Shown: in pieces, positions 1 through 64,000 of the stretch
Layout of the letters: every line of letters begins with the position of its first letter
Numbering within the stretch: the first letter of the stretch is position 1
Assembly: GCA_963675245.1 (NCBI GenBank)
Contig: OY775910.1
Location: 1,312,001 to 1,376,000, forward strand
Direction: 5' to 3'
DNA from: Acholeplasmataceae bacterium
GTDB taxonomy: Bacteria > Bacillota_I > Bacilli_A > Acholeplasmatales > Acholeplasmataceae
Length of the DNA: 64,000 bases
Translations under genes and position numbers: made by a program
The notes under the pieces: generated by a model
Seen by the model: only the letters and a program-made list of their open reading frames with translations
What the model was told of the DNA's origin: nothing
The model's database searches: none

Positions 1-86
1 ATACGGTTGCGCCATCACGCGTTGAATCACCAGATCAATTAAGACATGTTTTATCAACGTTTATCAAGAAAGATAAAGGAGAATAA
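1..86 (+). CDS. 3' end of an unidentified gene (partial)
   Basis: Open frame from 3 to TAA at 84-86, overlapping the start of the next ORF. Confidence 0.4.
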   Translation, partial: TVAPSRVESPDQLRHVLSTFIKKDKGE

Positions 87-913
87 TGATGGCAATATTA
101 AATGAATTCTATGTATTAGAAAATGGTGTAAAAATCCCTAAATTGGCATTTGGAACGTGGCAAATTCCTAATGGAAAAGTTGCTTATGACGCTGTCAGTG
201 CAGCATTAAGAAATGGTTATCGGCATATCGATACAGCTGCTGCTTATCGAAATGAAGAAAGTGTTGGGAAAGCAGTTAAAGACTCCGGAATCCCTAGAGA
301 AGACATCTTTATTACAACCAAATTAGAATCTCATATTAAAGATTACGAAGGTGCTAAAGAAGGATTCTTAAACACTTTAAAAAATTTAGACATGGATTAT
401 GTCGATCTTTATCTTATCCATGCCCCATGGCCATGGAGTGAAATTGGAAAGAATTGTGATGAAGGTAATGTTCAAGCGTATAAAGCCATGGAAGAATTTT
501 ATAAAGCTGGTAAGATTCGCGCCATAGGTGTATCAAATTTTTCACCCAGAGATATTGAAAATATCTTGACTCATTGTGATATTAAACCATTTGCAAATCA
601 AATTTCTTATCATATTGAACATCATCAAGCGGAAACAGATGCTTACTGTAAAGAAAAAAATATCTTAGTAGAAGCTTATTCACCACTTGGTATTGGTAAA
701 TTATTAACACATCCTGAAATTGTTAAGATGGCTGAAAAATATGGTAAATCACCTGCTCAAATCTGCATTAAGTATGATTTACAACATGACACCCTACCAA
801 TTCCAAAATCAACACATGAACATCGCATCATCGAAAATGCACAATTAGATGATTTTGAAATCAGTTTAGAAGATATGGATTACTTAGATAAGTTAGATCC
901 GGATCATCGTTAA
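86..913 (+). CDS. Aldo/keto reductase (2,5-DKG reductase-like)
   Basis: GYRHIDTAAAY, DLYLIHAP, IGVSNF and IPKS motifs. Confidence 0.92.
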   Translation: MMAILNEFYVLENGVKIPKLAFGTWQIPNGKVAYDAVSAALRNGYRHIDTAAAYRNEESVGKAVKDSGIPREDIFITTKLESHIKDYEGAKEGFLNTLKNLDMDYVDLYLIHAPWPWSEIGKNCDEGNVQAYKAMEEFYKAGKIRAIGVSNFSPRDIENILTHCDIKPFANQISYHIEHHQAETDAYCKEKNILVEAYSPLGIGKLLTHPEIVKMAEKYGKSPAQICIKYDLQHDTLPIPKSTHEHRIIENAQLDDFEISLEDMDYLDKLDPDHR

Positions 914-940
914 TTTGAGTTACATCATGAAATAAGTCAT

Positions 941-967
941 AAAAAAAAGGAGAATAACTCTCCTTTT
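941..967. terminator. Bidirectional intrinsic terminator
   Basis: AAAAGGAGA-loop-TCTCCTTTT between convergent genes. Confidence 0.7.
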
Positions 968-1343
968 ATTTTTTCATTATTTTTTGACAATCACTACAAT
1001 AACCATAAAGTGTCATGTCATGATGTGTAATTTCGAAACCATGTCTTTCTGCAACTTCCTCATTAAAATGACCTAGATGACAATCAATTGGAACCATTTT
1101 ATGGCAATTTAAACAAATCATATAATGGTGGTGCTCTTTTTTGTTGTAGTAATAATAACTGGTTTGATCAATGGTTGATTTTGAAATTAGACCAGCATCA
1201 TAAAAGGCTTCTAATGTACGATAGACGGTTGACAAGTTGATTGTATGATCGGATAAATTGGCCATAATCATATCTGCACTTTGTGGCTTTTCAGCCGATT
1301 TAAAAATATTTAAAATGGCAGTTCTTTGTTTAGTCATACGCAT
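966..1343 (-). CDS. zur: Fur-family regulator, probably Zur
   Basis: MTKQR...STVYRTL, HHHY, two CxxC motifs; last gene of the metal ABC operon. Confidence 0.8.
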   Translation of the reverse strand: MRMTKQRTAILNIFKSAEKPQSADMIMANLSDHTINLSTVYRTLEAFYDAGLISKSTIDQTSYYYYNKKEHHHYMICLNCHKMVPIDCHLGHFNEEVAERHGFEITHHDMTLYGYCSDCQKIMKK

Positions 1344-1346
1344 AAT

Positions 1347-2156
1347 TTAAACCCTCCTCTTGACATTTTTCACTAGAATCGATATGAGCAATACAACTGC
1401 ATCAATCACGACAATGGTCGAACCAACTGGAATTTGCAGTGGGTGTGCTAAGAAGATGCCGACGATGGTAATTGCAAATGATACGATAATACCTGTTATT
1501 AGTGTCATTTTAAAACTCTTTGTGAATTGACTTGCAATGATTGAAGGGAATATCACAAAAGCAGAAATGAGAAGTATACCTATCATTCTGACACCTACAA
1601 CTATAAAGAATGCGGTTAATGCAGAAAGCACATATCCAAGCACTCTAACCTTAACGTTTGAGAATTTCGCATAATCGAAATCATAAGTCATCAGAAATAA
1701 TTTCCGATAAGTTAATAATATGAAAAATAGGATTAAAATCGCTGTGATAATTGATAAGATTAAATCAGCTGAAGACACGGTAAAGATATTACCAACAAGC
1801 ATTGATTCGACCGAGACATTAAATCCTGCGCCTTTTTTAATAATGATCAGACCAATTGCAAATGAGACAGCAGCAACCAACCCAATGGCTGCATCTCCAT
1901 TCATATGATTGTTTGCAGCTAAATACTTGATTAATAAAGAAACGACGATAACAAATGGCACAGCTATCCATAATGGCTGACTGAACAGAAGAATTCCCAA
2001 TGCTAATCCTGCAAAACTAACATGTGCCAAACCATCAGCAATCATCGCTTGTTGATTTAGAACTAAGAAAGGACTAAGTAGTGCAGCTGATAAGGCAAGT
2101 GTGATACCGATAATCAGCGCACGTTGGATAAAATCATATGAAAGTAGTTCAAGCAT
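1347..2156 (-). CDS. znuB: Zn/Mn ABC transporter permease
   Basis: ABC-3 DGLAHVSFAG motif, hydrophobic; start moved to the ATG at 2156 overlapping the ATPase stop. Confidence 0.85.
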   Translation of the reverse strand: MLELLSYDFIQRALIIGITLALSAALLSPFLVLNQQAMIADGLAHVSFAGLALGILLFSQPLWIAVPFVIVVSLLIKYLAANNHMNGDAAIGLVAAVSFAIGLIIIKKGAGFNVSVESMLVGNIFTVSSADLILSIITAILILFFILLTYRKLFLMTYDFDYAKFSNVKVRVLGYVLSALTAFFIVVGVRMIGILLISAFVIFPSIIASQFTKSFKMTLITGIIVSFAITIVGIFLAHPLQIPVGSTIVVIDAVVLLISILVKNVKRRV

Positions 2157-2817
2157 GATGGTGACCCTCGTGTTCAAATTCATGGAAAGATTGATATGAT
2201 CCAAAATATTTAACGGTTTGGTCGACATACATCACACATGCGTCTTCCTTAATCGCATCTGTCAAGTCATGGGTGACATTGACAATCGTCATATTATTTT
2301 CATGTTGAATCTCTTTTAATAATTGATAGAACTTCTCTCTAAAGGATGGATCAAGAGCAGAAGTAGGTTCATCTAATATCAGCAAATCAGGTTCACCGAT
2401 TAACGCGCGAATTAAATAGACACGTTGCTGTTGACCACCTGAGAGGAAGATCATACTTTCATCAAATAGATCAGGAATACCCATTCTTTTTAACCAAAAT
2501 TTTATGAGTTCACATTCTTTTTTTGTAGCTTTAAGTCTTTGATGTGGAAATCCTGAATAAATCACCTCTTTAACAGTGATTGGTAATTGATTTCTTTGAC
2601 CAAGTTTTTGAGGTAAATAACCCATTTTTTTTGCATTGATATCAATTACACCAGATGTGGGCTTTAATAAACCGACGAGTGTTCTAACTAGTGTAGTTTT
2701 ACCACTCCCATTAGGACCAACAATATGCAAAAAAGAACCAGATTGAACGGTGAAATTAACATCTTTTAGTGCAGTGTATTTGCCAAAGTTAACACCAACA
2801 TGTTGATAAGTTATCAT
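2149..2817 (-). CDS. znuC: Zn/Mn ABC transporter ATPase
   Basis: GPNGSGKT, LSGGQ, LILDEP; His-rich tail. Confidence 0.88.
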   Translation of the reverse strand: MITYQHVGVNFGKYTALKDVNFTVQSGSFLHIVGPNGSGKTTLVRTLVGLLKPTSGVIDINAKKMGYLPQKLGQRNQLPITVKEVIYSGFPHQRLKATKKECELIKFWLKRMGIPDLFDESMIFLSGGQQQRVYLIRALIGEPDLLILDEPTSALDPSFREKFYQLLKEIQHENNMTIVNVTHDLTDAIKEDACVMYVDQTVKYFGSYQSFHEFEHEGHHHA

Positions 2818-2821
2818 AAGA

Positions 2822-3751
2822 TCATTCTCCTAGAGCAGTTTTAATATGCTCGAAATTTCTATTCATTAAATCGACGTAAGTGACATGATTGTCCCAATCT
2901 TCTTGTGATAGATTGTGATATGAATGTAATTCTAATAACGATAAATTGTAACCTTGATTAGTCAATGTTTCTTGTATAGCTAAGGCAGCAACCGGTTGTT
3001 CCAAAGCTTCAATAAATAGATAATGTGTACCTGATGATTGGACTTCATTTGAGAATGTTATACGTTCATTTGACGTAAGTACATCATCTGGTTTAAATTC
3101 TGAAAACAACGATTCAATCGTTAATCCATAGCGATTGCCAAATGGTGACATGGCATTATGCCCTGCAAAATAAATAGTTTTATTTTGGTGATTAAATTCA
3201 TCGAAATAGGATAGTATGCTTAAGTGAGTTGTCATGATCTCATCATAATACGCATCTTTATTAGCTATATAGTATGTTTCATTATAGGGATCTATTTGAA
3301 TTATAAAGTCTAAAATATAATCTAGCATATCTAGTGCAGCAAGTGGATCAACCCAATAATGAATATCTTCAGAATGTGTGTGTTCATCAGATATGATTGA
3401 AACTTCATCATCATGTTTCACAGCCTCTGACATATTAACAACAATTGTGTCTTTACCACCGATATCATCTGGATTTGATATCCATGTATCGATTTCATTA
3501 CTTGTATATAAAAATAATCTCGCATTTTCAATATGTACCATATCGACGCTAGTCGCTTCAAAACTATGGATATCTTGACCGAGAGGCACAAGCAGATTGA
3601 CCGTTAATTTATCACCTGCGATATGTGATGCTAAGTCATAATGGGTAAACATAGTAGTGACAATATCTGGCTGTACATTCAATCCCGTACAAGAAACCAA
3701 AAAGATTAAAATAATGAATGATGTTAACGAGATAAAAACTTTTTTCATCAT
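2822..3751 (-). CDS. znuA: Zn/Mn ABC substrate-binding lipoprotein
   Basis: Lipobox LVSC, DIHSFE, DIHYW; AAGGAG RBS before the ATG at 3751. Confidence 0.85.
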   Translation of the reverse strand: MMKKVFISLTSFIILIFLVSCTGLNVQPDIVTTMFTHYDLASHIAGDKLTVNLLVPLGQDIHSFEATSVDMVHIENARLFLYTSNEIDTWISNPDDIGGKDTIVVNMSEAVKHDDEVSIISDEHTHSEDIHYWVDPLAALDMLDYILDFIIQIDPYNETYYIANKDAYYDEIMTTHLSILSYFDEFNHQNKTIYFAGHNAMSPFGNRYGLTIESLFSEFKPDDVLTSNERITFSNEVQSSGTHYLFIEALEQPVAALAIQETLTNQGYNLSLLELHSYHNLSQEDWDNHVTYVDLMNRNFEHIKTALGE

Positions 3752-3761
3752 ATACTCCTTA

Positions 3762-3820
3762 TTGCAAATGATTCGCATTTATAGTGTATCATAAAAAGTG
3801 CTATTTGCAAATGATTCGCA
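3762..3820. promoter_or_regulatory. Two identical Fur/Zur-type 7-1-7 boxes
   Basis: TTGCAAATGATTCGCA at 3762-3777 and 3805-3820, upstream of znuA. Confidence 0.75.
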
Positions 3821-3853
3821 ATATATTTGTTCTAAAAATATAATTAAAATAAA

Positions 3854-3882
3854 TTGTCTTTTAAATGAAGTAATGATATAAT
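3854..3882 (+). promoter_or_regulatory. sigma-A promoter of the rimP-nusA operon
   Basis: TTGTCT-17 nt-TATAAT with extended TG. Confidence 0.65.
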
Positions 3883-3896
3883 ATTGATGTCAACGT

Positions 3897-3926
3897 TGAG
3901 TGGGAAGCAAATTTCCACTCACTTTT
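3897..3926 (+). promoter_or_regulatory. rimP leader hairpin/attenuator
   Basis: TGAGTGGGAA...TTTCCACTCA followed by CTTTT just upstream of rimP, as in the Firmicute rimP leader. Confidence 0.65.
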
Positions 3927-3939
3927 ATTGAGGGAAGAT

Positions 3940-4380
3940 ATGAACTTAAAAATTTTAAAACAAAAATTAAAGCCAATTCTAAAACCTTATGGGTTAGACA
4001 TTTATAGCATACGCTTGAAAAAGGAATTTGATGAAAAAGTAGTCGAAATATTGATTGATACAGATACGATTGATGTTTTGGAACTTGAAACCATCCATCG
4101 CAAGTATCTAGAATCATTAGATGATGATGACTTAGATGATGACTGTTATTTAGAGCTCTCATCTTTAGGCTTAGAACGACCAATTGAAACACTTGATGAT
4201 GTTAAAAAAGCCGTTGGTTCTTATGTCTATGTTGAACTACCTAAATATCATGGTAATGCCACTGTAATCTCACTTGATGGTGATATAATGAAATTAGAAA
4301 TTAACGATAAAGGACGTTTACGCAAAATTGATGCCAAATGGGATCAAGCTCACAATATGAGATATGCGGTAAAGGTTTAG
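3940..4380 (+). CDS. rimP: Ribosome maturation factor RimP
   Basis: YLELSSLGLERP motif; position before nusA. Confidence 0.88.
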   Translation: MNLKILKQKLKPILKPYGLDIYSIRLKKEFDEKVVEILIDTDTIDVLELETIHRKYLESLDDDDLDDDCYLELSSLGLERPIETLDDVKKAVGSYVYVELPKYHGNATVISLDGDIMKLEINDKGRLRKIDAKWDQAHNMRYAVKV

Positions 4381-4389
4381 GAGGAAGAC

Positions 4390-5460
4390 ATGATTAGTAA
4401 AGAATTTTATAGAAACATTGAGGAAGTTGTTGAAGAAAGAGGACTTACAAGAGAACAGGTTCTTGATGCGTTTCAACAGGGCTTAATCGCAGGATGTAAA
4501 AAAGCGCATGATGTTCGTTCTTGTCGTGTCGAATTCAAAGAAGACAAAAATGAAATCTTAGTTTATAAACAACAGTTGGTTGTTGATGAATATAGCATGG
4601 AAGCTGATAAGAATTTCACACAAATTCTATTGCCAGATGCGAAAGAGATTAATGCACGTTCTAAAGTCGGTGATGTACTCGAACAAAAGATTGATCCAAA
4701 AGATTTCTCTTATTATGCTGTGAGAGATTTCAAGAGCAGATTGAATGAAGCATTAGTTGATTATCAAAAGAAGAATTTATATCAACACTTCAAATCGCTT
4801 GAACACGAAATGATTAACGCCCGTGTCATTGATATTGATGAATCACATTTCAGACTAGACATTGGTAAAGATTTAACAACACTTTTACCTAAAAAAGAAG
4901 CGTTGCCTAAAGATAATTTCCATGTTGGTGATCATGTTAGAGTATATGTGACAGATGTTGAAATGAAGACGAAATGGCCAAAAGTATTTGTTAGTCGTAT
5001 CCACCCATCATTGATTATTCGTCTACTCGAACTTTACATTCCTGAAATCAAAGAAGGAAAAATTGAAGTTATGGGGATTTCAAGAGATCCAGGAGATCGT
5101 TCTAAAGTAGGAGTCAGATCAAATGTAGAATCAATTGATCCTATTGGCGCATGTGTTGGTGAAAAAGGTTCAAGAATTCGCGAAATCGTCAACGCATTAA
5201 GCGGGGAAAAAATTGATTTATTCCGTTGGGCAGATAACGAGAAGGATTTAATTACAAATGCCCTTCAACCAGCTAAAGTAGAAGCTGTTACACACGTTAA
5301 TCCAAAAGAAAAGAGTGCATTAGCAATCGTGCCAGATGATCATTTATCACTTGCAATTGGTAAGTTAGGACAAAATGTTAAACTTGCTGTTCAAGCATGT
5401 GGATGGTCCATTGATATTAAATCAGTGACGATGGCACAAGGTGAAGGTATTATCTTTTAG
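4390..5460 (+). CDS. nusA: Transcription termination factor NusA
   Basis: S1 and KH domains, GACVGEKGSR, SLAIGKLGQN. Confidence 0.97.
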   Translation: MISKEFYRNIEEVVEERGLTREQVLDAFQQGLIAGCKKAHDVRSCRVEFKEDKNEILVYKQQLVVDEYSMEADKNFTQILLPDAKEINARSKVGDVLEQKIDPKDFSYYAVRDFKSRLNEALVDYQKKNLYQHFKSLEHEMINARVIDIDESHFRLDIGKDLTTLLPKKEALPKDNFHVGDHVRVYVTDVEMKTKWPKVFVSRIHPSLIIRLLELYIPEIKEGKIEVMGISRDPGDRSKVGVRSNVESIDPIGACVGEKGSRIREIVNALSGEKIDLFRWADNEKDLITNALQPAKVEAVTHVNPKEKSALAIVPDDHLSLAIGKLGQNVKLAVQACGWSIDIKSVTMAQGEGIIF

Positions 5461-5471
5461 AAGGTGATTTT

Positions 5472-5735
5472 ATGAAAATAAAGAAAGTACCAATGCGAAC
5501 ATGTGTCGTGACACGTGAGGTTTATCCGAAAAAAGAGTTAATTAGAATAGCAGCAAACAAAGAAGGTTTTGTCTCTGTTGATTTAACGGGTAAAGCACAC
5601 GGTAGAGGTGCTTATCTCAAACTCAGTAAAGACGTCATTTTGCTTGCGAAAAAGAATAAAGCATTAGATAAAAAATTAGAAGTAGTTGTACCAGATTATA
5701 TTTATGATGAACTATTAGGGCTCGTCAATGACTAG
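5472..5735 (+). CDS. ylxR: YlxR/RnpM family RNA-binding protein
   Basis: PMRTCVVTR, GRGAY; nusA operon context. Confidence 0.9.
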   Translation: MKIKKVPMRTCVVTREVYPKKELIRIAANKEGFVSVDLTGKAHGRGAYLKLSKDVILLAKKNKALDKKLEVVVPDYIYDELLGLVND

Positions 5736-6006
5736 AAATCTTGGTCTTGCTTATCGTGCGAGAAAAATCGTGATAGGCACTGAAATGACAATTGAATCTG
5801 TTCGTAAAAATGACGTTTATCTTGTGCTAGTAGCGCATGATGCATCAGAATTAACGAAGAAAAAGATTCTTGATAAGGCAAGTTTTTACAATGTAGAAGT
5901 TAGCCAAGCATTGTCATCACAACAGCTTTCTGACGCCATCGGTAAACGAGGCGTCAAAGTGGTTGGCATAACCGACAGGGGGTTTAGCCGATTGCTGAGT
6001 CAATAA
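5728..6006 (+). CDS. ylxQ: L7Ae/L30e family protein (YlxQ-like)
   Basis: LGLAYRARK...AHDAS; operon context. Confidence 0.85.
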
Positions 6007-6022
6007 AGAAGGAAGTGATTAT

Positions 6023-7867
6023 ATGCCTGCAAACAATAGGAATTATAAGAAAAAAGGCAGCAATAACAAAAACAATTCAAACCAAAGGCAAACTACACCT
6101 AAAAAACCAGTTGTAGTCAAAGAAAAAATACTTATTGTCAAACCTGATATGAGTGTTGCAGACGTTGCTGAAGGTATGGGTGTTTCAAATGCTGTTATTA
6201 TTAAAAAGTTAATGGGATTAGGTATGATGACCTCCATTAACCAAGTCATCGACCGTGATACAATCGAGCTGATTGCACTTGAGGATGGCTATAAAGTTGA
6301 AGATGAAGTCATTACAGATGTGACACGTTATGATGAAATGGAAATTTCAGATGATCCTAAAGATATGACAGGTCGTCCACCGATTGTCACCATCATGGGT
6401 CATGTTGACCATGGTAAAACAACTTTATTAGATACGATTCGTAAATCGAGAGTCGTAGAAGGCGAAGCAGGTGGTATCACACAACACATTGGTGCATACC
6501 AAGTTAAACGTGAAGGTGGCGCAATTACATTTATTGACACACCAGGGCATGCTGCATTTACTGAAATGCGTGCACGTGGTGCAAAAGTAACGGATATTGT
6601 TGTTTTAGTCGTTGCAGCTGATGATGGCGTTATGCCACAAACAATTGAAGCGATTGATCATGCGAAGGCAGCTAACGTACCAATTGTTGTTGCAGTTAAT
6701 AAGATTGATCGTATTCAAGCAAATCCAGAAAAAGTAATGACAGAATTATCAGAAAAAGGATTAGTCCCTGAAGACTGGGGTGGCGATACGCCATTTGTTA
6801 AGGTCTCAGCATTAAAAGGCACAGGTATTGATGAACTTTTAGATGTTCTTCAACTGATTAGTGAAATACATGAATATAAAGCAAATCCAAATCGACTTGC
6901 AAGAGGTACTGTTATTGAAGCAAGTCTTGATAAAGGTCGCGGACCAGTTGCAACTTTAATTGTTGAAACAGGTACATTACATGCAGGTGATTATATCGTT
7001 ATCGGTAATACATATGGTAAAATCCGTACGATGAATGATGACTTAAAACGCCGCTTTAAAAAAGCAGGACCTTCAACACCGGTAGAAGTAACTGGTTTAA
7101 ATGAAGTCCCTGAAGCGGGTGATATTTTCATGGCATTTGATGACGAAAAAGTAACGAGATCAATTGCATCTGATCGTCAGTCAAGAGCAAAAGATTCAGA
7201 AATTAGATCACGCAGTAAACAATCACTTGATAAGTTATTTGGCGATTTAGAACAAGCTGAAAAAGAACTCAATATTATCATCAAAGGTGATGTTCAAGGA
7301 TCGATTGAAGCATTAAAGGGATTATTAGAGAAGATTGATATTGATGGATTCCATGTCAATGTCGTTCGATCTTCAGTTGGTGCAATTTCAGAAAATGATG
7401 TTACATTAGCATCAGCATCAAACGCGATTATTTTAGGATTTAATGTCAGACCGATGGCCGCAGTTAAAAAGATTGCGGATCAAGAAGGTGTTGAAATTAG
7501 ACTTTATAGTATTATTTATCGTATTCAAGAAGACATTGAAGCAGCCCTTAAAGGGATGTTGGAACCTGAACTTGAAGAGTATGTCATTGGACAAGCCGAG
7601 GTACGTGACACATTTAAAGTTTCTAAAATCGGCACAATTGCAGGTTGTTATGTCACTGATGGTGTGATTAGAAGAGACTCACTTGTCCGCCTACTTCGTG
7701 AAGGTATCGTCGTTTATGAAGGTAAATTAGCTTCACTTAAACGTTTTAAAGATGACGCCAAAGAAGTTAGAACGGGTTTTGAATGTGGACTCTCAATCGA
7801 AAATTATAACGATATCAAAGTTGGTGATGTCATTGAAGCATCACAAATGCGAGAAATTGAGGTGTAA
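6023..7867 (+). CDS. infB: Translation initiation factor IF-2
   Basis: [17 protein letters not shown]. Confidence 0.98.
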
Positions 7868-7870
7868 AAC

Positions 7871-8212
7871 ATGTCAATAACAACAGAAAGACTCGCTAGT
7901 TTAATTCAAAGAGAACTAGCATCAATTGTCAATCAAGAAGTGAAAGACAAAAGTTTTGGTTACATTAATTTAACTGAAGTTAAAGTAACAAAAGATTTAT
8001 CATTTGCTACCATTTATTACACAATACTAGATGATAAAGAAGGCGTTGTAGAACGTGCTAATAAAGCATTGGATGAAGCGAACGCATCAATTCGTATGAT
8101 GCTTGCAAAACAAATCAAGCATGTTAGAAAAATTCCTGAATTAATTTTTAAGTTTGATGAGGCACTAGCTTATGGTAACCACATCGATCAAATTCTTAAA
8201 ACATTGAAGTAA
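7871..8212 (+). CDS. rbfA: Ribosome-binding factor A
   Basis: KDLSFATIY, IPELIFKFD; follows infB. Confidence 0.93.
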   Translation: MSITTERLASLIQRELASIVNQEVKDKSFGYINLTEVKVTKDLSFATIYYTILDDKEGVVERANKALDEANASIRMMLAKQIKHVRKIPELIFKFDEALAYGNHIDQILKTLK

Positions 8213-8229
8213 CCATTGGTTACTTTTTT
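8207..8229 (+). terminator. Intrinsic terminator
   Basis: AAGTAACC-ATT-GGTTACTT plus T tract. Confidence 0.7.
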
Positions 8230-8284
8230 GTTATTTGGCTGTAAAGAGGTTGTTATCTAGGGTATAATATAAAGTGGTGATGAT

Positions 8285-10597
8285 ATGTTTGCTAAGGTAT
8301 TAATAGATATAAAACATGAAGAAGTAAATCGGTTTTTTGACTATATCATACCTTCAGATATGATTGATGATCTTTCACGAGGTATGCGTGTCATCGTACC
8401 ATTTGGTAATCAAACACGTATGGGTTACGTGATTTCTATCATTGATCATAGTGATCAAGCAACCAAGGAAATCATTGAATTATTGGACGTCATTCCGACC
8501 ATTCAAGAAGAAACATTTGTCTTAATTGATTATTTGTTGCAAGAAACAAATGATTTATATAGTGCCATTTTTGAAACGGTTGTTCCATCTGAACTCACAA
8601 TGGATTATTTTCTAGAAATTCGCATTGTTAAGCCAGATATCATTGATAAAGATTTTTATAAAGTGTTTGACAAAAATGGTGTACTACGGTTATCTAAAAG
8701 TAATCACACCTATGATTATAAAATAAGAAAATACGTAAAGCTTAACGCATTAGAAGTTCAACCATTATGGCGTCAAAAGGCGACTGAAAAACAACTTTTT
8801 GCATATCAATTTAATACGAGACATCACTATGAAAGAATTAATCAATATCCCGAATTAGATCTGCTTTCTGATCGTCATTATCTTAAGCATGAGCTTAATG
8901 ATTTTGGTTTAACTGATGGTAAGATCAATACGCTTGTTAAACATCATGTATTGATGAAAGAGAAAGTACAAATCAATCGCGAGATTAAACATGTCTATGA
9001 ATTAAAAGATAAAAATGTCTCACTCACAAAAAAACAACAATTAGTTTACGATAATTTTGCTAATCGAAAGCATGAAGGAAAAACCTATTTACTTAAAGGT
9101 GTAACAGGATCTGGTAAAACTGAACTTTATTTGAAATGGATATTTGATGTGTTAAATGAACATAAGCAGGTACTAATCTTAGTCCCTGAAATCACGTTGA
9201 TTGCACCAATGGCACATCGATTAGAATCTGCATTTGGCAAGATTGCTATTTATCACAGTCAGTTGTCAAAAGGTGAGCGCTTTGACCAATACATGAAAGT
9301 GAAACGCGGTGAGATCAATATCGTTTTAGGCACGAGATCAGCAGTATTTCTTCCACTTGAACAACTTGGTTTAATCATCATTGATGAAGAACATGATACG
9401 TCATATGAACAATTAGAACATGTCATATACGATGCAAGAGAAGTTGCTAAGATAAGAGCTGAGTATCATCAATGTCCATTAATATTAGGAAGTGCGACAC
9501 CTTCTATATCAACCATGTATCAAGCATTGGAAGGTCCTATTCAATTACTGACACTAGATGAAAGACCATTTGATATTGAACAACCATCTCTTACATTTGT
9601 TGATATGCGTGAAGAACTAAGACAAAAAAATACATCGATGTTCTCTAAATTGTTAAAAGATAGTATACAAGATAGACTTGACAAACAAGAGCAAATTATG
9701 ATTTTATTCAATCGAAAAGGATATGCGCCATTTGTGATGTGTAGACAATGTGGTTATGTACCCACATGTCCAACATGCGGGATTTCATTAACGTATTATC
9801 AAACAAATAATCGACTAAAATGTCATTATTGTGGGTATGAAGAATCATATAGTCATACGTGTACAGAGTGTCATCAACAAACCATGAAACCTGTTGGTGT
9901 AGGTATCGAACAAGTCGAAAGAGAAATTGAAAAAATATTTCCACATGCTGATGTTATACGTATGGATGCTAATGTAACAAAAACAAAAGGATCACATGAA
10001 TTAATCTGGCATGATTTTCAAAACCAAAAAGCAGACATTTTATTAGGTACACAAATGATTGCTAAAGGGCTTGATTTTCCGAATGTCACACTTGTCGGTG
10101 TTCTGATGGCAGACTTAATGTTAAAAACACCGTCATATCGTGCGAGTGAAGATGCTTTTATGCTACTCACTCAAGTAGCTGGAAGATCAGGACGAACGAA
10201 ACATGGTGAAGTTATTATTCAAGGTTACGATTTAGCACATTTCGCCATAAAAGATGTCGAGTTAGGTTATGATACTTTTTATAAAGAAGCCCTTTATGAA
10301 CGTAAAATTAGCGGCTATGAACCATTTAATCATGTTTATCAAATACGTGCTGAAGGTTTAGGTTATTTACATACGTATCAAGTGTTATTTACATTAAAAA
10401 AGAAGTTAGAGTTATATGATGGGATAACCGTGTTAGGACCTGTCCCTGCTTATATAAAAAAGAAAGGCGATAAATTTCGCTTTGTGATGACAATTAAGTC
10501 TTCACTTGACTCAAAAGAACCAATTTTTAAAAACATGAAATTATTTAAGGAAGAATCTGTGAATTTGAGATTTTATCCTTTACCAGATTGTTTATAG
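8285..10597 (+). CDS. priA: Primosomal protein N' (PriA helicase)
   Basis: GVTGSGKTE, DEEH, CxxC cluster, GLDFPNVTLV. Confidence 0.96.
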   Translation: MFAKVLIDIKHEEVNRFFDYIIPSDMIDDLSRGMRVIVPFGNQTRMGYVISIIDHSDQATKEIIELLDVIPTIQEETFVLIDYLLQETNDLYSAIFETVVPSELTMDYFLEIRIVKPDIIDKDFYKVFDKNGVLRLSKSNHTYDYKIRKYVKLNALEVQPLWRQKATEKQLFAYQFNTRHHYERINQYPELDLLSDRHYLKHELNDFGLTDGKINTLVKHHVLMKEKVQINREIKHVYELKDKNVSLTKKQQLVYDNFANRKHEGKTYLLKGVTGSGKTELYLKWIFDVLNEHKQVLILVPEITLIAPMAHRLESAFGKIAIYHSQLSKGERFDQYMKVKRGEINIVLGTRSAVFLPLEQLGLIIIDEEHDTSYEQLEHVIYDAREVAKIRAEYHQCPLILGSATPSISTMYQALEGPIQLLTLDERPFDIEQPSLTFVDMREELRQKNTSMFSKLLKDSIQDRLDKQEQIMILFNRKGYAPFVMCRQCGYVPTCPTCGISLTYYQTNNRLKCHYCGYEESYSHTCTECHQQTMKPVGVGIEQVEREIEKIFPHADVIRMDANVTKTKGSHELIWHDFQNQKADILLGTQMIAKGLDFPNVTLVGVLMADLMLKTPSYRASEDAFMLLTQVAGRSGRTKHGEVIIQGYDLAHFAIKDVELGYDTFYKEALYERKISGYEPFNHVYQIRAEGLGYLHTYQVLFTLKKKLELYDGITVLGPVPAYIKKKGDKFRFVMTIKSSLDSKEPIFKNMKLFKEESVNLRFYPLPDCL

Positions 10598-10608
10598 GGA
10601 GTGATAAG

Positions 10609-11541
10609 ATGAAAATTGTATTTATGGGTACACCTCAATTTGCACGACCCATTTTAAATATGCTTTATCAAGAACATGAGGTATTATTGGTCGTTACACA
10701 ACCTGATAAACCAGTTGGCAGAAAACGTGTATTAACACCATCCCCAATAAAAGCATTAGCAACATCATTAGGCATTCCTGTTTTTCAACCTGTTCGAATC
10801 AGAAAAGATTTTCAACCGATTCTGGATGTCGGTGCTGATCTTTTAATCACAGCTGCATATGGACAAATACTACCTCAAGATTTATTATCTGGTATTACGT
10901 CATTAAATGTACATGGTTCATTATTACCCATGTACCGAGGTGCTGCACCAATTCAATATGCCTTGTTTGATGGGTTAAAAGAAACAGGTGTCACGATTAT
11001 GGAAATGGTTTACGAAATGGATGCTGGACCGATTATTTTACAAGGAAAAGTGGATATTGATCCTTTTGATAATTTTGAAACCTTAAGTTTAAAATTAAGT
11101 ATATTAGGGGTAAACCTTCTCAGAGAAACACTATCATCATTTGACACCTATTTTGAAGCTAGAAAACCACAAGATATCAGTAAGGTGACTTTCTCTCCAT
11201 TAATCAAATATGAAGGTGAAGTGATAGACTTTAAGTGGTCCAGTGATAAAATCATCAACAGAATCAGAGGTTTATCACCAGAACCAGGGGCACACTTTTA
11301 CTATCAAGGAGACCTTTTTAAGGTCTATCAAGCCATTAAAAGTGATATAATAGATGACAAGGAAGAACCTTCAACCATCCTTTCCACTAAGAAGCGGTTA
11401 ACCATCAAGACAAGTGATGGGGCAATAGACATTTTAGAGATTCAAGCACAAGGCAAGAAGCGATTGCTGGTTAGAGACTACCTAAATGGTCAAACTACAT
11501 TTCATGTGGGTGATCAAATCAAGGAGGATAAAGATGTCTAA
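10609..11541 (+). CDS. fmt: Methionyl-tRNA formyltransferase
   Basis: MKIVFMGTP, NVHGSLLP, RGAAPI. Confidence 0.96.
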   Translation: MKIVFMGTPQFARPILNMLYQEHEVLLVVTQPDKPVGRKRVLTPSPIKALATSLGIPVFQPVRIRKDFQPILDVGADLLITAAYGQILPQDLLSGITSLNVHGSLLPMYRGAAPIQYALFDGLKETGVTIMEMVYEMDAGPIILQGKVDIDPFDNFETLSLKLSILGVNLLRETLSSFDTYFEARKPQDISKVTFSPLIKYEGEVIDFKWSSDKIINRIRGLSPEPGAHFYYQGDLFKVYQAIKSDIIDDKEEPSTILSTKKRLTIKTSDGAIDILEIQAQGKKRLLVRDYLNGQTTFHVGDQIKEDKDV

Positions 11542-12094
11542 AAAGAAAATCATTTATACGAGAAGTGAAATGTTAGAGTTTAATAAGGCGATTTTAGCAA
11601 AGCGTGGTGTCACAATTGAAGAGATTGCAGTCATTTGTTATCAACAGCAATCAAAATATAGTGATGGTGTCACTATGAAATTATGTATCGATTCAGTTGA
11701 AAAAATCTTAACATTACGTGATATATTTCATCATGTTCAACTCGCTTGTGAAATTGACCGTCTAGCAGAAGAACATGCATTTCAAGGACCTATTCAAGAT
11801 ATTATTCTTGAAGACTTAGGTTTATTTGGTATTGATGAAACGATGGGTTTAGATGTATCTGGTTTATATGGTACAATTGGTCAAACCAACTTTGGCGATA
11901 TTGATGTCAATAAACATGGTATCGTTAAGACCTTAAATGATTTAGGAAAAGAACCTGATAAATGTCATACATTCTTAGATGATATCGTTGGTGCGATTGC
12001 TGCAGCAGCATCGACAAGAGTTGCACAGGTGTTAAATGAAGATTTAGCACATGAAGTAGAAGGTATAGAACGTTTTACAATATTTGATTTATAA
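11534..12094 (+). CDS. Phosphatidylglycerophosphatase A family (YutG-like)
   Basis: FGIDE, YGTIG, FLDDIVGAIAAAA; AAGGAGG RBS before the ATG at 11534. Confidence 0.8.
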   Translation: MSKKKIIYTRSEMLEFNKAILAKRGVTIEEIAVICYQQQSKYSDGVTMKLCIDSVEKILTLRDIFHHVQLACEIDRLAEEHAFQGPIQDIILEDLGLFGIDETMGLDVSGLYGTIGQTNFGDIDVNKHGIVKTLNDLGKEPDKCHTFLDDIVGAIAAAASTRVAQVLNEDLAHEVEGIERFTIFDL

Positions 12095-12106
12095 GGATGA
12101 TGCACT

Positions 12107-13429
12107 GTGGAATCTGACAACAAGAAAAAACAACGTTTGAGTTTAAGTAAACTTGGTAGAGATCTCTTTGCCAGGTTTTTTGGCTTTGAGCAAGGTATAG
12201 ATATCACAGATGATGTAGCCGTTTTATATCGAAAAAATGTCGTCATTAAGAATATTGTCTTTATCTCTAATTTAATGTATTCAGTCATCTTATTTACCTT
12301 ATCATTAGCAACACCATCGATGACAAATTGGATTATTACTGTGATGGTGTTTCCAATTACGTATGCAGTCAATAATATGCTAAATAAGCTCATAAATCTT
12401 GATATTAAAGATAAAACAAAACAACAGGTTGCTATGTATGTATCATCGTTATATATATTCTTTTCAGCGGTCTTGATTTACGCGCGATTATATACGATTC
12501 CTTATTATGAAACAGCTGGCTATATATTAGTTTTTTATGCTGTCGTTGTTATTTCACTTTATCAGATCACAAAAGTATTATCAGGTAGTTTTATCGGACT
12601 ATTAGGTATTCTTACATTTATTCATTTATTTTGGACATATAACCTACCTGATTTAGCAGAAGGTATGGGATTTTTCGAGTTTATTAACGCGTTTTTCACA
12701 TCAGATACATTTGATGGTATATTTCAAGATATTTTATTAAGAACAATTTTATTTATCTTATTTTATTTTGTTGTTTACGCGATTGTATCTATGGGACAAT
12801 ACATGCAAGACCAACGTAAACTAGAGCTCATAAAAAGACGTCAAGTGCAAAACGATTATGCACATATTGTTGGGGATTTATTCAGTGTCGTTTTCTCAAG
12901 TTCTTACAGTTTGATGGATCGCAGACACGCTTCAATGGTACAACAAATGGCGGAACGTCTTGCGGGTTATAGCGGATTGAATCACGAACAGGCACAACGC
13001 ATGAATGCTTATGCGATGGTTCATTTACAATATCAAGAAATTAAAAATTTGCTCGATGATCGTGGTGATTTTGATGAACAATCCTATGAGCGCTTAAAAG
13101 AGAAAACTGAGCTTGGTTCAAAAATTGCAAGACGCATGCAACTGGCACAAAAATGTGAAGATATTGCAAGAGCTTATATTGAAGATACGACCTCAGAAAA
13201 GTTCTTAAAAGATATGTTGGTGATTCAACCAGAACTTGAAGCACAAGTCATTTTACTAAGTGATTTATATATTACGTTGCGTACAGTTAAACCATATAAA
13301 AGACCATATCCTCATAAGGATGTACTAAAAGCTTTTAGAGGAGAATTAGGAAACTTTTTTGATTACGATTTAAAAGAACGGTTTTTGAAGTTTAATGATG
13401 AGTTTAATGAGATGTTTAACAACTTCTAA
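12107..13429 (+). CDS. Multi-pass membrane protein with a degenerate HD-GYP-like C-terminal domain
   Basis: About 6 TM segments, then HASMV...MVHL...SDLYITLRTVKPYK resembling the HD-GYP scaffold. Confidence 0.6.
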   Translation: MESDNKKKQRLSLSKLGRDLFARFFGFEQGIDITDDVAVLYRKNVVIKNIVFISNLMYSVILFTLSLATPSMTNWIITVMVFPITYAVNNMLNKLINLDIKDKTKQQVAMYVSSLYIFFSAVLIYARLYTIPYYETAGYILVFYAVVVISLYQITKVLSGSFIGLLGILTFIHLFWTYNLPDLAEGMGFFEFINAFFTSDTFDGIFQDILLRTILFILFYFVVYAIVSMGQYMQDQRKLELIKRRQVQNDYAHIVGDLFSVVFSSSYSLMDRRHASMVQQMAERLAGYSGLNHEQAQRMNAYAMVHLQYQEIKNLLDDRGDFDEQSYERLKEKTELGSKIARRMQLAQKCEDIARAYIEDTTSEKFLKDMLVIQPELEAQVILLSDLYITLRTVKPYKRPYPHKDVLKAFRGELGNFFDYDLKERFLKFNDEFNEMFNNF

Positions 13430-13433
13430 TCAG

Positions 13434-13462
13434 TTGACAAATCTCGACTTTTACGCTATTAT
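13434..13462 (+). promoter_or_regulatory. sigma-A promoter of the metK leader
   Basis: TTGACA-17 nt-TATTAT. Confidence 0.7.
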
Positions 13463-13482
13463 GATAAGGCATTACAATTTAA

Positions 13483-13582
13483 TCTCTTTATTCAGAGCTA
13501 CACAGGCGGAGTGACCATTGACGTAGCAGCAACCTATTTAATTAGGTGCTTATCACCAGGGGTTTAGCCCATCAATAAGGAA
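13483..13582 (+). ncRNA. SAM-I (S-box) riboswitch
   Basis: P1 CTTTATT/AATAAGG, CAGAG, P2 GCTAC/GTAGC, P3 AGCAACC/GGTGCT, GTGA/TCAC pseudoknot; upstream of metK. Confidence 0.85.
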
Positions 13583-13589
13583 AACGATG

Positions 13590-13616
13590 ACGCTTTTCCT
13601 TGGAAGGCGTTTTTTA
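13590..13616 (+). terminator. Riboswitch expression-platform terminator
   Basis: ACGCTTTTCC/GGAAGGCGT plus T tract; AAGGAAAA (13577-13584) can pair with it as an antiterminator. Confidence 0.8.
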
Positions 13617-13633
13617 TTAGAGGAGGACAAGAT

Positions 13634-14782
13634 ATGTATCAATTATTTACAAGTGAATCTGTTACAGAAGGACATCCTGATAAAGTCGCTGATTATATCT
13701 CAGATAGTATACTTGATGCTTGTTTAAAAGAAGATCCAAATGCGCGTGTTGCAATTGAAACAGCCGTGACAACGCACTATTGTTTGATTTTTGGAGAAAT
13801 TTCTACGACAGCGAATGTAGATTACGAAAAAATCATTAGAAAATCTGTCGAGGAAATTGGATATACAAAACCAGAATATGGCTATGATGCTAGTCAATTA
13901 GAAATAGATATTAGAGTCAAAGAACAGTCTCCAGATATCGCTTTAGGTGTTAATAAAAGTGACACGAAAGATTTAGGTGCTGGCGATCAAGGATTCGTAT
14001 TTGGTTATGCCGTCAATGAAACAGACACATTTATGCCACTCCCTATTTATTTAGCGCATAGATTGGCAGAAAGATTAGCTTATGTTAGAAAACATGACAT
14101 CATTGAAGGGTTAAGACCAGATGGTAAAACACAAGTAACAGTGGCTTACGATGAACATGGAAAACCGGCTTTTATCCATACGATTGTCTTATCGACACAA
14201 CACGATCCATCATGGACACAAGAAGCATTGCATGCCGCTATTAATGAACGTGTGATTGTACCTGTTATGAAAGATTATGATTTGGGAGATACATTCATTC
14301 GTATTAATCCAACCGGTAGATTTGTTAAAGGTGGTCCAGATGGTGATGCAGGATTAACTGGTAGAAAGATTATCGTTGATACGTATGGTGGATATGCGAG
14401 ACATGGTGGTGGTGCTTTCTCAGGAAAAGACGCAACGAAAGTCGATCGATCTGCTGCGTATATGGCAAGATATATTGCTAAAAATATAGTCGCTTCAGGG
14501 ATTGCAGATCGCTGTGAAATTCAAATTGCATATGCCATTGGTATTCCTGATCCAGTCTCTCTTTATATTGATACATTTGGAACCCAAAAAGCACCGATTG
14601 AGGAAATCTATGATGTTGTTAGAAGACATTTTAAATTAACGCCTTCAGGTATTATTAAATCACTCGATTTAAATCATCCAATTTATAATAAAACCTCTAG
14701 TTATGGCCATTTTGGTAAAGATAATGATAGTTTTTCATGGGAAAAATTAGATAAAATTGCTTTATTTAAAAAATTATATTAG
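13634..14782 (+). CDS. metK: S-adenosylmethionine synthetase
   Basis: [28 protein letters not shown]. Confidence 0.98.
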
Positions 14783-14803
14783 AATAACTCTAGGTGATGA
14801 AAA

Positions 14804-15715
14804 ATGGCAGATCGTTTAGAAAAACTTGAAGCGCAAAGATTAGCAGTTGTATCAGAAACAAAAATCGACTATCGTAATGGCAGTTTTGGCTTTATTGGTA
14901 TTGTACTTGGTGTCATTTTGATGCTAGCGATACCGTCCATTCAGATTGTTTCATTTATCCTGATTGGTGGCGGTATTTTAGTGGTCGCTGTTTTCTACGG
15001 CAAAGCTGGTGCAAAAATATCAAGATTAAAAGCTGAACTTAAGTTTAAATTAGTCACAACACTTTTAGAAGAAGAATTTGAAGGTGTCTCTTACGATCCT
15101 CATGGAAAAATTCCAATTGGACATATTATGAGTACCAAAACTGTTAAAAGTCCTGACCGCTACTATGGTGAGGATTATATGAAAGGTATTTACAAAGGTG
15201 TAAAATTTCAAGTATCTGATGTAGATTTAAAAGAGCGTCATGTGCATCGGGATTCTAAAGGGAATACTCATGTCACCTATGAAACATACTTTAAAGGTCG
15301 TTGGTACATTTATCAATTCGAACGTAATTTCCGTAAAGAATTGAAGATCTTAGAAGCAAGAGCTCCTTTATTTGCCAATCAGAATCTCGTTAAAGTTGAA
15401 ACAGAATCAATTGCCTTTAACAAGAAATTTAGTATTTACGCTTCTGATTTAGAATTTGGCTTTTACCATATTACACCAAGTATGATTGAAAAATTATTGA
15501 CGATGGAAAGTATGCATCGTGGCTCAATTCTTTATTGTTTTAGACATGATGAATTACATATTGGTGTTAATGATCGAAGAAATTATATGGAAATCTCATA
15601 TAAAACACCGATTACAAGAGAAACATTAAGTAGTTTATTGGATCAAATTGAATTAATTCCAGCAATCGTTAACGAATTTAGACTAGATAGTTCTAAATTT
15701 AAAAATACGCTCTAA
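14804..15715 (+). CDS. DUF3137-like membrane protein
   Basis: Two N-terminal TMs, FKGRW and ESIAFNKKF motifs; adjacent to lemA. Confidence 0.65.
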   Translation: MADRLEKLEAQRLAVVSETKIDYRNGSFGFIGIVLGVILMLAIPSIQIVSFILIGGGILVVAVFYGKAGAKISRLKAELKFKLVTTLLEEEFEGVSYDPHGKIPIGHIMSTKTVKSPDRYYGEDYMKGIYKGVKFQVSDVDLKERHVHRDSKGNTHVTYETYFKGRWYIYQFERNFRKELKILEARAPLFANQNLVKVETESIAFNKKFSIYASDLEFGFYHITPSMIEKLLTMESMHRGSILYCFRHDELHIGVNDRRNYMEISYKTPITRETLSSLLDQIELIPAIVNEFRLDSSKFKNTL

Positions 15716-15735
15716 AATATGAGGAGGAAATAAAT

Positions 15736-16296
15736 ATGGAACCGTGGTTAATTGCTATAATTGTTGTAGGTGTCATCGCATTTATGCTTATTAGTTGGAT
15801 CATTTCAACGACAAATGCTTTTAGACGCATGACTGTTAAAATTGATGAGTCTGAATCAAGCATTGATGTTGCTTTAACAAAGCGTTTTGATTTACTTAAC
15901 AAATTGTTTTCAGCAACAAAAGGCTACATGAAGCATGAAAAAGAAACATTAACGCAAGTTGTTGGTATGAGACAACCTGCACATGCAGCACCGATTGCTG
16001 ACAAACAAAAGTTTGCTGATGAAGTGACAAAAGGATTACAAGCGATCAATGTGGTTGTTGAACAATACCCTGATCTCAAAGCAAATACATCCGTGAATAA
16101 ACTCATGGACGGCTCAATGGAAGTAGAAGAAAACCTACAAGCAGCAAGACGTGTTTATAACGCTAATGTATCTTATTATAACCAACGTGTTGTTGTCTTC
16201 CCATCTAATATTATTGCTAGATGGAGAGGATTTAAAGAACGTGATTTCTTTGAAGCAGAAGAAATTAAGCGACAAGACGTTAAATTTGATTTCTAA
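15736..16296 (+). CDS. lemA: LemA family protein
   Basis: KRFDL, YPDLKAN, ARRVYN, FPSN. Confidence 0.93.
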   Translation: MEPWLIAIIVVGVIAFMLISWIISTTNAFRRMTVKIDESESSIDVALTKRFDLLNKLFSATKGYMKHEKETLTQVVGMRQPAHAAPIADKQKFADEVTKGLQAINVVVEQYPDLKANTSVNKLMDGSMEVEENLQAARRVYNANVSYYNQRVVVFPSNIIARWRGFKERDFFEAEEIKRQDVKFDF

Positions 16297-16444
16297 TCTA
16301 GAACTCATCCTATGAAATCCTCGTTTTATCGGGGATTTTTTATTTGGTTTTGTGAATTATGTAAAATCGCCTTAATGGTTGAAAAACCTTGTAAAAGGTG
16401 CTCTATTATAGTAATATAATAGAGAACGAAAAGGAAGTGTATCT

Positions 16445-18922
16445 ATGTTTAAAAAGTGGTTTGACCCAGGCAGAAAAATACTACAAAGAGCCGAAAAAAT
16501 AGCTGATCAAGTCTTTAAACTAGAAGATCAAATGACAGCATTATCCGATCAGGATTTAAAAGCAAAAACAGATGAGTTTAAAAACCGCTATCAAAATGGT
16601 GAAACGTTAGAAGACTTAATGGTTGAAGCGTTCGCCGTTGTTAGAGAAGCATCTAGGCGTGTCACAAAATTATTTCCATACTACGTCCAAGTTTGTGGGG
16701 CGGTTGCTATATTTGAAGGTAATATTGCAGAAATGAAAACCGGTGAAGGTAAAACGTTAACTGCAGTTATGCCTGCTTATTTGCAAGCGATTAATGGTCA
16801 AGGTGTTCATATCGTTACCGTCAATGAATACTTGGCTAGTCGTGAAGTAGAAGGAGATATCGGTGAACTGTTTAGATTTTTAGGTTTAACCGTTGGTCTA
16901 AATGTCCGTGAACTCACTCCTGAACAAAAACGTGACGCTTATGATTGTGATATTATGTATTCTACGAACTCTGAATTAGGGTTCGATTATTTGCGTGATC
17001 ACATGGTTTTATATGCGAAAGACATGGTTTCTCAAAGAGGGCTCAATTACGCGATTATTGATGAAGTTGACTCGATTTTGATTGATGAGGCAAGAACACC
17101 ACTTATTATTTCAGGTGGTTCTAAAAATAATCAAAATCTTTATCAAAGTGCGGATCGATTTGCAAAATCTATTCGGGATGAAGATTATGAAATCGATATT
17201 GAAGCGAAGACGATTGCGTTAACACCTTCTGGTATTGAGAAAGCAGAAAAGATTTTCCAAATTGATAATTTATATGATTTGAAATATGTTTCATTGGTTC
17301 ACCATATAAACAATGCGTTAAGAGCAAACTATATCATGTTTAGAGATAAAGATTATATGGTTCAAGACGATGAAGTTTTAATCATTGACCAATTTACAGG
17401 TCGTGTTTTACGAGGAAGACAATTTTCTGAAGGGCTTCACCAAGCGTTAGAAGCTAAGGAAAATGTAAAGGTTAAGCGTGAAACGGTTACTGTTGCTACG
17501 ATTACATACCAAAACTTCTTTAGAATGTATAAAAAACTAGCTGGTATGACTGGTACTGCGAAAACTGAAGAAGAAGAATTCAGAGAAATCTATAATATGG
17601 ACGTTGTTGAAGTGCCAACAAATGCACCTATTATTCGTTTGGATGAACCAGATTATTTATATGCACATCTAGATGACAAATATAAGGCGATTGTTGATGA
17701 AGTAGAAGAACGCTATCAAAAAGGTCAACCTATTTTGTTAGGTACGATTGCTGTTGAAACATCAGAGCACATATCATTTTTATTAAAACAACGTCGAATT
17801 CCACATGAAGTTTTAAATGCGAAAAATCATGCGAGAGAAGCTGAAATTGTTGCTAAAGCCGGATTAAAAGGATCTGTAACGATTGCGACAAACATGGCTG
17901 GTCGTGGGACCGATATTAAACTTGGAGAAGGTGTTGTAGAATTAGGCGGTTTAGCGGTTATTGGTAGTGAACGTCATGAATCAAGACGTATTGATAATCA
18001 GTTAAGAGGTCGTTCTGGTCGTCAAGGAGATCCAGGGTATTCTAGATTTTACATTTCTGCAGAAGATGAATTACTCATTCGTTTCGGTGGTGAAACATTT
18101 AAAAACCGTGTCGAATTTTTAGAACGAATGAATAAATCTACAGGACAACCACTCGCTTCAAAGATATTTACAAGATTTGTTACTGGTGCACAAAAACGTA
18201 TTGAAGGTAATAACTACGATACACGTAAAAATGTCTTGAAATATGATGATGTCATTCGTCGTCAACGTGAAATTATCTATCAAGAACGTCGCGATGTCAT
18301 TACACTTGAAACCATTGAGCCACAAGTAAGACAAATGCTTCAAACAAGCTTAACAGCGCAAGTTAAACAGTTTTTCCATTATTCTGGTAAAAATAAACTT
18401 AATATTGATTTTGATGCGTTACTCACTTATTTCAATGGAAATATCTTCCCTGCAGCGACATTCACAAGAGAAGACATTGAAAATCACGAAACAGATGATA
18501 TCGTTGAACATATCGTTGGAACAGGTATGGCAGAACTTGATCGCAAAAAAGCAAGTGTGCCAGAGTCGATTTATAACGAATTTTTAAAAGTGGTTATGTT
18601 ACGTGTGATAGACACATATTGGATGCGTAATATTGATGAAATGAGTGAATTAAGACAAGCGGTTAGACTTCAGAGTTATGGTCAACAAAACCCACTCGTC
18701 ATCTATCAACAAGAAGGTTTACGTAAATTCAATGAAATGATTGAAAACATTTCAAAAGATATTTGTAGATATGCAATTCGTGCGCAAATCAACTACAATG
18801 TCGAACGTGAAGCGGTCGTTAAAAATACACAAACCAATCAAGGACAAGAAGCTGTTTCAAACAAAAAGAGAAAGCCGAAAGTAAGAAAAAATAGAGGTCA
18901 ACGGAGTCATCCGTGGAGGTAA
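16445..18922 (+). CDS. secA: Preprotein translocase SecA
   Basis: MKTGEGKT, DEVDSILIDEARTP, GRSGRQGDPG. Confidence 0.98.
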   Translation: MFKKWFDPGRKILQRAEKIADQVFKLEDQMTALSDQDLKAKTDEFKNRYQNGETLEDLMVEAFAVVREASRRVTKLFPYYVQVCGAVAIFEGNIAEMKTGEGKTLTAVMPAYLQAINGQGVHIVTVNEYLASREVEGDIGELFRFLGLTVGLNVRELTPEQKRDAYDCDIMYSTNSELGFDYLRDHMVLYAKDMVSQRGLNYAIIDEVDSILIDEARTPLIISGGSKNNQNLYQSADRFAKSIRDEDYEIDIEAKTIALTPSGIEKAEKIFQIDNLYDLKYVSLVHHINNALRANYIMFRDKDYMVQDDEVLIIDQFTGRVLRGRQFSEGLHQALEAKENVKVKRETVTVATITYQNFFRMYKKLAGMTGTAKTEEEEFREIYNMDVVEVPTNAPIIRLDEPDYLYAHLDDKYKAIVDEVEERYQKGQPILLGTIAVETSEHISFLLKQRRIPHEVLNAKNHAREAEIVAKAGLKGSVTIATNMAGRGTDIKLGEGVVELGGLAVIGSERHESRRIDNQLRGRSGRQGDPGYSRFYISAEDELLIRFGGETFKNRVEFLERMNKSTGQPLASKIFTRFVTGAQKRIEGNNYDTRKNVLKYDDVIRRQREIIYQERRDVITLETIEPQVRQMLQTSLTAQVKQFFHYSGKNKLNIDFDALLTYFNGNIFPAATFTREDIENHETDDIVEHIVGTGMAELDRKKASVPESIYNEFLKVVMLRVIDTYWMRNIDEMSELRQAVRLQSYGQQNPLVIYQQEGLRKFNEMIENISKDICRYAIRAQINYNVEREAVVKNTQTNQGQEAVSNKKRKPKVRKNRGQRSHPWR

Positions 18923-18931
18923 ATATTTCCA

Positions 18932-20029
18932 TTGGAAAGATATGATATTAATAAACAATTAGCTTCATTTAAAGAACGAATTGCTGACTTAAAAAAAGCG
19001 ATTCAACCAGAAGCTAAGGAAGAACAATATAAGTCGTTAAATGATTTGATGCAACAGCCAAGTTTTTGGCAACATCAAGAAGAAGCTAAAAAGACGACAA
19101 AAGAAGCCACAAGAATCCGTTCAGCGCTAGACCGTTTTGAACGGATTACTTTAGCATATCACAACTTAATTGACTGGTTTGAGATATCAGAAGAAGACAC
19201 TGAAGAGTGGGTAATTTTAGAATCTGATATCGGAAAACTTGAAAAAGATCTTAAAGACTTTGAAATAGAAACATTATTAAGTGGTCCATATGATGACCAT
19301 GATGCCATTATAGAATTGCATCCAGGTGCAGGTGGTACAGAGTCTCAAGATTGGACAGATATGCTTTATAGAATGTACACTCGATTTGCACAACGTCGTG
19401 GTTTTAAGGTTGATGTTTTAGATTATCAATCAGGTGATGAAGCAGGTATTAAAAGCGTTGTGATGCGCATTAAAGGGCCATATGCTTATGGGTATTTAAA
19501 GGCTGAAAAAGGTGTTCATCGATTAGTCAGAATCAGTCCATTCGATTCAAATGCAAGAAGACATACATCGTTTGCATCATTAGATGTTATGCCTGAATTT
19601 GATGATGATATTCAAATTGATATCAAAGATGAAGATATTAAAATTGATGTTTATCGTTCAAGTGGTGCAGGTGGACAATCAGTTAATACGACAGATTCTG
19701 CCGTACGTATCACACATTTGGCATCAGGCATTGTTGTCACATGTCAAAATGAACGAAGTCAAATCAAAAATAGAGAGACTGCTTTATCTATGTTAAAGAC
19801 AAAGCTTATGCAAGAAGAAGTGAAAAAACAGGAAGAAAACTTAAGAAGTATCAAAGGTGAACAAAAAGATATTGCATGGGGTTCACAAATTAGATCATAT
19901 GTATTCCATCCTTATCAAATGGTCAAAGACCATCGAACTAACTATGAAGTAGGTCAAGTTGATCAAGTGATGGATGGTGATTTAGATGGTTTTATTAATG
20001 CTTATTTGAAAGAGTTTAGTCACGCTTAA
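18932..20029 (+). CDS. prfB: Peptide chain release factor 2
   Basis: SPF tripeptide and GGQ motif; single frame from a TTG start. Confidence 0.96.
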   Translation: MERYDINKQLASFKERIADLKKAIQPEAKEEQYKSLNDLMQQPSFWQHQEEAKKTTKEATRIRSALDRFERITLAYHNLIDWFEISEEDTEEWVILESDIGKLEKDLKDFEIETLLSGPYDDHDAIIELHPGAGGTESQDWTDMLYRMYTRFAQRRGFKVDVLDYQSGDEAGIKSVVMRIKGPYAYGYLKAEKGVHRLVRISPFDSNARRHTSFASLDVMPEFDDDIQIDIKDEDIKIDVYRSSGAGGQSVNTTDSAVRITHLASGIVVTCQNERSQIKNRETALSMLKTKLMQEEVKKQEENLRSIKGEQKDIAWGSQIRSYVFHPYQMVKDHRTNYEVGQVDQVMDGDLDGFINAYLKEFSHA

Positions 20030-20042
20030 TTGATAAAGGAGA

Positions 20043-21554
20043 ATGGTCATGGGTAATAAAAAACTCGCAATTTTATTTTTTCTATCAGTTTTATTAGCCT
20101 TTTTTTCCGGCTATTTTTCATCAACAGTGATTGAAAATCAATCGTCTATTTATAGTTCAGAAGCATTTACCTCAATCACTGATGAATTAGAACAATACTA
20201 TTATTACGAGATTGATGATGAAGAAATAAGCCGTGCGTTTATCGCATCCTTAGAAGCGATCATTAATCAGTATGCCATTGATAATGATGATCCATATACG
20301 AGGTTAAATGTAATACCCACAAGTATTACACCTTCAGATGCAGAGTCATTTGTCGGATTAGGCATATCATTTACGTTTAATGAAAATCATGAATTAGTCA
20401 TTTATGATGTGATGAACGAAAGTTCTGTGTTTGGCGTCATTTATCCAAATGATCGTATTATAGGTATGATATTTAATAGTGAACGATTGATGTTTGCTGA
20501 TGTCACAGAAGATGACGTCGTGGATTATATGTCAGGTGTTAAAGATGAAATTAAGTCATTAATTGTTGTTAATCCTGATAACGAAGAAGTGATCGTTGAA
20601 GCTACATATCAACGTATTGAAACACCAACAGCTTATACGAATCTTGATGTCAACACTGAAGATATTGCTTATATAAAAATCACTGAATTTTCTGCTTATG
20701 AACAACATGTGACAGCAGGAACTTCTCAAGTGTTTAGTAGTCTTTTATTAGACTTAGAAGATTCAATATTGACAGATGATACAAAAACGTTAATCATTGA
20801 CTTAAGAGATAATCCTGGTGGTTCATTATCAGCATTAAATAATATAGATTCTAATCAACCAGCAGGCATTACACAACAATTACTAACCAACGATCCTGCA
20901 AATCCAATTTTTACCATGACGGATAATGATGGTGTTGTGACTGAATTTTTTGGACGTTTAAGCAATCCTAAAGACTATGATATTAAACTATTAGTGAATG
21001 GTCATTCTGCTAGTGCTGCTGAAGTTTTAGCCGCTACACTAATGGATGCTGGTTATTCACTTTATGGTGAAGAAACGTATGGCAAAGGTGTTTATCAAAA
21101 CACGGTCTATTTACAAAATATTTCTAATTCAATATATGATTTCTACTTAACTTATACAGAAGGTACTTGGGAATATGGTTCATCATTGAACGTGATGGAT
21201 ACACCATTAACTGTTAATGCACTTGAACAAACAGACTTGTATACGATGGAAATGCCAGTTTATACTGGAGAAATAGCATTTGATCAAGTTTCTGAAGGCT
21301 TAGCAGTCTATCAGCAATTCTTAAATCTATATTTTGATTATCAAGGTGAAGATTTGATTCGTACGGATGGCTACTTTGATTTAAACACAGAAACAGCTAT
21401 CACACAGTTTCAAACCGATATGAATATTACAGTTACCGGCATATTAGATTTAGACACTTCCCATGCAGTTTATGATTACTTTAAAGCAGTTCGTAGTGAT
21501 GCAAACTATGATTTACAACTTCAAACACTGATTCAATTAATCGAAGGAGCATAA
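20043..21554 (+). CDS. S41 C-terminal processing peptidase with PDZ-like and peptidoglycan-binding-like domains
   Basis: Signal anchor, DLRDNPGG, SASAAE, TYGKG; C-terminal DGYF...TAITQFQ...TGILD. Confidence 0.85.
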   Translation: MVMGNKKLAILFFLSVLLAFFSGYFSSTVIENQSSIYSSEAFTSITDELEQYYYYEIDDEEISRAFIASLEAIINQYAIDNDDPYTRLNVIPTSITPSDAESFVGLGISFTFNENHELVIYDVMNESSVFGVIYPNDRIIGMIFNSERLMFADVTEDDVVDYMSGVKDEIKSLIVVNPDNEEVIVEATYQRIETPTAYTNLDVNTEDIAYIKITEFSAYEQHVTAGTSQVFSSLLLDLEDSILTDDTKTLIIDLRDNPGGSLSALNNIDSNQPAGITQQLLTNDPANPIFTMTDNDGVVTEFFGRLSNPKDYDIKLLVNGHSASAAEVLAATLMDAGYSLYGEETYGKGVYQNTVYLQNISNSIYDFYLTYTEGTWEYGSSLNVMDTPLTVNALEQTDLYTMEMPVYTGEIAFDQVSEGLAVYQQFLNLYFDYQGEDLIRTDGYFDLNTETAITQFQTDMNITVTGILDLDTSHAVYDYFKAVRSDANYDLQLQTLIQLIEGA

Positions 21555-21556
21555 TC

Positions 21557-22309
21557 ATGATCATTGAGTCGATTAAGAAACGAAAAGGTGACTTAATCGT
21601 AACATTTGAAGATGGGTCATCCATGCTAGTTGAATATGATATTTACTTAAAGTATCATTTGACACCTTCTTTAGCCATGGATGATAATATATTTAAGGAA
21701 ATGCAGGAAGAAAATGCATTTCTTTTCTTTAAGCGTCTCGCCTTAAAACGTTTAGCAAGAATGATGACTGCATTCGAATTATATACATATTTGATCGAGA
21801 AAGGTGCTCATAAAGGGATTGCTAACCAAATTGTATATGATTTTAAAACGAAGAAATATCTTGATGATGATACCTATGCAGCATGGTACATCAGTTCAAA
21901 ATCTTTGATCGAAGGACCACGGATGATTACCGATAAACTCAAACAAAAAGGTGTCTCTGATGACTTGATCAACAAGCATCTCAATCTCATTAATGAAAGA
22001 GATTGCTTAACAAAAAGTATCGCTAAGAAAATTAAAGGTAAGACCAATCAAAATAGACAACAACTTAAACTAAAATTAAAGCGTTACTATATGCAAAAAG
22101 GATTTAGTCTAGATATTGTGTCTGCCTGTGTAAATGAAGCTGTTTCACACATGAAAATTGATGAATCCTCGTTACTTAAAAAAGATCTTGAAAAGCTGAT
22201 TAAAAAATCAAAAGAGGATATTAATAAACAAAAAATAATTGAAAAATTATATCGAAAAGGATATCGATATGATGATATCAAACATGCAATCGAGGCGATT
22301 GATATATGA
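21557..22309 (+). CDS. recX: RecX family regulator
   Basis: YLDDDTYA, GPR...KLKQKG, LYRKGY repeats. Confidence 0.8.
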   Translation: MIIESIKKRKGDLIVTFEDGSSMLVEYDIYLKYHLTPSLAMDDNIFKEMQEENAFLFFKRLALKRLARMMTAFELYTYLIEKGAHKGIANQIVYDFKTKKYLDDDTYAAWYISSKSLIEGPRMITDKLKQKGVSDDLINKHLNLINERDCLTKSIAKKIKGKTNQNRQQLKLKLKRYYMQKGFSLDIVSACVNEAVSHMKIDESSLLKKDLEKLIKKSKEDINKQKIIEKLYRKGYRYDDIKHAIEAIDI

Positions 22310-23766
22310 TTTTATGGAAAAACGGTATACTTCATTCACTCGAAAATGAATATGATGTTTACCATCAAATGACAACTCATCAAGGGGTAATAGTTGCTTT
22401 TGATGATGACATTGATATATCTAATATTGATGAAGTTATTGACTTAGGTGGTGCACATTTATATCCAGGATTTGTTGATAGCCATCTGCATCTGATGGGC
22501 TATGGAAGGAAGCTATTTAGACCTAACTTAAATGGACTAAAAGTGAAAGAAGATATTTATAATATCATCCAAAATCATCCTGATCATCAGATTTTTGAAG
22601 GATATGAAGGGATTGACGTGACGAAGCATGATTTAGATCGTTTATTTAGTCATAGGTTGATTGTATTAAGACATAAGGATTACCATTCAGCTACTGTGAG
22701 TAGTGCTGTTTTAAAAGGTCTTGGATTTGAAAGTGATACAGGGATCTTAACTGAAGATAAAGCAACCAAAGCAATGATGACATTTGGACAAGTCACAAAC
22801 GATGATTTGAAAGCGATGTTTCATAGAGCTCTTCAATCCTTATACGCTTTTGGTGTAACAGGTGGTCACTCTGATGACTTAGCTTATTTTAATGGTTTTT
22901 ATGATACATTAAACGCGATGAAGCATGTTTTGAAAGATCATCCATTTCGAACACATTTGCTTATGCATCATGAGATTCTTGATGACTATATTCAGTCACA
23001 ATTTACTTTTTTAGATCAATCTGACTATTTACAATTAGGTGCGATAAAAATCTTTTATGATGGCACATTCTCATCAAAAACTGCTCTCGTATCAAAACCT
23101 TATGTCGATAAGACGTATGGTATAAGAATTTTTAAACCACTTGATTTAGAACGTTTGATTCAAAAAATTAGATTGCATCAATTGCCGATAGCAATTCATG
23201 TTATCGGTGATCAAGCATTGTCAGAAGTGTTTGATTTATTTGAAAAATACCCCGTTAAAAAAGGCTTGCATGATCGCATCATTCATGCTTCTTTATGGCA
23301 AGATAAGGATTTTGAAAGAGCAAAGAGATTATCCCTTATTTTTGATATTCAGCCACAATTTTTATCATCAGATATACCTGCAATACTTGATGTCTTTAAT
23401 GATCGACCAAAATCGTTATATAGATGGCGAAGTATGCTTGAAAAAGGTTTAATTATTTGTGGTGGATCAGATGCACCCGTAGAAATACCTAACCCCTTAC
23501 TTGGCATGTATGATGCAATCTATCGAGAAGCTGGAAAAGAAGTATATGATAAAAGTGAATGTCTATCGCGTTATGAAGCCTTAAAACTATATACGACTTA
23601 TGCGAATATACCGACTTATAAAACAAATAGAGGACAACTAAAAAAAGGTTATATTGCTGATTTTACCGTGCTAAAGGAAGATGTCTTAAACATCACTAAA
23701 TCACGCTTTAAAGATAACAAGGTTTTATTCACTATCATCAACGAGAAGATCGTCTTTAAACGATAA
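22306..23766 (+). CDS. Amidohydrolase family 3 (YtcJ-like)
   Basis: PGFVDSHLH, KIFYDG, HVIGD, GSDAP. Confidence 0.85.
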   Translation: MILWKNGILHSLENEYDVYHQMTTHQGVIVAFDDDIDISNIDEVIDLGGAHLYPGFVDSHLHLMGYGRKLFRPNLNGLKVKEDIYNIIQNHPDHQIFEGYEGIDVTKHDLDRLFSHRLIVLRHKDYHSATVSSAVLKGLGFESDTGILTEDKATKAMMTFGQVTNDDLKAMFHRALQSLYAFGVTGGHSDDLAYFNGFYDTLNAMKHVLKDHPFRTHLLMHHEILDDYIQSQFTFLDQSDYLQLGAIKIFYDGTFSSKTALVSKPYVDKTYGIRIFKPLDLERLIQKIRLHQLPIAIHVIGDQALSEVFDLFEKYPVKKGLHDRIIHASLWQDKDFERAKRLSLIFDIQPQFLSSDIPAILDVFNDRPKSLYRWRSMLEKGLIICGGSDAPVEIPNPLLGMYDAIYREAGKEVYDKSECLSRYEALKLYTTYANIPTYKTNRGQLKKGYIADFTVLKEDVLNITKSRFKDNKVLFTIINEKIVFKR

Positions 23767-23837
23767 TGTAAATGCCTTGAATCAAACCTCTGCTTTTTGT
23801 ACAATAATAATGTAGTGAAAAGGCATAGAGGTGTATT

Positions 23838-24482
23838 ATGACAGTAGAGTTTTATTTAGATTATTTGTGTCCAAAGTGTTATATACAACATAAAGTATTA
23901 GAAGACTTAGTTGATGAAAAACAACTTGCTGCAGATGATATCATTTATCGTAGTTATGAAATGGTGAATCATGAGCAATTTGATCAAAATTTGTCTTTTA
24001 TTGATTTTATTGCGAAATATAAGCATCTGCCTCATGAAGAGGTTATTGCATTTTTAAATGAAAGACAGATAGAAATTAGATTATTTCCAATCCATAATGT
24101 CCATAAAATGGCACATCTTGCTAAAAAAGAGAACAAATCCTTTTTATATAGCAAAGCAGTTTTTAAGGCAATCTATGAAGATCACTTTGATTTATCAGAT
24201 GTTGAGAAACTCAAAGAATTAGCATTAAATGTTGGATTACCTAGCACGTTGGTAGATGAAGTATTAACGACCGATAAATTTTCAAATGCTGTCATTTCAA
24301 ATAAAGAAAATGCACTATTAAAAGGTGTTTCTGATCTCCCTTTTATTCGTATTAATAAGCATGTTAAATTAAAGGGATTATCCGATGAATATGATATTAT
24401 CGCAGCGATGAACAGAGAAAGATTGGGCGATAAAGAGTATTGTGTCGGTGATAATTGTGATCGACACTTAAAAATCAGTTAA
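23838..24482 (+). CDS. DsbA/FrnE-like thioredoxin-fold protein
   Basis: DYLCPKC motif, GVSDLPF. Confidence 0.75.
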   Translation: MTVEFYLDYLCPKCYIQHKVLEDLVDEKQLAADDIIYRSYEMVNHEQFDQNLSFIDFIAKYKHLPHEEVIAFLNERQIEIRLFPIHNVHKMAHLAKKENKSFLYSKAVFKAIYEDHFDLSDVEKLKELALNVGLPSTLVDEVLTTDKFSNAVISNKENALLKGVSDLPFIRINKHVKLKGLSDEYDIIAAMNRERLGDKEYCVGDNCDRHLKIS

Positions 24483-24507
24483 ACTTCCATTTATGGAAGT
24501 TTTTTTA
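24481..24507 (+). terminator. Intrinsic terminator
   Basis: AAACTTCCAT/ATGGAAGTTT plus T tract. Confidence 0.7.
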
Positions 24508-24686
24508 TTTCATTGATATAATGAAAATAGATTTTAATAGGAAAAATTGTGTGATTTCATTGATTTAAGGGGTCTTTACCGCTAAATTGGTGAATATACA
24601 TGGAAAATAAGCTATAAGCATGGTAAAATAATAGGTGATATTAAGCCTTTTTTTATTATATAAAAAAAACATAAAGGAGCGTATTC

Positions 24687-26066
24687 ATGGCACACTTGTT
24701 TGACACAATACCATCTACATTTTTTAGCCTACTCGCTTCTCCAAATAGACATGTATATGTCGATTGCATATTTATTATTTATCGAGCAATCGATAGTATT
24801 GAAGATGCTTTTCAAGGGGATCGTGATTTTATCGTCGGTAAATTAATTGATTATTTCGATGATCATGCTTCCGATGAATTTGAGGATGTAGAGGAAGAAG
24901 AACTAGCACATACTAGTCGTCAAAAAGCAAACCATGTTATTTCTGTACTCAAGAAGCATGGATGGCTCGGTGAAGAAGAATTAGGGGATTACCGTACATC
25001 GTTAAACTTATTTGATTATTCTATTAGAATTATTGATTTACTCGAAAAAATTGAAATAAAATCACAACCAGAATATACGGGTGAAATATTTGCGGTTTAT
25101 TCACTTTTAGCATCATTTACGATTGAAGAGGGCATTGGCGTGCTTGAGCAAGCAGCGATTAAGACCGAAGATATCATGCGTAAATTAAAAGCGTTAAAAG
25201 CGAACATATACCGCTTTTACTATGATATAACAAAGAAACATAAACGTGAAGATTTACAAGCATTACTTGAAAAATTACTTGTAGAATATAAACAAAACTT
25301 TTTTGATTCAGCTTATTATAATTTGAAAACAACCGACAGTTTATCACGCTATAAAAGAGGCATTTTAGAGTCTGTCAATAATATCATCAACAATGAAGAA
25401 ATTATGGATATGCTTGCTCAAAGTGTGATGCAGATTAAACATTTAGAAGATTACAATGATGGTTATCAATATGTTGAAGACCAATTAAGATCCATTTCTA
25501 ATAATTTTAGTGCACTAGAATATCTAATTTTAGCGATTGATAGAAAAAACGAACAGTATGTTAGTGCAGCTGCATCAAAAATTTTATTTTTCACTAATCA
25601 ATCTGATGACATTGAAGGAATATTTAATCGCTTGTTTAGAATCATACTATCGAAAGCTGATGTTGATTATTCGATGATTTTCAGATTGGTACAAACAAAA
25701 AATTTAGATACTGAATCACTCTATAATCAAAGACGTGCTAGACAAGAAACGGTACCTGATGAAATTAATTATGACGAGAACATGATTTCTGAGGCATTTC
25801 GAAACCAAAAGATTAAAGCTTTACTTAAAAATAATATTTATGGCAAAAAAGAAATTGATCGCTATGTGCTCTCACTATTAAGAGAAAGTGAAACGGTAGA
25901 AGCTGGTAGTATTCAATTAGACACACAAGAAGATTTCGTGAAACTCATTTTAATTTTCTTATACTCGAAATCTGTGGGTATGCACTATAATATCGAACTT
26001 ACTGGAAAAGTGGTAACGAATCAGCATATCAGTTTCCAAAACTTTGTGATTAAGGGGTTGAATTGA
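24687..26066 (+). CDS. jetA: Wadjet/Mks kleisin-like subunit (JetA/MksF, DUF5716-like)
   Basis: N-terminal LF..IP..FFSLLAS.NR..Y pattern, GWL motif; first gene of an SMC operon. Confidence 0.75.
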   Translation: MAHLFDTIPSTFFSLLASPNRHVYVDCIFIIYRAIDSIEDAFQGDRDFIVGKLIDYFDDHASDEFEDVEEEELAHTSRQKANHVISVLKKHGWLGEEELGDYRTSLNLFDYSIRIIDLLEKIEIKSQPEYTGEIFAVYSLLASFTIEEGIGVLEQAAIKTEDIMRKLKALKANIYRFYYDITKKHKREDLQALLEKLLVEYKQNFFDSAYYNLKTTDSLSRYKRGILESVNNIINNEEIMDMLAQSVMQIKHLEDYNDGYQYVEDQLRSISNNFSALEYLILAIDRKNEQYVSAAASKILFFTNQSDDIEGIFNRLFRIILSKADVDYSMIFRLVQTKNLDTESLYNQRRARQETVPDEINYDENMISEAFRNQKIKALLKNNIYGKKEIDRYVLSLLRESETVEAGSIQLDTQEDFVKLILIFLYSKSVGMHYNIELTGKVVTNQHISFQNFVIKGLN

Positions 26067-26707
26067 TGAATAAGACGCAAGCAATGAAACAACTAAATGA
26101 AAATTACATGTTGTTAAAAGAGGGCGAAAAAAACAATTTTTCAAGAATTGTAAATAAGTTATTTCAAGTGAATTTCATCACCAAGAAAAAACCAGGTGAA
26201 TCAAATGATTATCGGTTTATCTTAGCGTGGAAAGAAATTTTTGAAGCTTTTTTCGCACTCACTGATTTTCAACTAAATATTCATCGTGAAGATGAAGTTG
26301 TATATATTGCTAATGAGCAAGTATTCAATCATATGAGACTTAAAAAATCTGAAAGTATTATCATTTTGGTATTACGTATTTTATATCAACGTAAAAAAGA
26401 TTTTGTGACATTAGATGAAAATGTTGAAATATATCTACACGAAATTCATTCAGAATTAATGCGTGTCGGTTACCTTGACAATAAGCGCATTACCAAAGAT
26501 AAATTAAAACCAGCCTTATCGTTTTTAAGAGGCTATAATATTATTGATTATATCGATCGTGGATTGCATGATGATGCAAGAATCAAAATTTATCCAACGA
26601 TTTTATATGTCACTAATTTAGAAGGTATTAAAGAAGTCATTGATAGGTTTGAAGATTATACATCTGAAGGAGGTCCTGTAAGCGATGAAGAAACTGACGA
26701 AGATTAA
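26066..26707 (+). CDS. jetB: Wadjet/Mks KITE-like subunit (JetB/MksE, DUF4194-like)
   Basis: About 210 aa, LVLRILY and IYPTI motifs; overlaps jetA and jetC. Confidence 0.78.
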   Translation: MNKTQAMKQLNENYMLLKEGEKNNFSRIVNKLFQVNFITKKKPGESNDYRFILAWKEIFEAFFALTDFQLNIHREDEVVYIANEQVFNHMRLKKSESIIILVLRILYQRKKDFVTLDENVEIYLHEIHSELMRVGYLDNKRITKDKLKPALSFLRGYNIIDYIDRGLHDDARIKIYPTILYVTNLEGIKEVIDRFEDYTSEGGPVSDEETDED

Positions 26708-29700
26708 ATTAGTCAATTGGCACCTCTTTACAAATCAGACGATCGATATTAGAGATAATGCACTTATCTCAGGTGAAAATGGATCTGGTAAATCAACCTT
26801 ACTTGACGCGATGCAATATCTGCTTGTTGGTGGGCGCTCAGGTGCGAAGTTTAATATTGCTGCAACAGATGATGCAAGACGTACATTAGAAGGTTATGTC
26901 CGTGGCCGTATTGGTGCTGAAAATAAAGAATATTTAAGAAATGGTGATGTGATTACACATATTGCGCTAGAATTTTTTGATGAACAATCGAAACAATATT
27001 CTGTGATTGGTTCTATTCTTGAGTTACCTAAAAGCGGACAACTAAAAGAAAGACTATATTTACTTGAAAATGTGTCTATCCATGATAGCCTCTATCTTGA
27101 GAAAAAATATCCAAGAGATTATAAGAGCATCAAAGGCTACCTAAAAGATTTAGATATCGATTTTAAACCTTTTGATACGCAAAAGAAATACCGTGAAGCG
27201 CTTGCTCATTTCTTTGGTATGGACGCCACTAAGTATGCGAAAATATTACCAAAAGCTTTAGCGTTTAGATCGATCGATTTACAACAGTTTGTCTTTGAAT
27301 TTTTATTAGACGATGATCCGATTGACATTCAATCACTCAAAAATAATGTTGCACAATTGAAACGTGTTGAAGCTCAAATTCAATTTGATAAAGAAAAATT
27401 AACAAAGTTAGATGCTTTATCAGAGCTTGGTGAAGATATCGTTCATAACAAGCAACAAAAAGATATTAATACGCTCATAGATCAACTCAATTGGATTGAA
27501 AAACGTGAAGCGTTTATTAAAGAAAATGAATCAAAACTCACACATATTGGCAAGCAACTTGACTACTTAAGAGAAGCAAAGCAACAAATCGATGATCAAA
27601 TTGATGAGAATGATATTGCTATTTTAAATTTAGAACGTGCTAAAAGCGATTCAGATTTATCGAGAACATTGTCTTCTTATCAGGATGCATTAAAGAAGAA
27701 AGGTCAAGAATTTGACCAACAAAAAGAAATATTATCACAAGTTAAACAAATGCTTGCAAAAGAATTTACAACGATGAAAGAACTCACGAATATCGTACCG
27801 AATGCAGCGATTAAAGCATTTGTTCAATATTATCAAACAGCGATGGACAACATTGATCATGAAGAGATCTCTAATCATTTAGAGATCATTAGTGGCGAAG
27901 TCTCTTCACTTCTTCAAGCCTATCATACTGAACGCAACAAAGTTGAACAAGATAAAACAGAATTATCAGAAAAGATACGTGAGTCACAACAGCGTTTAGG
28001 ACAATTGAAAAAACATGTTAAGACATACCCATTTCATGTCCAAAAACTAATGACAGCACTTAATGATGGTCTCTCAAACATGTATCAAAAAGAAGTTAAT
28101 GTCCAACCTCTATGTGAATTACTAGAAGTTAATGATGAAACATGGCGTAATGCACTTGAAGGTTATTTAGGAGGACAACGTTTTGATATTATTGTTGACC
28201 CATCATATTTTAACGATGCATTAGACATTTACGATCAAGTAAAAGTTGAACAAAAGATTTATGGTGTTGGTTTAGTAAACACACAAAACCTTTCTGAATA
28301 TAGTGAAGTAAGTGCAAATAGCTTAGCAGCGAAACTTGATACAGACCACCGTTATGCAAGACTATATGCCAATATGTTATTAAATGGCGTTACCACGGTA
28401 GAAAATGTTCAAGATTTAAAGAAATATAGACGTGCAGTAACACGTACTTGTATGACGTATGGTAATTATACAGCTAGACAAATAAATCCAAGAAATTATG
28501 AAGTGCCTTTCATTGGTCTAAGAGCAACTAATATTCAACAAGAACAAGAAAGTAAACTTTTAGAGCGCTTAGAAGCACAAATGAACACACTATATGATTT
28601 ATCTGACATGCAAACATCCGTCGTTCGCTTATTAAATCAATCAAAGAGTGCACAATTATTACACCAAGGACAAATTCGCTATTTTGATTTAATCAAACAA
28701 ACGAGAAGAGAATACACACAAATTGAAGATAGTGTGGCATCGTTAGCTAAAGATCAGAGTTTGAAACAATTGGATAAACAACTGGATGCGGCTAAAATCA
28801 TTAGACGAGATTTAAGACTTCAATCTGATCAACTTGTTGGAAAGATTGCTACACAACGTGAAGATCGTCAAAAAGTCATGGACCGTATTGAAGATGTTCA
28901 AGAAAAACTAGATGATTTTATGCAACAACAAAAAAATCTTGCTCAAAAACACCCAGAAAAATTATCGATTGCAAATACACAGTATTATGCCTTAAAAAAT
29001 AGATATAAACAAGATCATGATAAGATTACCAATTATCTTTCAGAATCAACGGCAGCGATTCAATCACAAATTATTAAAGGTGAAGCGAATCTTGCTACGC
29101 AAATGAAAGATTACAATCTTTCCTATCATTTCGGTGCAGAACCGACATTAGAAGGTTTAGTGACATATGAACAAGAAGCCAACAAGATTAGAAATAATAA
29201 TCTTGTTCATTATGAGTTTGAAGCAACTGAACTTAGACGAAATTCGGAAATTGGATTTAAAGAAGAGTTTGTTGGTAAGCTTCGTGCATCTATTGAAAAT
29301 GCGCAACAACAAATCGCTGAACTTAACTTTGCTTTAACGGATAAAACATTTGGTAGTGACTCATATCAATTAACTTATAAAGCCTCAGATCATCCTGATT
29401 ACAAGCTTTATTATGATATTATTATGCATACGCAGGCGATCGAAAAGCATACACTATTCACAGAAGGTTTATCAAAACGTAAAGAAACAATTTTAACAGA
29501 ATTATTTGAAAAGATCGCATCGAATGATCCTGAGTATGATAATTTAACATATAAGTTTTTGGATTATAGAAATTATATGTCTTATGACATAGAAGTCACG
29601 AATATCAATGGTAATAAATCACTCTTCTCCAAAGTATCTAAAGAAAAGAGTGGTGGTGAAACTCAAGTACCATTCTATATCGTTATTGCTGCATCTTTCC

Positions 29701-29960
29701 AACAACTATTAACTAAAAACAGAAGAATTGACTCGGGTTGCATCGTTTTATTCGATGAAGCATTCAATAATATGGATGAATCAAGAATTGATGCCATGAT
29801 GAAATTCTATAACAGCTTATCAATTCAACTGTTGATTGCTGTACCACCACAACGTGTATCAAACATTATTAATTATGTGAATACAAGTTTAGTCATTGTT
29901 AAAGACAATGATTACGCAATTGTAGAAACATTTAATGATAACAGATTGATTGGATTTTAA
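26685..29960 (+). CDS. jetC: SMC/MukB-like ATPase (JetC/MksB)
   Basis: LVNW, Walker A GENGSGKST, long coiled coil, signature SGGE, Walker B LFDEAF. Confidence 0.88.
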   Translation: MKKLTKIKLVNWHLFTNQTIDIRDNALISGENGSGKSTLLDAMQYLLVGGRSGAKFNIAATDDARRTLEGYVRGRIGAENKEYLRNGDVITHIALEFFDEQSKQYSVIGSILELPKSGQLKERLYLLENVSIHDSLYLEKKYPRDYKSIKGYLKDLDIDFKPFDTQKKYREALAHFFGMDATKYAKILPKALAFRSIDLQQFVFEFLLDDDPIDIQSLKNNVAQLKRVEAQIQFDKEKLTKLDALSELGEDIVHNKQQKDINTLIDQLNWIEKREAFIKENESKLTHIGKQLDYLREAKQQIDDQIDENDIAILNLERAKSDSDLSRTLSSYQDALKKKGQEFDQQKEILSQVKQMLAKEFTTMKELTNIVPNAAIKAFVQYYQTAMDNIDHEEISNHLEIISGEVSSLLQAYHTERNKVEQDKTELSEKIRESQQRLGQLKKHVKTYPFHVQKLMTALNDGLSNMYQKEVNVQPLCELLEVNDETWRNALEGYLGGQRFDIIVDPSYFNDALDIYDQVKVEQKIYGVGLVNTQNLSEYSEVSANSLAAKLDTDHRYARLYANMLLNGVTTVENVQDLKKYRRAVTRTCMTYGNYTARQINPRNYEVPFIGLRATNIQQEQESKLLERLEAQMNTLYDLSDMQTSVVRLLNQSKSAQLLHQGQIRYFDLIKQTRREYTQIEDSVASLAKDQSLKQLDKQLDAAKIIRRDLRLQSDQLVGKIATQREDRQKVMDRIEDVQEKLDDFMQQQKNLAQKHPEKLSIANTQYYALKNRYKQDHDKITNYLSESTAAIQSQIIKGEANLATQMKDYNLSYHFGAEPTLEGLVTYEQEANKIRNNNLVHYEFEATELRRNSEIGFKEEFVGKLRASIENAQQQIAELNFALTDKTFGSDSYQLTYKASDHPDYKLYYDIIMHTQAIEKHTLFTEGLSKRKETILTELFEKIASNDPEYDNLTYKFLDYRNYMSYDIEVTNINGNKSLFSKVSKEKSGGETQVPFYIVIAASFQQLLTKNRRIDSGCIVLFDEAFNNMDESRIDAMMKFYNSLSIQLLIAVPPQRVSNIINYVNTSLVIVKDNDYAIVETFNDNRLIGF

Positions 29961-29971
29961 CAGGAGGACAT

Positions 29972-31291
29972 ATGAAATCAATGACATCAGGTAAACTTGC
30001 ATCACTTGCCGTTAGTGCAAGTCAAAAACCAGTACAACAAGCGTTAAAGCGTGTGCTTTATGCCAATGATATTCAGACGGCTATTCAAAAACAAGAACGC
30101 ATTCCAGCCAATCAGTTTGTGTTTTCAAATGAGATTAAAACATTACCGGTAGCAAACCAAAAAGCAAGCGGTCGTTGTTGGATCTTTGCAGGTCTAAATG
30201 TCCTGCGTGAATTAGTCGCAAATAAATATCAATTAACGTCCTTTGAATTCTCACAAAACTATACAGCTTTTTATGACAAACTCGAAAAAATTAATTACTT
30301 TATTGAATCCATTGATGATTTTTTAGAAGTTGATCAAGATGACAGAACCTTGCAACACATTTTAAAAAATGGTATTCAAGATGGTGGTCAATGGGATATG
30401 TTCGTAAGTCTTATAGAAAAATATGGGGTTGTTCCTAAAGCATATATGGAAGAGACGGTCTCATCTTCAAAAACAAGACCTATGAATCAGATCATTAATT
30501 TTAAGTTAAGACAATATGCTGCTAATGCGAGAAAGCTACATAAAGAAAGAAAATCATTAGACGTATTAAAAGAGAAAACACTCGATGAACTTTATACATT
30601 TTTAGTGACAGCATTTGGTGAACCACCAAGCGTCTTTGATTTCAATTATGTGAATAAAAATAATGAATATCAAGTGATTAAAAATTTAACACCTCAAAGC
30701 TTTTATAAAGAGGCAGTTGGTCTTGATTTAAATCATTACGTTTCCGTGATAAATGCACCAACAAACGATAAACCTTATATGCATTCATACACGGTTTCAT
30801 ATTTAGGTAATGTTGTTGGTGGTAAAGACATTAAATATTTAAATGTTGATATGAAACGATTAAAATCACTAGTCATTGCGCAATTAGATGCAAAAGAAGT
30901 GGTATGGTTTGGATCAGATGTTGGACGCTATGGTGATCGTACACTAGGTGTGTGGGATTCAGAGTATTATGATGATACATTACTCGGTATGGATATGAGT
31001 ATGAGTAAAGAAGATCAGTTAGATTATGCGCAAAGCTTAATGACACACGCGATGGTGATTACAGGTGTTCATTTAGATGACAATCAACCTGTTCGTTTTA
31101 AGATTCAAAATAGTTGGGGAGATACAACAGGCAATAAAGGTTACTATTTGGCATCTGATGCTTGGTTTGATCAATTTGTTTATCAAGCAGTCATTCATAA
31201 GAAATATTTATCTAAAGAAGAATTAATAGCATTTGAAGAAGAACCTAAGGTCTTAAAACCATGGGATCCAATGGGTGCTTTAGCCGACTAA
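29972..31291 (+). CDS. pepC: Aminopeptidase C (C1B, bleomycin hydrolase family)
   Basis: QKASGRCW, THAM, NSWG, PWDPMGAL. Confidence 0.95.
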   Translation: MKSMTSGKLASLAVSASQKPVQQALKRVLYANDIQTAIQKQERIPANQFVFSNEIKTLPVANQKASGRCWIFAGLNVLRELVANKYQLTSFEFSQNYTAFYDKLEKINYFIESIDDFLEVDQDDRTLQHILKNGIQDGGQWDMFVSLIEKYGVVPKAYMEETVSSSKTRPMNQIINFKLRQYAANARKLHKERKSLDVLKEKTLDELYTFLVTAFGEPPSVFDFNYVNKNNEYQVIKNLTPQSFYKEAVGLDLNHYVSVINAPTNDKPYMHSYTVSYLGNVVGGKDIKYLNVDMKRLKSLVIAQLDAKEVVWFGSDVGRYGDRTLGVWDSEYYDDTLLGMDMSMSKEDQLDYAQSLMTHAMVITGVHLDDNQPVRFKIQNSWGDTTGNKGYYLASDAWFDQFVYQAVIHKKYLSKEELIAFEEEPKVLKPWDPMGALAD

Positions 31292-31300
31292 AAAAAGTAG

Positions 31301-31330
31301 AGCCTAATCGTCGAATTAGGCTTTTCTTTT
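31301..31330 (+). terminator. Intrinsic terminator
   Basis: AGCCTAAT/ATTAGGCT plus T tract. Confidence 0.7.
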
Positions 31331-31364
31331 GTGTCAATGGCTGTTATAATAAGTTTGCCAAATA

Positions 31365-31441
31365 CGGGACGTGGCGCAGCTTGGTAGCGCACTTGCATGG
31401 GGTGCAAGGGGTCGCAAGTTCAAATCTTGTCGTCCCGACCA
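31365..31441 (+). tRNA. tRNA-Pro(GGG)
   Basis: Cloverleaf, anticodon arm CTTGC-ATGGGGT-GCAAG, encoded CCA. Confidence 0.95.
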
Positions 31442-31518
31442 TTAAAATCAAGAGACATAAGTCTCTTTTCTTTTTCTAGAGTCTTTAATCGTGCTAAAAT
31501 AAGGGAGAAGGAGATGAT

Positions 31519-32040
31519 ATGATGTCTTTATATGATTTTGAAATCAAACGCAATGATGGCGCATTAACATCGCTTAATGACTATAAGGGAAAAGTGTTGC
31601 TTATTGTTAATACAGCAACACACTGTGGATTCACACCACAATATGAAGGATTGGAACATCTTTATCAAACATATCATGATCAAGGTTTTGAAGTTTTAGA
31701 TTTTCCAAGTAACCAATTCGCAAAACAAGCACCTGAATCTGACGAAGAAATTAATACGATATGTGAACTTACTTATCATACGACATTTCCAAGATTTGCT
31801 AAAATCGATGTGAATGGTAAACATGAAGATCCATTATTTTCATATTTAAAAAAACATAGTCCAGTCGAACTAAATGCACAATTAAAAAAAGAGAAAAAAC
31901 TATCAAAGTTATTGTTTGGAGAACGCATCAAATGGAATTTTACGAAGTTTTTAGTCAATCAACAAGGTGATGTTGTAGCAAGGTTTTCACCTCAAGTGAA
32001 ACCTGAAATGATTGATGCTTATATTAAAGATTTATTTTAA
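31519..32040 (+). CDS. Glutathione peroxidase family (Cys type)
   Basis: NTATHCGFTPQY, FPSNQF, WNFTKFL. Confidence 0.93.
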   Translation: MMSLYDFEIKRNDGALTSLNDYKGKVLLIVNTATHCGFTPQYEGLEHLYQTYHDQGFEVLDFPSNQFAKQAPESDEEINTICELTYHTTFPRFAKIDVNGKHEDPLFSYLKKHSPVELNAQLKKEKKLSKLLFGERIKWNFTKFLVNQQGDVVARFSPQVKPEMIDAYIKDLF

Positions 32041-32147
32041 GTGATAAGATAAAATGTTAATGAGACATTTTATCTTACTTTTTTGAATGTTTCATCTTAT
32101 GTGCATAGACATTTTTGATGATAGATGATAGAATATTATCGCGTGTC

Positions 32148-32225
32148 GCACCCGTAGCTCAGTTGGATTAGAGTGCAGCCCTCCGAAGGCTGAGGTCGCA
32201 TGTTCAAATCATGTCGGGTGCACCA
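32148..32225 (+). tRNA. tRNA-Arg(CCG)
   Basis: Anticodon arm CAGCC-CTCCGAA-GGCTG, CCA end. Confidence 0.95.
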
Positions 32226-32230
32226 TAGCA

Positions 32231-32321
32231 GGAGGAATACTCAAGCGGTTGAAGAGGCGGGCTTGGAAAGCTCGTAGGTCGGTAACACGGCGCAGGGGTT
32301 CAAATCCCCTTTCCTCCGCCA
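32231..32321 (+). tRNA. tRNA-Ser(GGA)
   Basis: Long variable arm, anticodon loop TTGGAAA, CCA end. Confidence 0.95.
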
Positions 32322-32329
32322 TTATGTAA

Positions 32330-32384
32330 CTTAAACATAACCTTATAAAGTTATGTTTTTTTATTTATAATGACATGTTATAAT
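32330..32384 (+). repeat. Cassette left-end site A with extended -10
   Basis: CTTAAACATAACC-TTATAAA-GTTATGTTT, T tract, TGTTATAAT. Confidence 0.75.
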
Positions 32385-32424
32385 GATTTTATAAGAAAAA
32401 TTTATATGGTTGTAAGGGGGATAT

Positions 32425-33717
32425 ATGACATTAAAACAATTTAAGCATGACATGATTAGAGGACTTGGAACATGTATCATTGAATTGGAAAATTCTAATG
32501 ATATAAGTCAATATAAATCTATTGTTCTTTTTGGATGTCTAAATACAATCAGCTACGAACATCAAATAGAAGGAACAAGAAGTCGATATATGTATGAACT
32601 TATTAAATATTTCAATGATGATTCGTATTTTGAAAATTCAATAATTTGTAAGTTCAAGAAAAATCTAAAAAGCGTAACTTTGATAGTCACACTTATTGAA
32701 AGACTAGCTTATTTTGCAGGCAATGGAAGTGATAAGGCTAAACAAATACTATATGAAAAATATGAATACTTGATTCACAAGAATAATATTACACACGATA
32801 ATGGTATAGTTTTAGATTGGCTATGTGTTAATTTATTGCAAGTTTACGGATATAAATTTTTGAAATATCATATTGAAACAGTAAAACAAATGAAAAAATA
32901 TATAGAGGAAGATCATTTAGGGTGGTTTTATTATAGTGCTATTCAAAGATACAAAGAAAAGGCTGGAAGTTTGTTGAAATCTATTCACCCACACTATGAC
33001 AATAAACCAGAGTTTACATTTGAGCAGAATGATTTTTCTTTTCAAAATATATTTAATCATTTAATGGATGAAAATTTCTTTATTAGATTCAATGCATTCT
33101 CATTTAGAGCAGATGAACTAGAAATAAAGAAAGCTATTAATTTTTTAATTGAAGATGGCAATGTAATAAAGAAAAAAAGATTATTAAGACTCTTATCAAG
33201 GAAACCTATTGACCACAACATTGGAAAAATAATAGAAATGATTGGTAAATATCCTGATAATTTGGATAAAATAATTTTGGAATATTGCAGTAATATTCCT
33301 AATAATAATTTTGTTAAAAGATTAGGCTATAGTTTACTTGAAGAACGTTCTACTCGTTCTTTTGGTTTGCAAATGATTATAAATAGCTATAAGTCGTCAG
33401 ACAAAGAGAGTGTTATATACTATACTAAAAAACTTAAAATTGATTATGATGATATAGAATATTGGTATGATACATTTTCTGCGTTGCTTAATCTTATTTA
33501 TTCAAAGAAAAAAGATGTACCTATAGAATTACTACAATACATATTTAATGAAACACTGAATTCATACCAAAGAGAATATGTAATTGATATTATGAAAAGG
33601 AAAAAAATACAAAACATGAATATCTTATATATTGCTAAATATGATTCAGATTATGATGTTGTAAAAAAAGCTAAGAAGTTAATTGAAAGAATTAAAAGTG
33701 AATCATCTGGTAAGTAA
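32425..33717 (+). CDS. Hypothetical protein, 430 aa
   Basis: Long ORF with AAGGGGG RBS; no recognised motif. Confidence 0.75.
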   Translation: MTLKQFKHDMIRGLGTCIIELENSNDISQYKSIVLFGCLNTISYEHQIEGTRSRYMYELIKYFNDDSYFENSIICKFKKNLKSVTLIVTLIERLAYFAGNGSDKAKQILYEKYEYLIHKNNITHDNGIVLDWLCVNLLQVYGYKFLKYHIETVKQMKKYIEEDHLGWFYYSAIQRYKEKAGSLLKSIHPHYDNKPEFTFEQNDFSFQNIFNHLMDENFFIRFNAFSFRADELEIKKAINFLIEDGNVIKKKRLLRLLSRKPIDHNIGKIIEMIGKYPDNLDKIILEYCSNIPNNNFVKRLGYSLLEERSTRSFGLQMIINSYKSSDKESVIYYTKKLKIDYDDIEYWYDTFSALLNLIYSKKKDVPIELLQYIFNETLNSYQREYVIDIMKRKKIQNMNILYIAKYDSDYDVVKKAKKLIERIKSESSGK

Positions 33718-33728
33718 CTTATAAAACT

Positions 33729-33823
33729 ATGTAACATTTTTGTTTTATTGAATGGCCTTATAAAAGGAGAAATTGCTTAAACATCTCACAAAGGTTATGT
33801 TTAAGCAGACCTTTCCCCCGCCA
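33729..33823 (+). repeat. Cassette right-end site B plus tRNA-Ser 3' direct repeat
   Basis: AAGGTTATGTTTAAG (33791-33805) is the exact reverse complement of 32330-32344; 33810-33823 matches tRNA 32308-32321 at 13/14. Confidence 0.75.
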
Positions 33824-34027
33824 CCTGGAGGAAACCGGATTTGAATTAATATTAGTTTTTTATGATTTATAATTTATATAATATAGTTGATTTATTCTAT
33901 TAATGATGATAACTTCATAGCGTAAAATTTTCTTTGATGATGTTTAGTTTTATTTGACAAGAATTAGTATAAGTGATAGAATGCATACAATAGGATTTAA
34001 TAATAATCTATACAATAAGGGGGATTT

Positions 34028-35146
34028 ATGAAAAAAACAATTTTATTATTATCTTTTTTCTTTTTATGTTTAATGCTTACATAAAATGTATATGCTAGTG
34101 ATGTATATTTAGTTAACGATAATGGGATAAGTGTTTCTTATTTGGATTACGATATGTTCAAGTTATTCGGCTTATCAGATGATGAAATTAAAATTTTAGA
34201 CTTGGAAACATATAATAAATATGCCAATAGAAATATTATAGAGCAATCATATAATAGGATTAATATTGAAACAACTTATACTGTTGACAATGGTGAAATT
34301 GTCTCAAGGGTATACAAAAGAATGAATGAGATAGATTTTAAAGAAAAAGTACAAGTTCACAAAAATAAAATAAATAAAGATAAAAATTATGACAAAGATG
34401 ATATTATACTTTCGTCTGAGGTTAGTTCTTATTCGATTACTCCAATATTCGAAATTGAACCTCCTGGAGGCGGAGGCAGTAGTTCAAACATCGTGCGATC
34501 AATTTATGATTCAACTGATTATATGACATTTGATTCTTACAATATCTATTATTCAGACGCTGGAAGCAGTGGAGAAGTCTATATCAGAATTGAAATAGAT
34601 TGGGTTACAGAACCTAGTCAAAGATTTACTGATATATTAACAATTGGTTTTGAAGATGTCATGCTAAAAGAAGAATTTATTGGAGGACAATCTTATCCAG
34701 ATATTCATTCTTCGTTTACTTATGATCATGATTTGCATATAACTTATTTATATGGTCCACCTACAGTTACTTCATCATCATATAATATAACTTTTGATGG
34801 AAGTGATTATTCAGAATATATATATGATCATAATGATGAACATTATGTTGGTGTTGAATATGAATTACCAAAGGACCAATTTAGTGTTATTGGATATATA
34901 TATGATTCTAAATATTCAAATTTTCATATGCAACTGGAAATGAATTTCACAAGAACTAATTCTGATACAACTGGATTAACTTTTTCTGAATTTTATGCTC
35001 ATCAATCAGGTAGTGGATCAATAGATTGGGGGAAAATTTCCTTGACTTCAACTCCAGCGTTCATTAATTATGAAACTTCTCTTTTTGTAAATGATCCTAA
35101 TTTTGATGATGCAGTCGGTGGATTTGCAATTTTTCAGAATATTTGA
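34028..35146 (+). pseudogene. Secreted protein gene with in-frame TAA in the signal peptide
   Basis: RBS and ATG 34028, MKKTILLLSFFFLCLMLT*NVYASD, in frame with ORF 34142-35146. Confidence 0.75.
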
Positions 35147-35161
35147 TAGCGGGTGCTAAAA

Positions 35162-35353
35162 ATGAGTAAAAGAAATATAAAATTAATCTTTATAACTTCT
35201 TCCATGTTATCATTTATCGCTATGATAACATTAACAATAGTAGCGCTTATCGATTGGCAAGCAGTCGATATTGTTTCTGGTCTGTTTGTTCATGTAACTA
35301 TAGTAGCTATATTTATTGTAAGCACAATTGGTTATATAATTATTGATAGATGA
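35162..35353 (+). CDS. Small two-TM membrane protein
   Basis: Two hydrophobic helices; follows the secreted-protein gene. Confidence 0.6.
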   Translation: MSKRNIKLIFITSSMLSFIAMITLTIVALIDWQAVDIVSGLFVHVTIVAIFIVSTIGYIIIDR

Positions 35354-35412
35354 TATAAATTGTGATTAATGCTATAGAATATTATTGTGAAGATTAAGTG
35401 AATTTCAATCAT

Positions 35413-35446
35413 AGTGCATCAACTTCTAAGTTGGTGCATTTTTTTT
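35413..35446 (+). terminator. Intrinsic terminator
   Basis: AGTGCATCAACT/AGTTGGTGCATT plus T tract. Confidence 0.7.
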
Positions 35447-35570
35447 GGATATTTTTTTGCATCATATAGGACATTGTAGTTAGTGTTTAGTAGAAAATTA
35501 TGTTTGATAGCAAATGATACCGATGAAAAAATACTAATAAAACAGAGGGGATTATTACATTTTTCCATGC

Positions 35571-35653
35571 AAAAAAAGCAACTCAGCCCGAAAAAAAGCA
35601 AAACTCCGTCGAACACGAACGATTTTAGAGTAAAACTCCGTAATGACAAGACA
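35571..35653 (-). repeat. Transposon-end-like repeat, copy 1
   Basis: Reads TGTCTTGTCATT... on the minus strand, with internal AAAACTCCGT repeats; 28 bp identical to copy 2. Confidence 0.65.
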
Positions 35654-35964
35654 CGATTATTATAGAAATCGCAAAAAAATTGCTTTTAACAGCTTAATAT
35701 AGCCATTAATAGCGTTTATATTTGCGATTTTTTTGTTAAATGATTATGAGTTTTTGATTATAATACATGGTTCCTTAAGAGATAATCTGCAAATAAAATA
35801 ATTCACTTTGTAAGTTACTACTTAAATTTAAATATTTAGAGATTGATATAGGATAACATAATTTAGAGTGAATTGACTTGGATTATGTATTATGCTATAA
35901 TCAACTCAATTGATAGAGAACTATTGAATCATATTCTCTAAATACGTTAAGGGGGAAACAAACA

Positions 35965-37185
35965 ATGAAATCCATAAAGCGCAGCATTTTGTTATTTGTT
36001 CTATTTTTTGGTCTTTTTGTTAGTGTATTTGCAATTAGTACTACGCCAGTTCAGGCAGAATCTAATGTGGTAAATTCGACAGAAGTAATTGTATCATATG
36101 AAGATGTATTTCAATCTTATTACGATACAGTAATCTTAGAGGCTAAATTAGCATTTAAAGATACAAATCTATCCTTTGAAGAGTTTTGTGATAAGTATTA
36201 TTATTTTGATATGGATATAAAAACATATACTGAAGCAGTTATAGATGCTTATGTATATGGTGAATATTCTGATATTCCAATTGCTAAATCATCTTCATCA
36301 TCATCTTCAGAAACAGCCGATTATATTTTAGATAATGGTATATTTGAACGTGAACCAATTTACAATTATTTTGATTACTCTGTAATTGAAATTGGGGATA
36401 TTATTTATGAAACGGATACTATATTTTTTGATTCTGGTCATATAGCGATGATAACAGATTATGCCTATGATAGTACATATGGATCCTACTATCGTACTGT
36501 AGAAGCAGTTGAACCAACTGTGTCAAATGGTTTTTTAGATGATACAAGAATGATTGATTATAGAGTTAAAATATTAAGAGTTGTTGGTGCAAGCACAGCA
36601 CAAATTAATGTAGTTAGATATTTTATGAATTATCAGATTGGTAAATCATATAGTTTAAATCCAATAAGGTTAAATACAAACATAAATTCTAGTGAGTGGT
36701 ATTGCTCTGAACTTGTATATGCAGCTTATAAATATGCTAATATTGATATTGGTGTTAAAAAGAACAGTAGTGGTAATGATGTGTATTTAGTATTAGGGTG
36801 TTTACCAGTTGATATTTACAACAGTTATAATACAAGTGAAGTTACAATACCAAGTTTTTTCCTTGAAATGGAGAATATGGGAAAATCAGGCAGTTATTGG
36901 TTAATCAAAATTACAAATTTATCAAGCTCGTATATTAGCTTTCAATATAACAGTAAAATGTGTTTTGCAAATGATGCCGAAAATTGGAGCGGACTAAACG
37001 ACTTAGTTACGAGATCTTTATATCCGAATACTTCTGTAACTGTAAGTATTCGCGAAAATTGGTTTGCTACAACAGTTGTAGCCGGTTGGCTTGATAGTGA
37101 AGACATGAGATTTATTACTTATGGCAACCAGCTTACCACTAGTGGAGGTATCGTTGTTACGAATGTTAAGAAAGATGAGAGTTAA
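35965..37185 (+). CDS. Secreted permuted NlpC/P60 (YiiX/YebB-like) papain-fold protein
   Basis: Signal peptide (VQA), GDII...GHIAM before WYCSELVYAAY (His before Cys). Confidence 0.72.
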   Translation: MKSIKRSILLFVLFFGLFVSVFAISTTPVQAESNVVNSTEVIVSYEDVFQSYYDTVILEAKLAFKDTNLSFEEFCDKYYYFDMDIKTYTEAVIDAYVYGEYSDIPIAKSSSSSSSETADYILDNGIFEREPIYNYFDYSVIEIGDIIYETDTIFFDSGHIAMITDYAYDSTYGSYYRTVEAVEPTVSNGFLDDTRMIDYRVKILRVVGASTAQINVVRYFMNYQIGKSYSLNPIRLNTNINSSEWYCSELVYAAYKYANIDIGVKKNSSGNDVYLVLGCLPVDIYNSYNTSEVTIPSFFLEMENMGKSGSYWLIKITNLSSSYISFQYNSKMCFANDAENWSGLNDLVTRSLYPNTSVTVSIRENWFATTVVAGWLDSEDMRFITYGNQLTTSGGIVVTNVKKDES

Positions 37186-37197
37186 AATGTCTCTTCT

Positions 37198-37983
37198 ATG
37201 TTTCTGGTGGTCATTGTGAAAGCACATAAATATCTAATATTTTCATTAAGTAGTTTTTTAATTACATCAATCTATTTATCACTTATATATGTTTTGGGTA
37301 CATTAAATTCATATTATGGAACATCATTTCCATTGTGGATATTTTTCGGTTTATCAGCATTTGAGATTATTGTATATTTAGCAATCAACAATAAAAAATG
37401 GTTATTGTTGAGCATTATTACAATTTTAAAAGGAACTAGTTATACATTAGTTATGTCTGTGTTTTTGTTTAGAGGAAGCAGTGTACTAGGTACACCTGAA
37501 CTGATATTTTTAATCATTGGTATACTATTAGTGTTGATTACAGTTTATATAGAATATTTTGGTATATCTCGGAAACTAAATTCTCGTTCTAATGAAATTA
37601 TTAGATCAGGTATATTCAAACAGAAAAGATTGTTGATTTTACATATTGTTTATTTAATCATTATCATGCTATCTATTATCAATGATAGTTTTACTTTTGA
37701 AGGTTTTGTCTTATCAGGTGGAATTTTTATTGGAGCTTTATTTATCAGCATAACTTTGACTCAGTATATTATTTCAAAAAACAAAGGGAAAAAATCATCA
37801 TTAACTATATTGACTATACTAAAATTTTTAACAATATTATTTGTTATGATCGGATTAATGATGTATGTCAATATTTCATTTTATCATCCATATACTGCTA
37901 TAGTTAACTTGTTATTACATTTGGTAGCTTTAGTGAATTTTAGTTTCGAAATGTACCTATTAAATCATCAACCACTAACATAA
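37198..37983 (+). CDS. Polytopic membrane protein
   Basis: About 8 hydrophobic segments; 12 bp after the preceding gene. Confidence 0.7.
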   Translation: MFLVVIVKAHKYLIFSLSSFLITSIYLSLIYVLGTLNSYYGTSFPLWIFFGLSAFEIIVYLAINNKKWLLLSIITILKGTSYTLVMSVFLFRGSSVLGTPELIFLIIGILLVLITVYIEYFGISRKLNSRSNEIIRSGIFKQKRLLILHIVYLIIIMLSIINDSFTFEGFVLSGGIFIGALFISITLTQYIISKNKGKKSSLTILTILKFLTILFVMIGLMMYVNISFYHPYTAIVNLLLHLVALVNFSFEMYLLNHQPLT

Positions 37984-38031
37984 ATATAGAATCAATAAAA
38001 TAATTTTGTATAGTTCAAAGAGCAAGATACT

Positions 38032-38105
38032 AAAAAAAAGCAAGTCCATCAGAAAAAAAGTAAAACTCCGTTGGAAATAGAGTAAAACTCCGTAATGACA
38101 AGACA
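38032..38105 (-). repeat. Transposon-end-like repeat, copy 2
   Basis: TAGAGTAAAACTCCGTAATGACAAGACA (38078-38105) identical to 35626-35653. Confidence 0.65.
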
Positions 38106-38409
38106 TTAAACGAGCATTGGTCTGATACGATAAGTATTGGACCTTTTTATTTTGAAGATAGAGGATTTTCCCCTATTTTCAAAATATAGATAGTCAAGTA
38201 TAAGTCAAAAATCTAACTATTTCTTCACATTCATTTAATTCTACATTTAATGGGTCACACAATTACTTAACAAGCTACACGATAGCCTAACCTTTTACAC
38301 GGTTATAACAAGTATACTTTTTGAGACTATATAGTGTATAATTATGATAATGATTGTTCAGTATGAAACCGTTACACGCATCAGTTTAAATAATTATGGG
38401 GAGGAGCCA

Positions 38410-39075
38410 ATGAGACGATTCAAATACCCATTTTCAAAGCACATTGACAAAAAGTTGCTTAGAAAAAGAATTGATTTACTAGATAATTCAGCACGAGAAA
38501 GATATATTGCCAATAGACGGTTTCGCCTAATTTTTGGAACCCTATTTTGGATTTTGTTCGTTTTTTTTCTGGGTATTATGATTGTTCTTGAGCAAAATAT
38601 AAAACCAGTGATTGGAAAGACCTTATATACGATTTTGGTTATTTTCGTCAGCTTAATTTTACCGGCATTGTTATTATTATTTCCATATCGAAAACTCGAG
38701 AAAAATTATCCACCTCAGTCTTTAGAAACATTTCCAAAAGATATTATTGCTATCATTAATATAAAGCTATTGAAATACTATAAAATTCCGGAAAACTATA
38801 TTGTTACCAAATGTTATGATTCTTCAAATCAGCTTCTTGTTGATAAGGATGTGTTGCTTTTTTTTCACATAGACAAATTAAGGATGGTTAATGATTTTAC
38901 ATCGACAATTAAGGACTTCGGTTGTTTTGAATTTGGACTGGATGAGATTAAAGTGTCTTATGGAAAAAAAGAGGATATCGTTACAACTGAGATAAATGCA
39001 GAGAAGTTTTATATTTCATTAGGAAAAAGAGCAAAATCATTTATTTCAAGTAGAGGAAGAAATGAGAATGTTTAG
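38410..39075 (+). CDS. Hypothetical two-TM protein
   Basis: GAGGAG RBS before ATG 38410; two TM helices. Confidence 0.7.
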   Translation: MRRFKYPFSKHIDKKLLRKRIDLLDNSARERYIANRRFRLIFGTLFWILFVFFLGIMIVLEQNIKPVIGKTLYTILVIFVSLILPALLLLFPYRKLEKNYPPQSLETFPKDIIAIINIKLLKYYKIPENYIVTKCYDSSNQLLVDKDVLLFFHIDKLRMVNDFTSTIKDFGCFEFGLDEIKVSYGKKEDIVTTEINAEKFYISLGKRAKSFISSRGRNENV

Positions 39076-39475
39076 GCTTTTTAAGAAAAAGAACAATGAA
39101 GAAGAACTTGCAAAAGCTCGAGAAAACCATAGAACACATTTTAGAGAAAGGCTACAGGTTAACAAAGATAAAAACACAACTTTTGAAGCGATGTACATTT
39201 TATTTAATGCTCTGGATATTGAAATTGTTGAATTAATAAAAAGGTACAACCTCTATATTGATTTTGATTTTGTTGATGAAGATCAATATTATGAGGTAAT
39301 GGTACAAAACATTAATGGTGGGAAAAAAGGTATGTATACTACTGTTGGTACAGAACAAGGTAAGAATATAATGACTCTTGATAGTATAGGAGATACGATA
39401 TCGACAGATGGATTATCTTCAGAAGATATTATGTCTAGAGTGATTGATGAAATAAAAACTTTTCACGGGAAATAA
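39062..39475 (+). CDS. Hypothetical protein
   Basis: ORF overlapping the upstream stop, AGAGG RBS. Confidence 0.65.
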   Translation: MRMFRLFKKKNNEEELAKARENHRTHFRERLQVNKDKNTTFEAMYILFNALDIEIVELIKRYNLYIDFDFVDEDQYYEVMVQNINGGKKGMYTTVGTEQGKNIMTLDSIGDTISTDGLSSEDIMSRVIDEIKTFHGK

Positions 39476-39500
39476 ATACCCATAGGAGGATACCTACAAC

Positions 39501-40226
39501 ATGATTTGGATTGATAAGAAAGCGTTTAAAGAAACCTAATCAATACTTAAGCAGAAAACTAGTATGAAGCCTATCTTCGCTGATCTAAAACGATTTATTG
39601 AAAATATGTATTCGATTATTGTTCTTAACATAGTTTATGAGAAAATTAAATTCAAATCCAATAAGAATTCATATATATATGGAAAGAAGTATAGGTTGAT
39701 CTGCTATGTATCCTCTTATACCGAAAGAGAAAAGATGCAGAATAGAGTTGATGTTCAATTAGATAACTTTCCAAATGCGCATAAAATGGTTAATGATAAA
39801 GATATACAGAATACAATTTTAGATGAATTTTTTCAATTGTCAAAGAAATACAATTTTAAAATAAATGTTAGGAAGGAAGACATTTGGGTTGATTATTTCT
39901 ATTGGTTTTCTACACAATACATGAGTCTTATTGTAAGTAAAGTACAAAAGAAACTAATAGAAGATGTGCTTTCCAAATACAAAATTAAAGCAAATATATG
40001 GGGTATACATACAGGAACTTTTGGCATTGTTATATTCTATGATACAGATTCCAGTAAACTTATTAGCCAGCAAAATGGTATTTCAGAAGAGATTAAAAAC
40101 GAGATTTATTTAGGAGTAAAGCAACTAGATGAATTTAATTTTTATAAAGAAGAGTACATAAGTTTTGACTCAAAAGAAAATCTAGATAAAAATTATCAAG
40201 GAAGTCTATATTACTATTTTAAATAG
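39501..40226 (+). pseudogene. Hypothetical gene with early in-frame TAA
   Basis: GGAGGA RBS, ATG 39501, MIWIDKKAFKET*SILKQKTS in frame with ORF 39564-40226. Confidence 0.65.
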
Positions 40227-40235
40227 TAAAATTCG

Positions 40236-40330
40236 CTATTTTGATACAAGAAATTACTACATGAAAACCACAAAAAATAAAATGACTAAGTTAAGCCATA
40301 ATTTAGGGGTGCTAATTTGTATCAAAATAG
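40236..40330. repeat. 95-bp element with perfect 14-bp inverted ends (MITE/IS remnant-like)
   Basis: CTATTTTGATACAA ... TTGTATCAAAATAG. Confidence 0.5.
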
Positions 40331-40351
40331 GTAATGCAACCCATACTGTCT

Positions 40352-40408
40352 CTTAAACATAACCTCAAAAAGTTATGTTTTTTTTTGTATATTTTATTAT
40401 GATATAAT
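40352..40408 (+). repeat. Cassette left-end site C with extended -10
   Basis: CTTAAACATAACCTCAAAAGTTATGTTT, T tract, TGATATAAT; homologous to site A. Confidence 0.75.
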
Positions 40409-40463
40409 AGAAATAAAGAATAACGATTAAAACTTTAATAGAATGCTTTGGGGGGGTATACTC

Positions 40464-40853
40464 ATGTCAATAATATTTAAGGATTATAATGAGATGAAGA
40501 AGCATAATACTGTTTTTATAGAAATTCAATATTGTAAACTTAGAGCTTCCAAAAGTATAAAAAAGAAAGTTGCTGTGAGAAATATGAAGTATCGTTTGTT
40601 AGATTCACTTTATATTCATAGTTCAGATATTGAGAAATTTTACGATGAATATGGAGAAATATTTGTTGATGGTACATACAATAATCAAAAGACTGGATTT
40701 ATTGATCCGTATGGAATTAACTATTTCCAGAAAAATCAAATAAATGATTTTATTAATCATATGTTGGAATCCAAACCTACTGATTACAAAATTATGATTG
40801 AATGGTTGAAACAAGCATTAGAATTTAATGGATTCTATATTCTGGGAATCTAA
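40464..40853 (+). CDS. Hypothetical protein
   Basis: G-rich RBS before ATG 40464. Confidence 0.7.
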   Translation: MSIIFKDYNEMKKHNTVFIEIQYCKLRASKSIKKKVAVRNMKYRLLDSLYIHSSDIEKFYDEYGEIFVDGTYNNQKTGFIDPYGINYFQKNQINDFINHMLESKPTDYKIMIEWLKQALEFNGFYILGI

Positions 40854-40946
40854 CTCAAAACTTCAAATTGTTATCATGAATGGTTCATCGAAATCCTTTG
40901 ATTGTTATGATTATTTCTGTTTGACAATACGGAGGTATATGTAAAA

Positions 40947-41258
40947 ATGACATATGAAGAATTTATTAAAGGAATAAATAATCGAACTAGAATCAAACAA
41001 ATAAACTTTTATATAAAGAATTATCACCATTATAAAAATTGTAGTATTGGTAGATATATAGATAACGTTAAAACAGTACAAAAAAAAATTAATGGAAGGA
41101 TAACCTGTATTCTAACTGAAGATCATTCAGAAGATGTATCTTTTTACGGTGATTTTAGTGAAAATTATAAATTGTTTGATTTAGGTTCAAAAGGAAAATA
41201 TACATTGAAAGACATTTGGAACAATATCGTAATTACCAAAATTGAATTCTTTAAATAG
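40947..41258 (+). CDS. Hypothetical protein
   Basis: GGAGGT RBS. Confidence 0.65.
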   Translation: MTYEEFIKGINNRTRIKQINFYIKNYHHYKNCSIGRYIDNVKTVQKKINGRITCILTEDHSEDVSFYGDFSENYKLFDLGSKGKYTLKDIWNNIVITKIEFFK

Positions 41259-41356
41259 TTAATTAGATGTTCTTTAAATTTCAATTTGCTGTTTTTAATT
41301 ATTTTTAGCTCATTAGAAAAAGATTATGTTAAATTAATCAGATTATATTTTCAATC

Positions 41357-41456
41357 ATGTAACATTTTTTGTTTCATGAATTGCCTTACAAAGGGGTAAA
41401 GTATCTAAATACCTCTCAAAGGTTATGTTTTTTTTATTAAATGAACATGATATAAT
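41357..41456 (+). repeat. Site D: right-end homolog fused to a left-end promoter segment
   Basis: 41357-41430 matches 33729-33802 at 58/74 ungapped (hand count), then resembles the segment after site A. Confidence 0.72.
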
Positions 41457-41484
41457 GAAGAAAATGATCTATAGGAGTACCATC

Positions 41485-41574
41485 TTGATTAATATTATAT
41501 ATGATGTTGATGTTACAAAATTAAAATATTTACTTCCAAAACAATATGATAATTTGAAAATATACTATTCATAG
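41485..41574 (+). pseudogene. Possible truncated cassette gene (29 codons)
   Basis: TGATATAAT, AGGAG RBS, TTG start, early TAG. Confidence 0.35.
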
Positions 41575-41631
41575 TATGTCATGTAAAATCCTTACTATAA
41601 GGACAAATATGACAAGATGGGATGGAGAAAA

Positions 41632-41832
41632 ATGAAAGATTTGATACTGTACATGGTAAATGAAGTCAAAGACATTCTGAAAATAACGCAGCGAACGCTG
41701 TACAATTACATTAAGAGTGGTGACTTAAAAGCCGTAAAAATCGGCAAATATTGGCGAGTAAAAAAATCCGACTTGGAAGAATTTATTGAATTTGGTACCA
41801 ACAAATCACACGACATTAACTCTTCAAAATAG
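41632..41832 (+). CDS. Excisionase-like (MerR-fold HTH_17) DNA-binding protein
   Basis: LY.V.EVKDILKITQRTLYNYIKSGDLKAVKIGKYWRV. Confidence 0.85.
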   Translation: MKDLILYMVNEVKDILKITQRTLYNYIKSGDLKAVKIGKYWRVKKSDLEEFIEFGTNKSHDINSSK

Positions 41833-41869
41833 AGTTTATTCGTCGCAAGGAATACAACAACAATATATT

Positions 41870-41894
41870 AAAACGCTCAAACGAGCGTTTTTTT
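41870..41894 (+). terminator. Intrinsic terminator
   Basis: AAACGCTC/GAGCGTTT plus T tract. Confidence 0.7.
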
Positions 41895-42213
41895 ATGTCT
41901 GAACTAATTCATGCTGCGAAAGAAACGGATATGATTAATGATAAAAGAATCAAAGAAAATCAAAAACATAATAAAAATAATCAACTTTAATTCGCTCAAT
42001 ACAACATTGTTAATGTGTATTTAATAAAAATAACCTATAAAATTTTGACATACTATCATGACAAGATGTATTGTCTTAGAAAATTTGAAATATGTTACAT
42101 TTTTTATGTGTTAAAAAGATATTGTTTACATCCGAATTACAATATAATTATGATTGAATATTATATGATTAGCGCTTATAATGAGGGTGATTAGAAAAGG
42201 CAAGGTGATGGAT

Positions 42214-43443
42214 ATGAATAAAAGAGAAATTGTAGATGGTATATATAGTTTTTCAATGAACATTGACAACATTATATTTGAAAATATGTGGGAACTACCT
42301 CATGGTGTATCGATGAATTCATACATTGTTAAAGGTAATGATGTGGCTATTATTGATGGTGTCATAGGTTGGGATGGTGTGCCTGAAACACTTTACAAAA
42401 ATTTAAAAGATTTTGATATTGAACTTGAAGACATTAAATATCTTGTTGTTAACCACGTTGAGATGGATCACACTGGATGGTTGACTAACTTCAAAAAAAT
42501 GAGTAAAGATTTTACCGTTGTCGCAACCAAAAAAGGAGAAGACATAATCAAATCATTTTATGGCGATGACATGAACATCTTAGTGGTCAAAGATGGAGAC
42601 ACATTAGATCTTGGTCATGGTAAGATATTAGCATTTTATGAAATTCCAAATGTACATTGGCCTGAGACGATGATGACTTATGAAATCAGTTCAAAAGCAT
42701 TATTTCCATGTGATTTATATGGTATTTTTGGGACAGTTAAAGGTCATCTTTATGATGATGAATTAACGGATGATGAAAAGAAGATATATGCTGAAGAAGG
42801 CTTAAGGTATTATACCAATGTTATGATGACCTATACACCAAGAGTTAAAAAGGCGATTGAAAAAACAAGGGCATTAGATATTAAGTTAATTCTTCCTGGT
42901 CATGGTATCTTGTATCGTGGTAATCCAGATCAAATCGTAGATGATTATGAACGATGGGGTGCTTATACAAATGGCCAAGGTGAGAATGAAGTCACGATTA
43001 TTTGGGGGTCAATGTATGGATCAACTGAAAAAATGGTCAATTATACGAAAGGACTACTAGAAAAAGAAGGCATTAAAGTAAAGATGGTCCAAATGCCTTA
43101 TGACACACAAAGTAATGTTTTAACAAAATCACTTAGTTCTGCAGCGATAATAATCGCTGCACCTACCTATGAATATAAAATGTTTCCACCTGTAGCTCAT
43201 GCACTTGATGAACTTGGTAGAAAAAGAATGATTGGAAAGAAGACGCTTTATTTTGGATCAGCTGGATGGATTGGTGGTGCAAAAAAGGATTTTGAATCTA
43301 TTCTTGAGACATCACGTATGAAATGGGATATTGTGGATGCTTTAGAGTTTATTGGTACAGCGGATGAAGATGCTTATCAAATGATCAATCATGCAGTTAA
43401 GAAATTAATTGAATCAATGAAGGAAAATATTTATCAAAGATAA
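42214..43443 (+). CDS. fprA: Flavodiiron protein (FprA/A-type flavoprotein)
   Basis: HVEMDH, HWPE, PGHG, flavodoxin SMYGST; start could be 42181-42214. Confidence 0.92.
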   Translation: MNKREIVDGIYSFSMNIDNIIFENMWELPHGVSMNSYIVKGNDVAIIDGVIGWDGVPETLYKNLKDFDIELEDIKYLVVNHVEMDHTGWLTNFKKMSKDFTVVATKKGEDIIKSFYGDDMNILVVKDGDTLDLGHGKILAFYEIPNVHWPETMMTYEISSKALFPCDLYGIFGTVKGHLYDDELTDDEKKIYAEEGLRYYTNVMMTYTPRVKKAIEKTRALDIKLILPGHGILYRGNPDQIVDDYERWGAYTNGQGENEVTIIWGSMYGSTEKMVNYTKGLLEKEGIKVKMVQMPYDTQSNVLTKSLSSAAIIIAAPTYEYKMFPPVAHALDELGRKRMIGKKTLYFGSAGWIGGAKKDFESILETSRMKWDIVDALEFIGTADEDAYQMINHAVKKLIESMKENIYQR

Positions 43444-43769
43444 TCTATTATTTATTTTTGCAACAACTATTAGAGATGTTAGTCAATAGCTAGCATCTTT
43501 TTTGATAAATAAAGAATTATTAACATTATTCATGCATAAGTGTGTGATTTATTGGGATTTAAAGCAAATTGATAAACGTACAATAGTTGTAGTAGTAAGA
43601 TAAAGACAAAGAAAGAAATTACTAACTTTTATCAATGAGGTGACTAACTATTAAAAGTCAAGTACTTTTAGTAGATAAACTGTAAAAACCTCCAATAGCC
43701 ATAATTTTTAGAGGTTAGCCATATAACTGGATGATTTTATGACTTAACCGCCACAGTTTAAGTAATCAA

Positions 43770-44930
43770 TTATTGTAGTTTAGAGGAATCAAAATCTTCC
43801 TGATGTGTTTCGAGATGATGAATGACTCTAATGAGTTTTTTTGAAAGATGAACCAGTGCGACACGATGATGTTTACCCTCTTGTTTCTTCTTGGTGTAGT
43901 AGTCGTAGAAGACGGGGTTATAGATCATAACCATCATTGAGATATTGATGAGTGTTGCTCTTAGGTACTTGCTGCCACGTTTAACCAGTTTACCTGTTGA
44001 AGACATGGTGCCAGACTGTCTGATGGTTGAATCCAGACCTGCATAGGATAACATTTCAGCGGGATTGGAGAAAAGTGAAATATCACCATATTCTGAAACG
44101 ATGACAGCTGCTGAAATGATTCCGATACCTTTAATGGTTTGAATCTTAGTTGGATATCGATGCATTAAAGAAATGATCTGTTTCTCAGTTTCTTCGATAT
44201 CTTGATTGAGTTTCTCAACATAAGAAATTGAAGTCTTAAGTTTGAATAGTTGATGATCTTGTGTCACACCAATGGTTGATTTTGCGAGTTCCTTCAGTTT
44301 AACAAACTTCGGATAATTGAATTTACCCATCGATCGTTTACGAAGCTTATCGAAGTGGTCATCAGTCATCCTTGCTATTTTATCCGGTGATGAAAAGCGC
44401 TTCAAGATGTATAAAGATGTATCACTATAGCCTTGTTCTTGCATAAAAGGTTTGAATTCAGGAAAGATGACATCTAAGACCTTGGTCATCATATTGTAGT
44501 GTTTCGTCCGAATTGAGATGAGTTTAAAACGTAACCTGGTCAGTGATTTTAAAGCACTTATATGATAAGATTGATGATGATAGGCTTTGTAGTCTACAGA
44601 TCTCATATAAGTTGAAATCATTTGTGCATCTTTCTTATCCGTCTTTGTTTTTCTCAGTGAATGGGCTTCTCCAAACTTCTTCACGAGAAAAGGATTAATC
44701 TCCATGAATGAATATCCATGGAGGATAAGAAATGACTTAAGGTTTTCTCCATAATGACCTGTGGCCTCTAAGCCTATTATCATTTCTTGCTTGACTAAAG
44801 AGTTAAAGTATCCTAATAGTTCTTTAAACCCAGACTGACTGTTCTCAAATGAGAACTGATGGCTAACTGTTTCGGTGGCGATGAAACAGTCATGCTTGTA
44901 CTTTGAAATATCGATGCCGATATAGATCAT
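43770..44930 (-). CDS. IS110 recombinase/transposase
   Basis: GIDISK, LEATGHY, KTDKKDA (DEDD RuvC), GIG, YAGL...QSG, KRG. Confidence 0.96.
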   Translation of the reverse strand: MIYIGIDISKYKHDCFIATETVSHQFSFENSQSGFKELLGYFNSLVKQEMIIGLEATGHYGENLKSFLILHGYSFMEINPFLVKKFGEAHSLRKTKTDKKDAQMISTYMRSVDYKAYHHQSYHISALKSLTRLRFKLISIRTKHYNMMTKVLDVIFPEFKPFMQEQGYSDTSLYILKRFSSPDKIARMTDDHFDKLRKRSMGKFNYPKFVKLKELAKSTIGVTQDHQLFKLKTSISYVEKLNQDIEETEKQIISLMHRYPTKIQTIKGIGIISAAVIVSEYGDISLFSNPAEMLSYAGLDSTIRQSGTMSSTGKLVKRGSKYLRATLINISMMVMIYNPVFYDYYTKKKQEGKHHRVALVHLSKKLIRVIHHLETHQEDFDSSKLQ

Positions 44931-44944
44931 AAGTACACCTCCAA

Positions 44945-45175
44945 GAATTAAATTTGTACGTGTGGTAAGTCCAGCAGCGTCTTTATCTCATAATCATGTA
45001 AAAAGCGTCTTCCGCTAACTAACTATTGCTGATTAAAATAAAGACCGTGGTAAGCGTCACCTCAAAATAGTCTAGGTTATAAAAATATGACACAGATCCA
45101 CAGTACATTATTAGTATATTAAATTAGAACGAAAGGAGTAAAGATTTAAAGACTTAAGTAACTAACTTAATACAC
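44945..45175 (-). ncRNA. Predicted IS110 bridge RNA (ends approximate)
   Basis: Nested stems with internal loops whose segments match the donor junction and target flanks. Confidence 0.8.
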
Positions 45176-45195
45176 TTTAAATCTTACATGACTGT

Positions 45196-45525
45196 ATGAA
45201 AAATAAAATCATCATATTATTACTCCTGGTTTCATTTTTTGTTGGTGCTGTTCAATTATTATCTAATCGATCAGTTTCGACTGATGCAAACTCAGGTGCT
45301 ACACAACACGCTATTTCATCAAACATTGATGGCACGACAAGTCCAACAATCATTAATGAAGGTGCATTTTTTGATGGTCTTGCAGGTGTAACGATGATAT
45401 CTGAACTAGATGCCTTAAGTGGTGCATCAACATCTAGAGATGAATATGACGACGATGATGATGAACATGAAGATGAGTATGAACATGAAGATGAACACGA
45501 AGATGAATCGGAGTATGATGACTAA
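45196..45525 (+). CDS. Small exported peptide with flavinylation-like motifs and an acidic/His tail
   Basis: Signal anchor, DANSGAT and DALSGAS, D/E/H-rich C-terminus; RBS displaced by the IS. Confidence 0.65.
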   Translation: MKNKIIILLLLVSFFVGAVQLLSNRSVSTDANSGATQHAISSNIDGTTSPTIINEGAFFDGLAGVTMISELDALSGASTSRDEYDDDDDEHEDEYEHEDEHEDESEYDD

Positions 45526-46148
45526 TGTTGACTATTTTATTAACAGCATTATTATTTGCAGTTTCCGGATATTTTTTCAGTAAGCAAATTAGAGTAAGTG
45601 CAATCTTTTGGTATATAGTTGCTAGCCTTATAGCGATATTTGTAGATCCTCATTCTGCAAATATATTTAGTCTTGGTTACGTCGCATTTGGTATTTTATT
45701 GTTAGTGATGTTTATGGGTGTATTTGATAAAGGAAAATTTAGAAATCAATTATTAGGAGTTAGAGGAGAATATGCCATCATTGGCACGATTTTATTGTTT
45801 CCACATGCGTGGGGTTATTTTGAATTTTATGGACTTGAAAACAATTTTTTTCAAAACAATCTATCCTTCTATATAGGTATAATTGCTTTAATCACTATGT
45901 TACCTTTAACATTAACCTCATTTAGAATTGTAAAAAGTAAAATGAAATATAAGAAATGGAAGAAATTACATCAACTATCTTATTTATTTTACGCACTGAT
46001 TGCTACACATATAATCTTACTTGACAATCAAAGATTTTGGCTTTATGTCATGATATTTGGAGTTTATACGATTATGAAGGTGATTATGCTACTTCAACCG
46101 AATAAAGCTAAACAACAGCAAAAACACAAAGCTATCCAACACAATTAA
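45525..46148 (+). CDS. MsrQ-like ferric reductase transmembrane protein
   Basis: RGEYAI...H, PLTLTS, WKKLHQLSY...H. Confidence 0.8.
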   Translation: MLTILLTALLFAVSGYFFSKQIRVSAIFWYIVASLIAIFVDPHSANIFSLGYVAFGILLLVMFMGVFDKGKFRNQLLGVRGEYAIIGTILLFPHAWGYFEFYGLENNFFQNNLSFYIGIIALITMLPLTLTSFRIVKSKMKYKKWKKLHQLSYLFYALIATHIILLDNQRFWLYVMIFGVYTIMKVIMLLQPNKAKQQQKHKAIQHN

Positions 46149-46165
46149 ATTTTAAAGAAAGGTGA

Positions 46166-46543
46166 ATGTACATGAGTGTTTTTACAACATTTTTAGAAAA
46201 AATAAATTCATTAGAACATCGTTATAAATTAGCGAATATATTGGATTGGATTCAGACCAACTATCCACAATTAGTACCTATGATTAAATGGAATCAACCT
46301 ATGTTTACTGATCATGATACATTTATTATAGGTTTTAGTGTTGCGAAACAACATATCGCCATCACCATTGAAAAATATGGCATGGATAAATTTAGATTAG
46401 AAATTGAAAATGCAGGATACGAACAAACCATGATGCTTTTTAAAATCAAGTGGGAGCAAACCGTTAATTATGGTCTATTGGAACGCATGATTGCATTTAA
46501 AATCAATGATAAATTAAATGATACTCATTTTTGGAAAAAGTGA
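46166..46543 (+). CDS. YdhG-like/DUF1801 protein
   Basis: IKWNQPMFTDHDTFIIGFS, FW tail. Confidence 0.75.
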   Translation: MYMSVFTTFLEKINSLEHRYKLANILDWIQTNYPQLVPMIKWNQPMFTDHDTFIIGFSVAKQHIAITIEKYGMDKFRLEIENAGYEQTMMLFKIKWEQTVNYGLLERMIAFKINDKLNDTHFWKK

Positions 46544-46692
46544 TGATTTGTCTTTACATAAAAGCGTTTACATTTTATAATATAAGTATGAGACATCTTG
46601 TTATTTTAGAGAAAGAATATGATAGGATTAAATATAAGACTAATAGCCTTTTTTAAGGTTGTTTTTTTCGTTGAAAGTGGGGAACATATATC

Positions 46693-48483
46693 GTGATAAA
46701 AGGAATAAATGCGATTGAATGGGTTAACGAAATGGCATTGCTTTGTGAACCGAATGACATTCATTGGGTAACAGGTGAAGAAGAAGAAAATAAGGCTTTT
46801 TTAGATCAATTAATAAATGAGCATAAAGCCATAAAGTTAAATGAAAAAACAAGACCTAATTCGTATGCTTTCTTTAGTGATCCGATGGATGTTGCACGGG
46901 TTGAAGAGAGAACATTTATTGCAAGTCTTAATGAAGATGATTCAGGTCCTACAAATCATTGGCGTGAACCCGAAGAATTAAAAGCAGAAATGAAAGCTTT
47001 ATATAAAGGTTCTATGAAAGGTAGAACCATGTATGTGATTCCATTCATTATGGGTCCATATGGGTCGCCACTTTCTAAAATTGGTATCCAACTCACTGAT
47101 AGTTTGTATGTGGTTGTCAATATGAGGATCATGACAAGAGTTGGGTATAAAGTACTTGAACTCATTAATCAAGGTGAATCATTCGTACCGTGCCTACATT
47201 CAGTTGGATATCCGTTAATAGAAGATGTACCTGATATTGCTTGGCCTTCTGCACCCATTGAAAAGAAATATATTGCTCATTTTCCTGATGAAGAATTGAT
47301 TTGGTCATATGGATCAGGTTATGGTGGAAATGCGTTGTTAGGCAAGAAATGTCTAGCATTAAGAATTGCTAGTGTGATGGCAAAAAAAGAACACTGGATG
47401 GCTGAACACATGTTAATCATTAAGGTGACTAATCCTGAAGGAAAAGTTAAATACATAACAGGTGCATTTCCCTCTGCGTGTGGTAAGACCAATCTGGCGA
47501 TGTTAATCCCTACAATTAAAGGGTGGAAAGTTGAAACAATCGGTGACGATATAGCATGGTTGTGGGTCAAAGAAGACGGGAAATTATATGCGATAAACCC
47601 TGAATATGGTTTCTTTGGTGTGGCTAAAGGAACATCGTATAAATCAAATCCAAACGCGATGAAAACAATCGAAAAAAATGCCATATTTACGAATGTCGCG
47701 ATCACTGATGATAATGATGTGTGGTGGGAAGGTATTGATTATGATAAACCTAACCATTTAAAAGATTGGGAACATCATGATTGGTATGCTGGTTCTTCAG
47801 CACCTGCAGCTCATCCTAATGGTCGTTTTACTGCTTATGCAAGCCAATCCCCTGTCATGGCACCTGAATGGGAAGATCCTCATGGTGTGCCGATATCTGC
47901 AATATTAGTGGGTGGTAGAAGACCTGATACTATTCCATTAGTACATGAAAGTTTAAATTGGAATCACGGCGTCTTTATGGGATCTATGATGGGATCTGAA
48001 ATCACAGCAGCGACTCTCACAAAAGATGTTGGTAAAATCAGAAGAGATCCGTTTGCGATGTTACCTTTTATAGGGTATCATGTCGGTGACTATTTGAATC
48101 ATTGGTTAGAGATGGGAAAAAGAATAAACAAAAAAACAGAGCCGAAATTTTTCTATGTCAATTGGTTTAGACGTGATGAAAATGGTCAATTTTTATGGCC
48201 CGGATTTGGTGAAAATTCTAGAGTGATTAAATGGATATTTGAGCGTTGCGATCACACAGTTGATGCTAAAATGACACCGATTGGTTATATACCTGAAAAG
48301 GATAGTCTAGATTTAGAAGGTATTGATGTATCTGAGGATCAAATGAATGAATTATTAACGGTTAATAAAGATCAGTGGCTTACTGAAGCTAGCTCAATTG
48401 AGAAATTTTATCAAACGATTGGTAGAAAGTTACCAACTGCATTAATACAGGAATTAGAAAATTTAAAAAAGAGATTAAAATAA
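46693..48483 (+). CDS. pckG: Phosphoenolpyruvate carboxykinase (GTP)
   Basis: GSGYGGNALLGKKC, FPSACGKTNLAM, GDDIAW. Confidence 0.96.
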   Translation: MIKGINAIEWVNEMALLCEPNDIHWVTGEEEENKAFLDQLINEHKAIKLNEKTRPNSYAFFSDPMDVARVEERTFIASLNEDDSGPTNHWREPEELKAEMKALYKGSMKGRTMYVIPFIMGPYGSPLSKIGIQLTDSLYVVVNMRIMTRVGYKVLELINQGESFVPCLHSVGYPLIEDVPDIAWPSAPIEKKYIAHFPDEELIWSYGSGYGGNALLGKKCLALRIASVMAKKEHWMAEHMLIIKVTNPEGKVKYITGAFPSACGKTNLAMLIPTIKGWKVETIGDDIAWLWVKEDGKLYAINPEYGFFGVAKGTSYKSNPNAMKTIEKNAIFTNVAITDDNDVWWEGIDYDKPNHLKDWEHHDWYAGSSAPAAHPNGRFTAYASQSPVMAPEWEDPHGVPISAILVGGRRPDTIPLVHESLNWNHGVFMGSMMGSEITAATLTKDVGKIRRDPFAMLPFIGYHVGDYLNHWLEMGKRINKKTEPKFFYVNWFRRDENGQFLWPGFGENSRVIKWIFERCDHTVDAKMTPIGYIPEKDSLDLEGIDVSEDQMNELLTVNKDQWLTEASSIEKFYQTIGRKLPTALIQELENLKKRLK

Positions 48484-48506
48484 AAACCTCTTAATTGAGG
48501 TTTTTT
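48482..48506. terminator. Bidirectional terminator
   Basis: AAAAACCTC/GAGGTTTTT between convergent genes. Confidence 0.7.
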
Positions 48507-50118
48507 AATAACTGGCAATAGCACCATCGCATCTTGATTCGGTACCACCGACGAGTACGCCAGTTTCATTGTTTCTCCAAATAATTTGCCCTCTACCGAA
48601 AGAGGAAGAATCTGTTTCTATTTTAATGTCATGTCCTTTTGCAATGAGTGCTTTTATGATTGCTTTATCACAGGCTGATTCAACTGCAACTTGTTTTTGT
48701 TGAAGCCATTGCCATCTTGGTGCATCAAGTGCCGATTGTGGATTCATCTTAAAATCGATTGTGTTCATAATGACTTGGAGATGTCCTTGCGGTTGCATAA
48801 AACCGCCCATAACGCCAAATGGACCTATCGCTTTATTATCTTTAGTTAAAAAGCCAGGGATGATCGTATGATATGGTTTCTTTCGCGGTGCTAAAGCATT
48901 ATAATGTGTGTCATCAAACGAGAAGTTGTGACCTCTGTTTTGAAGTGCAATTCCTGTATGTGGAATCACTATACCAGAACCGAAGCCCATATAATTACTT
49001 TGGATATAAGAGACCATATTACCTTCTTGATCAGCTGTTGCTAAATAAACAGTACCACCTTTTGGTGGGATACCTGCTTTAGGTATTTGTGCTTGGTCTG
49101 AAATAAGTAAACGTCTTTGTTTAGCATAATCTTCACTTAATAATCCTTTAATAGAAACGTGCATATACTTATGATCAGTAACATAAGTTTGTGCATCAGC
49201 AAAAGCGAGTTTAATCGCTTCGATTTGTTTATGAAATGTATCAGCACTATCATGATGATCAAAGGTATCATGTTTCAATATATTTAAGGCTTGAAGCGCA
49301 ACGATGCCTTGTCCATTAGGTGGCATTTCCCACACATTAAAGCCTTTATAGTTCACGGAAATTGGCGTGATCCACTCGGGTTCATAGGATGAGAAATCTT
49401 CTTTACATAAAAAACCACCATGTGCCTTTGAAAAAGCTATGATTTGATCTGTCAATTCACCATCATAAAATGCTTTAGCATATGTTTTACCAATGAGTTC
49501 AAGTGTCTTAGCATGACCTTTTGAATGCCACATTTCTCCAATTTTTGGTGCTTGACCATTGATTGTGAATGTATCAAACCAAGGCTTAAACATGTCATCT
49601 TTAAGATGTTTAGAGTAGAGGTTAAATGCATTTTCCCAATGGTAACCGAGTGTGGGTGAAATGGGATATCCGAATGCCGCATAGTTAATTGCAGGTTGTA
49701 AGACATCAATTAGTGGTAACTTCCCAAAACGTTTTGAAAGCATTGCCCATCCAGCTGGTGTACCAGGTACTGTAACAGGTACCATACCAAAACGGGGTAT
49801 TTCAGTTAGACCCATTTTCTTTAAGGCGTCAATGGAAATGTCTTTAGGTGCATAACCACTCGCATTGAGACCATGAAGTTCACCTTTAAACCAAACGATT
49901 GCAAAAGCATCACTACCAATGCCATTAGAAGTAGGTTCGACAACTGTAAGGCATGCTGCGGTTGCAATTGCAGCATCAATAGCGTTACCACCTTTTTTTA
50001 AAATATCCAATCCTGCTTGAGCGGCTAAAGGTTGAGAAGTAGCAACCATACCGTTTCTAGCATAGACACAATTTCTTTTAGAGGGATAGGGATATGAGAG
50101 TGGATTGTTTTCGAACAT
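48505..50118 (-). CDS. ggt: Gamma-glutamyltransferase family (YwrD-like)
   Basis: GGNAIDAA, GGTVY (Thr nucleophile), GVMGGFMQPQ. Confidence 0.92.
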   Translation of the reverse strand: MFENNPLSYPYPSKRNCVYARNGMVATSQPLAAQAGLDILKKGGNAIDAAIATAACLTVVEPTSNGIGSDAFAIVWFKGELHGLNASGYAPKDISIDALKKMGLTEIPRFGMVPVTVPGTPAGWAMLSKRFGKLPLIDVLQPAINYAAFGYPISPTLGYHWENAFNLYSKHLKDDMFKPWFDTFTINGQAPKIGEMWHSKGHAKTLELIGKTYAKAFYDGELTDQIIAFSKAHGGFLCKEDFSSYEPEWITPISVNYKGFNVWEMPPNGQGIVALQALNILKHDTFDHHDSADTFHKQIEAIKLAFADAQTYVTDHKYMHVSIKGLLSEDYAKQRRLLISDQAQIPKAGIPPKGGTVYLATADQEGNMVSYIQSNYMGFGSGIVIPHTGIALQNRGHNFSFDDTHYNALAPRKKPYHTIIPGFLTKDNKAIGPFGVMGGFMQPQGHLQVIMNTIDFKMNPQSALDAPRWQWLQQKQVAVESACDKAIIKALIAKGHDIKIETDSSSFGRGQIIWRNNETGVLVGGTESRCDGAIASY

Positions 50119-50279
50119 GATGATCTCTCCTTAAATATTTAACTTAAATATAGTATATAACAATGCTTTTAAAAAAGACAAAATATCGAGCAAATAAGCC
50201 AAAAAGTTCAGTATATCATTGAATATTTGTCATGAAAACTGCTAAAATAAAATTACAATATAAATTAAGGGAGAAATTT

Positions 50280-50993
50280 ATGATTTCATTTGTAAAGAAA
50301 TTTAAGGACATCTTGAATGTTGAGCTACAACTTGTCATCGTTATTATCATTGCGATTTATACGTTGGCATTTAGGGTTGCTTATATAGGTGGCTTTTTCG
50401 CAGCTCTTACATCATTATTACCAATATTGTTAATTGTATGTTCATCAGTATTACTCGTCTTTTTCAAGAAACCATTAGCAGGACATGCAGTCTTACTGTT
50501 AGGATTATTTATAGATGGATTAACCAATTTTATAGGTGCATTATTTAATTTATCATTTGGTCCTTTTGTATATGCACCAGGGTTTACACCTCAACTATTC
50601 GTAAACCTTATTATATTTATTTATTTAACACTCATAGTTATCTCATATTTAATGGCAGGTGGCGTTAGCACAAATCCACTTAAAGGTAAAACATTCATGT
50701 TAGGTGTTTTACTATTCGTGTTCGTATGGTTACTTCAAGGTTTTTATATTGCTGTGACTGCTTTGGCATTACCTCTGATTGCACTATTTATAGGATTAGA
50801 ATTCCCTGCTTTGATACTTATGCTCGCTATTGTGATTGATGAACCTTTCATATTCATTAATGACGCGATAAACTTGTCACTTGGATCGAGTGATTTAACT
50901 TATTATTTTTACATGATAGGTGCTGTATTCTTTATTTATTTATTGGGAGTAGAAGTCTATAAAGCAATTAGAAGTAAAAACTATAAATCATAA
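50280..50993 (+). CDS. Hypothetical polytopic membrane protein
   Basis: Multiple TM segments, AAGGGAG RBS. Confidence 0.7.
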   Translation: MISFVKKFKDILNVELQLVIVIIIAIYTLAFRVAYIGGFFAALTSLLPILLIVCSSVLLVFFKKPLAGHAVLLLGLFIDGLTNFIGALFNLSFGPFVYAPGFTPQLFVNLIIFIYLTLIVISYLMAGGVSTNPLKGKTFMLGVLLFVFVWLLQGFYIAVTALALPLIALFIGLEFPALILMLAIVIDEPFIFINDAINLSLGSSDLTYYFYMIGAVFFIYLLGVEVYKAIRSKNYKS

Positions 50994-51065
50994 TAAAGTT
51001 ACACAATATCCACATTGTCACAAATGCCATGTCAAAAGGCATGGCATTTTTAATTGACATGATAT

Positions 51066-51142
51066 GCACTCGTAGCTCAGTTGGATAGAGCAGTGCCCTC
51101 CTAAGGCAAAGGTCGTGTGTTCGAATCACATCGGGTGCGCCA
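51066..51142 (+). tRNA. tRNA-Arg(CCT)
   Basis: Cloverleaf, anticodon loop CTCCTAA, CCA end. Confidence 0.93.
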
Positions 51143-51279
51143 TATAAAAAATAAGTCACTTTTTGAGTGACTTTTTTAATTTTGACATGAATATATGCCA
51201 TTGAAAACGCTTTACCACTAACAGTTTAAAGTAAATGTCGTTGTATCGTGATACAATAATCGTATAAGGGGACTTGATT

Positions 51280-51555
51280 ATGTTAAAAAACAAGACTTAC
51301 GCAAATGGACAAAAGACATATGAATTAAAAGATCATAAGATGACAGTCTTTTTTAAGAATGGTCTTGTTAAAGCACAAGGTTTGCTTGAAAATAATTTAA
51401 TGGAAGGCGAATGGATGTTTTATCGCAATTCTGGAGAATTATGGCAAATAGGTCACTTTACACATAATCAAAAGCATGGTACTTGGACAAGGTTCGATCG
51501 TGCTGGCAAGGTTGAAAAAAAAGAAGAGTTTGCTTTTGGCAAGCCGGTTAAATAG
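51280..51555 (+). CDS. MORN-variant repeat protein
   Basis: Repeats such as GEWMFYRNSGE and HGTWTRFDRAGK. Confidence 0.65.
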   Translation: MLKNKTYANGQKTYELKDHKMTVFFKNGLVKAQGLLENNLMEGEWMFYRNSGELWQIGHFTHNQKHGTWTRFDRAGKVEKKEEFAFGKPVK

Positions 51556-51563
51556 GGGGATTT

Positions 51564-51920
51564 ATGGAATTTGATTGGAATAAAGCAAGATCATTAGTTA
51601 ATCGTGTCAAAGCATTAGTATTTTTTATTAGCTATGATCGCAAAGAAAAAATTCTTAAAGGAAAAATTAAACGTTTTACAGGATATAAGACAGTTGCAAA
51701 ATTACCAGTGGTAGATAATCAGCGGTTTATCATCAATATGGATGTCAGTGAAGGAGAAGCATCATTTGTATTAGTTCAAAATGGTTTGGTCTTTCCACTT
51801 GAGAACATTTCTGCTACAGGAAATGTATCAGCACCTATTGAAAAAGGATTTGCTCGACTTCGATTAATTGGTGAAAAAGCATCATTGTCGTTTGCGATTA
51901 AAAAAATAGATGAAGCCTAA
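51564..51920 (+). CDS. Hypothetical protein
   Basis: ORF with RBS and downstream terminator. Confidence 0.6.
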   Translation: MEFDWNKARSLVNRVKALVFFISYDRKEKILKGKIKRFTGYKTVAKLPVVDNQRFIINMDVSEGEASFVLVQNGLVFPLENISATGNVSAPIEKGFARLRLIGEKASLSFAIKKIDEA

Positions 51921-51968
51921 GGGCTTCTTTTCTATTTTTCAGCAAAAACATGCTATAATATCAGCGTT

Positions 51969-53195
51969 ATGAAAAAATCAATTATTATTACATTAAGTTT
52001 CTTTTTATTACAGGGTATTATACATAATTTAGGACATCCTGTAACTCCAAAATTAGTGACTAGCCTTGGCATACCATCCTATATGTTTGGGATTTTTTTT
52101 GCCATGATGAGTGCAGGTTTGATGATAGGTGCACCCATTTGGGGTGTTTTAGGTGATCGTGGTGGTAAAAGATTTTACGCCTTTTTTGGTCTGATAGGTT
52201 ATTCGATAGGTCAAATTGGGTTTGCATATACAGAAGTAGAATCCATTATGGTTTTTTTCAGATTTTTAAGTGGATTTAGTGTTGCTGCATCTGTAACATT
52301 ACTAACTAGTTCAATTGTCGAATTGTCTGATAAAGGAAATCGCGCAAAGAATTTAGCGTTATCTGCTGCCATGACCGTACTTGGAGGATCAATTGGTTAT
52401 TATTTAGGTGGTTTACTCGGTTCTAATGATGCAGTGATGACATTTTTACATATCAGCGAATTAAAACATGTCTTTTTAATACAAGCAATTGTTAATGTTT
52501 TATATGGTGTTTATATCTTGCTAGCATTTCAAGAAAGTCGAGATAAGAATCCACAAAAAGAACACCTTAACTTTTTTACAAGTCTTAAGGAAACAACTAA
52601 AATTAAAAAGAGTTTATTATTCTTCTTATTGGCATTAACATTTATCACAATGGGTGTGACAAATTTGGGTAAATTTATTGATGTTTATTTCAATGATCTG
52701 GGATACAGTCCTGGTGATTTAGGTACATTTGTCATGGTTACAGGTTATGTATCGCTTGCTACTAGTATCTTTATTGTCCCAATTGTTGCGAAATTTAAAA
52801 AGCGATTATTACTACTGACTATCTTACAAGTATTAAACGCATTCATTATATTTTATGTATTCAGAGCAAGTAACTTCATGTTAGCTATTTATACGGTTTA
52901 TTTGTTATATATGGTGTTTAGATCCATTTATCAACCTTTGGAACAAAGTTACATTTCAGAACATGCTGTTGATAATAGGTATGGCGCAATCATGGGCGTA
53001 AGACAGTCATTTTATTCATTAGGTATGGTCATTGGACCTTTAGTGGGTGGCTTCTTATATAATATGTCACCGTTATTGCAGTTTGATGCAGCAGCGATTA
53101 CATTTTTAATTGGTGTGTCATTATTAGGCTTAACATATTATTTCCAAAAGAAAGAAAATAAATTAGCGAATGAATCTTCAAAAGGATTAGCCTAA
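51969..53195 (+). CDS. MFS transporter
   Basis: GVLGDRGGKR motif A, about 12 TMs. Confidence 0.9.
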   Translation: MKKSIIITLSFFLLQGIIHNLGHPVTPKLVTSLGIPSYMFGIFFAMMSAGLMIGAPIWGVLGDRGGKRFYAFFGLIGYSIGQIGFAYTEVESIMVFFRFLSGFSVAASVTLLTSSIVELSDKGNRAKNLALSAAMTVLGGSIGYYLGGLLGSNDAVMTFLHISELKHVFLIQAIVNVLYGVYILLAFQESRDKNPQKEHLNFFTSLKETTKIKKSLLFFLLALTFITMGVTNLGKFIDVYFNDLGYSPGDLGTFVMVTGYVSLATSIFIVPIVAKFKKRLLLLTILQVLNAFIIFYVFRASNFMLAIYTVYLLYMVFRSIYQPLEQSYISEHAVDNRYGAIMGVRQSFYSLGMVIGPLVGGFLYNMSPLLQFDAAAITFLIGVSLLGLTYYFQKKENKLANESSKGLA

Positions 53196-53334
53196 ATGCT
53201 AATCTTTTTTTTAAAAATCAGTTTACTTTCAATGGTTAAATAAATTAGTCTAGCATGGTATTACACCCTGTCTTAAAGATTACATATGTTATAATTAATG
53301 TAGTAAGTAGGATGTTTAAAAAGAGAGATAATAT

Positions 53335-53964
53335 ATGAGAAAAACCATAACTTATCACAATAACACACCGATCATTGATGAGCTAATACAAAAAGATCCG
53401 CACTTAAAATCATTGTTTGAAGAAATTGATCATGTATCTATAACGCGTTCTGATAATTATTTTTTATCTTTAGTTGGATCAATCATCAGTCAACAGTTGT
53501 CTGGAAAAGTTGCTGATGTTATTTACAATCGTTTTTTGAATCATTATCAAAATGATGTAACACCACTTAAGGTCATACATACTGATGATGAAGATTTAAG
53601 ACAATTAGGTATCTCATATCAAAAGATTAGTTATTTGAAATCCTTGTCGTCCATGATTGTATCAGGTGAAATCAATATTGAAGATTTTATCCATCTGAAT
53701 GATGAGTCTATTATCGAAGAACTGATTAAAGTCAAAGGTATCGGTAGATGGACTGCACAAATGTTTCTCATGTTTTCATTAGGCAGAGAAGATGTTGCTG
53801 CACCACTTGATTTAGGACTTAGAAAAGCTTATTCAAGATTAATTGATAAAGAAGTTAGTGTGAAAGAATTTGAGCAGATTTGCGAGAAATGGATACCATA
53901 TCGATCCATTGTTTCTTTCTTTTTATGGAAATCAACAGATAAACCTAAGGAGAATAAATCATGA
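53335..53964 (+). CDS. alkA: DNA-3-methyladenine glycosylase II (AlkA-like)
   Basis: IISQQLS, HhH KGIGRWTA, DLG. Confidence 0.88.
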   Translation: MRKTITYHNNTPIIDELIQKDPHLKSLFEEIDHVSITRSDNYFLSLVGSIISQQLSGKVADVIYNRFLNHYQNDVTPLKVIHTDDEDLRQLGISYQKISYLKSLSSMIVSGEINIEDFIHLNDESIIEELIKVKGIGRWTAQMFLMFSLGREDVAAPLDLGLRKAYSRLIDKEVSVKEFEQICEKWIPYRSIVSFFLWKSTDKPKENKS

Positions 53965-55325
53965 AAGACATCATTTTTGTTATATTTGGATCGACTGGAG
54001 ATTTGACATCCAGAAAATTATTACCTGCGATTACAAAACTCTATCAAAGTAATGAAATGTCCAGAAATATTCGTGTGTTTGCTTTAGGTAGAAGAGAAAT
54101 GGATACTGATTCGTATCTTGATTACATTGAAGCGCATATGAATGGAAAAATGAAACGCGATATTTTAAAAGAGATTGTTCAATATCATAACATACAAATT
54201 ACAGAACGTGATGGTTATAAGGTTTTAAAAACGATTATTGATCGTGAAAAAGGTCCTGACACTAAAGAATTATATTATTTAGCCATTGGCCCTGAATTGT
54301 TTGGCACGGTTGCGGATCATATTCATGCATCACACATTGTTGAACATGGTAATTTGAATCAATCGATTGTTTTTGAAAAACCATTTGGACATGATTTACA
54401 AAGTGCTAAAGACGTTAATCAATTATTATGGACATATTTTGATGAAAAACAAATTTATCGTATTGATCACTATTTAGGTAAAGAGATGATACAAAATATC
54501 ATCATGGTGCGTTTTGCTAATCGTATCTTTGAAGAATTATGGCATAATAGAACGATTAAGTCGATTAAAATTATTGCCAAGGAATCTGATGGTATTTTAT
54601 CTAGAGCAGGTTATTATGACCAATCTGGGGCTTTAAAAGACATGGTTCAATCACATTTGTTGCAAATGTTAAGCCTTGTGGCGATGGATACACCTTTAAG
54701 CTATCATAGTCAAGATGTGACCGACGAAAAGGTTCATGCTTTAAAGCATTTAAGCTTTGATGAGGAATCGATGATTTTCGGACAATATAAAGGATATTTA
54801 AATGAAAAAAATATTCAACCTGATTCAAAAACGGATACTTTTATCTTTTTAAAAGCTTTTGTTAATACGCCCAGATTTAAAGGTGTACCTTTCTATTTAA
54901 TGACTGGTAAAAAATTAGATAAAAAAGAATCAGTGATTATTGTTGAATTTGAAGCAACTACTGAACAAAGAAAATGGGATTTAGCATTATCAACAAATAA
55001 ACTTTATATAAAAATTGCCCCTGAAGATGGTTTTGGATTGGAATTAAATTCCAAAGTGCCTGGGTTGACTAATAATGTAACAGATGTTGAATTGGAATAT
55101 TGTGTCGCATGTAATGCGTATGGTAATATGCCAGAAGCGTATGAAAAATTACTATTAGATATAACAAATGGTCATAAGACCTTATTTACAAGATGGGATG
55201 AAATCGAATATTCTTGGGCTTTTATTGATGCTGTTAAAGCCGTTAAACCTGAACTAGTGATTTATAACGACTATGATGAGTTAAAGACTTTAATAAAGGC
55301 GAAAACTAAGGAGGATATGATATGA
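53961..55325 (+). CDS. zwf: Glucose-6-phosphate 1-dehydrogenase
   Basis: FGSTGDL, EKPFG, RIDHYLGKE. Confidence 0.96.
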   Translation: MKDIIFVIFGSTGDLTSRKLLPAITKLYQSNEMSRNIRVFALGRREMDTDSYLDYIEAHMNGKMKRDILKEIVQYHNIQITERDGYKVLKTIIDREKGPDTKELYYLAIGPELFGTVADHIHASHIVEHGNLNQSIVFEKPFGHDLQSAKDVNQLLWTYFDEKQIYRIDHYLGKEMIQNIIMVRFANRIFEELWHNRTIKSIKIIAKESDGILSRAGYYDQSGALKDMVQSHLLQMLSLVAMDTPLSYHSQDVTDEKVHALKHLSFDEESMIFGQYKGYLNEKNIQPDSKTDTFIFLKAFVNTPRFKGVPFYLMTGKKLDKKESVIIVEFEATTEQRKWDLALSTNKLYIKIAPEDGFGLELNSKVPGLTNNVTDVELEYCVACNAYGNMPEAYEKLLLDITNGHKTLFTRWDEIEYSWAFIDAVKAVKPELVIYNDYDELKTLIKAKTKEDMI

Positions 55326-55942
55326 AACGATATGATGTCACGATGACGATTGATCAAGATATGCAAGTGTATAAAAATATGGCTTCTAAAAAACCAGTGT
55401 TTGATGTCATTGCTGATTTTGATCGTTATGATTATCATGAAACGAATATCACGATGAATGTGCATACTGGCACGCATATGGATTTCCCACTTCACATGAT
55501 CAAAGATGGTGAGACATCATCGATGCTCGATTTAAACCGTATGATTGGCACGGTGAAAGTATTCGATTTAACTCATGTGATGGATGCCATTACGAAAGAA
55601 GATGTAGAACAGTTAGCTATCGCACCTAAAGATAATGTTTTTTTTAAAACCTCAAATAGTTTCTCTGACTCTTTTGAACCTGAGTTTATTTATATTAAAC
55701 ATGATGCAGCTGATTATCTATCTGCACTGAAGTTAAATATTGTCGGTGTTGATGGGTTAGGTGTTGAACGAGGACAACCTGGTCATCCGACACATCTTGC
55801 TTTCATGGCCTCTCATACGTATATTATCGAAGGCTTAAGGTTAAAAGAAATAGATGCTGGTATTTACTATATGTATGCATTACCTTTGAAAATAAACGGT
55901 ATGGACGCATTACCTATGCGCGTCATTTTAGAGGATGTATGA
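55322..55942 (+). CDS. Cyclase family (kynurenine formamidase-like) protein
   Basis: HTGTHMDFPLH motif. Confidence 0.88.
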   Translation: MKRYDVTMTIDQDMQVYKNMASKKPVFDVIADFDRYDYHETNITMNVHTGTHMDFPLHMIKDGETSSMLDLNRMIGTVKVFDLTHVMDAITKEDVEQLAIAPKDNVFFKTSNSFSDSFEPEFIYIKHDAADYLSALKLNIVGVDGLGVERGQPGHPTHLAFMASHTYIIEGLRLKEIDAGIYYMYALPLKINGMDALPMRVILEDV

Positions 55943-56475
55943 TTAGATTAGCAATATTAAAAGATATCAATCAAATTTGGAAATTAAGATGTATGACATC
56001 TGATTTGCTTCATGAGCGAGGTATTGATCAATGGCAGTCTCAATTTCCAACGAAAGAACAATTTATCAATGATATCAATACTGAAGAGTTTTACGTGATG
56101 GAAGTTGATCATAAAATCATTGGTATGATGGCATTAAAGTCAGGTGTTGAGCCAACTTATGATGTCATATATGATGGCAATTGGCACGAAAATTTACCAT
56201 ACATGACCATCCATAGGATTGCCGTTGATCGTGCATATAAATCGCATGGTTATGGCTTAAAATTACTTGATTTTGCCAAGAAAAAAGCATCCACTTTAGG
56301 CTATCATTACATGCGCATTGATACACATGAAGATAATCAAGCAGCCATTAGACGTTTTACCCAATTTGGGTTTGTTTACTGTGGCTATATTTTATTATCT
56401 GAAGATCATCCAACAACACGTAAACGACTCGCTTATGATATGACATGGGAGATAAAGCATGAAAATTCTAATTAA
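55939..56475 (+). CDS. GNAT N-acetyltransferase
   Basis: HRIAV...GYG, RIDTHEDN. Confidence 0.85.
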   Translation: MIRLAILKDINQIWKLRCMTSDLLHERGIDQWQSQFPTKEQFINDINTEEFYVMEVDHKIIGMMALKSGVEPTYDVIYDGNWHENLPYMTIHRIAVDRAYKSHGYGLKLLDFAKKKASTLGYHYMRIDTHEDNQAAIRRFTQFGFVYCGYILLSEDHPTTRKRLAYDMTWEIKHENSN

Positions 56476-57376
56476 TTCAAAACATTTTAATATGTCAGAA
56501 TTTAAATTATTAATAACACATCTTGATGATGTGACTTTTACTGATGATTTCAATGATCTCGACATTGATGCAATGATTACATGGCCAAGTGCCATTAGGG
56601 CTGACATATTGGATCAATATCCTGATTTAAAACTTATTATGCTACCTTCAGCTGGTTATGATAAAGCCGATTTATCTTACCTCAAAAAACGTCAAATTGT
56701 TTTGACAAATGCACGCGGTGTTTATGACATTCAAATTGCTGAAGACGTTCTTTCGAAAATATTATATTTCAATCGAAACATGAGATTATTTCAAGAGAAT
56801 ATGAATCAATCTATATGGCATTATGAAGGTTCGTTTGCAGAGATTTATGGTAGTACTGTTGGTATCATCGGTGCTGGATCCATTGGTCAGAGGATTGCAA
56901 AAGTTATGAAAGGTTTTGATGCACATGTCATTGGTTATCGAAGAAATGAAGAACCACTACCTGACTTTAATCAAATATATACAGGTGATAAAGGCTTACA
57001 AAAACTTTTAAAGGTAAGTGATTATGTTATTTTAGCAGTACCCTTGAACGATAAAACGACATATTTGATTGATGAAGATGCATTAAGATTAATGAAAAAA
57101 AATGCGCTCATAATTAACATTGCAAGAGGTAAAGTAATTGAACAAAATGCACTAATTAAGGCACTAAACGAAGGATGGATTAGAGGTGCTGCACTTGATG
57201 TCACCGAGATAGAGCCATTACCGTCTGAAAGCCCATTATGGCATGCTAAAAACCTCTTCATTTCACCACATGTAGCGGGGAGTTCACCGAAAGCGCATAC
57301 ACGAGTTAATGCCTTACTAGAAAGATTAATCAATCAATTTAGATCTAATGAGCCAATCGACAATAGAATTTGCTAA
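56459..57376 (+). CDS. D-2-hydroxyacid dehydrogenase
   Basis: GAGSIG, INIARG, LDV..EP, PHVAG. Confidence 0.9.
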   Translation: MKILINSKHFNMSEFKLLITHLDDVTFTDDFNDLDIDAMITWPSAIRADILDQYPDLKLIMLPSAGYDKADLSYLKKRQIVLTNARGVYDIQIAEDVLSKILYFNRNMRLFQENMNQSIWHYEGSFAEIYGSTVGIIGAGSIGQRIAKVMKGFDAHVIGYRRNEEPLPDFNQIYTGDKGLQKLLKVSDYVILAVPLNDKTTYLIDEDALRLMKKNALIINIARGKVIEQNALIKALNEGWIRGAALDVTEIEPLPSESPLWHAKNLFISPHVAGSSPKAHTRVNALLERLINQFRSNEPIDNRIC

Positions 57377-57425
57377 ATAGACATAAGTGAGTGTTGAACA
57401 CTCACTTTTTTTTACCCTAAAACAG

Positions 57426-57482
57426 TTGACAAAATAAGATAGTATGATAGAATAAGACATAGATATTTTGAAATTCAAAATA
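57426..57482 (+). promoter_or_regulatory. acc/fab promoter with a perfect palindromic operator
   Basis: TTGACA-16 nt-TAGAAT (extended TG), then TATTTTGAA-A-TTCAAAATA. Confidence 0.7.
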
Positions 57483-57571
57483 ATTATGTTTTTAACAATA
57501 AATATGATTTTATGTAACCTTAGTTACAATCGATTAAAAAAATCAAAAATAAAGGGTTAAAGCGTGAAAAT

Positions 57572-58006
57572 ATGACAATCAAAGAAATACAAGGAATCAT
57601 TAAGGATTTTGAAAAGTCAAGTTTAAGGACACTTGAAATTGAAGCAGATGGTGTTAAGATCAAATTATCAAAGAATGAGTATAATGAAACATTCATACCT
57701 ACGACGATAAAAGAAGTTCATCAAGAACCAGTTGTAGCAACCAGTCATAAAGTTAATGGACACACTGTAAATGCACCCCTTGTTGGTACATATTATAGTG
57801 CCTCAACACCGGGTGGCGACCCATTTGTAACAGTTGGACAACCTGTTAAAAAAGGTGATGTTGTTTGTATTATAGAAGCGATGAAAATCATGAATGAAAT
57901 TACAGCACAAACGGATGGAAAAATAGGCGAAATTCTTGTAAAAGACAAGGACGTTGTGAGTTTTGATCAACCTCTCATGACGATTGTGAAGGATTATGAA
58001 GCATAA
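57572..58006 (+). CDS. accB: Biotin carboxyl carrier protein
   Basis: EAMKIMNEI. Confidence 0.95.
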   Translation: MTIKEIQGIIKDFEKSSLRTLEIEADGVKIKLSKNEYNETFIPTTIKEVHQEPVVATSHKVNGHTVNAPLVGTYYSASTPGGDPFVTVGQPVKKGDVVCIIEAMKIMNEITAQTDGKIGEILVKDKDVVSFDQPLMTIVKDYEA

Positions 58007-59360
58007 AGTATTAATTGCCAACCGTGGGGAGATTGCTGTCAGAATTATTCGTGCTTTAAAAGAATTGGGAATTGAAACGGTCGCTGTTTATGCGAAAGCC
58101 GATAAAGATAGTTTACACGTGAAGCTTGCTGACGAAGCGATTTGTATAGGTGAAGCAGCAAGTAAAGATAGTTATTTAAATATGAATCAAGTATTAAGTG
58201 CTGCTGTGGCAACAGGATCGAATGCGATTCATCCTGGTTACGGCTTTTTGTCTGAAAATCCAACATTTGTTGAAATGGTCGAAAGTTGTGGGATTAAATT
58301 TATTGGTCCAAAAGCATCATCCATTAAACTAGCAGGGGATAAAGCAGCTGCAAGAAAAGCTGCTAAGAAGGCGAATATTCCTATTGTAGAAGGTAGTGAG
58401 GATGTCGTCGAAGATGTAGAAGAAGGATTAAAGATTGCAAAAACGATTGGTTATCCTGTCATGATTAAAGCTGCAAGTGGTGGTGGTGGTCGAGGTATAT
58501 CTATTGCGAGATCACCGAAAGAATTTAAAGATGCATTTAATCGAACATCATTAGAAGCTGAATCTAGTTTTGGTAATCCGATGTTATATGTTGAGAAATT
58601 TATTGAATCTCCAAGACATGTTGAAATCCAAATATTAGCGGATGAATATGGTAATGTGATTCATTTGTTTGAAAGAGATTGCAGCATGCAACGAAGAAAT
58701 CAAAAGATGATTGAAGAAACACCATCCCCATTTATTTCAGACAGTGTGAGACATAAATTAGGATTAGCTGCTGTTCGTCTAGCGAAGGCGATAAAATATG
58801 AGAATGCAGGTACAGTTGAGTTTTTAGTTGATCAAAAAGGCGACTTCTATTTTATTGAAATGAATACGAGAATTCAGGTTGAACATCCAATAACTGAATT
58901 AGTAACTGGTGTCGATCTAGTGAAAGAACAAATTCGGATTGCCTATGGTAAAGAACTTGATATGAAACAACGTGATATCAAACCGACAGGTTGTGCGATT
59001 GAATGTCGAATTAATGCAGAAGATCCATTAAATAATTTTATGCCAACCCCAGGTAAAATTACAAATGTGTTATTTCCTGGTGGATTAGGTGTCAGATTAG
59101 ATACGCATATTTATCCTGGTTATGTCGTACCACCATTTTATGATTCTATGCTAGCTAAACTTATCGTGCATGCACCAACGAGATTAGAAGCGATAAGAAA
59201 AATGAGGGTTGCTTTAGAACAGTTTATGGTAGAGGGTATTAAAACCAATATTGAATATCAATACCTTATTATGCATAATCCTGATTTTATTAAAGGTAAT
59301 TATGATACTGGATTTATCGAAAGATTTAATAATTTGGTAAAGGATGTTGACGATGAATGA
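57996..59360 (+). CDS. accC: Biotin carboxylase
   Basis: ANRGEIA, GGGGRG, EMNTRIQVEH. Confidence 0.97.
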   Translation: MKHKVLIANRGEIAVRIIRALKELGIETVAVYAKADKDSLHVKLADEAICIGEAASKDSYLNMNQVLSAAVATGSNAIHPGYGFLSENPTFVEMVESCGIKFIGPKASSIKLAGDKAAARKAAKKANIPIVEGSEDVVEDVEEGLKIAKTIGYPVMIKAASGGGGRGISIARSPKEFKDAFNRTSLEAESSFGNPMLYVEKFIESPRHVEIQILADEYGNVIHLFERDCSMQRRNQKMIEETPSPFISDSVRHKLGLAAVRLAKAIKYENAGTVEFLVDQKGDFYFIEMNTRIQVEHPITELVTGVDLVKEQIRIAYGKELDMKQRDIKPTGCAIECRINAEDPLNNFMPTPGKITNVLFPGGLGVRLDTHIYPGYVVPPFYDSMLAKLIVHAPTRLEAIRKMRVALEQFMVEGIKTNIEYQYLIMHNPDFIKGNYDTGFIERFNNLVKDVDDE

Positions 59361-60225
59361 TTTTATTGAAGAACGGAAGAAGAGACTAGATCGTTTCAAG
59401 AAAACTGTTCGTAAAAAGACGACAACATCAGAACCAATCGATATTCCAAGTGGTTTATTCATAAAATGTGATCGTTGTCAAGCAGCTATATATGAAAAAA
59501 ACTTAAAAGCCAATCAACTTATATGTCCATATTGTGACTACCATTTTAGAATGTCTTCATTAGAACGCATGGATAGTATTGTTGATACAGGTTCTTTTAA
59601 ACCTTTATTTGAAGATGTGACGTCTTTGAATCCATTAGAAATGGAAGGGTATGAAGAAAAAATTCTAAGAGCTAAAACAATCAGTTCATTAAGCGAAGCT
59701 TTTTATTCAGGTACAGCTAAGATTGTTGGTTTACAAGTTGCAATTGGTGTATTAGATAGCTTTTTTATGATGGGAAGTATGGGAAGTGCCGTTGGTGAAC
59801 GCGTAACGAGACTAATTGAGTACGCAATGGCAGAAAAATTACCTCTCATCATTTTTTCTGCTAGTGGTGGTGCAAGAATGCAAGAAGGTATTCTATCCCT
59901 CATGCAAATGGCGAAAACCTCAGCTGCATTAGCTAAGTTAGATGAAGCAGGTCTGCTCTATATAAGTATTTTGACAAATCCAACCACTGGTGGTGTTGCT
60001 GCAAGTTTTGCGTCGTTAGGTGATGTCATTATTGCTGAAAAATCAGCATTAATTGGATTTGCAGGTGCAAGAGTGATTAAACAAACGATTAATCAAGATT
60101 TACCTAAGGGATTTCAAACAGATGAATTTCAACTAAAACACGGACAAGTGGATATGGTTATTGGACGTAAAGATATGCGTAAAACACTATATCAATTGTT
60201 GCAGTTACATGGGGTGAAATCATGA
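59353..60225 (+). CDS. accD: Carboxyltransferase beta subunit
   Basis: Zn finger, GSMG, SGGARMQEG. Confidence 0.96.
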   Translation: MNDFIEERKKRLDRFKKTVRKKTTTSEPIDIPSGLFIKCDRCQAAIYEKNLKANQLICPYCDYHFRMSSLERMDSIVDTGSFKPLFEDVTSLNPLEMEGYEEKILRAKTISSLSEAFYSGTAKIVGLQVAIGVLDSFFMMGSMGSAVGERVTRLIEYAMAEKLPLIIFSASGGARMQEGILSLMQMAKTSAALAKLDEAGLLYISILTNPTTGGVAASFASLGDVIIAEKSALIGFAGARVIKQTINQDLPKGFQTDEFQLKHGQVDMVIGRKDMRKTLYQLLQLHGVKS

Positions 60226-61046
60226 ACGCATGGGATCGTGTACAACTAGCAAGACATCCGAAAAGACCAACAGCAGAAGTGTTAGTTAAAGCCTTATTTA
60301 CGGATTTTATTGAAATGCATGGAGATCGTTCATATGGTGATGATCGTGCAATTATTGGCGGTATTGCATCATTTAAAGGAAAACCTGTAACGATTATCTA
60401 TGAAGAAAAAGGTCGAACAACGGCTGAAAAGATTGAACACAATTTTGGTATGCCACATCCTGAGGGATATAAGAAAGCATTGCGTTTAATGAAACAAGCA
60501 GAGAAATTCAAAAGACCCATTATCACAATTATTGACACACCAGGTGCTTATCCAGGTATTGAAGCTGAAGAGCGTGGACAAGCCAGAGCGATTGCTGATA
60601 ATTTAATGCAAATGAGTAGACTGAACACACCTGTTTTAACGATTGTGTTATCGGAAGGTGGATCTGGTGGTGCATTAGCGATTGGCGTTGCAGATTATTT
60701 ATTTATGTTCGAAAATGCCATTTATTCGATTTTATCACCAGAAGGTTTTGCATCTATTTTGTATAAGGATGCTAATAAAGCGAAAGATATTGCACCTTTA
60801 ATGAAACTAACAGCAGAAGATTTATTATCCTTTCATGTGATTGATGAAATCATACCTGAAGGAGATGGATTGCACGTTGATCAAAGAACAGGATTTAAAC
60901 TTTTAGAAGAAGCAATCATTAAATCCTTAAGCACTATATCAAAAATGAAAATGAAAGATCGTTTAGACAAACGATATCTCAAATATAGACAAATGGGATT
61001 ATTTCAAGAAGGAGATATTAATGAAACCAATAAACATAGCCATTAA
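60222..61046 (+). CDS. accA: Carboxyltransferase alpha subunit
   Basis: HGDR, DTPGAYPG, EGGSGGAL. Confidence 0.96.
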   Translation: MNAWDRVQLARHPKRPTAEVLVKALFTDFIEMHGDRSYGDDRAIIGGIASFKGKPVTIIYEEKGRTTAEKIEHNFGMPHPEGYKKALRLMKQAEKFKRPIITIIDTPGAYPGIEAEERGQARAIADNLMQMSRLNTPVLTIVLSEGGSGGALAIGVADYLFMFENAIYSILSPEGFASILYKDANKAKDIAPLMKLTAEDLLSFHVIDEIIPEGDGLHVDQRTGFKLLEEAIIKSLSTISKMKMKDRLDKRYLKYRQMGLFQEGDINETNKHSH

Positions 61047-61950
61047 GGGTAGCGGAAAGTATGTCCCAAGTGGTATCATAACCAATGAGGACTTAGAAAA
61101 AATAGTTGATACATCAGATGAATGGATTGTTACAAGAACGGGTATAAAAAAAAGACATAAAGCAGAAAATGAATCAGTAACTGATTTAGCTTATAATGCT
61201 GCTATTAACGCGATTGAATCTGCACAATATGATGTCAAAAAGATTGATTTGATTGTGGTTGCAACCATTACTAATTCACTGAGAACACCATCTGTTGCAA
61301 ACGAAATTCAAAGACGTTTAGGGTTAGAACATGATGTTATGAGCTTTGATCTTACTGCTGCATGTACAGGTTTCATTTACGGTATGGATGTCGCAGCTTC
61401 GTTACTCACATCAGGACGCTTTAAAGCAGCACTTGTCATTGGTGCAGAAACACTAACAAATGTTGTTGACTATACAGATAGAAACACATGTATTTTATTT
61501 GGTGATGGTGCTGGTGCAGTCATTATGGAACATACTACAGAAGACAAACCAAGTTATTATTATTCAGCGGCTATCGGTGATCCTAATGGTTATTTGACGG
61601 TTGAAGACCATATTAAAATGGACGGTAAACGCGTTTATTTATTTGCTGTGGACGCGATGCAGAAAGGCATTGAAAGAATGCTTGAGGAATCAGGTTTATC
61701 AATGGATGATATAGACGCGATTATTCCACATCAAGCTAACTTTAGAATTATTCAAGCAGTTGCTAAAAATATGAACGTGGATATTAATAAGTTCGTGATG
61801 AACATTGCTGAATATGGCAATACATCTGCAGCGAGTATCCCGATTACACTTAATGAATATTTAGATGAAAATCATAAACCCGGTCAAAAACTGATATTTG
61901 TAGGTTTTGGTGGTGGGTTTACATGGGGCAGTGCCCTAATTACACTTTAG
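61021..61950 (+). CDS. fabH: Beta-ketoacyl-ACP synthase III
   Basis: AACTGF, HQAN, GNTSAAS. Confidence 0.96.
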   Translation: MKPINIAIKGSGKYVPSGIITNEDLEKIVDTSDEWIVTRTGIKKRHKAENESVTDLAYNAAINAIESAQYDVKKIDLIVVATITNSLRTPSVANEIQRRLGLEHDVMSFDLTAACTGFIYGMDVAASLLTSGRFKAALVIGAETLTNVVDYTDRNTCILFGDGAGAVIMEHTTEDKPSYYYSAAIGDPNGYLTVEDHIKMDGKRVYLFAVDAMQKGIERMLEESGLSMDDIDAIIPHQANFRIIQAVAKNMNVDINKFVMNIAEYGNTSAASIPITLNEYLDENHKPGQKLIFVGFGGGFTWGSALITL

Positions 61951-61960
61951 GAGAAACGTT

Positions 61961-62893
61961 ATGAAAAATTTTGCAGAAATGTTAGGGATTAAATATCCAG
62001 TTATTCAAGGTGGCATGGCGAATATTGCAACCGCTGAATTAGCGTCAGCAGTATCAAATGCTGGTGGCTTAGGTTTAATTGGTGCAGGTGGTTATGATGC
62101 AGAATGGGTCAGGAATGAAATTAGAAAATGTAATCAATTAACAGATAAACCATTTGGCGTTAATATTATGCTGATGAGCCCTCATGCTGCTGATATAGCG
62201 AAAGTCGTTGTTGAAGAAGGCGTTAAAATCATCACAACTGGTGCGGGTTCTCCCGGTATTTTTATGGATGAATGGAAGAAAAACGGTATTACTGTTATTC
62301 CTGTTGTTCCATCTGCTGCACTTGCTAAACGCATGGAACGTATGGGTGCGGATGCCGTTGTTTGTGAAGGCACAGAAGCAGGTGGTCATATTGGTGAACT
62401 AACAACGATGGCAATGGTACCTCAAGTGGTAGATGCTGTAAATATCCCAGTGATTGCTGCTGGTGGTATTGCTGATAAAAGAGGTGTCTTAGCAGCATTT
62501 GCTTTAGGAGCAAAAGGTGTGCAAATTGGGACAGTCTTATTAGCAACTAAAGAATGTCCAGTTCATGAAAACTATAAACATATGGTCGTTAAAGCAAAAG
62601 ATACAGATACAGTCGTGACTGGAAGACAGACAAAAGCTCCTGTGCGTGTGATTAAAAATATGATGTCAACTGAATATTTATCAATGAGTTTACAAGGTGT
62701 TGATATCATGGAATTAGAGAAACTTACGCTTGGTTCACTAAGGCGTGCAGTATTTGAAGGTGATGTTGAGCGTGGTTCATTTATGGCAGGCCAATCTGCA
62801 GGTTTAGTTCACAGTATTAGAACAGTCAAAGAAGTATTATCAGATTTATTTGATTCTGTGAATGAATATAAAGATCAATTGGAAGTGATGTAA
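61961..62893 (+). CDS. fabK: Enoyl-ACP reductase FabK
   Basis: QGGMA, EAGGHIG, AAGGI, AGQS; fab context. Confidence 0.9.
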   Translation: MKNFAEMLGIKYPVIQGGMANIATAELASAVSNAGGLGLIGAGGYDAEWVRNEIRKCNQLTDKPFGVNIMLMSPHAADIAKVVVEEGVKIITTGAGSPGIFMDEWKKNGITVIPVVPSAALAKRMERMGADAVVCEGTEAGGHIGELTTMAMVPQVVDAVNIPVIAAGGIADKRGVLAAFALGAKGVQIGTVLLATKECPVHENYKHMVVKAKDTDTVVTGRQTKAPVRVIKNMMSTEYLSMSLQGVDIMELEKLTLGSLRRAVFEGDVERGSFMAGQSAGLVHSIRTVKEVLSDLFDSVNEYKDQLEVM

Positions 62894-63807
62894 TGCATAA
62901 ACTCGCTTTAATTTTTTCCGGTCAAGGTAGTCATTATGTCGGCATGGGATTAGATTATAAATCGAATTTATTTAGACAAGCACATGATATATTAGGATAT
63001 TGTCCCAAAGATGTCCTTGCAGATCAAGAAAAACTGGATCAAACATTATATGCACAACCTTTAATTGTTTTAAAGTCAATTATAGGATTTGAAACCATTA
63101 AAGATTTGGTTAAATTTGATGGTGTTTTAGGATTTAGTCTAGGTGAATATAGTGCATTATACGCAGCTGGTGTATTTCATTTTACTGATTTAATGAAACT
63201 TGTTTCTGTGAGAGCAAACTTGATGCAAGAAGCAACCCTTTTAAATCCAGGTGCGATGGCTGCAGTGATTGGTATAGAAGAAAGTGTTATTCAAGATGTA
63301 TGTGATACACTTCACCAAAATGTCATCATTGCCAATTACAATAGTCCTAGTCAATATGTTATCTCAGGAGATGACAAAGAAGTCGATAAAGCGATTGACT
63401 TGTTAAAAGAAAAAGGAGCGAGACGTGTAGTTAAACTCAATGTATCGGGCGCATTTCATTCTCATTTAATGGCACCAGTAAGCGATAAATTCAGTCATGA
63501 ACTAGAAGCGTTTGAAGCATTGAAACCACAGGTACCTGTTTATATGAATAAAACAGCACTACCTTTGGAAAAAGATCATTTAAAATATTTAATGGCTGCA
63601 CAAATAAGTCATCCTGTACAGTTTATTAAATCGATTGAAAACATGAAAAAAGATGGATTTACGCACTTTTTAGAAATTGGTCCTGGAAAAACACTAAGTG
63701 CATTTGTGAAAAAAATTGATCGTGATTTAGAGGTCATGAATTTTGATACATTCGAACAATTAGAAGATGTGAAAGGATGGTTAAAAAATCATGGATTTAC
63801 AAAATAA
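62893..63807 (+). CDS. fabD: Malonyl-CoA:ACP transacylase
   Basis: GQGS, GFSLGEY, AFHS. Confidence 0.94.
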   Translation: MHKLALIFSGQGSHYVGMGLDYKSNLFRQAHDILGYCPKDVLADQEKLDQTLYAQPLIVLKSIIGFETIKDLVKFDGVLGFSLGEYSALYAAGVFHFTDLMKLVSVRANLMQEATLLNPGAMAAVIGIEESVIQDVCDTLHQNVIIANYNSPSQYVISGDDKEVDKAIDLLKEKGARRVVKLNVSGAFHSHLMAPVSDKFSHELEAFEALKPQVPVYMNKTALPLEKDHLKYLMAAQISHPVQFIKSIENMKKDGFTHFLEIGPGKTLSAFVKKIDRDLEVMNFDTFEQLEDVKGWLKNHGFTK

Positions 63808-64000
63808 AGTTGCCCTAGTTACGGGTGGTGCTTCTGGGATAGGAGAAGCGATTACGCGTGTGTTAGCAAGCCATCATGCAGCTGTGGTGATTAATTATAA
63901 TCATAGTGCTGGCAAAGCAGAAAAGTTAGTTGAAGAAATTGTGAATAATGGTGGTAAAGCCATTGCTGTTCAAGCAGATATTTCCAATGCTGAAGATGCA
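63791..64000 (+). CDS. fabG: 3-oxoacyl-ACP reductase, 5' part (runs off the window)
   Basis: MDLQNKVALVTGGASGIG SDR start following fabD. Confidence 0.8.
   Translation, partial: MDLQNKVALVTGGASGIGEAITRVLASHHAAVVINYNHSAGKAEKLVEEIVNNGGKAIAVQADISNAEDA

Follow-up and report, generated by a model that had tools for sequence, protein, structure and literature searches.

Integron cassettes are small, mostly one-gene units without a recombinase, which stand head-to-tail at one site and each carry their own hairpin recombination site (IntI, attI, attC). Pseudo-SCC (psiSCC) elements that lack ccr exist as well and are bounded by the same sites as SCC elements. Tyrosine integrases classically betray themselves by a direct repeat of a tRNA 3' end. 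Small-genome, mollicute-like bacteria are usually seen as changing mainly by gene loss.

In the portions of the literature drawn on here, SCCmec and the Enterococcus cassette chromosome possess two co-transcribed large serine recombinases (CcrAB) and att sites of about 50 bp, and the SCC core reads TATCATAA, in which the essential C precedes A (PMC6222049). Dehalococcoides carries tandem islands behind ssrA, each closed by a short, directly repeated copy of the 3' end of ssrA, with a serine recombinase pair (DsiA/DsiB) on the reverse strand beside attL; some islands have no integration module, and the authors propose that they are cis-mobilizable (McMurdie et al. 2011, PMC3146451). CIMEs are integrase-less, attL/attR-flanked units stacked at a tRNA 3' end, described as decay products of ICEs or IMEs whose movement takes place in cis along with a neighbouring element (Guedon et al. 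2017, PMC5704250). Tycheposons of Prochlorococcus form tRNA-anchored islands in which successive integrations push older ones inwards and leave partial tRNAs at the borders; 910 of 937 carry a tyrosine recombinase and a minority a large serine recombinase (Hackl et al., bioRxiv 10.1101/2020.12.28.424599).

The window analysed here comprises 64,000 nucleotides from an Acholeplasmataceae bacterium (assembly GCA_963675245.1, contig OY775910.1). Its positions 32322-33823 very probably constitute a 1,502-bp non-autonomous integrative gene cassette that is joined site-specifically to the 3' CCA of tRNA-Ser(GGA) and moved in trans by a recombinase. The sequence-only reading had proposed just such a minimal integrase-less cassette, and the proposal is now supported by an empty site, by other cargos between the same ends and by the movement of a family member. 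Judged by analogy, the cassette is best read as akin to psiSCC elements, Dehalococcoides ssrA islands and CIMEs.

All features of the locus are given on the forward strand. The tRNA-Ser(GGA) gene (32231..32321; ARAGORN; Rfam tRNA, 52 bits) is intact and forms the left (attL) half of the attachment site, and its last 14 nt (32308-32321) were identified by pattern search as the first copy of a repeat. The cassette abuts the tRNA CCA with a leader, TTATGTAA (32322..32329), whose limits follow from the junction table and the empty site of a sister species. The left inverted-repeat arm, CTTAAACATAACCTT (32330..32344; repeat search and fold), begins 8 nt past the CCA and is the 5' half of an intrinsic-terminator-like hairpin with a T-run (32333..32362), whose 9-bp stem (32333-32341/32350-32358) has a folding energy of -7.1 kcal/mol (z -2.4). 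The same hairpin is found in a second cassette and in relatives, and it would terminate the tRNA-Ser transcript. An extended -10 element, TGTTATAAT (32376..32384), probably acts as the promoter of the cargo gene; TGnTATAAT is kept at the equivalent position when the sequences of other family members are aligned. Beyond the cargo gene, a conserved right-end module R (33729..33809; alignment, genome and family searches, fold) includes the right arm (33791-33805), which is the exact reverse complement of CTTAAACATAACCTT (15/15) and the 3' half of a 12-bp hairpin (33773-33784/33797-33808). The final bases of the element are a tRNA-like 14-mer, CCTTTCCCCCGCCA (33810..33823; pattern search and junction table), which starts 4 nt past the right arm and matches the tRNA 3' end at 32308-32321 in 13 of 14 positions. 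The arms are therefore subterminal, 8 nt and 18 nt from the cassette tips; the L/R arms read CTTAAACAYAACC / GGTTATGTTTAAG, and both end hairpins have the same 5' arm (CTTAAACA...) on one strand. The 15-bp inverted repeat, the tRNA-end copy and a single 430-aa gene with its promoter between them had all been described from the sequence and were all found. The membership of the left arm in a terminator hairpin and of the right arm in a 12-bp hairpin had been absent from that description.

Could these motifs be chance repeats, or plain terminators, in an immobile locus? The left arm does lie within a terminator hairpin, and AT-rich DNA is full of short repeats. Both repeats exceed shuffle controls, however: at up to two mismatches, CTTAAACATAACCTT has 5 matches in the window against 0.39 expected, a count reached by 1 of 100 shuffles, and the tRNA-end 14-mer has 2 matches against 0.11 expected, reached by none of 100. 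One additional match to CTTAAACATAACCTT, at 40352 with 1 mismatch, is the left end of the second cassette. Given that both ends are also kept across genera with different cargo, the probability of this explanation is negligible; the exact empty site, the junction table and the movement of a 445-bp cassette, all detailed below, refute it.

A search for an empty site in relatives, suggested by the sequence-only reading, was rewarded in a sister species (G002), where tRNA-Ser ends in ...CCTTTCCTCCGCCA and is directly followed by CCTGGAGGAAACCGGATTTGAATTAATATTAG, corresponding to window position 33824 onward. The flanks are 70% identical upstream and 92% identical downstream, and the two matches overlap by 14 bp. 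To the right of the cassette, CCTGGAGGAAACCGGATTTGAA (33824..33845; repeat search and the G002 empty site) represents the native right half of the chromosomal attachment site and is an inverted copy of the 3' part of the tRNA. Its inverted tRNA-like stretch (33827-33845, 17/19) is native tRNA-adjacent sequence, since the G002 empty site contains it too; the native sequence beside tRNA-Ser at the attachment site reads CCTGGAGG. The chromosomal site is palindromic about CA at 17 of 24 positions, a value reached by 0.065% of 20000 genomic CA sites, and such near-symmetry would fit the need of a dimeric recombinase. In two relatives, G007 and G003, the same attachment site is occupied by other inserts, of 8.1 kb and 9.5 kb respectively; each finishes in a right-end module of another type (X), behind which the native CCTGGA.GAAA... 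stretch follows as it does here. In contigs from three runs of one sample, which hold the integrated form throughout, neither a circle junction nor an empty site occurs, and contigs drop rare forms. In the assembled contigs of a relative's run, a different sequence lies behind tRNA-Ser.

The ends of the cassette belong to a family. In common, the left end runs from a short leader through a terminator hairpin to an extended -10 promoter, and the right end comprises a hairpin arm and a tRNA-like 14-mer; each end is present twice in this genome. Of 172 family genomes, 8 contain the right end at E <= 1e-6; it also occurs in 8 metagenome loci and in 6 genome records, every one of which bears the title Acholeplasmataceae, Mariniplasma or Bacillota MAG. 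Viral contigs gave 0 matches to the right-end pattern. The arm CTTAAACAYAACCT is confined to cassette ends (14 matches in 8 of the 172 genomes). Comparisons between species used one genome per species. Whether the ends also flank other genes had been posed as a check, and they do so in this genome as well as in other species and genera: about ten other cargos lie between them in this genome, 8 other Acholeplasmataceae genomes and 8 metagenome contigs. The resulting cassettes measure 0.44-6 kb, often contain a single gene and have 45-nt left and 32-95-nt right ends. Their cargos include an RHH antitoxin + ParE + ASCH set, ABC ATPases, DUF3800 + beta-flower, a 75-aa Zn-ribbon ORF and unknowns.

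The junctions are uniform. All 11 distinct left junctions read ...CA|leader+arm and lie behind tRNA-Ser (2), X ends (6) or ends of a third type, Y (3). The leader is 7-9 nt long and variable in sequence; the resemblance of its TTATGT to Xer sites, raised in the sequence-only reading, found no support in this comparison, in that the leader differs in all other members (TACTGTCT, TCGGATTT, TTCTGTTT and others), the target is a tRNA end and not a dif site, and the linked recombinases in relatives are large serine recombinases. Assignment to IMEX is likewise unsupported, the target being a tRNA end and the TTATGT leader not being kept in the other 10 left junctions. All 15 listed right junctions end in ...CCA with the 14-mer behind the right arm. 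The tRNA 3' direct repeat thought to bound the cassette is thus a real copy of the tRNA end, yet it is not a target duplication: because the 14-mer stands behind the right arm at non-tRNA sites too, it belongs to the element's right end and travels with the element. In 6 X junctions, position 12 of the 14-mer register is the A of X and not the C of the element, and the exchange therefore takes place at or after the final CA; the crossover is accordingly placed at or just past the terminal CA of the 14-mer, as we infer from these junctions. With the 14-mer, X and Y ends have nothing in common but CA and a G at -4. A DDE transposon or MITE was rejected as a candidate: the arms are subterminal and the 'repeat' is element-borne, so there are neither tip inverted repeats nor a target-site duplication.

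A recombinase-less cassette of 445 bp has moved between unrelated sites. It is 98.7% identical, with base-exact borders, at different sites in two species (G132 and G114), while its 400-nt flanks align at 0.63, no better than unrelated AT-rich DNA does under the scoring used. The objection that the ends are only terminators fails on this case. The same case bears on another explanation, namely that the cassette is an immobile relic left by the in-place decay of a larger island or prophage, its ends having been spread by homologous recombination between arrays. It would agree with such decay that the right end of the second cassette is degenerate, that in G007 an X fragment has a recombinase-gene remnant beside it, and that the array contains an orphan excisionase-like gene (41617-41832); decay is also how CIMEs are defined in the part of PMC5704250 drawn on here. 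Against these stand the 445-bp cassette, the occurrence of about ten cargos with the same short ends, an order of terminator, promoter, gene and site that is too regular for repeated random deletion, and 172 genomes without a large parent bearing L/R ends, which together render decay in place improbable. Compared with CIMEs as characterised there, the cassette shares the flanking attL/attR at the 3' end of a target gene and has no integration or transfer genes; it differs in descent, in that no ICE, IME or prophage sharing its att sites turned up as a parent in the collections searched. Unlike CIMEs, moreover, the smallest member has moved alone.

The cassette does not stand alone behind tRNA-Ser. 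A neighbouring cassette (33824-35653) is closed by an X module (35560..35653, forward strand) with iterons AAAACTCCGT that ends in GTAATGACAAGACA, and homology to G002 breaks off exactly at 35653; a second X copy lies at 38025-38105. The second cassette of the same family (40344..41432, forward strand; family searches, alignments, junction table) has its left end at 40344-40390, ORFs at 40443-40853 and 40947-41258, and a right module at 41357-41432 in which, by alignment, a T-run stands in place of AAG + 14-mer. It is inserted behind a Y end, ...GGTAATGCAACCCA (40330-40343). Stacking of this kind would build a variable array between tRNA-Ser and a flavodiiron gene at 42181. Rfam returned nothing for the L, R, X and Y modules, either over the whole window at gathering score or over 32000-42000 at E <= 1. 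Next to the array, at about 43636-45191, lies an IS110 element that is present in 4 identical copies; its ends are unrelated to those of the cassettes, and it was set aside as a mobiliser on that account.

As for the enzyme, the likeliest candidates are pairs of large serine recombinases encoded by temperate Acholeplasmataceae phages, acting in trans with a 2-bp crossover at CA, an attribution with about an even chance of being correct. It was made by shared junctions and not by linkage, because no recombinase-carrying L/R member was found: cassette 1 and the surroundings of the arrays contain no recombinase in cis, and a recombinase-bearing element with L/R ends is absent from 172 family genomes, 6 genome records and 8 metagenome loci, where absence is not proof. 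Prophages in relatives occupy the same junctions as cassettes and own X and Y right ends; G132, G114 and G109 have both a cassette and a prophage. A further left end, L'' (GGTTGATTATACCAAG...), lies directly behind the CCA of tRNA-Ser (G009, G007, G006), tRNA-Gly (G007) and tRNA-Cys (G089), and also directly behind X ends (L064, G108 and the own genome at 76.6 kb) and the R-14mer (G006). In 5 loci it is followed by a reverse-strand pair of large serine recombinases (550 + 566 aa), and these loci are tailed prophages with a cI/cro pair, antirepressor, portal and capsid. Their near-identical recombinase modules (91-95% DNA identity) target three different tRNA genes. In G007, a 50-kb block begins with L'' and finishes with X, its flanks being syntenic with this genome, and a second prophage there has Y-type ends about 3 kb behind a 436 + 529-aa recombinase pair. 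With 130-149 bits on the CcrB model (cut-off 900), the recombinases here are only distant relatives.

Other observations fit the serine recombinases less closely. This genome has 0 matches to PF00239 and PF07508, nor does G001 have a serine recombinase, and large serine recombinases occur in 6 of 9 carriers versus 38 of 56 genomes of the same three genera, which is no enrichment. The 15-bp inverted repeat is off-centre from CA, its axis lying 4 nt to the left and the best symmetry occurring at shift -8, unlike a textbook serine-integrase attP. Centred on CA, the palindromy of the cassette's predicted circle junction is not significant. X|L'' as a palindrome was likewise dropped: its 11-12/24 is reached by 14-31% of background sites and is not significant.

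The tRNA 3'-end direct repeat also invites a rather unlikely competing explanation, in which a tyrosine recombinase moves the same cassette in trans and the 14-mer serves it as the core that cassette and tRNA-Ser have in common. Candidates for this role would be an integrase specific for tRNA ends, from another island or phage, and the four resident non-XerCD Xer-like recombinases. Such enzymes are at hand: this genome encodes 6 tyrosine and 0 serine recombinases, its tRNA-Gln holds a 4.8-kb element with a tyrosine recombinase, and the same prophages that carry the serine pair also encode a 306-aa tyrosine recombinase, to which the resident Xer-like recombinases are not close. None of the 6, however, lies within 170 kb of the array, and PF00589 gave 0 matches within 45 kb of the arrays in G001, G002 and G006. 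The CA (plus G at -4) shared by the X and Y targets is too short for a 6-8-bp overlap, unless homology is dispensable; the 48-nt repeat of the tRNA-Gln element, which extends to the anticodon loop, is a different junction class; and at 290-326 aa none of the six was recognisable as a classical integrase with an arm-binding domain.

The single-strand topology of the ends was weighed in the same way. Subterminal hairpins sharing a 5' arm on one strand could direct cleavage 3' of CA both in the left flank and at the right end, in the manner of HUH or IS200/IS605-like transposition; on the left the cut would fall 8 nt 5' of the hairpin and on the right 15 nt 3' of it, without target duplication, a topology that resembles IS608. 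The hairpins and the insertion 3' of CA would fit palindrome-associated non-autonomous elements (PATEs) of the IS200/IS605 type, but the targets are long specific modules (tRNA end, X, Y) and no tetranucleotide. The Y1 transposase (PF01797) has 0 matches in this genome, G006, G132 and G114, and where IS200 copies do occur, in G001 and G002, their ends are unrelated and they insert at other sites. IS200/IS605 was rejected as the mobiliser on these grounds, and HUH transposition as a whole is very improbable.

If the phage serine recombinases are responsible, they would act in trans on the recombinase-less cassette. Excision would join the right end (arm + 14-mer) to the left end (leader + arm) in a circle, yielding the element's attachment site, and the arms of this hypothetical circle would be 26 nt apart (4+14+8), in agreement with the 26-bp core calculated in the sequence-only reading. 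The joined site would then recombine with any ...CA site accepted by the enzyme, whether the tRNA-Ser end or an X, Y or R-14mer end.

Set beside the described systems, in so far as the cited portions cover them, the locus shows a mixed set of features. Like the Dehalococcoides islands, it has tandem units behind a small structured-RNA gene, a 3'-end repeat closing each and units without recombinase, and in relatives a reverse-strand serine pair next to attL. Those islands target the ssrA T-loop, whereas insertion here is behind the CCA of several tRNAs or behind the right end of an earlier element; the cassettes are much smaller, with a fixed terminator-promoter left end, the recombinase carriers are tailed prophages, and no L/R-ended recombinase-bearing member is known. 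With SCC, the cassette shares a direct repeat of the target 3' end and imperfect inverted repeats at the termini, but SCC elements measure 20-60 kb and target the rlmH 3' end, without similarity in site sequence to the tRNA-Ser CCA end; unlike in SCC, several end families (L/R, L'/Y, L''/X) interleave in one array. Tycheposons resemble the array as tRNA-anchored stacked islands with partial-tRNA borders, yet have their own integrase and often replication genes, neither of which is present in the units here. The small stacked recombinase-less cassettes, each with its own hairpin-bearing site, are reminiscent of integrons. Integron crossover occurs at G|TT in promoterless cassettes, in contrast to CA|N here, with an own TGnTATAAT promoter and terminator and a tRNA-end anchor. 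On integron-integrase (IntI) models, all six recombinases score 32-158 bits (cut-offs 265 and 435), and none is near the array.

Taken together, these features allow a joint reading that we hold only tentatively: a dedicated, integron-like gene-capture system of Acholeplasmataceae that is not an integron, in which mini-cassettes with their own promoters, belonging to three or more interchangeable end families (L/R-14mer, L'/Y, L''/X), might be threaded in succession onto tRNA CCA ends by the paired serine recombinases of phages. Right ends would mimic tRNA 3' ends and so regenerate landing sites, the left terminator hairpin would double as a recombination arm, and the copy of its stem sequence that the right end has in every family could pair with it in the circle, switching termination off. 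The literature on Acholeplasma serine recombinases, prophage integrases and tRNA genes contains, in the portions covered, no description of such cassettes. Should a different kind of enzyme be responsible, the novelty of the family would rise, not fall.

Each species examined has its own, different stack of small self-expressed genes at a fixed chromosomal site behind tRNA-Ser, and array genes across species include toxin-antitoxin sets, restriction-modification genes, immunity-like proteins and unknowns. With a minimum of 445 bp and base-exact borders, the family offers a tractable natural system. It bears on how recombinase-less cassettes parasitise phage integrases, on how near-identical recombinase modules use three tRNA genes, and on whether mimicry of a tRNA 3' end suffices as a landing site. 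In addition, compact attachment sites with a CA crossover, together with the enzymes, would be of interest for serine-integrase DNA insertion.

The cargo of cassette 1 is the sole ORF between its ends (32425..33717, forward strand, 430 aa; ORF list), preceded by a ribosome-binding site, AAGGGGG, at 32414-32420. The protein has 0 matches in Pfam, PADLOC and PHROGs; its 13 homologues are 33-60% identical. According to its AF2 model (pLDDT 87), it is predicted to be an all-alpha ARM/HEAT-like repeat (alpha-solenoid) protein. A Foldseek search of the PDB with this model returned generic armadillo/importin-alpha matches only (TM 0.2-0.3), and the Atlas search gave unnamed clusters and one HEAT_2 lead only. 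The homologue in G001 (43% identity) sits outside any recognisable cassette.

The tRNA-Ser(GGA) gene (32231-32321; confirmed with Rfam), which shares the window with tRNA-Pro and tRNA-Arg genes, is followed at its 3' CCA end by a 1,502-bp one-gene cassette (32322-33823). The left inverted-repeat arm, CTTAAACATAACCTT, lies at 32330-32344, 8 bases 3' of the CCA; its exact reverse complement forms the right arm (33791-33805), and 4 bases beyond stands a tRNA-like 14-mer, CCTTTCCCCCGCCA (33810-33823), which equals the last 14 bases of tRNA-Ser with one change. On folding, the left arm supplies one strand of a terminator-like hairpin that has a T-run behind it, and the right arm one strand of a 12-bp hairpin. 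A single ORF of 430 aa (32425-33717) lies between the repeats, preceded by TGTTATAAT (32376-32384) and the Shine-Dalgarno sequence AAGGGGG. In shuffle controls on the window, the 15-mer arm has five matches at up to two mismatches against 0.39 expected (five being reached in 1 of 100 shuffles), and the 14-mer two against 0.11 expected (two being reached in 0 of 100), making a chance origin of either unlikely. The repeat arrangement described in the sequence-only reading is thereby borne out. Its central proposal, a cassette moved in trans, also holds, supported by an empty site in a relative, by the same ends around other cargos and by the lack of a recombinase in cis.

The exact empty tRNA site was found in the sister species G002 in a search of 40 relatives. 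Window 31588-32321 corresponds to G002 905522-906258, and window 33810-35400 to G002 903944-905535, the two matches sharing an overlap of 14 bp. In the G002 sequence, ...GGGGTTCAAATCCCCTTTCCTCCGCCA is directly followed by CCTGGAGGAAACCGGATTTGAATTAATATTAG, joining the tRNA end to the sequence that lies past 33823 in the window; thus 1,488 bp and one 14-mer are present here and absent from G002. Window 32322-33823 is an insertion with borders exact to the base. In addition, the stretch CCTGGAGGAAACCGGATTTGAA repeats the tRNA-Ser gene's own 3' part in inverted orientation; joined to the tRNA end, it yields a near-palindrome centered on the final CA that matches at 17 of 24 positions, a level reached by 0.065% of 20,000 genomic CA sites. 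Other inserts occupy the same tRNA-Ser site in the relatives G007 (8.1 kb) and G003 (9.5 kb), where they start directly after the CCA, end in a right-end module designated X and are followed by CCTGGA.GAAA....

The ends of the cassette define a family, L/R (left end L; right end R with the 14-mer), which flanks different cargos in the same genome, in relatives and in metagenome loci. The second copy in the genome itself lies 8 kb downstream, where a left end (40344-40390) and a right module (41357-41432; degenerate and devoid of the 14-mer) enclose two small ORFs. Among 172 Acholeplasmataceae species genomes, the 100-nt right end is convincing (E <= 1e-6) in 8; relaxing the cut-off to E <= 0.01 gives 20, of which 12 have matches of just 17-36 nt and were discounted. 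The combination of arm and 14-mer was detected in 6 genome records, each under an Acholeplasmataceae, Mariniplasma or Bacillota MAG title, and in 8 metagenome loci, with no match among viral contigs. Cargos include an RHH antitoxin with ParE and ASCH at the same tRNA-Ser in G001, ABC ATPases with ASCH in G006, DUF3800 with beta-flower in locus L065, three unknowns in L067 and, in a mini-cassette of 445 bp, a 75-aa zinc-ribbon ORF. The part of the right end shared by all members is limited to about 32 nt, (T)AGGTTATGTTTAAGnnnnCCTTTCCTCCGCCA. The 430-aa cargo itself has 13 homologs (33-60% identity), all unnamed and one from a Haloplasmataceae MAG; its predicted model is an all-alpha solenoid (pLDDT 87, pTM 0.80) whose only structural matches are armadillo/importin-alpha repeats (TM 0.2-0.3), in agreement with an Atlas lead to HEAT_2. 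From the neighboring cargos, one might guess at a binding or immunity-type protein.

The borders of these elements were compared across 13 left junctions; as the same contig appears in two collections for two pairs, 11 are distinct. Every left junction reads ...CA, a 7-9-nt leader and CTTAAACAYAACC, and the left flank of the distinct ones is tRNA-Ser (n=2), an X end, ...GTAATGACAAGACA (n=6), or the end of a second right-end module, Y, ...GGTMATRCAACCCA or a variant (n=3). The 14-mer closes all 15 listed right junctions irrespective of the left flank and is therefore part of the element rather than a target duplication. The tRNA direct repeat claimed in the sequence-only reading is real as a sequence, and only at a tRNA does it resemble a duplication. 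At X-flanked junctions the preceding four bases are the GACA of X, compared with GCCA of the element, which places strand exchange on or past the last CA. The copies of the 445-bp cassette in G132, where it follows X, and in G114, where it follows Y, share 98.7% identity, with a third copy (L066) at 91%; the 400-nt flanks of these copies align at 0.61-0.68, the background of the scoring used. A recombinase-less unit has therefore reached different sites, by movement or by delivery, with the same borders each time. That the cassette at tRNA-Ser is instead a product of in-place decay appears improbable.

Between tRNA-Ser and the flavodiiron gene (42181-43443) lies a stack of cassette-type units: the L/R cassette itself (32322-33823), two units closed by X (33824-35653 and 35654-38105), a unit with another left-end type, L', and a Y right end (38106-40343), and a further L/R unit (40344-41432). 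Homology to G002 ends exactly at the X end at 35653 and returns at the flavodiiron gene. The stack is followed by an orphan excisionase-like HTH_17 gene (71 aa, 41617-41832) that lacks a neighboring integrase; short X-end-like ATGACAAGA motifs occur just upstream (~41606) and downstream (~42057). Searches of the 11 array proteins against PADLOC and PHROGs gave no match except the HTH gene and one weak one. All left-end types consist of a short leader, a terminator hairpin and a T-run, with TGnTATAAT in addition in the L type, and X and Y are modules of ~60-100 nt that contain 3-4 direct iterons and finish in ...CA. X modules, with iterons AAAACTCCGT, close unrelated cargos (window 35560-35653 and 38025-38105; minus strand of the own genome at 1598934, 1599358 and 76636-76710); their last iteron resembles the tRNA T-arm at the same distance from CA (7/10 positions, counted by eye). 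Units running from L' (...AGGTCTGATAC hairpin) to Y (GGGGTG iterons) are found behind an X end (window 38106-40343) and at tRNA-Gly(TCC) and tRNA-Leu(GAG) of the same genome (G000:C1 1089617-1091373 and 1254700-1256752), so that several of its tRNA genes serve as landing sites.

In all three end families, L/R, L'/Y and L''/X, the left-end terminator stem sequence recurs in the right end (e.g., window 32330-32358 versus 33793-33805; L064 6067-6260 versus X), and in an excised circle or a read-through transcript, base pairing of this copy to the left arm might rival formation of the terminator. The L'' left region also carries two copies of GAGGGGATTTGAACTT (L064 6200-6290; L073rc 2820-2900; L074rc 1150-1240), which resemble tRNA T-arm/acceptor fragments in inverted orientation and might serve as additional binding sites or decoys. 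Directly past the flavodiiron gene lies an IS110-family element with a DEDD transposase (43636-45191; gene 43770-44930, minus strand), recently active as judged by four 100% identical copies in the genome; its ends are unrelated to those of the cassettes.

Consistent with the earlier description of the cassette as integrase-less, no recombinase is encoded in cis. The genome encodes XerC, XerD, two Xer-like proteins of ~290 aa and one adjacent pair; all six of these tyrosine recombinases lie >170 kb from the array. It has neither a serine recombinase nor a Y1 transposase. Pfam scans of metagenome loci revealed large serine recombinases beside arrays. The L'' left end (GGTTGATTATACCAAGTTGC...) lies directly 3' of the CCA of tRNA-Ser (G009, G007, G006), tRNA-Gly(GCC) (G007) and tRNA-Cys (G089), as well as directly behind X ends (L064, G108 and the own genome at 76.6 kb) and an R-14mer (G006). 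Five loci carry a pair of large serine recombinase genes (550 and 566 aa) behind L'' on the reverse strand; in G005, an L'' variant is accompanied by a recombinase gene 0.4 kb behind tRNA-Ser. These elements are prophages, with a cI/cro-like pair, an antirepressor, a portal and an HK97-type capsid. Tailed prophages in which two large serine recombinase genes adjoin each other sit exactly at the CCA of tRNA-Gly(GCC) (L070, G007:C1 892887-943283), tRNA-Cys(GCA) (L071, G089:C2 from 14745) and tRNA-Ser(GGA) (L072, G009:C11); the genes flanking the G007 block, from L'' (892887) to its X end (943283), are 3.2 kb apart in the own genome. At the three different tRNAs the recombinase modules share 91-95% DNA identity, which hints at a single integrase system that uses several tRNA targets. 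In a second prophage of G007 the recombinase pair measures 436 and 529 aa; Y-variant ends lie ~3 kb behind it, and an L' left end comes next.

Since X and Y, the landing sites of L/R cassettes, are right ends of prophages encoding serine recombinases, and the same prophages use the tRNA-Ser position held by the cassette, large serine recombinases that would exchange 2 bp at CA are named the most likely mobilizers. The chances of this assignment are put at about even because the data searched hold no recombinase-bearing L/R element, serine recombinases are not enriched in L/R carriers (6/9 vs 38/56), the cassette inverted repeat is centered 4 nt left of CA, the X|L'' junction has no significant palindrome, and the prophages encode a tyrosine recombinase as well. 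Movement by a tyrosine recombinase in trans is rather unlikely given the distance of these enzymes from the array in the own genome and their absence within 45 kb of the arrays of G001, G002 and G006. An HUH single-strand route is very improbable in a genome devoid of Y1 transposase.

The anatomy combines a repeated 3' end of the target with inverted repeats, tandem stacks, recombinase-less members and, in the prophages of relatives, a reverse-strand serine recombinase pair at attL. The closest counterpart is that of Dehalococcoides ssrA islands (PMC3146451), followed by SCCmec and the Enterococcus cassette chromosome (PMC6222049), and common logic is found in CIMEs (PMC5704250) and tycheposon-built islands (bioRxiv 10.1101/2020.12.28.424599). 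Unlike these systems, the units are very small and uniformly built (terminator, promoter, gene, site), the tRNA-end mimic is carried by the element, three interleaved end families land on right ends of earlier elements, and near-identical phage recombinase modules apparently use several tRNAs. A literature search at record level returned no such element in this lineage. The cassette is real and represents an unusually compact new variant, not a new kind of element.

Several additional loci were observed. At tRNA-Gln(TTG), a 4.8-kb element (G000:C1 990416-995299) encoding a 293-aa tyrosine recombinase and bounded by a 48-nt tRNA repeat, from anticodon loop to CCA, stands apart as an integrase island of the classical kind. 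At G000:C1 1131524-1134732, two Xer-like tyrosine recombinase genes (323 and 318 aa) lie next to each other with a 392-aa ORF that belongs to no family behind them; this may be a recombinase trio or inversion system. In G003 (C1 ~624000-705000, including L077 at 686000-705000), 11 X modules, four L'' ends and a serine recombinase pair extend over ~80 kb downstream of tRNA-Ser, which suggests a very long stack of cassettes and prophages.

Follow-up and report, generated by a model that had tools for sequence, protein, structure and literature searches.

How do unrelated genes, all read in one direction behind a tRNA gene, come to be enclosed by the same end sequences? The question is raised by the window, 64,000 nt of contig OY775910.1 (GCA_963675245.1), from an Acholeplasmataceae bacterium with a genome of 1.63 Mb (here G000); all coordinates are window positions. 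Region 32322-42180 is a stack of six co-oriented small cassettes (0.75-2.5 kb) behind tRNA-Ser(GGA). Its origin is probably tandem accretion, in which recombinase-less cassettes are added at this tRNA gene by site-specific recombination and mobilised in trans.

Architecture of the tRNA-Ser(GGA) array

The 3′ bases of tRNA-Ser(GGA), ...CCTTTCCTCCGCCA (32308-32321), run up to the first joint, and the right neighbour of the array is a core flavodiiron gene that starts at 42181. The G+C content of the island is 25-30% compared to 31-36% in the flanks. Throughout the array the break lies immediately 3′ of a terminal ...CA and, as the right ends always finish in ...CA, every joint reads tRNA/right-end-CA followed by a left end. 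The initial annotation had recognised two cassettes, A-B with one gene (430 aa) and C-D with two (136 and 103 aa), all on the plus strand. Both are confirmed, but the array is larger, with six cassettes and three right-end families (B, R and Q). Three cassettes within 33824-40343, closed by R or Q ends, had been missed, as had the continuation of B into a copy of the tRNA 3′ end.

Table 1 Features of the cassette array (window positions).
Feature	Position	Strand	Description
tRNA-Ser(GGA)	32231-32321	+	Array anchor (ARAGORN; Rfam)
Cassette 1 (A...B)	32322-33823	+	Left end, 430-aa ORF (32425-33717), right end B and tRNA 3′ copy
Left end A	32322-32384	+	Type L-c: 11-nt linker, hairpin 32333-32358, T-run, TGTTATAAT 32376-32384
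Right end B	33729-33823	+	Conserved arm 33729-33775, degenerate hairpin 33772-33805, AAGCAGA, tRNA copy 33810-33823
Cassette 2	33824-35653	+	Left end L-a, broken secreted-protein gene, 66-aa ORF, right end R1
Right end R1	35564-35653	+	Repeats of G(C/T)AAAACTCCGT, terminus AATGACAAGACA
Cassette 3	35654-38105	+	Degenerate L-b, 406-aa secreted C92-like ORF, 261-aa membrane ORF, right end R2
Right end R2	38032-38105	+	Cassette 3
Cassette 4	38106-40343	+	Left end L-d, ORFs of 243, 137 and 220 aa, right end Q
Right end Q	40293-40343	+	Cassette 4; GGGGTGCTAA ... AATAGGTAATGCAACCCA
Cassette 5 (C...D)	40344-41430	+	L-c left end, ORFs of 136 aa (40443-40853) and 103 aa (40947-41258)
Left end C		+	Type L-c, cassette 5: hairpin 40355-40380, TGATATAAT 40400-40408
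Right end D	41357-41430	+	Cassette 5; B-type arm and hairpin
Cassette 6	41431-42180	+	Right limit uncertain; L-c right half fused to D, TGATATAAT 41448-41456
ORF of cassette 6	41617-41832	+	71 aa, HTH_17/excisionase-type
Terminator of cassette 6	41870-41891

The left ends are of several types. The L-c hairpin of cassette 1 folds at -7.1 kcal/mol (z -2.4), while L-d of cassette 4 contains a strong terminator hairpin (38119-38143, -13.4 kcal/mol) and L-a of cassette 2 (33824-33845) is an inverted copy of the T-arm/acceptor of tRNA-Ser. The secreted-protein gene of cassette 2 is interrupted by a TAA at 34082-34084 (tblastn).

Sequence and structure of the cassette ends

Left ends A and C (32319-32369 and 40341-40391) are identical at 43 of 51 positions (84%) and right ends B and D (33729-33802 and 41357-41430) at 58 of 74 (78%), the latter the same ungapped count as had been made by hand. 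In 20 dinucleotide-preserving shuffles of 31000-46000, scored for the best ungapped 51-mer and 74-mer, the maxima were 32-36 and 43-48 matches, both below the observed values, so that none of the 20 reached those of A/C or B/D. Positions 32347-32386 match 41419-41458 (80% over 40 nt) and the right half of D therefore resembles the right half of A. The layout of A and C is CCA, 11 nt, AAACATAACC-N6/7-GTTATGTTT, a T-run and then TGTTATAAT (A) or TGATATAAT (C), in agreement with the initial annotation. The exact A/C hairpin pattern was found in the whole genome twice on the forward and never on the reverse strand (reversed control, 0), and no further copies of B or D were found in the 1.63 Mb; both pairs are confined to the locus rather than scattered through the genome.

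The A/C left end is portable and consists of the 11-nt linker, a 9-bp hairpin with T-run and a predicted TGnTATAAT promoter. In seven of eight distinct copies L-c sits exactly 11 nt 3′ of the CA end, a consensus match to the putative TGnTATAAT element follows the hairpin in all eight, and L-c heads four unrelated first genes in four species. The B terminus CCTTTCCCCCGCCA (33810-33823) matches the tRNA-Ser 3′ end CCTTTCCTCCGCCA at 13 of 14 positions, so that these 14 nt stand as a direct repeat on either side of cassette 1.

The cassette ends are composed of direct repeats. In R, Q and the L-b region these are motifs of 10-22 nt at 20-32-nt spacing, the related end R′ has two contiguous 22-bp repeats, and R and Q finish in a common ACAAnnCA. 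R folds no better than shuffled sequence (z +0.52) and is unstructured, and B reaches z -2.1 only; the ends are not of the attC type, as the initial annotation had noted. Dyad symmetry of the R/L-b joint around CA extends to only 6 of 12 positions, estimated to be not beyond chance, and no core is common to the R or Q ends and the tRNAs that precede them.

The right ends could be the 3′-CA termini of transposons, either DDE-type (Tn7/Mu-like) or single-strand (IS200/IS605-like), with the arrays as one-ended remnants. All of them finish in CA; Tn7-type ends carry contiguous 22-bp repeats like those of R′; IS608 left ends have a subterminal hairpin, comparable to that found here 9-13 nt past the joint; and some R ends adjoin broken genes. 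We regard this origin as very unlikely. Searches for R in inverted orientation, allowing up to 3 mismatches in seven islands and 1 mismatch in the genome, gave no match, so R-type ends are on one strand only and the inverted TG...CA ends of a Tn7/Mu-type DDE transposon are lacking. IS200/IS605- or REP/RAYT-type elements were rejected as the Y1 HUH transposase (PF01797) has no match in G000, G006 or G008, all three of which bear arrays. The arrays have no recurrent transposase, whether rve, TnsB-like or other, and transposition does not explain why tRNA-CCA replaces the right end at the head of each array.

Empty site and exchange of cassettes between relatives

In the sister species G002 the tRNA-Ser CCA joins directly to the sequence found after 33823 here. 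The stretches of G002 that align with the tRNA and with 33810-35653 have the 14-nt core in common, so that exactly 32322-33809 is missing there and the site of cassette 1 is precisely empty. G002 has a copy of cassette 2 at 903669-905535, with 91% identity and in first place behind tRNA-Ser. Copies of the cassette 5 head (40331-40860) occur at G001:482815-483342 and G006:811096-811611 with 86-87% identity, each immediately preceded by an R end. The flanking core gene pepC is only 70-79% identical across these species, and cassettes 2 and 5, with copies of 86-91% identity, have thus been exchanged between species. Island content differs in all seven genomes of the genus examined and is not invariant between species. 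A B-type right end stands behind at least five unrelated genes (G000, G001, G006, G133). Unrelated cargo within the same ends and the empty site in G002 support the initial proposal of a promoter-carrying cassette family that accumulates at this tRNA.

The empty site also bears on where the crossover occurred. Tyrosine recombinase core sites have an arm and spacer geometry like that of the L-c hairpin, and a crossover inside the hairpin would make AAACATAACC/GGTTATGTTT such a core (9-10-bp arms, 6-7-nt spacer), with A and C as attL, B as attR and D, in attP-like fashion, as the internal junction between two elements in tandem. A, B, C and D do have the right arm AA(A/G)GTTATGTTT in common, and D is exactly B-left, hairpin and L-c right side. 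There is, however, no hairpin between tRNA-CCA and L-a in G002, the B-type cassettes of G001 and G006 begin with L-e and L-d, without the L-c hairpin, and the B end including the tRNA copy is conserved as one block in G001, G006 and G133 (its 3′ part also in G180 and G056), which makes this crossover improbable.

Left ends L-a, L-b, L-c and L-d follow tRNA-CCA, B-CCA, R-ACA and Q-CCA interchangeably across genomes. Within cassettes L-c is paired with B (twice in G000, once in G001), L-d with Q (in tRNA-Gly arrays of G000, G008, G009 and G083) and L-b with R (in CP076020.1). Arrays are anchored at tRNA-Ser(GGA), tRNA-Gly(TCC), tRNA-Cys and tRNA-Leu, and Q ends are present in 65 of 307 genomes of the order. 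The polarity of accretion is exemplified by the G000 unit directly behind tRNA-Gly, which shares its left end with a deeper unit of the G008 array. Among the cargo of relatives are restriction systems, Fic and immunity-like proteins, exporters and metal resistance. The tRNA-Ser stack is one example of a cassette-exchange system common to related bacteria.

It might be that nothing here is mobile, A/C and B/D being ordinary terminator-promoter and 3′-UTR modules spread by duplication and homologous recombination between genomes. The hairpins of A, C and L-d, with their T-runs, resemble terminators, the 50-100 nt of the conserved ends could supply homology once DNA has been taken up, and a recombinase is absent. 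Against this, the joints are base-exact in many genomes and freely combined, and the 14-nt direct repeat around cassette 1 is too short for homologous recombination. In addition, 17 of 20 R copies, from five species with core genes of ~72% identity, agree completely over their final 22 nt, and a recombinase-bearing member has the same boundaries. There is, in our judgement, little chance that this account is correct.

The recombinase and the proposed mechanism

Searches of all ORFs of 32322-42180 with Pfam, NCBIfam and PADLOC revealed zero recombinases and only the excisionase-type HTH protein. The initial annotation reported no integrase in the window; this stands for tyrosine and serine recombinases (no match, including PF00589), although the excisionase-type HTH ORF and an IS110 transposase are present. 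The latter is encoded on the minus strand at 43770-44930. In the islands of six relatives tyrosine and serine recombinases are absent from all 108 ORFs, and no tyrosine recombinase is present in nine tRNA-Ser(GGA) islands examined. No primase/helicase module was found among the annotated array ORFs of the window and relatives, and PF00239 (serine recombinase) has no match in G000.

The co-occurring recombinase sought since the initial annotation has a candidate for the R family; none was found with any cassette of the L-c/B type. The first unit after tRNA-Cys in CP076020.1 consists of L-b, a 538-aa large serine recombinase, cargo and an R end. A metagenome contig (L208) encodes a recombinase 97% identical to it, with a different neighbour and also an R end, and the homology of the two begins exactly at the CA joint. 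The link between serine recombinase and R end thus comes from a pair of closely related elements and from remnants close to R joints (L094, L210, L280 and L257). In tblastn searches with the CP076020.1 protein, only 1 of 43 genome loci with true R-family ends, many of them short, gave a match, and neither L-b nor R was found near its homologues of up to 62% identity (30 loci). It scores 84, 74 and 60 bits on the CcrB, CcrC and CcrA models (cut-offs 700-900).

G000 itself encodes six tyrosine recombinases, XerC, XerD and four small Xer-like proteins, which score 33-158 bits on the integron-integrase model TIGR02249 (cut-off 265). One of the small proteins could serve the three recombinase-less arrays of this cell (tRNA-Ser, tRNA-Gly and tRNA-Phe) as an integron-like capture platform. 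The 14-bp tRNA copy at the B terminus is a classical tyrosine integrase signature, and the 10-22-nt motifs of R, Q and L-b resemble arm sites. This is nevertheless unlikely, given the lack of tyrosine recombinases in the nine islands and of a core shared by R or Q with the preceding tRNAs. The four small proteins are located elsewhere (an R-M locus, an element beside tRNA-Gln and a low-scoring tandem pair), and the pair has no intact counterpart in the four other genus genomes searched.

In the favoured reading, accretion with mobilisation in trans, each cassette comprises cargo gene(s) between a left and a right end, and cassettes would have been inserted one by one at the tRNA-Ser(GGA) 3′ end, each newcomer displacing older ones away from the tRNA. 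The left-end hairpin would terminate incoming transcription, mostly followed by the predicted extended -10 promoter of the cassette. A and C represent one left-end family, L-c, and B and D the matching right-end family, whose shared core is the copy of the last 14 tRNA bases. D has lost this core, probably via deletion between its own hairpin and that of the next L-c, and cassettes 2-4 belong to sister families with R and Q right ends. A recombinase acting in trans may excise cassettes as circles and return them to the CA joint nearest the tRNA; neither circles nor other excised forms were observed. The enzyme of the R family is probably a large serine recombinase that cuts at the CA dinucleotide, while L-c/B may use a large serine recombinase or a tyrosine integrase with a 14-bp core. 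The repeats at 20-32-nt spacing look like arm-type or accessory sites, which counts against a serine recombinase, a class not known to require such sites. Some R ends adjoin truncated genes, such as a cadA 3′ fragment, an arrangement explained better by a transposon-like end, or by deletions next to the end, than by a strict attB. The array in G000 is most likely frozen.

Relation to known systems and significance

CIMEs, known from the tandem ICE/IME accretion of Streptococcus, are recombinase-less, att-bounded elements that pile up in a single orientation behind a conserved gene, at its 3′ end, and are presumably mobilised by a recombinase supplied in trans. The units here are likewise recombinase-less, co-oriented and at such a 3′ end, and 32322-42180 has no recombination or transfer genes. 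Cassette 1 has att-type bounds (CCTTTCCTCCGCCA and CCTTTCCCCCGCCA, with the G002 empty site), which R- and Q-ended cassettes do not have in that form. They differ in being much smaller, mostly with a standard terminator-promoter head, and in mixing several end families in one array; a possible helper, the complete R-ended element with a serine recombinase, is present in other records and was not found in G000. The SCC and pseudo-SCC islands at rlmH of staphylococci are moved by Ccr large serine recombinases. They too are tandem cassettes behind one conserved gene, many without recombinase genes, with a large serine recombinase in complete members, although the CP076020.1 protein matches Ccr models far below the cut-offs and no Ccr orthologue was found. 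The present cassettes target the 3′ end of a tRNA and are ten-fold smaller, and their right ends are conserved stretches of 50-100 nt with internal repeats.

The array shares with integrons and CALINs its co-oriented cassettes, most of which have one or two genes and whose functions are unknown or accessory, and its recurring recombination-site-like ends around unrelated cargo, with little or no recombinase. The term integron-like, used initially, describes this appearance and not the mechanism because no IntI, attC-type hairpin ends or promoterless cassettes were found. The ends are not imperfect palindromes, the anchor is a tRNA 3′ end and not attI, and the cassettes bring their own predicted promoters, whereas integron cassettes are mostly promoterless and read from Pc. 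The tycheposons of Prochlorococcus carry their own integrase, a tyrosine or large serine recombinase, and usually replication genes, and leave remnants and partial tRNAs behind (bioRxiv 10.1101/2020.12.28.424599). In comparison, almost every unit here is without integrase and replication genes, and most joints are R or Q ends instead of partial tRNAs. No prior description of this system was found in open-access literature text.

We tentatively suggest, as a possibility that is still rather doubtful, that wall-less Bacillota (Acholeplasma- and Izemoplasma-like) run an integron-like gene capture built from other parts. The 3′-terminal CA of several tRNAs would be the landing site for promoter-bearing cassettes of 0.5-3 kb with family-specific right ends of 50-100 nt (B, R, R′ and Q), and a large serine recombinase that is seldom retained, or some recombinase acting in trans, would stack them and redistribute them between species and even orders. 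For the R family, the evidence points to a compact serine recombinase that targets tRNA ends. The ends L-c/B, L-b/R and L-d/Q are short, conserved and searchable, as the distribution of Q illustrates, and could therefore help to chart the flexible gene pool of these lineages. If the suggestion is correct, small-genome wall-less bacteria without classical integrons would still collect and swap single genes in a modular manner.

Repeated ends and anatomy of the array

Both pairs of ends that the initial annotation had described around unrelated genes were recovered by a repeat search. The left ends A and C (32319-32369 and 40341-40391) are 84% identical over 51 nt, and the right ends B and D (33729-33802 and 41357-41430) are 78% identical over 74 nt, which equals the earlier hand count of 58/74. 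When 31000-46000 was shuffled 20 times with its dinucleotides preserved, ungapped matches reached no more than 32-36/51 and 43-48/74, against the observed 43 and 58. A third relation links the right side of A (32347-32386) with the right side of D (41419-41458; 80% over 40 nt). The ORF calls agree with the content given for A-B (one gene) and C-D (two other genes).

A and C share one layout, in which a 9-bp hairpin follows CCA after 11 nt and has 7-9 consecutive T and then TGTTATAAT or TGATATAAT behind it; the hairpins are predicted at -7.1 kcal/mol (z -2.4 and -2.8). In the genome from which the window is taken (G000, a single contig of 1.63 Mb, of which the window spans G000:C1:1312001-1376000) the hairpin pattern occurs twice, both times at the array locus, and no further copies of B or D were found elsewhere. 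An Rfam search of the window returned four tRNAs and nothing else. B extends into CCTTTCCCCCGCCA (33810-33823), which repeats the 3' end of tRNA-Ser (32308-32321) at 13/14 positions. Folding of B as a tRNA-like minihelix was considered and rejected; in the minimum free energy structure the tRNA-like 3' end is paired to a 5' segment resembling GGAGAAA, and this pairing, judged by eye, is not kept in the relatives G001 and G133.

The interval from B to C contains a further three units, absent from the initial annotation and closed by other conserved ends. Since every unit ends in CA and the one behind it opens with a left end from a small recurring set, the array is made up of six cassettes. The island has a G+C content of 25-30%, compared with 31-36% in the flanks. 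The gene downstream of cassette 6, which encodes a flavodiiron protein, is conserved in relatives.

Features of the array behind tRNA-Ser(GGA) and of its recurring ends (positions in the window)
Feature	Position	Description
tRNA-Arg(CCG)	32148-32225	upstream neighbour of tRNA-Ser
tRNA-Ser(GGA)	32231-32321	anchor of the array
Cassette 1	32322-33823	
Cassette 2	33824-35653	
Cassette 3	35654-38105	
Cassette 4	38106-40343	
Cassette 5	40344-about 41430	
Cassette 6	about 41431-42180	sole content an excisionase-type HTH ORF
R right ends (two)	35564-35653 and 38032-38105	repeats of G(C/T)AAAACTCCGT, terminus AATGACAAGACA
Q right end	40293-40343	contains GGGGTGCTAA, terminus AATAGGTAATGCAACCCA
L-a left end	33824-33845	CCTGGAGGAAACCGGATTTGAA, inverted copy of tRNA-Ser T-arm and acceptor
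L-b left end		(G/C)G(T/A)TGATTATACCAAG... then TTTAACGGCTTAATA
L-c left end		ends A and C
L-d left end		12-nt linker and strong terminator GGTCTGATAC...GTATCAGACC, -13.4 kcal/mol

Two stretches just upstream of the core gene may be decayed ends, as judged by eye: TCATGACAAGATG at 42057-42069, which matches the R terminus at 10/13 positions, and ATGTTACATTTTTTATGTGTT at 42098-42118, which resembles the start of the B arm. When L-a is joined to tRNA-Ser, a dyad TTTCCTCC-GCCACCT-GGAGGAAA is formed that looks like a symmetric recombinase site; L-a is also found after R ends in the relatives G002, G003 and G007.

Annotation of the cargo with Pfam, NCBIfam and PADLOC gave a weak C92 amidase match for a 406-aa ORF and otherwise sub-threshold matches. 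There is a weak HEAT-repeat lead from a protein atlas for the 430-aa ORF, and the AlphaFold model of the 136-aa protein has a pLDDT of 39.7. At the far end of the array, the 71-aa HTH_17 ORF (41617-41832) matches an excisionase domain model with 38.8 bits (cut-off 28.8), as well as MADS MAD1 models from PADLOC and from NCBIfam (34.8 bits, cut-off 80). In cassette 2, the main gene (34028-35146) is broken by an in-frame TAA at 34082-34084, after the signal peptide (MKKTILLLSFFFLCLMLT). The TAA corresponds to a Ser codon in the 388-aa homologue of G002, and the remainder is 93% identical with the frame kept, which is consistent with a decaying, immobile cassette.

Islands of relatives and the insertion site

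The region was compared with 30 relatives, and the stretch behind tRNA-Ser was retrieved from six genomes of the same genus. The islands of all seven genomes differ. After an identical tRNA end, the first left end is L-c in G000, another hairpin in G001, L-a in G002, L-b in G006 and G007, an L-b variant in G003 and something else in G008. The tRNA of G002 leads straight into L-a and a unit 91% identical to 33810-35653. Since the BLAST matches of G002 to the tRNA and to the cassette 2 side overlap by exactly the 14-nt core, G002 represents the exact empty site of cassette 1; the cassette itself behaves as an insertion of 1488 nt with a flanking 14-nt direct repeat. Taken together, this empty site and the 14-nt copy of the tRNA end show site-specific integration of the L-c/B family, whichever enzyme carried it out.

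Alternatively, the hairpin could itself serve as the core of the crossover. This reading is consistent with A, B, C and D in the window, but it fails at the G002 empty site, and the B cassettes of G001 and G006 are without such a hairpin on their left. D is best explained as a former B end that has lost its tRNA-like tail together with the linker behind it. Two copies of GGTTATGTTT, in D's own hairpin and in the following L-c hairpin, would have been the end points of this deletion, which would leave exactly the B-left, hairpin, T-run and promoter found in D.

The cassette 5 head (40331-40860) has identities of 87% to G001 and 86% to G006, in both of which it stands behind an R end and not Q; the adjacent core gene pepC reaches only 70-79%. 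There are eight distinct L-c heads, of which the islands contribute six and G133 and G240 one each; seven of them lie exactly 11 nt past a CA end (tRNA, Q, R or R'). Downstream of the eight, the first gene is one of four unrelated kinds, encoding 430 aa, 129-136 aa, 143 aa or 282 aa. An order-wide BLAST with the 74-nt A sequence gave matches in 150/307 genomes, nearly all of them short AT-rich chance matches; among these 307 genomes the hairpin pattern confirms G002, G001 and G240 only. Full B-type ends are present in G000 and G001 (twice each), G006 and G133, with the 3' 32 nt also in G180 and G056; six further matches are weak. The genes upstream of the B-type ends are unrelated and include the 430-aa ORF, the 103-aa ORF, an ASCH protein and a 223-aa ORF. 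The contigs of five sequencing runs, of which three come from a single sample and cover the stretch completely, are interrupted at the R repeats and at IS110, and the joints found in them belong to a 113-kb contig with other R copies.

End families in other arrays and genomes

Five genomes of the genus contain a total of 20 copies of an R 22-mer (reversed control 0). Scanning of public genomes with an R 16-mer gave at least 128 loci, many by chance, with at least 43 true family members, which among the matches listed include arrays in CP017948.1 (14 copies) and CP076020.1. The variants R, R' and R'' have their last 13 nt in common, and R and Q share a terminal ACAAnnCA. Q ends were found in 65/307 genomes of the order, with Q arrays behind tRNA-Gly(TCC) in G000, G008 and G083 and behind tRNA-Leu in G227. 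Inside cassettes, L-c is paired with B, L-d with Q and L-b with R; across junctions, all right-end families were found joined to all left-end families, as expected if each joint marks where one cassette stops and its neighbour starts. The G000 unit directly behind tRNA-Gly has the same left end as a G008 unit that lies deeper in its array, after a Q end, which agrees with insertion at the tRNA-proximal joint.

In this second array of G000 (G000:C1:1089545-1093433) the L-d hairpin opens each unit, the first of which additionally carries three T(A/T)CACGAT boxes 20 nt apart. The units close with two to three GGGGTGTAA(A/T) boxes about 21 nt apart, followed by AATAGGTCA(T/C)ACAACCCA, and one cassette encodes a protein with a Cass2 (integron-associated effector-binding) domain. 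A third array lies behind tRNA-Phe (G000:C1:772658-778400) and has nine copies of an anticodon-loop core at 772685-778370, several of which are followed by the tRNA 3' half, a terminator hairpin and a promoter.

A 4.7-kb cadC-cadA region with R and R' ends (G000:C1:1597732-1602473) is 98.6-100% identical to CP017948.1, a degree of identity that shows recent transfer between distant lineages. Behind cadC-cadA come GGGGTGCTAAA/TTTACACGAT repeats and then an R end; a short fragment separates this from an R' end, which abuts a truncated gene, the final 40 codons of a second cadA. The junction of R and L-b had no match in plasmid and phage records.

Recombinases and the proposed mode of accretion

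No tyrosine or serine recombinase was found among the 108 ORFs of the six relatives' islands, two of which encode IS3-type transposases, or in the 71 and 52 ORFs of other arrays, with the one exception of CP076020.1. The tyrosine recombinases of G000 are XerC, XerD and four small Xer-like proteins, all encoded far from the window, and neither a serine recombinase nor a Y1 transposase was found in this genome. An IS110-family transposase is present in four identical copies, one of them at 43770-44930 (minus strand), just outside the array and seemingly unrelated to it. As a driver it was rejected, with no copies in G002 and G006.

In CP076020.1 the unit directly behind tRNA-Cys consists of CCA|L-b, a 538-aa large serine recombinase (L079:10231-11844, the only serine recombinase of that genome), three small ORFs and an R end. 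The metagenome contig L208 encodes a recombinase 97% identical to it; the homology to CP076020.1 begins at the CA joint, to the left of which L208 has another ...GTGACAAGACA end and not the tRNA, and the unit carries unlike cargo and again an R end. Recombinase remnants adjoin R joints in four further contexts (L094, L210, L280 and L257). Around CA, the reconstructed site GTAATGACAAGA[CA]GGTTGATTATAC shows weak dyad symmetry (6/12 positions), which is not regarded as significant. In the L-b region of CP076020.1 (L079:11990-12120) the first R repeat (ACGGAGTTGCTTTTT) recurs inverted and TTAGAGTAAAA in direct orientation, so both arms of the reconstructed site have motifs in common, as arm-type sites would.

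Homologues of the CP076020.1 recombinase occur in 54/307 genomes of the order at E<=1e-40. As helpers they were rejected, with L-b or R within about 1.5 kb at 0/30 loci inspected. The serine recombinases of G002, G003 and G006 (26-38% identical) are likewise without R or L-b nearby, and the tandem serine-recombinase pairs about 10 kb from the Q arrays of G083 and G227 are in phage- or ICE-like contexts with no link to the cassette head.

The array looks similar in function to an integron, the comparison drawn in the initial annotation, and has none of the defining integron features tested. The closest known systems are CIME-type accretion, SCC/pseudo-SCC composite islands and tycheposon islands; for the last, the same 'pushing' model at tRNA genes has been described (bioRxiv 10.1101/2020.12.28.424599). 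Unlike these, the array has very small units, a standard terminator-promoter head and several interchangeable end families, and recombinase genes are almost wholly missing. No published description of such cassette arrays was found in the open-access literature searched. The earlier reading as a cassette array is supported, with a mechanism that we infer in part. In the best-supported interpretation, small integrative cassettes have accreted in tandem at the terminal CA of the tRNA and would be mobilised in trans by a recombinase absent from G000.

Follow-up and report, generated by a model that had tools for sequence, protein, structure and literature searches.

The bridge RNA of an IS110-family element of an Acholeplasmataceae bacterium is, with high confidence, programmed by its target guides for the interval between the Shine-Dalgarno sequence and the start codon of host genes. 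The element is located in a window of 64,000 nt, the whole stretch of DNA that was analysed, and its features are compiled in Table 1. According to the proposed mechanism, the donor loop of the RNA would pair with the joined ends of the excised circle, using AAUAGUUAG+UU for the right end and UUACAU+GA for the left end. The target loop would pair with the host site TGAGGT-GA-N3-TATGA: its 3' guide UGAGGUGA would read the Shine-Dalgarno sequence and the core, and its 5' guide UCAUAUUU+UU the start-codon region and the core. Recombination would then take place at the core of 2 nt, which is TC on the transposase strand, and put the element between ribosome-binding site and ATG, always in antisense orientation. 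The anatomy of the element, its junctions, the empty sites in congeners, the covariation of helices and guides and the promoter rebuilt across the circle junction are all seen in the sequences. From them we infer that the RNA is made and that it guides the recombinase.

Table 1. Positions of the insertion sequence, its predicted RNA elements and the flanking target site (window coordinates)
Feature	Position	Strand	Basis
Right target half-site on host DNA, TGAGGT of the downstream gene's Shine-Dalgarno sequence	43636..43641	+	flank reading
Core GA (TC on transposase strand), right-end junction, LD-core-RT	43642..43643	+	junctions; TC at both junctions in relatives
IS110-family insertion sequence, 1,546 bp	43644..45189	- (transposase strand)	copy comparison and junctions
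-35 hexamer TTGACT in right end; 17 nt from left-end TAAGAT after circularisation	43656..43661	-	junction reconstruction
Transposase/recombinase, 386 aa, DEDD_Tnp_IS110 and Transposase_20	43770..44930	-	Pfam
Transposase's own ribosome-binding site GGAGGTG, separate from guide	44936..44942	-	sequence reading
Predicted bridge RNA body: closing helix, target-binding arm, donor-binding arm	44952..45110	-	covariance-model match
Donor-binding arm: 10-bp basal stem, internal loop, inner hairpin 45004-45016	44980..45044	-	covariation
Right donor guide UUACAUGA (UUACAU+GA); complement of core and first 6 nt of left end	44994..45001	-	8/8
Left donor guide AAUAGUUAG+UU; sense of IS right end and core	45017..45027	-	10 identical, 1 G-U of 11
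Right target guide UGAGGUGA: 6 nt Shine-Dalgarno and GA for core	45057..45064	-	covariation, sequence match
Target-loop inner hairpin	45067..45080	-	helix 4 94% paired, two-sided changes in 4/4 pairs
Left target guide UCAUAUUU+UU: 8 nt left target and 2 nt core; contains CAU	45081..45090	-	homology, covariation
Closing helix P1, 5' strand; pairs with 44955-44959 and 44961-44965	45098..45107	-	alignment
Promoter-like TTTACT-18-TATACT just 5' of bridge RNA body	45113..45142	-	consensus match only
-10 hexamer TAAGAT of junction promoter	45181..45186	-	junction reconstruction
Core GA, left-end junction, LT-core-RD; GT in glnS copy	45190..45191	+	junctions
Left target half-site CTGTATGA including start codon 45196-45198 of 109-aa ORF (45196-45525)	45192..45199	+	flank reading

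The element, its recombinase and the core

The 1.63-Mb single-contig genome contains four copies of the ~1.55-kb element. They are 99-100% identical and differ internally at 2 positions in all. The element ends CTAACTATT... and ...TCTTACAT have no inverted copies, i.e. there are no terminal inverted repeats. Neither the junctions nor the empty sites of congeners display a duplication beyond the 2-nt core that is common to donor and target. Since GA is the dinucleotide present at both junctions, the IS proper extends from 43644 to 45189. When read in the direction of the adjacent gene, the four copies share the arrangement (T/A)GAGGT-GA-[IS]-G(A/T)-N4-ATG. This means, each copy lies between GAGGTGA and ATG, antisense to its target gene. 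The core had previously been taken for CT. This assignment was rejected: The genomic copies L003 and L004 have TT and TA after the ...CATGA / ...CATGT IS end, and relatives carry TC at both junctions. The actual core is GA on the plus strand and TC on the transposase strand.

Uninterrupted target sites were found in congeners. At lpd, all nine congener loci read ...GAGGTG...N-ATG without an insert. At glnS, eight of nine loci are uninterrupted, and the ninth carries a related IS end (see below). In the closest congener, the empty glnS site TGAGGTGTTATTATGG corresponds exactly to the left flank plus the right flank of the own copy. The glnS copy (L004; G000:C1 ~634975 and 636530, minus strand) represents a natural core mismatch: The donor has GA and the target GT, as read from the empty site of the closest congener. 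After insertion, GA is found at the right-end junction and GT at the left-end junction. Therefore, each core was kept with its left arm (LD or LT). This fits top-strand cleavage 3' of the core as outlined for IS621 in the accessible text of PMC11208158.

The 386-aa transposase matches Pfam families PF01548 (E 3.2e-36) and PF02371 (E 4.7e-22) and has its DEDD RuvC-like domain at the N-terminus and its Tnp (Transposase_20) domain at the C-terminus, as in IS621-type recombinases. Its PDB matches are distant: ISCro4 (9t56) with E 1e-16 and IS621 (8wt6) with E 1.7e-15, the latter confined to the RuvC-like domain. Residues D7, E55, D98, D101, S306 and G307 are invariant in 25 homologues, and the N-terminal spacing, by which the proteins were compared, matches that of IS621. 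In IS621, the catalytic and Tnp residues are D11, E60, D102, D105, S241 and G242 (PMC11208158, accessible text). The nearest named homologues originate from Acholeplasma (89%) and Haploplasma (73%).

In the assembled contigs of the sequencing runs X1, X4 and X20 (X19 yielded none), the only form in which these runs were searched, no circle junction, no RNA ends and no empty site were seen; in the contigs of run X1 the IS appears as a collapsed repeat with loose ends leading into the flanks of other copies. The element is best viewed as an intact member of the IS110 group that was active in recent times.

A predicted bridge RNA and its donor loop

Judged from its sequence, the non-coding region of the left end encodes a putative bridge RNA of ~155 nt on the transposase strand. 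The RNA is read from the minus strand because only this direction puts the target loop before the donor loop and gives the guides the sense known from IS621. The sequence-only reading had likewise proposed a bridge RNA of the IS110 type on the transposase strand, its target loop lying 5' of the donor loop, and agrees with our analysis in this respect. The stem 44979-44986/45038-45045 (GTCTTTAT/ATAAAGAC) and the hairpin 45004-45016 (AGCG-TCTTC-CGCT) that it had listed are present, too, and all its other sequence statements were confirmed at the coordinates given.

The window and four close relatives (protein identity 84-90%) were aligned, which showed a constant donor loop and a variable target loop, and a covariance model was derived from this alignment. 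Relatives were the best 80 of 571 in a homologue search. The search with the model detected this RNA in 79 of the 83 sources, and every match lay just 5' of the gene on the transposase strand. Three of the four sources without a match have less than ~120 nt before the gene, and the fourth is a 38%-identity relative. In the alignment fitted to the model, from which all of the following figures come, 89% of the cells are paired compared to 72.5% in shuffled alignments, two-sided changes occur in 33 of 35 helix pairs, and the covariation score amounts to 0.449 compared to at most 0.071 with slid partners. Helices 1 and 2, which form the closing helix, are 92% and 86% paired with two-sided changes in nine of ten pairs. 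In the donor arm, helix 7 is 91% paired with two-sided changes in 10/10 pairs, and helix 8 is 100% paired. The weak point is the 3-bp basal stem of the target arm with 58% of cells paired. A scan of 43400-45500 with Rfam 15 (E up to 1) yielded no match apart from a chance snoRNA, and the complete left end, folded as a single sequence, shows no more stability than shuffled sequences (z -1.36).

The donor loop matches both IS ends, as had been noticed from the sequence. ACTAACTATT is present twice in the window, at 43643-43652 and at 45018-45027 (0.22 occurrences expected; none of 100 shuffles reaches two). TTACATGA is found at 45184-45191 on the plus strand and at 44994-45001 on the minus strand. 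As an 8-mer, it is not enriched in the window (6 found, 5.97 expected); what counts is its position at the IS end, not its number.

Circularisation of the element rebuilds a promoter from two hexamers located in opposite ends (Table 1). All 22 relatives with both ends mapped rebuild, in silico, TTGAC(T/A)-17-TAAGAT or TATAAT across the junction, with scores of 9-12 of 12 in 22/22 and TTGACT-17-TATAAT as the commonest version. This rebuilt junction promoter supports both the assignment of the ends and a circular intermediate. The ends of the relatives were located with the donor guides, so that the agreement of donor guides in relatives arises partly by construction. From the 79 matches, 36 were dropped for the right-end test and 54 for the left-end test, either because no unique credible end was found or because the contig ended. 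Other ways to define the ends of relatives were abandoned: Exact k-mer matches or best scores in a fixed register missed or misplaced many of them and were replaced by stricter rules, and the end-points of BLAST matches among loci provided rough ends only.

In addition to the junction promoter, the promoter-like block upstream of the RNA body (Table 1), whose sequence is conserved in close relatives, may serve as an internal promoter for synthesis of the bridge RNA from the integrated copy; the promoter scan as a whole is not above chance (10 sites found, 7.3 expected). In a biogas-fermenter metatranscriptome (run X20), two contigs are 90-95% alike over 44560-45063. They stem from a relative, cover the 5' part of its transposase gene and the donor arm, and are no proof of transcription here.

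Target guides and choice of insertion sites

In the target loop, the 3' side terminates with the eight bases of the right target guide UGAGGUGA. This guide is complementary to TC-ACCTCA on the top strand, which is the core followed by the reverse complement of the Shine-Dalgarno sequence, and pairs in 8/8 positions at this site. TGAGGT/GAGGUGA is in turn complementary to the 3' tail of the 16S rRNA of this genome (GGAUCACCUCCUUUCU), the gene of which was located with Rfam RF00177. TGAGGTGAC is present at 43636-43644 (+) and at 45056-45064 (-), with 0.23 occurrences expected and two of 100 shuffles reaching two. The target loop had been described as the exact reverse complement of the flank 43636-43644. 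The complementarity is exact indeed; the ninth base, C43644, does not belong to the flank but is the first base of the IS. C45056 follows the right target guide and pairs with the terminal base of the IS itself. By analogy, it may occupy a handshake-type position, as a handshake guide would pair after strand exchange (concept from the accessible text of Hiraizumi et al. 2024, PMC11208158).

In relatives, the right guides vary (GGGAGUGA, GGAGUUGA, AGGGGUGA, AAGGAGA, UAGGAGG, GAAAGG and others), and the flank changes alongside. For 43 loci, which collapse to 32 unique pairs, guide and flank share on average 4.56 of 6 matches compared to 2.54 after permutation, and none of 10,000 permutations reaches the observed value, a figure that overstates the effect on account of relatedness among the sequences. 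At least a 5-mer of the complement to the 16S tail is contained in 41 of 56 unique right-guide loops, but in none of 62 left-guide loops, versus ~7 among shuffled ones. A right guide different from a Shine-Dalgarno sequence, UAUUAAUAGA, was observed in L066, L068 and L079. In the distant relatives L076, L082, L077, L072 and L073, the 5' guide ends with CCTCCT, TTCCT or TACCT and the core is CC, so that the cut would fall within the Shine-Dalgarno sequence or on its other side.

The covariation between guides and flanks across elements with different flanks makes it highly improbable that the loop-flank matches are due to chance, or that a protein determines the specificity and no guide RNA exists. 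Such an explanation can point to a transcript that is not in evidence and to the lack of an Rfam match. It is opposed by the compensatory changes in 33/35 helix pairs, too, and by exact matches of a 10-mer and a 9-mer located at the ends of the element.

The left target guide UCAUAUUU+UU comprises 10 nt that, by homology, end flush with the inner stem and have CAU opposite the start codon. At this site, 6 Watson-Crick pairs, 2 G-U pairs and 2 mismatches are formed. At the four own sites, the left guide achieves 5-6 of 8 matches with mismatches at both core-proximal positions. Close relatives score 7/8 (L005, L007) and 6/8 (L008) in this flush register, and L036 is within 6-7/8. Over 25 loci, left guide and left flank have a mean of 4.04/8 matches compared to 3.06 after permutation, with none of 5,000 permutations reaching it, a number which is likewise inflated by relatedness; three further loci were dropped from this test due to a non-consensus end. 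When the guide was slipped along the flank, covariation peaked at the core-flush register (z 4.4).

The sequence-only reading had aligned TATAAAAA (45078-45085) with TATGAAAA (45195-45202), i.e. in a register slipped by 8. The match itself is real and includes one G-U, but this is probably not the working register, as its z value is 1.7 compared to 4.4. If it were, UUUUUAUA (45085-45078) would pair with TATGAAAA, that is with start codon and lysine codon, 3 nt away from the core, and would form 7 Watson-Crick pairs and one G-U out of 8 at this site. In addition, this offset register discriminates used from unused sites at least as well: Among the 79 [AT]GAGGTGA sites of the genome, the lowest score of a used site is reached by 5/75 unused sites in the offset register and by 10/75 in the flush register. 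Within this genome alone, the two registers are indistinguishable, and both reward TATG at one place. By contrast, the offset register would take up three bases from the inner stem, a helix with 94% pairing and covariation. It leaves 3 bases besides the core unpaired, unlike all four IS621 guides in the accessible text of PMC11208160, and lacks clear covariation across the 25 relatives even with the own copies included. A U-run opposite A-rich second codons is expected from composition, and the flush register attains 6-7/8 in the close relatives named above. The offset register is thus improbable. The flush register is probably the right one, because the covariation in the family peaks there while the own genome cannot separate the two.

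In 23 of 25 mapped relatives, the strand opposite to the transposase carries an ORF of at least 40 aa whose start is 3-8 nt behind the core. When the IS copies were removed in silico, the genome contained 33 exact TGAGGTGA sites, 18 of them with an ATG 3-7 nt further. Three used sites are among the 9 exact sites with at least 5/8 left-half matches; none of the other 24 is used, and the fourth used site has AGAGGTGA. The target class is abundant, but not unlimited. The earlier proposal that the target loop is programmed for the interval between Shine-Dalgarno sequence and start codon is corroborated by all four own copies, by the empty sites in congeners and by the clade-wide covariation of guide and flank. 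Collection of the insertion sites placed 4/4 own copies at GAGGTGA next to ATG and no copy at a site unrelated to the guides.

At the four own sites, the Shine-Dalgarno half is recognized strictly (7-8/8) and the start-codon half loosely (5-6/8), so that one guide reaches many genes. A natural bridge RNA with one strict and one tolerant half-guide bears on the off-target rules for bridge recombinases. It might even be assumed that the Shine-Dalgarno guide and the core decide, that the left guide adds little and that the ATG is a by-product of the location of Shine-Dalgarno sequences. The unequal matching of the two halves at all four sites and the poor left matches of some relatives in the flush register (2/8 in L006, 1/8 in L009) are in line with this assumption, and a 2026 preprint, to go by its title, reportedly deals with half-match recombination by bridge recombinases. 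However, left guides and left flanks of the relatives change together (0/5,000 permutations), exact TGAGGTGA sites with four or fewer left matches are not used (0/24) compared to 3/9 with at least five, and CAT is found in 20 and CTAT in 25 others of the 62 unique left-guide loops. Targeting by the right half alone is, hence, rather unlikely, and a contribution of both target guides is preferred.

Target genes and relation to known systems

The four targets are the gene for the 109-aa protein, which has no family match, a gene for a GDSL/PaeY-like esterase, lpd behind the E2 gene, and glnS. With a completeness of 99.96%, the genome contains one glnS only, whose open frame of 549 aa is intact; gatB was not found in this genome. 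Where gatB is lacking, glnS is the source of glutaminyl-tRNA and hence essential. As there is no gatB and only one glnS, glutaminyl-tRNA must come from glnS here, and the gene should be indispensable. In another congener species, a related IS end (…TTACATGA) is located at the identical glnS position (TACT ATGG) at a contig end (L102:2150-2273, G009), and the contig breaks inside the related element. This is recurrent or inherited use of the start region of an apparently indispensable gene.

What happens to the target genes was inferred from the position of the insertions. With each insertion, 1.55 kb come to lie between Shine-Dalgarno sequence and ATG. By-eye inspection of the copies revealed no IS-borne Shine-Dalgarno sequence within 50 nt of the ATG and no in-frame upstream start. 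On neither strand of the IS was a terminator-like site found, so that read-through from a host promoter is possible. The sequence-only reading had assumed that such insertions silence genes without breaking their ORFs. The displacement of the Shine-Dalgarno sequence and the lack of a substitute in the IS end argue for it. Nevertheless, the copy in front of glnS, the sole gene of its kind in a genome that lacks gatB, casts doubt on silencing, and that the insertions switch their target genes off seems unlikely: The glnS reading frame behind the insertion is intact, a related element occupies the same site in another species, host transcripts may read through the element, and lpd, which is part of a pyruvate dehydrogenase operon, was hit as well.

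Since excision of IS110-type elements is precise, the insertion could, as a tentative and rather unlikely idea, be a scar-free and reversible dimmer of translation instead of a knock-out, with the guides of a clade spanning Mycoplasmatota and Bacillota being hard-wired to the complement of the 16S tail and to ATG, a short sequence that each host has to contain in many places. If this were true, it would explain why insertions in front of the indispensable glnS have been tolerated in two independent cases. The expression of a supposedly indispensable gene with 1.55 kb between ribosome-binding site and start codon is a testable puzzle.

Two side observations concern the surroundings of the insertion. 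In the window copy and in L002, the IS end and the core create an ATG (45188-45199, +) and with it a 3-codon mini-ORF, ATG ACT GTA/ATA TGA, whose stop codon overlaps the target ATG. It is absent from L003 and L004 and has no Shine-Dalgarno sequence of its own. As an expression mechanism, the mini-ORF, present in only two of four copies, was not adopted. The gene upstream of the element (42181-43443, +) ends ~190 nt before the targeted Shine-Dalgarno sequence. In its 420-aa product, a flavodoxin-like part comes after an ODP/metallo-beta-lactamase fold, which is a flavodiiron-protein-like layout.

The loop logic and the strand rules of the guides were established for the IS621 bridge RNA (Durrant et al. 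2024, PMC11208160; Hiraizumi et al. 2024, PMC11208158), and the comparison refers to the accessible text of these two papers. Like IS621, the element encodes a recombinase with a DEDD/RuvC-like and a Tnp domain, and its predicted RNA, which lies in the left end and on the transposase strand, has the target loop ahead of the donor loop. In both systems, the 5' side of a loop corresponds to the left half-site of the top strand plus core, and the 3' side complements the core plus the right half-site. Furthermore, a sigma-70 promoter is rebuilt across the circle junction, and a handshake-type base is found behind the right target guide. In contrast to IS621 with its CT core, the core is TC. Non-CT cores were found to work as well (Durrant 2024, PMC11208160, accessible text); therefore, a CT core was not treated as defining the IS621 type. 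Other differences are a long (6+2) and dominant right target guide combined with a loosely matched left one, a closing helix that encloses both arms, and a target arm of ~40 nt compared to 65 in IS621. The natural target is the interval between ribosome-binding site and start codon, whereas IS621 uses REP elements. At the protein level, the similarity is distant (E 1.7e-15, RuvC-like domain only).

IS900 of Mycobacterium avium, with which IS901, IS902 and IS1110 are grouped, belongs to the IS110 family, too. To judge from the title of a 1997 report by Doran et al. (Microbiology 143:547), IS900 is said to target translation-initiation signals and to insert in one orientation between ribosome-binding site and start codon. 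The element described here shares the oriented insertion between these two signals in 4/4 own copies and 23/25 relatives. IS900 contains hed, a long ORF opposite to the transposase gene that is devoid of its own ribosome-binding site or start codon and is said to be expressed from captured host signals (PMC8141618, accessible text). Here, a hed-like ORF is missing: The sole plus-strand ORF of at least 50 aa inside the IS is located at 44543-44698 and comprises 51 aa. Moreover, the host phylum differs, and the likeness is one of insertion habit. A literature search found no paper that assigns a bridge RNA to IS900.

CazIS110-1 from Caloranaerobacter azorensis, an IS110 element with a bridge RNA in a Bacillota host, was shown to be active (10.1101/2025.10.25.684509, accessible text). 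In that text, a transfer mainly of the top strand is proposed. Compared by description, such a transfer would also yield the core pattern observed at glnS. Ribosome-binding sites or start codons are not mentioned in the accessible text of this preprint. Similarly, no paper was found that links the guides of bridge RNAs to ribosome-binding sites or start codons, among them PMC11208160, PMC11187229 and 10.1101/2025.10.25.684509 as far as their text is accessible; subscription journals and bioRxiv supplements lay outside the search, and the supplementary target tables of Durrant et al. may well contain such elements.

In summary, the mechanism is that of an IS621-type bridge RNA, and targeting of ribosome-binding sites and start codons is known in the IS110 family; the present analysis links the two for many relatives. 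This link offers an explanation by base-pairing for what has long been observed, namely the homing of some IS110-family elements to translation-initiation signals. Furthermore, this target class is no mycobacterial oddity, as it is common to dozens of elements in, according to record titles, Acholeplasmataceae, Erysipelotrichaceae, Bacilli and Clostridia MAGs.
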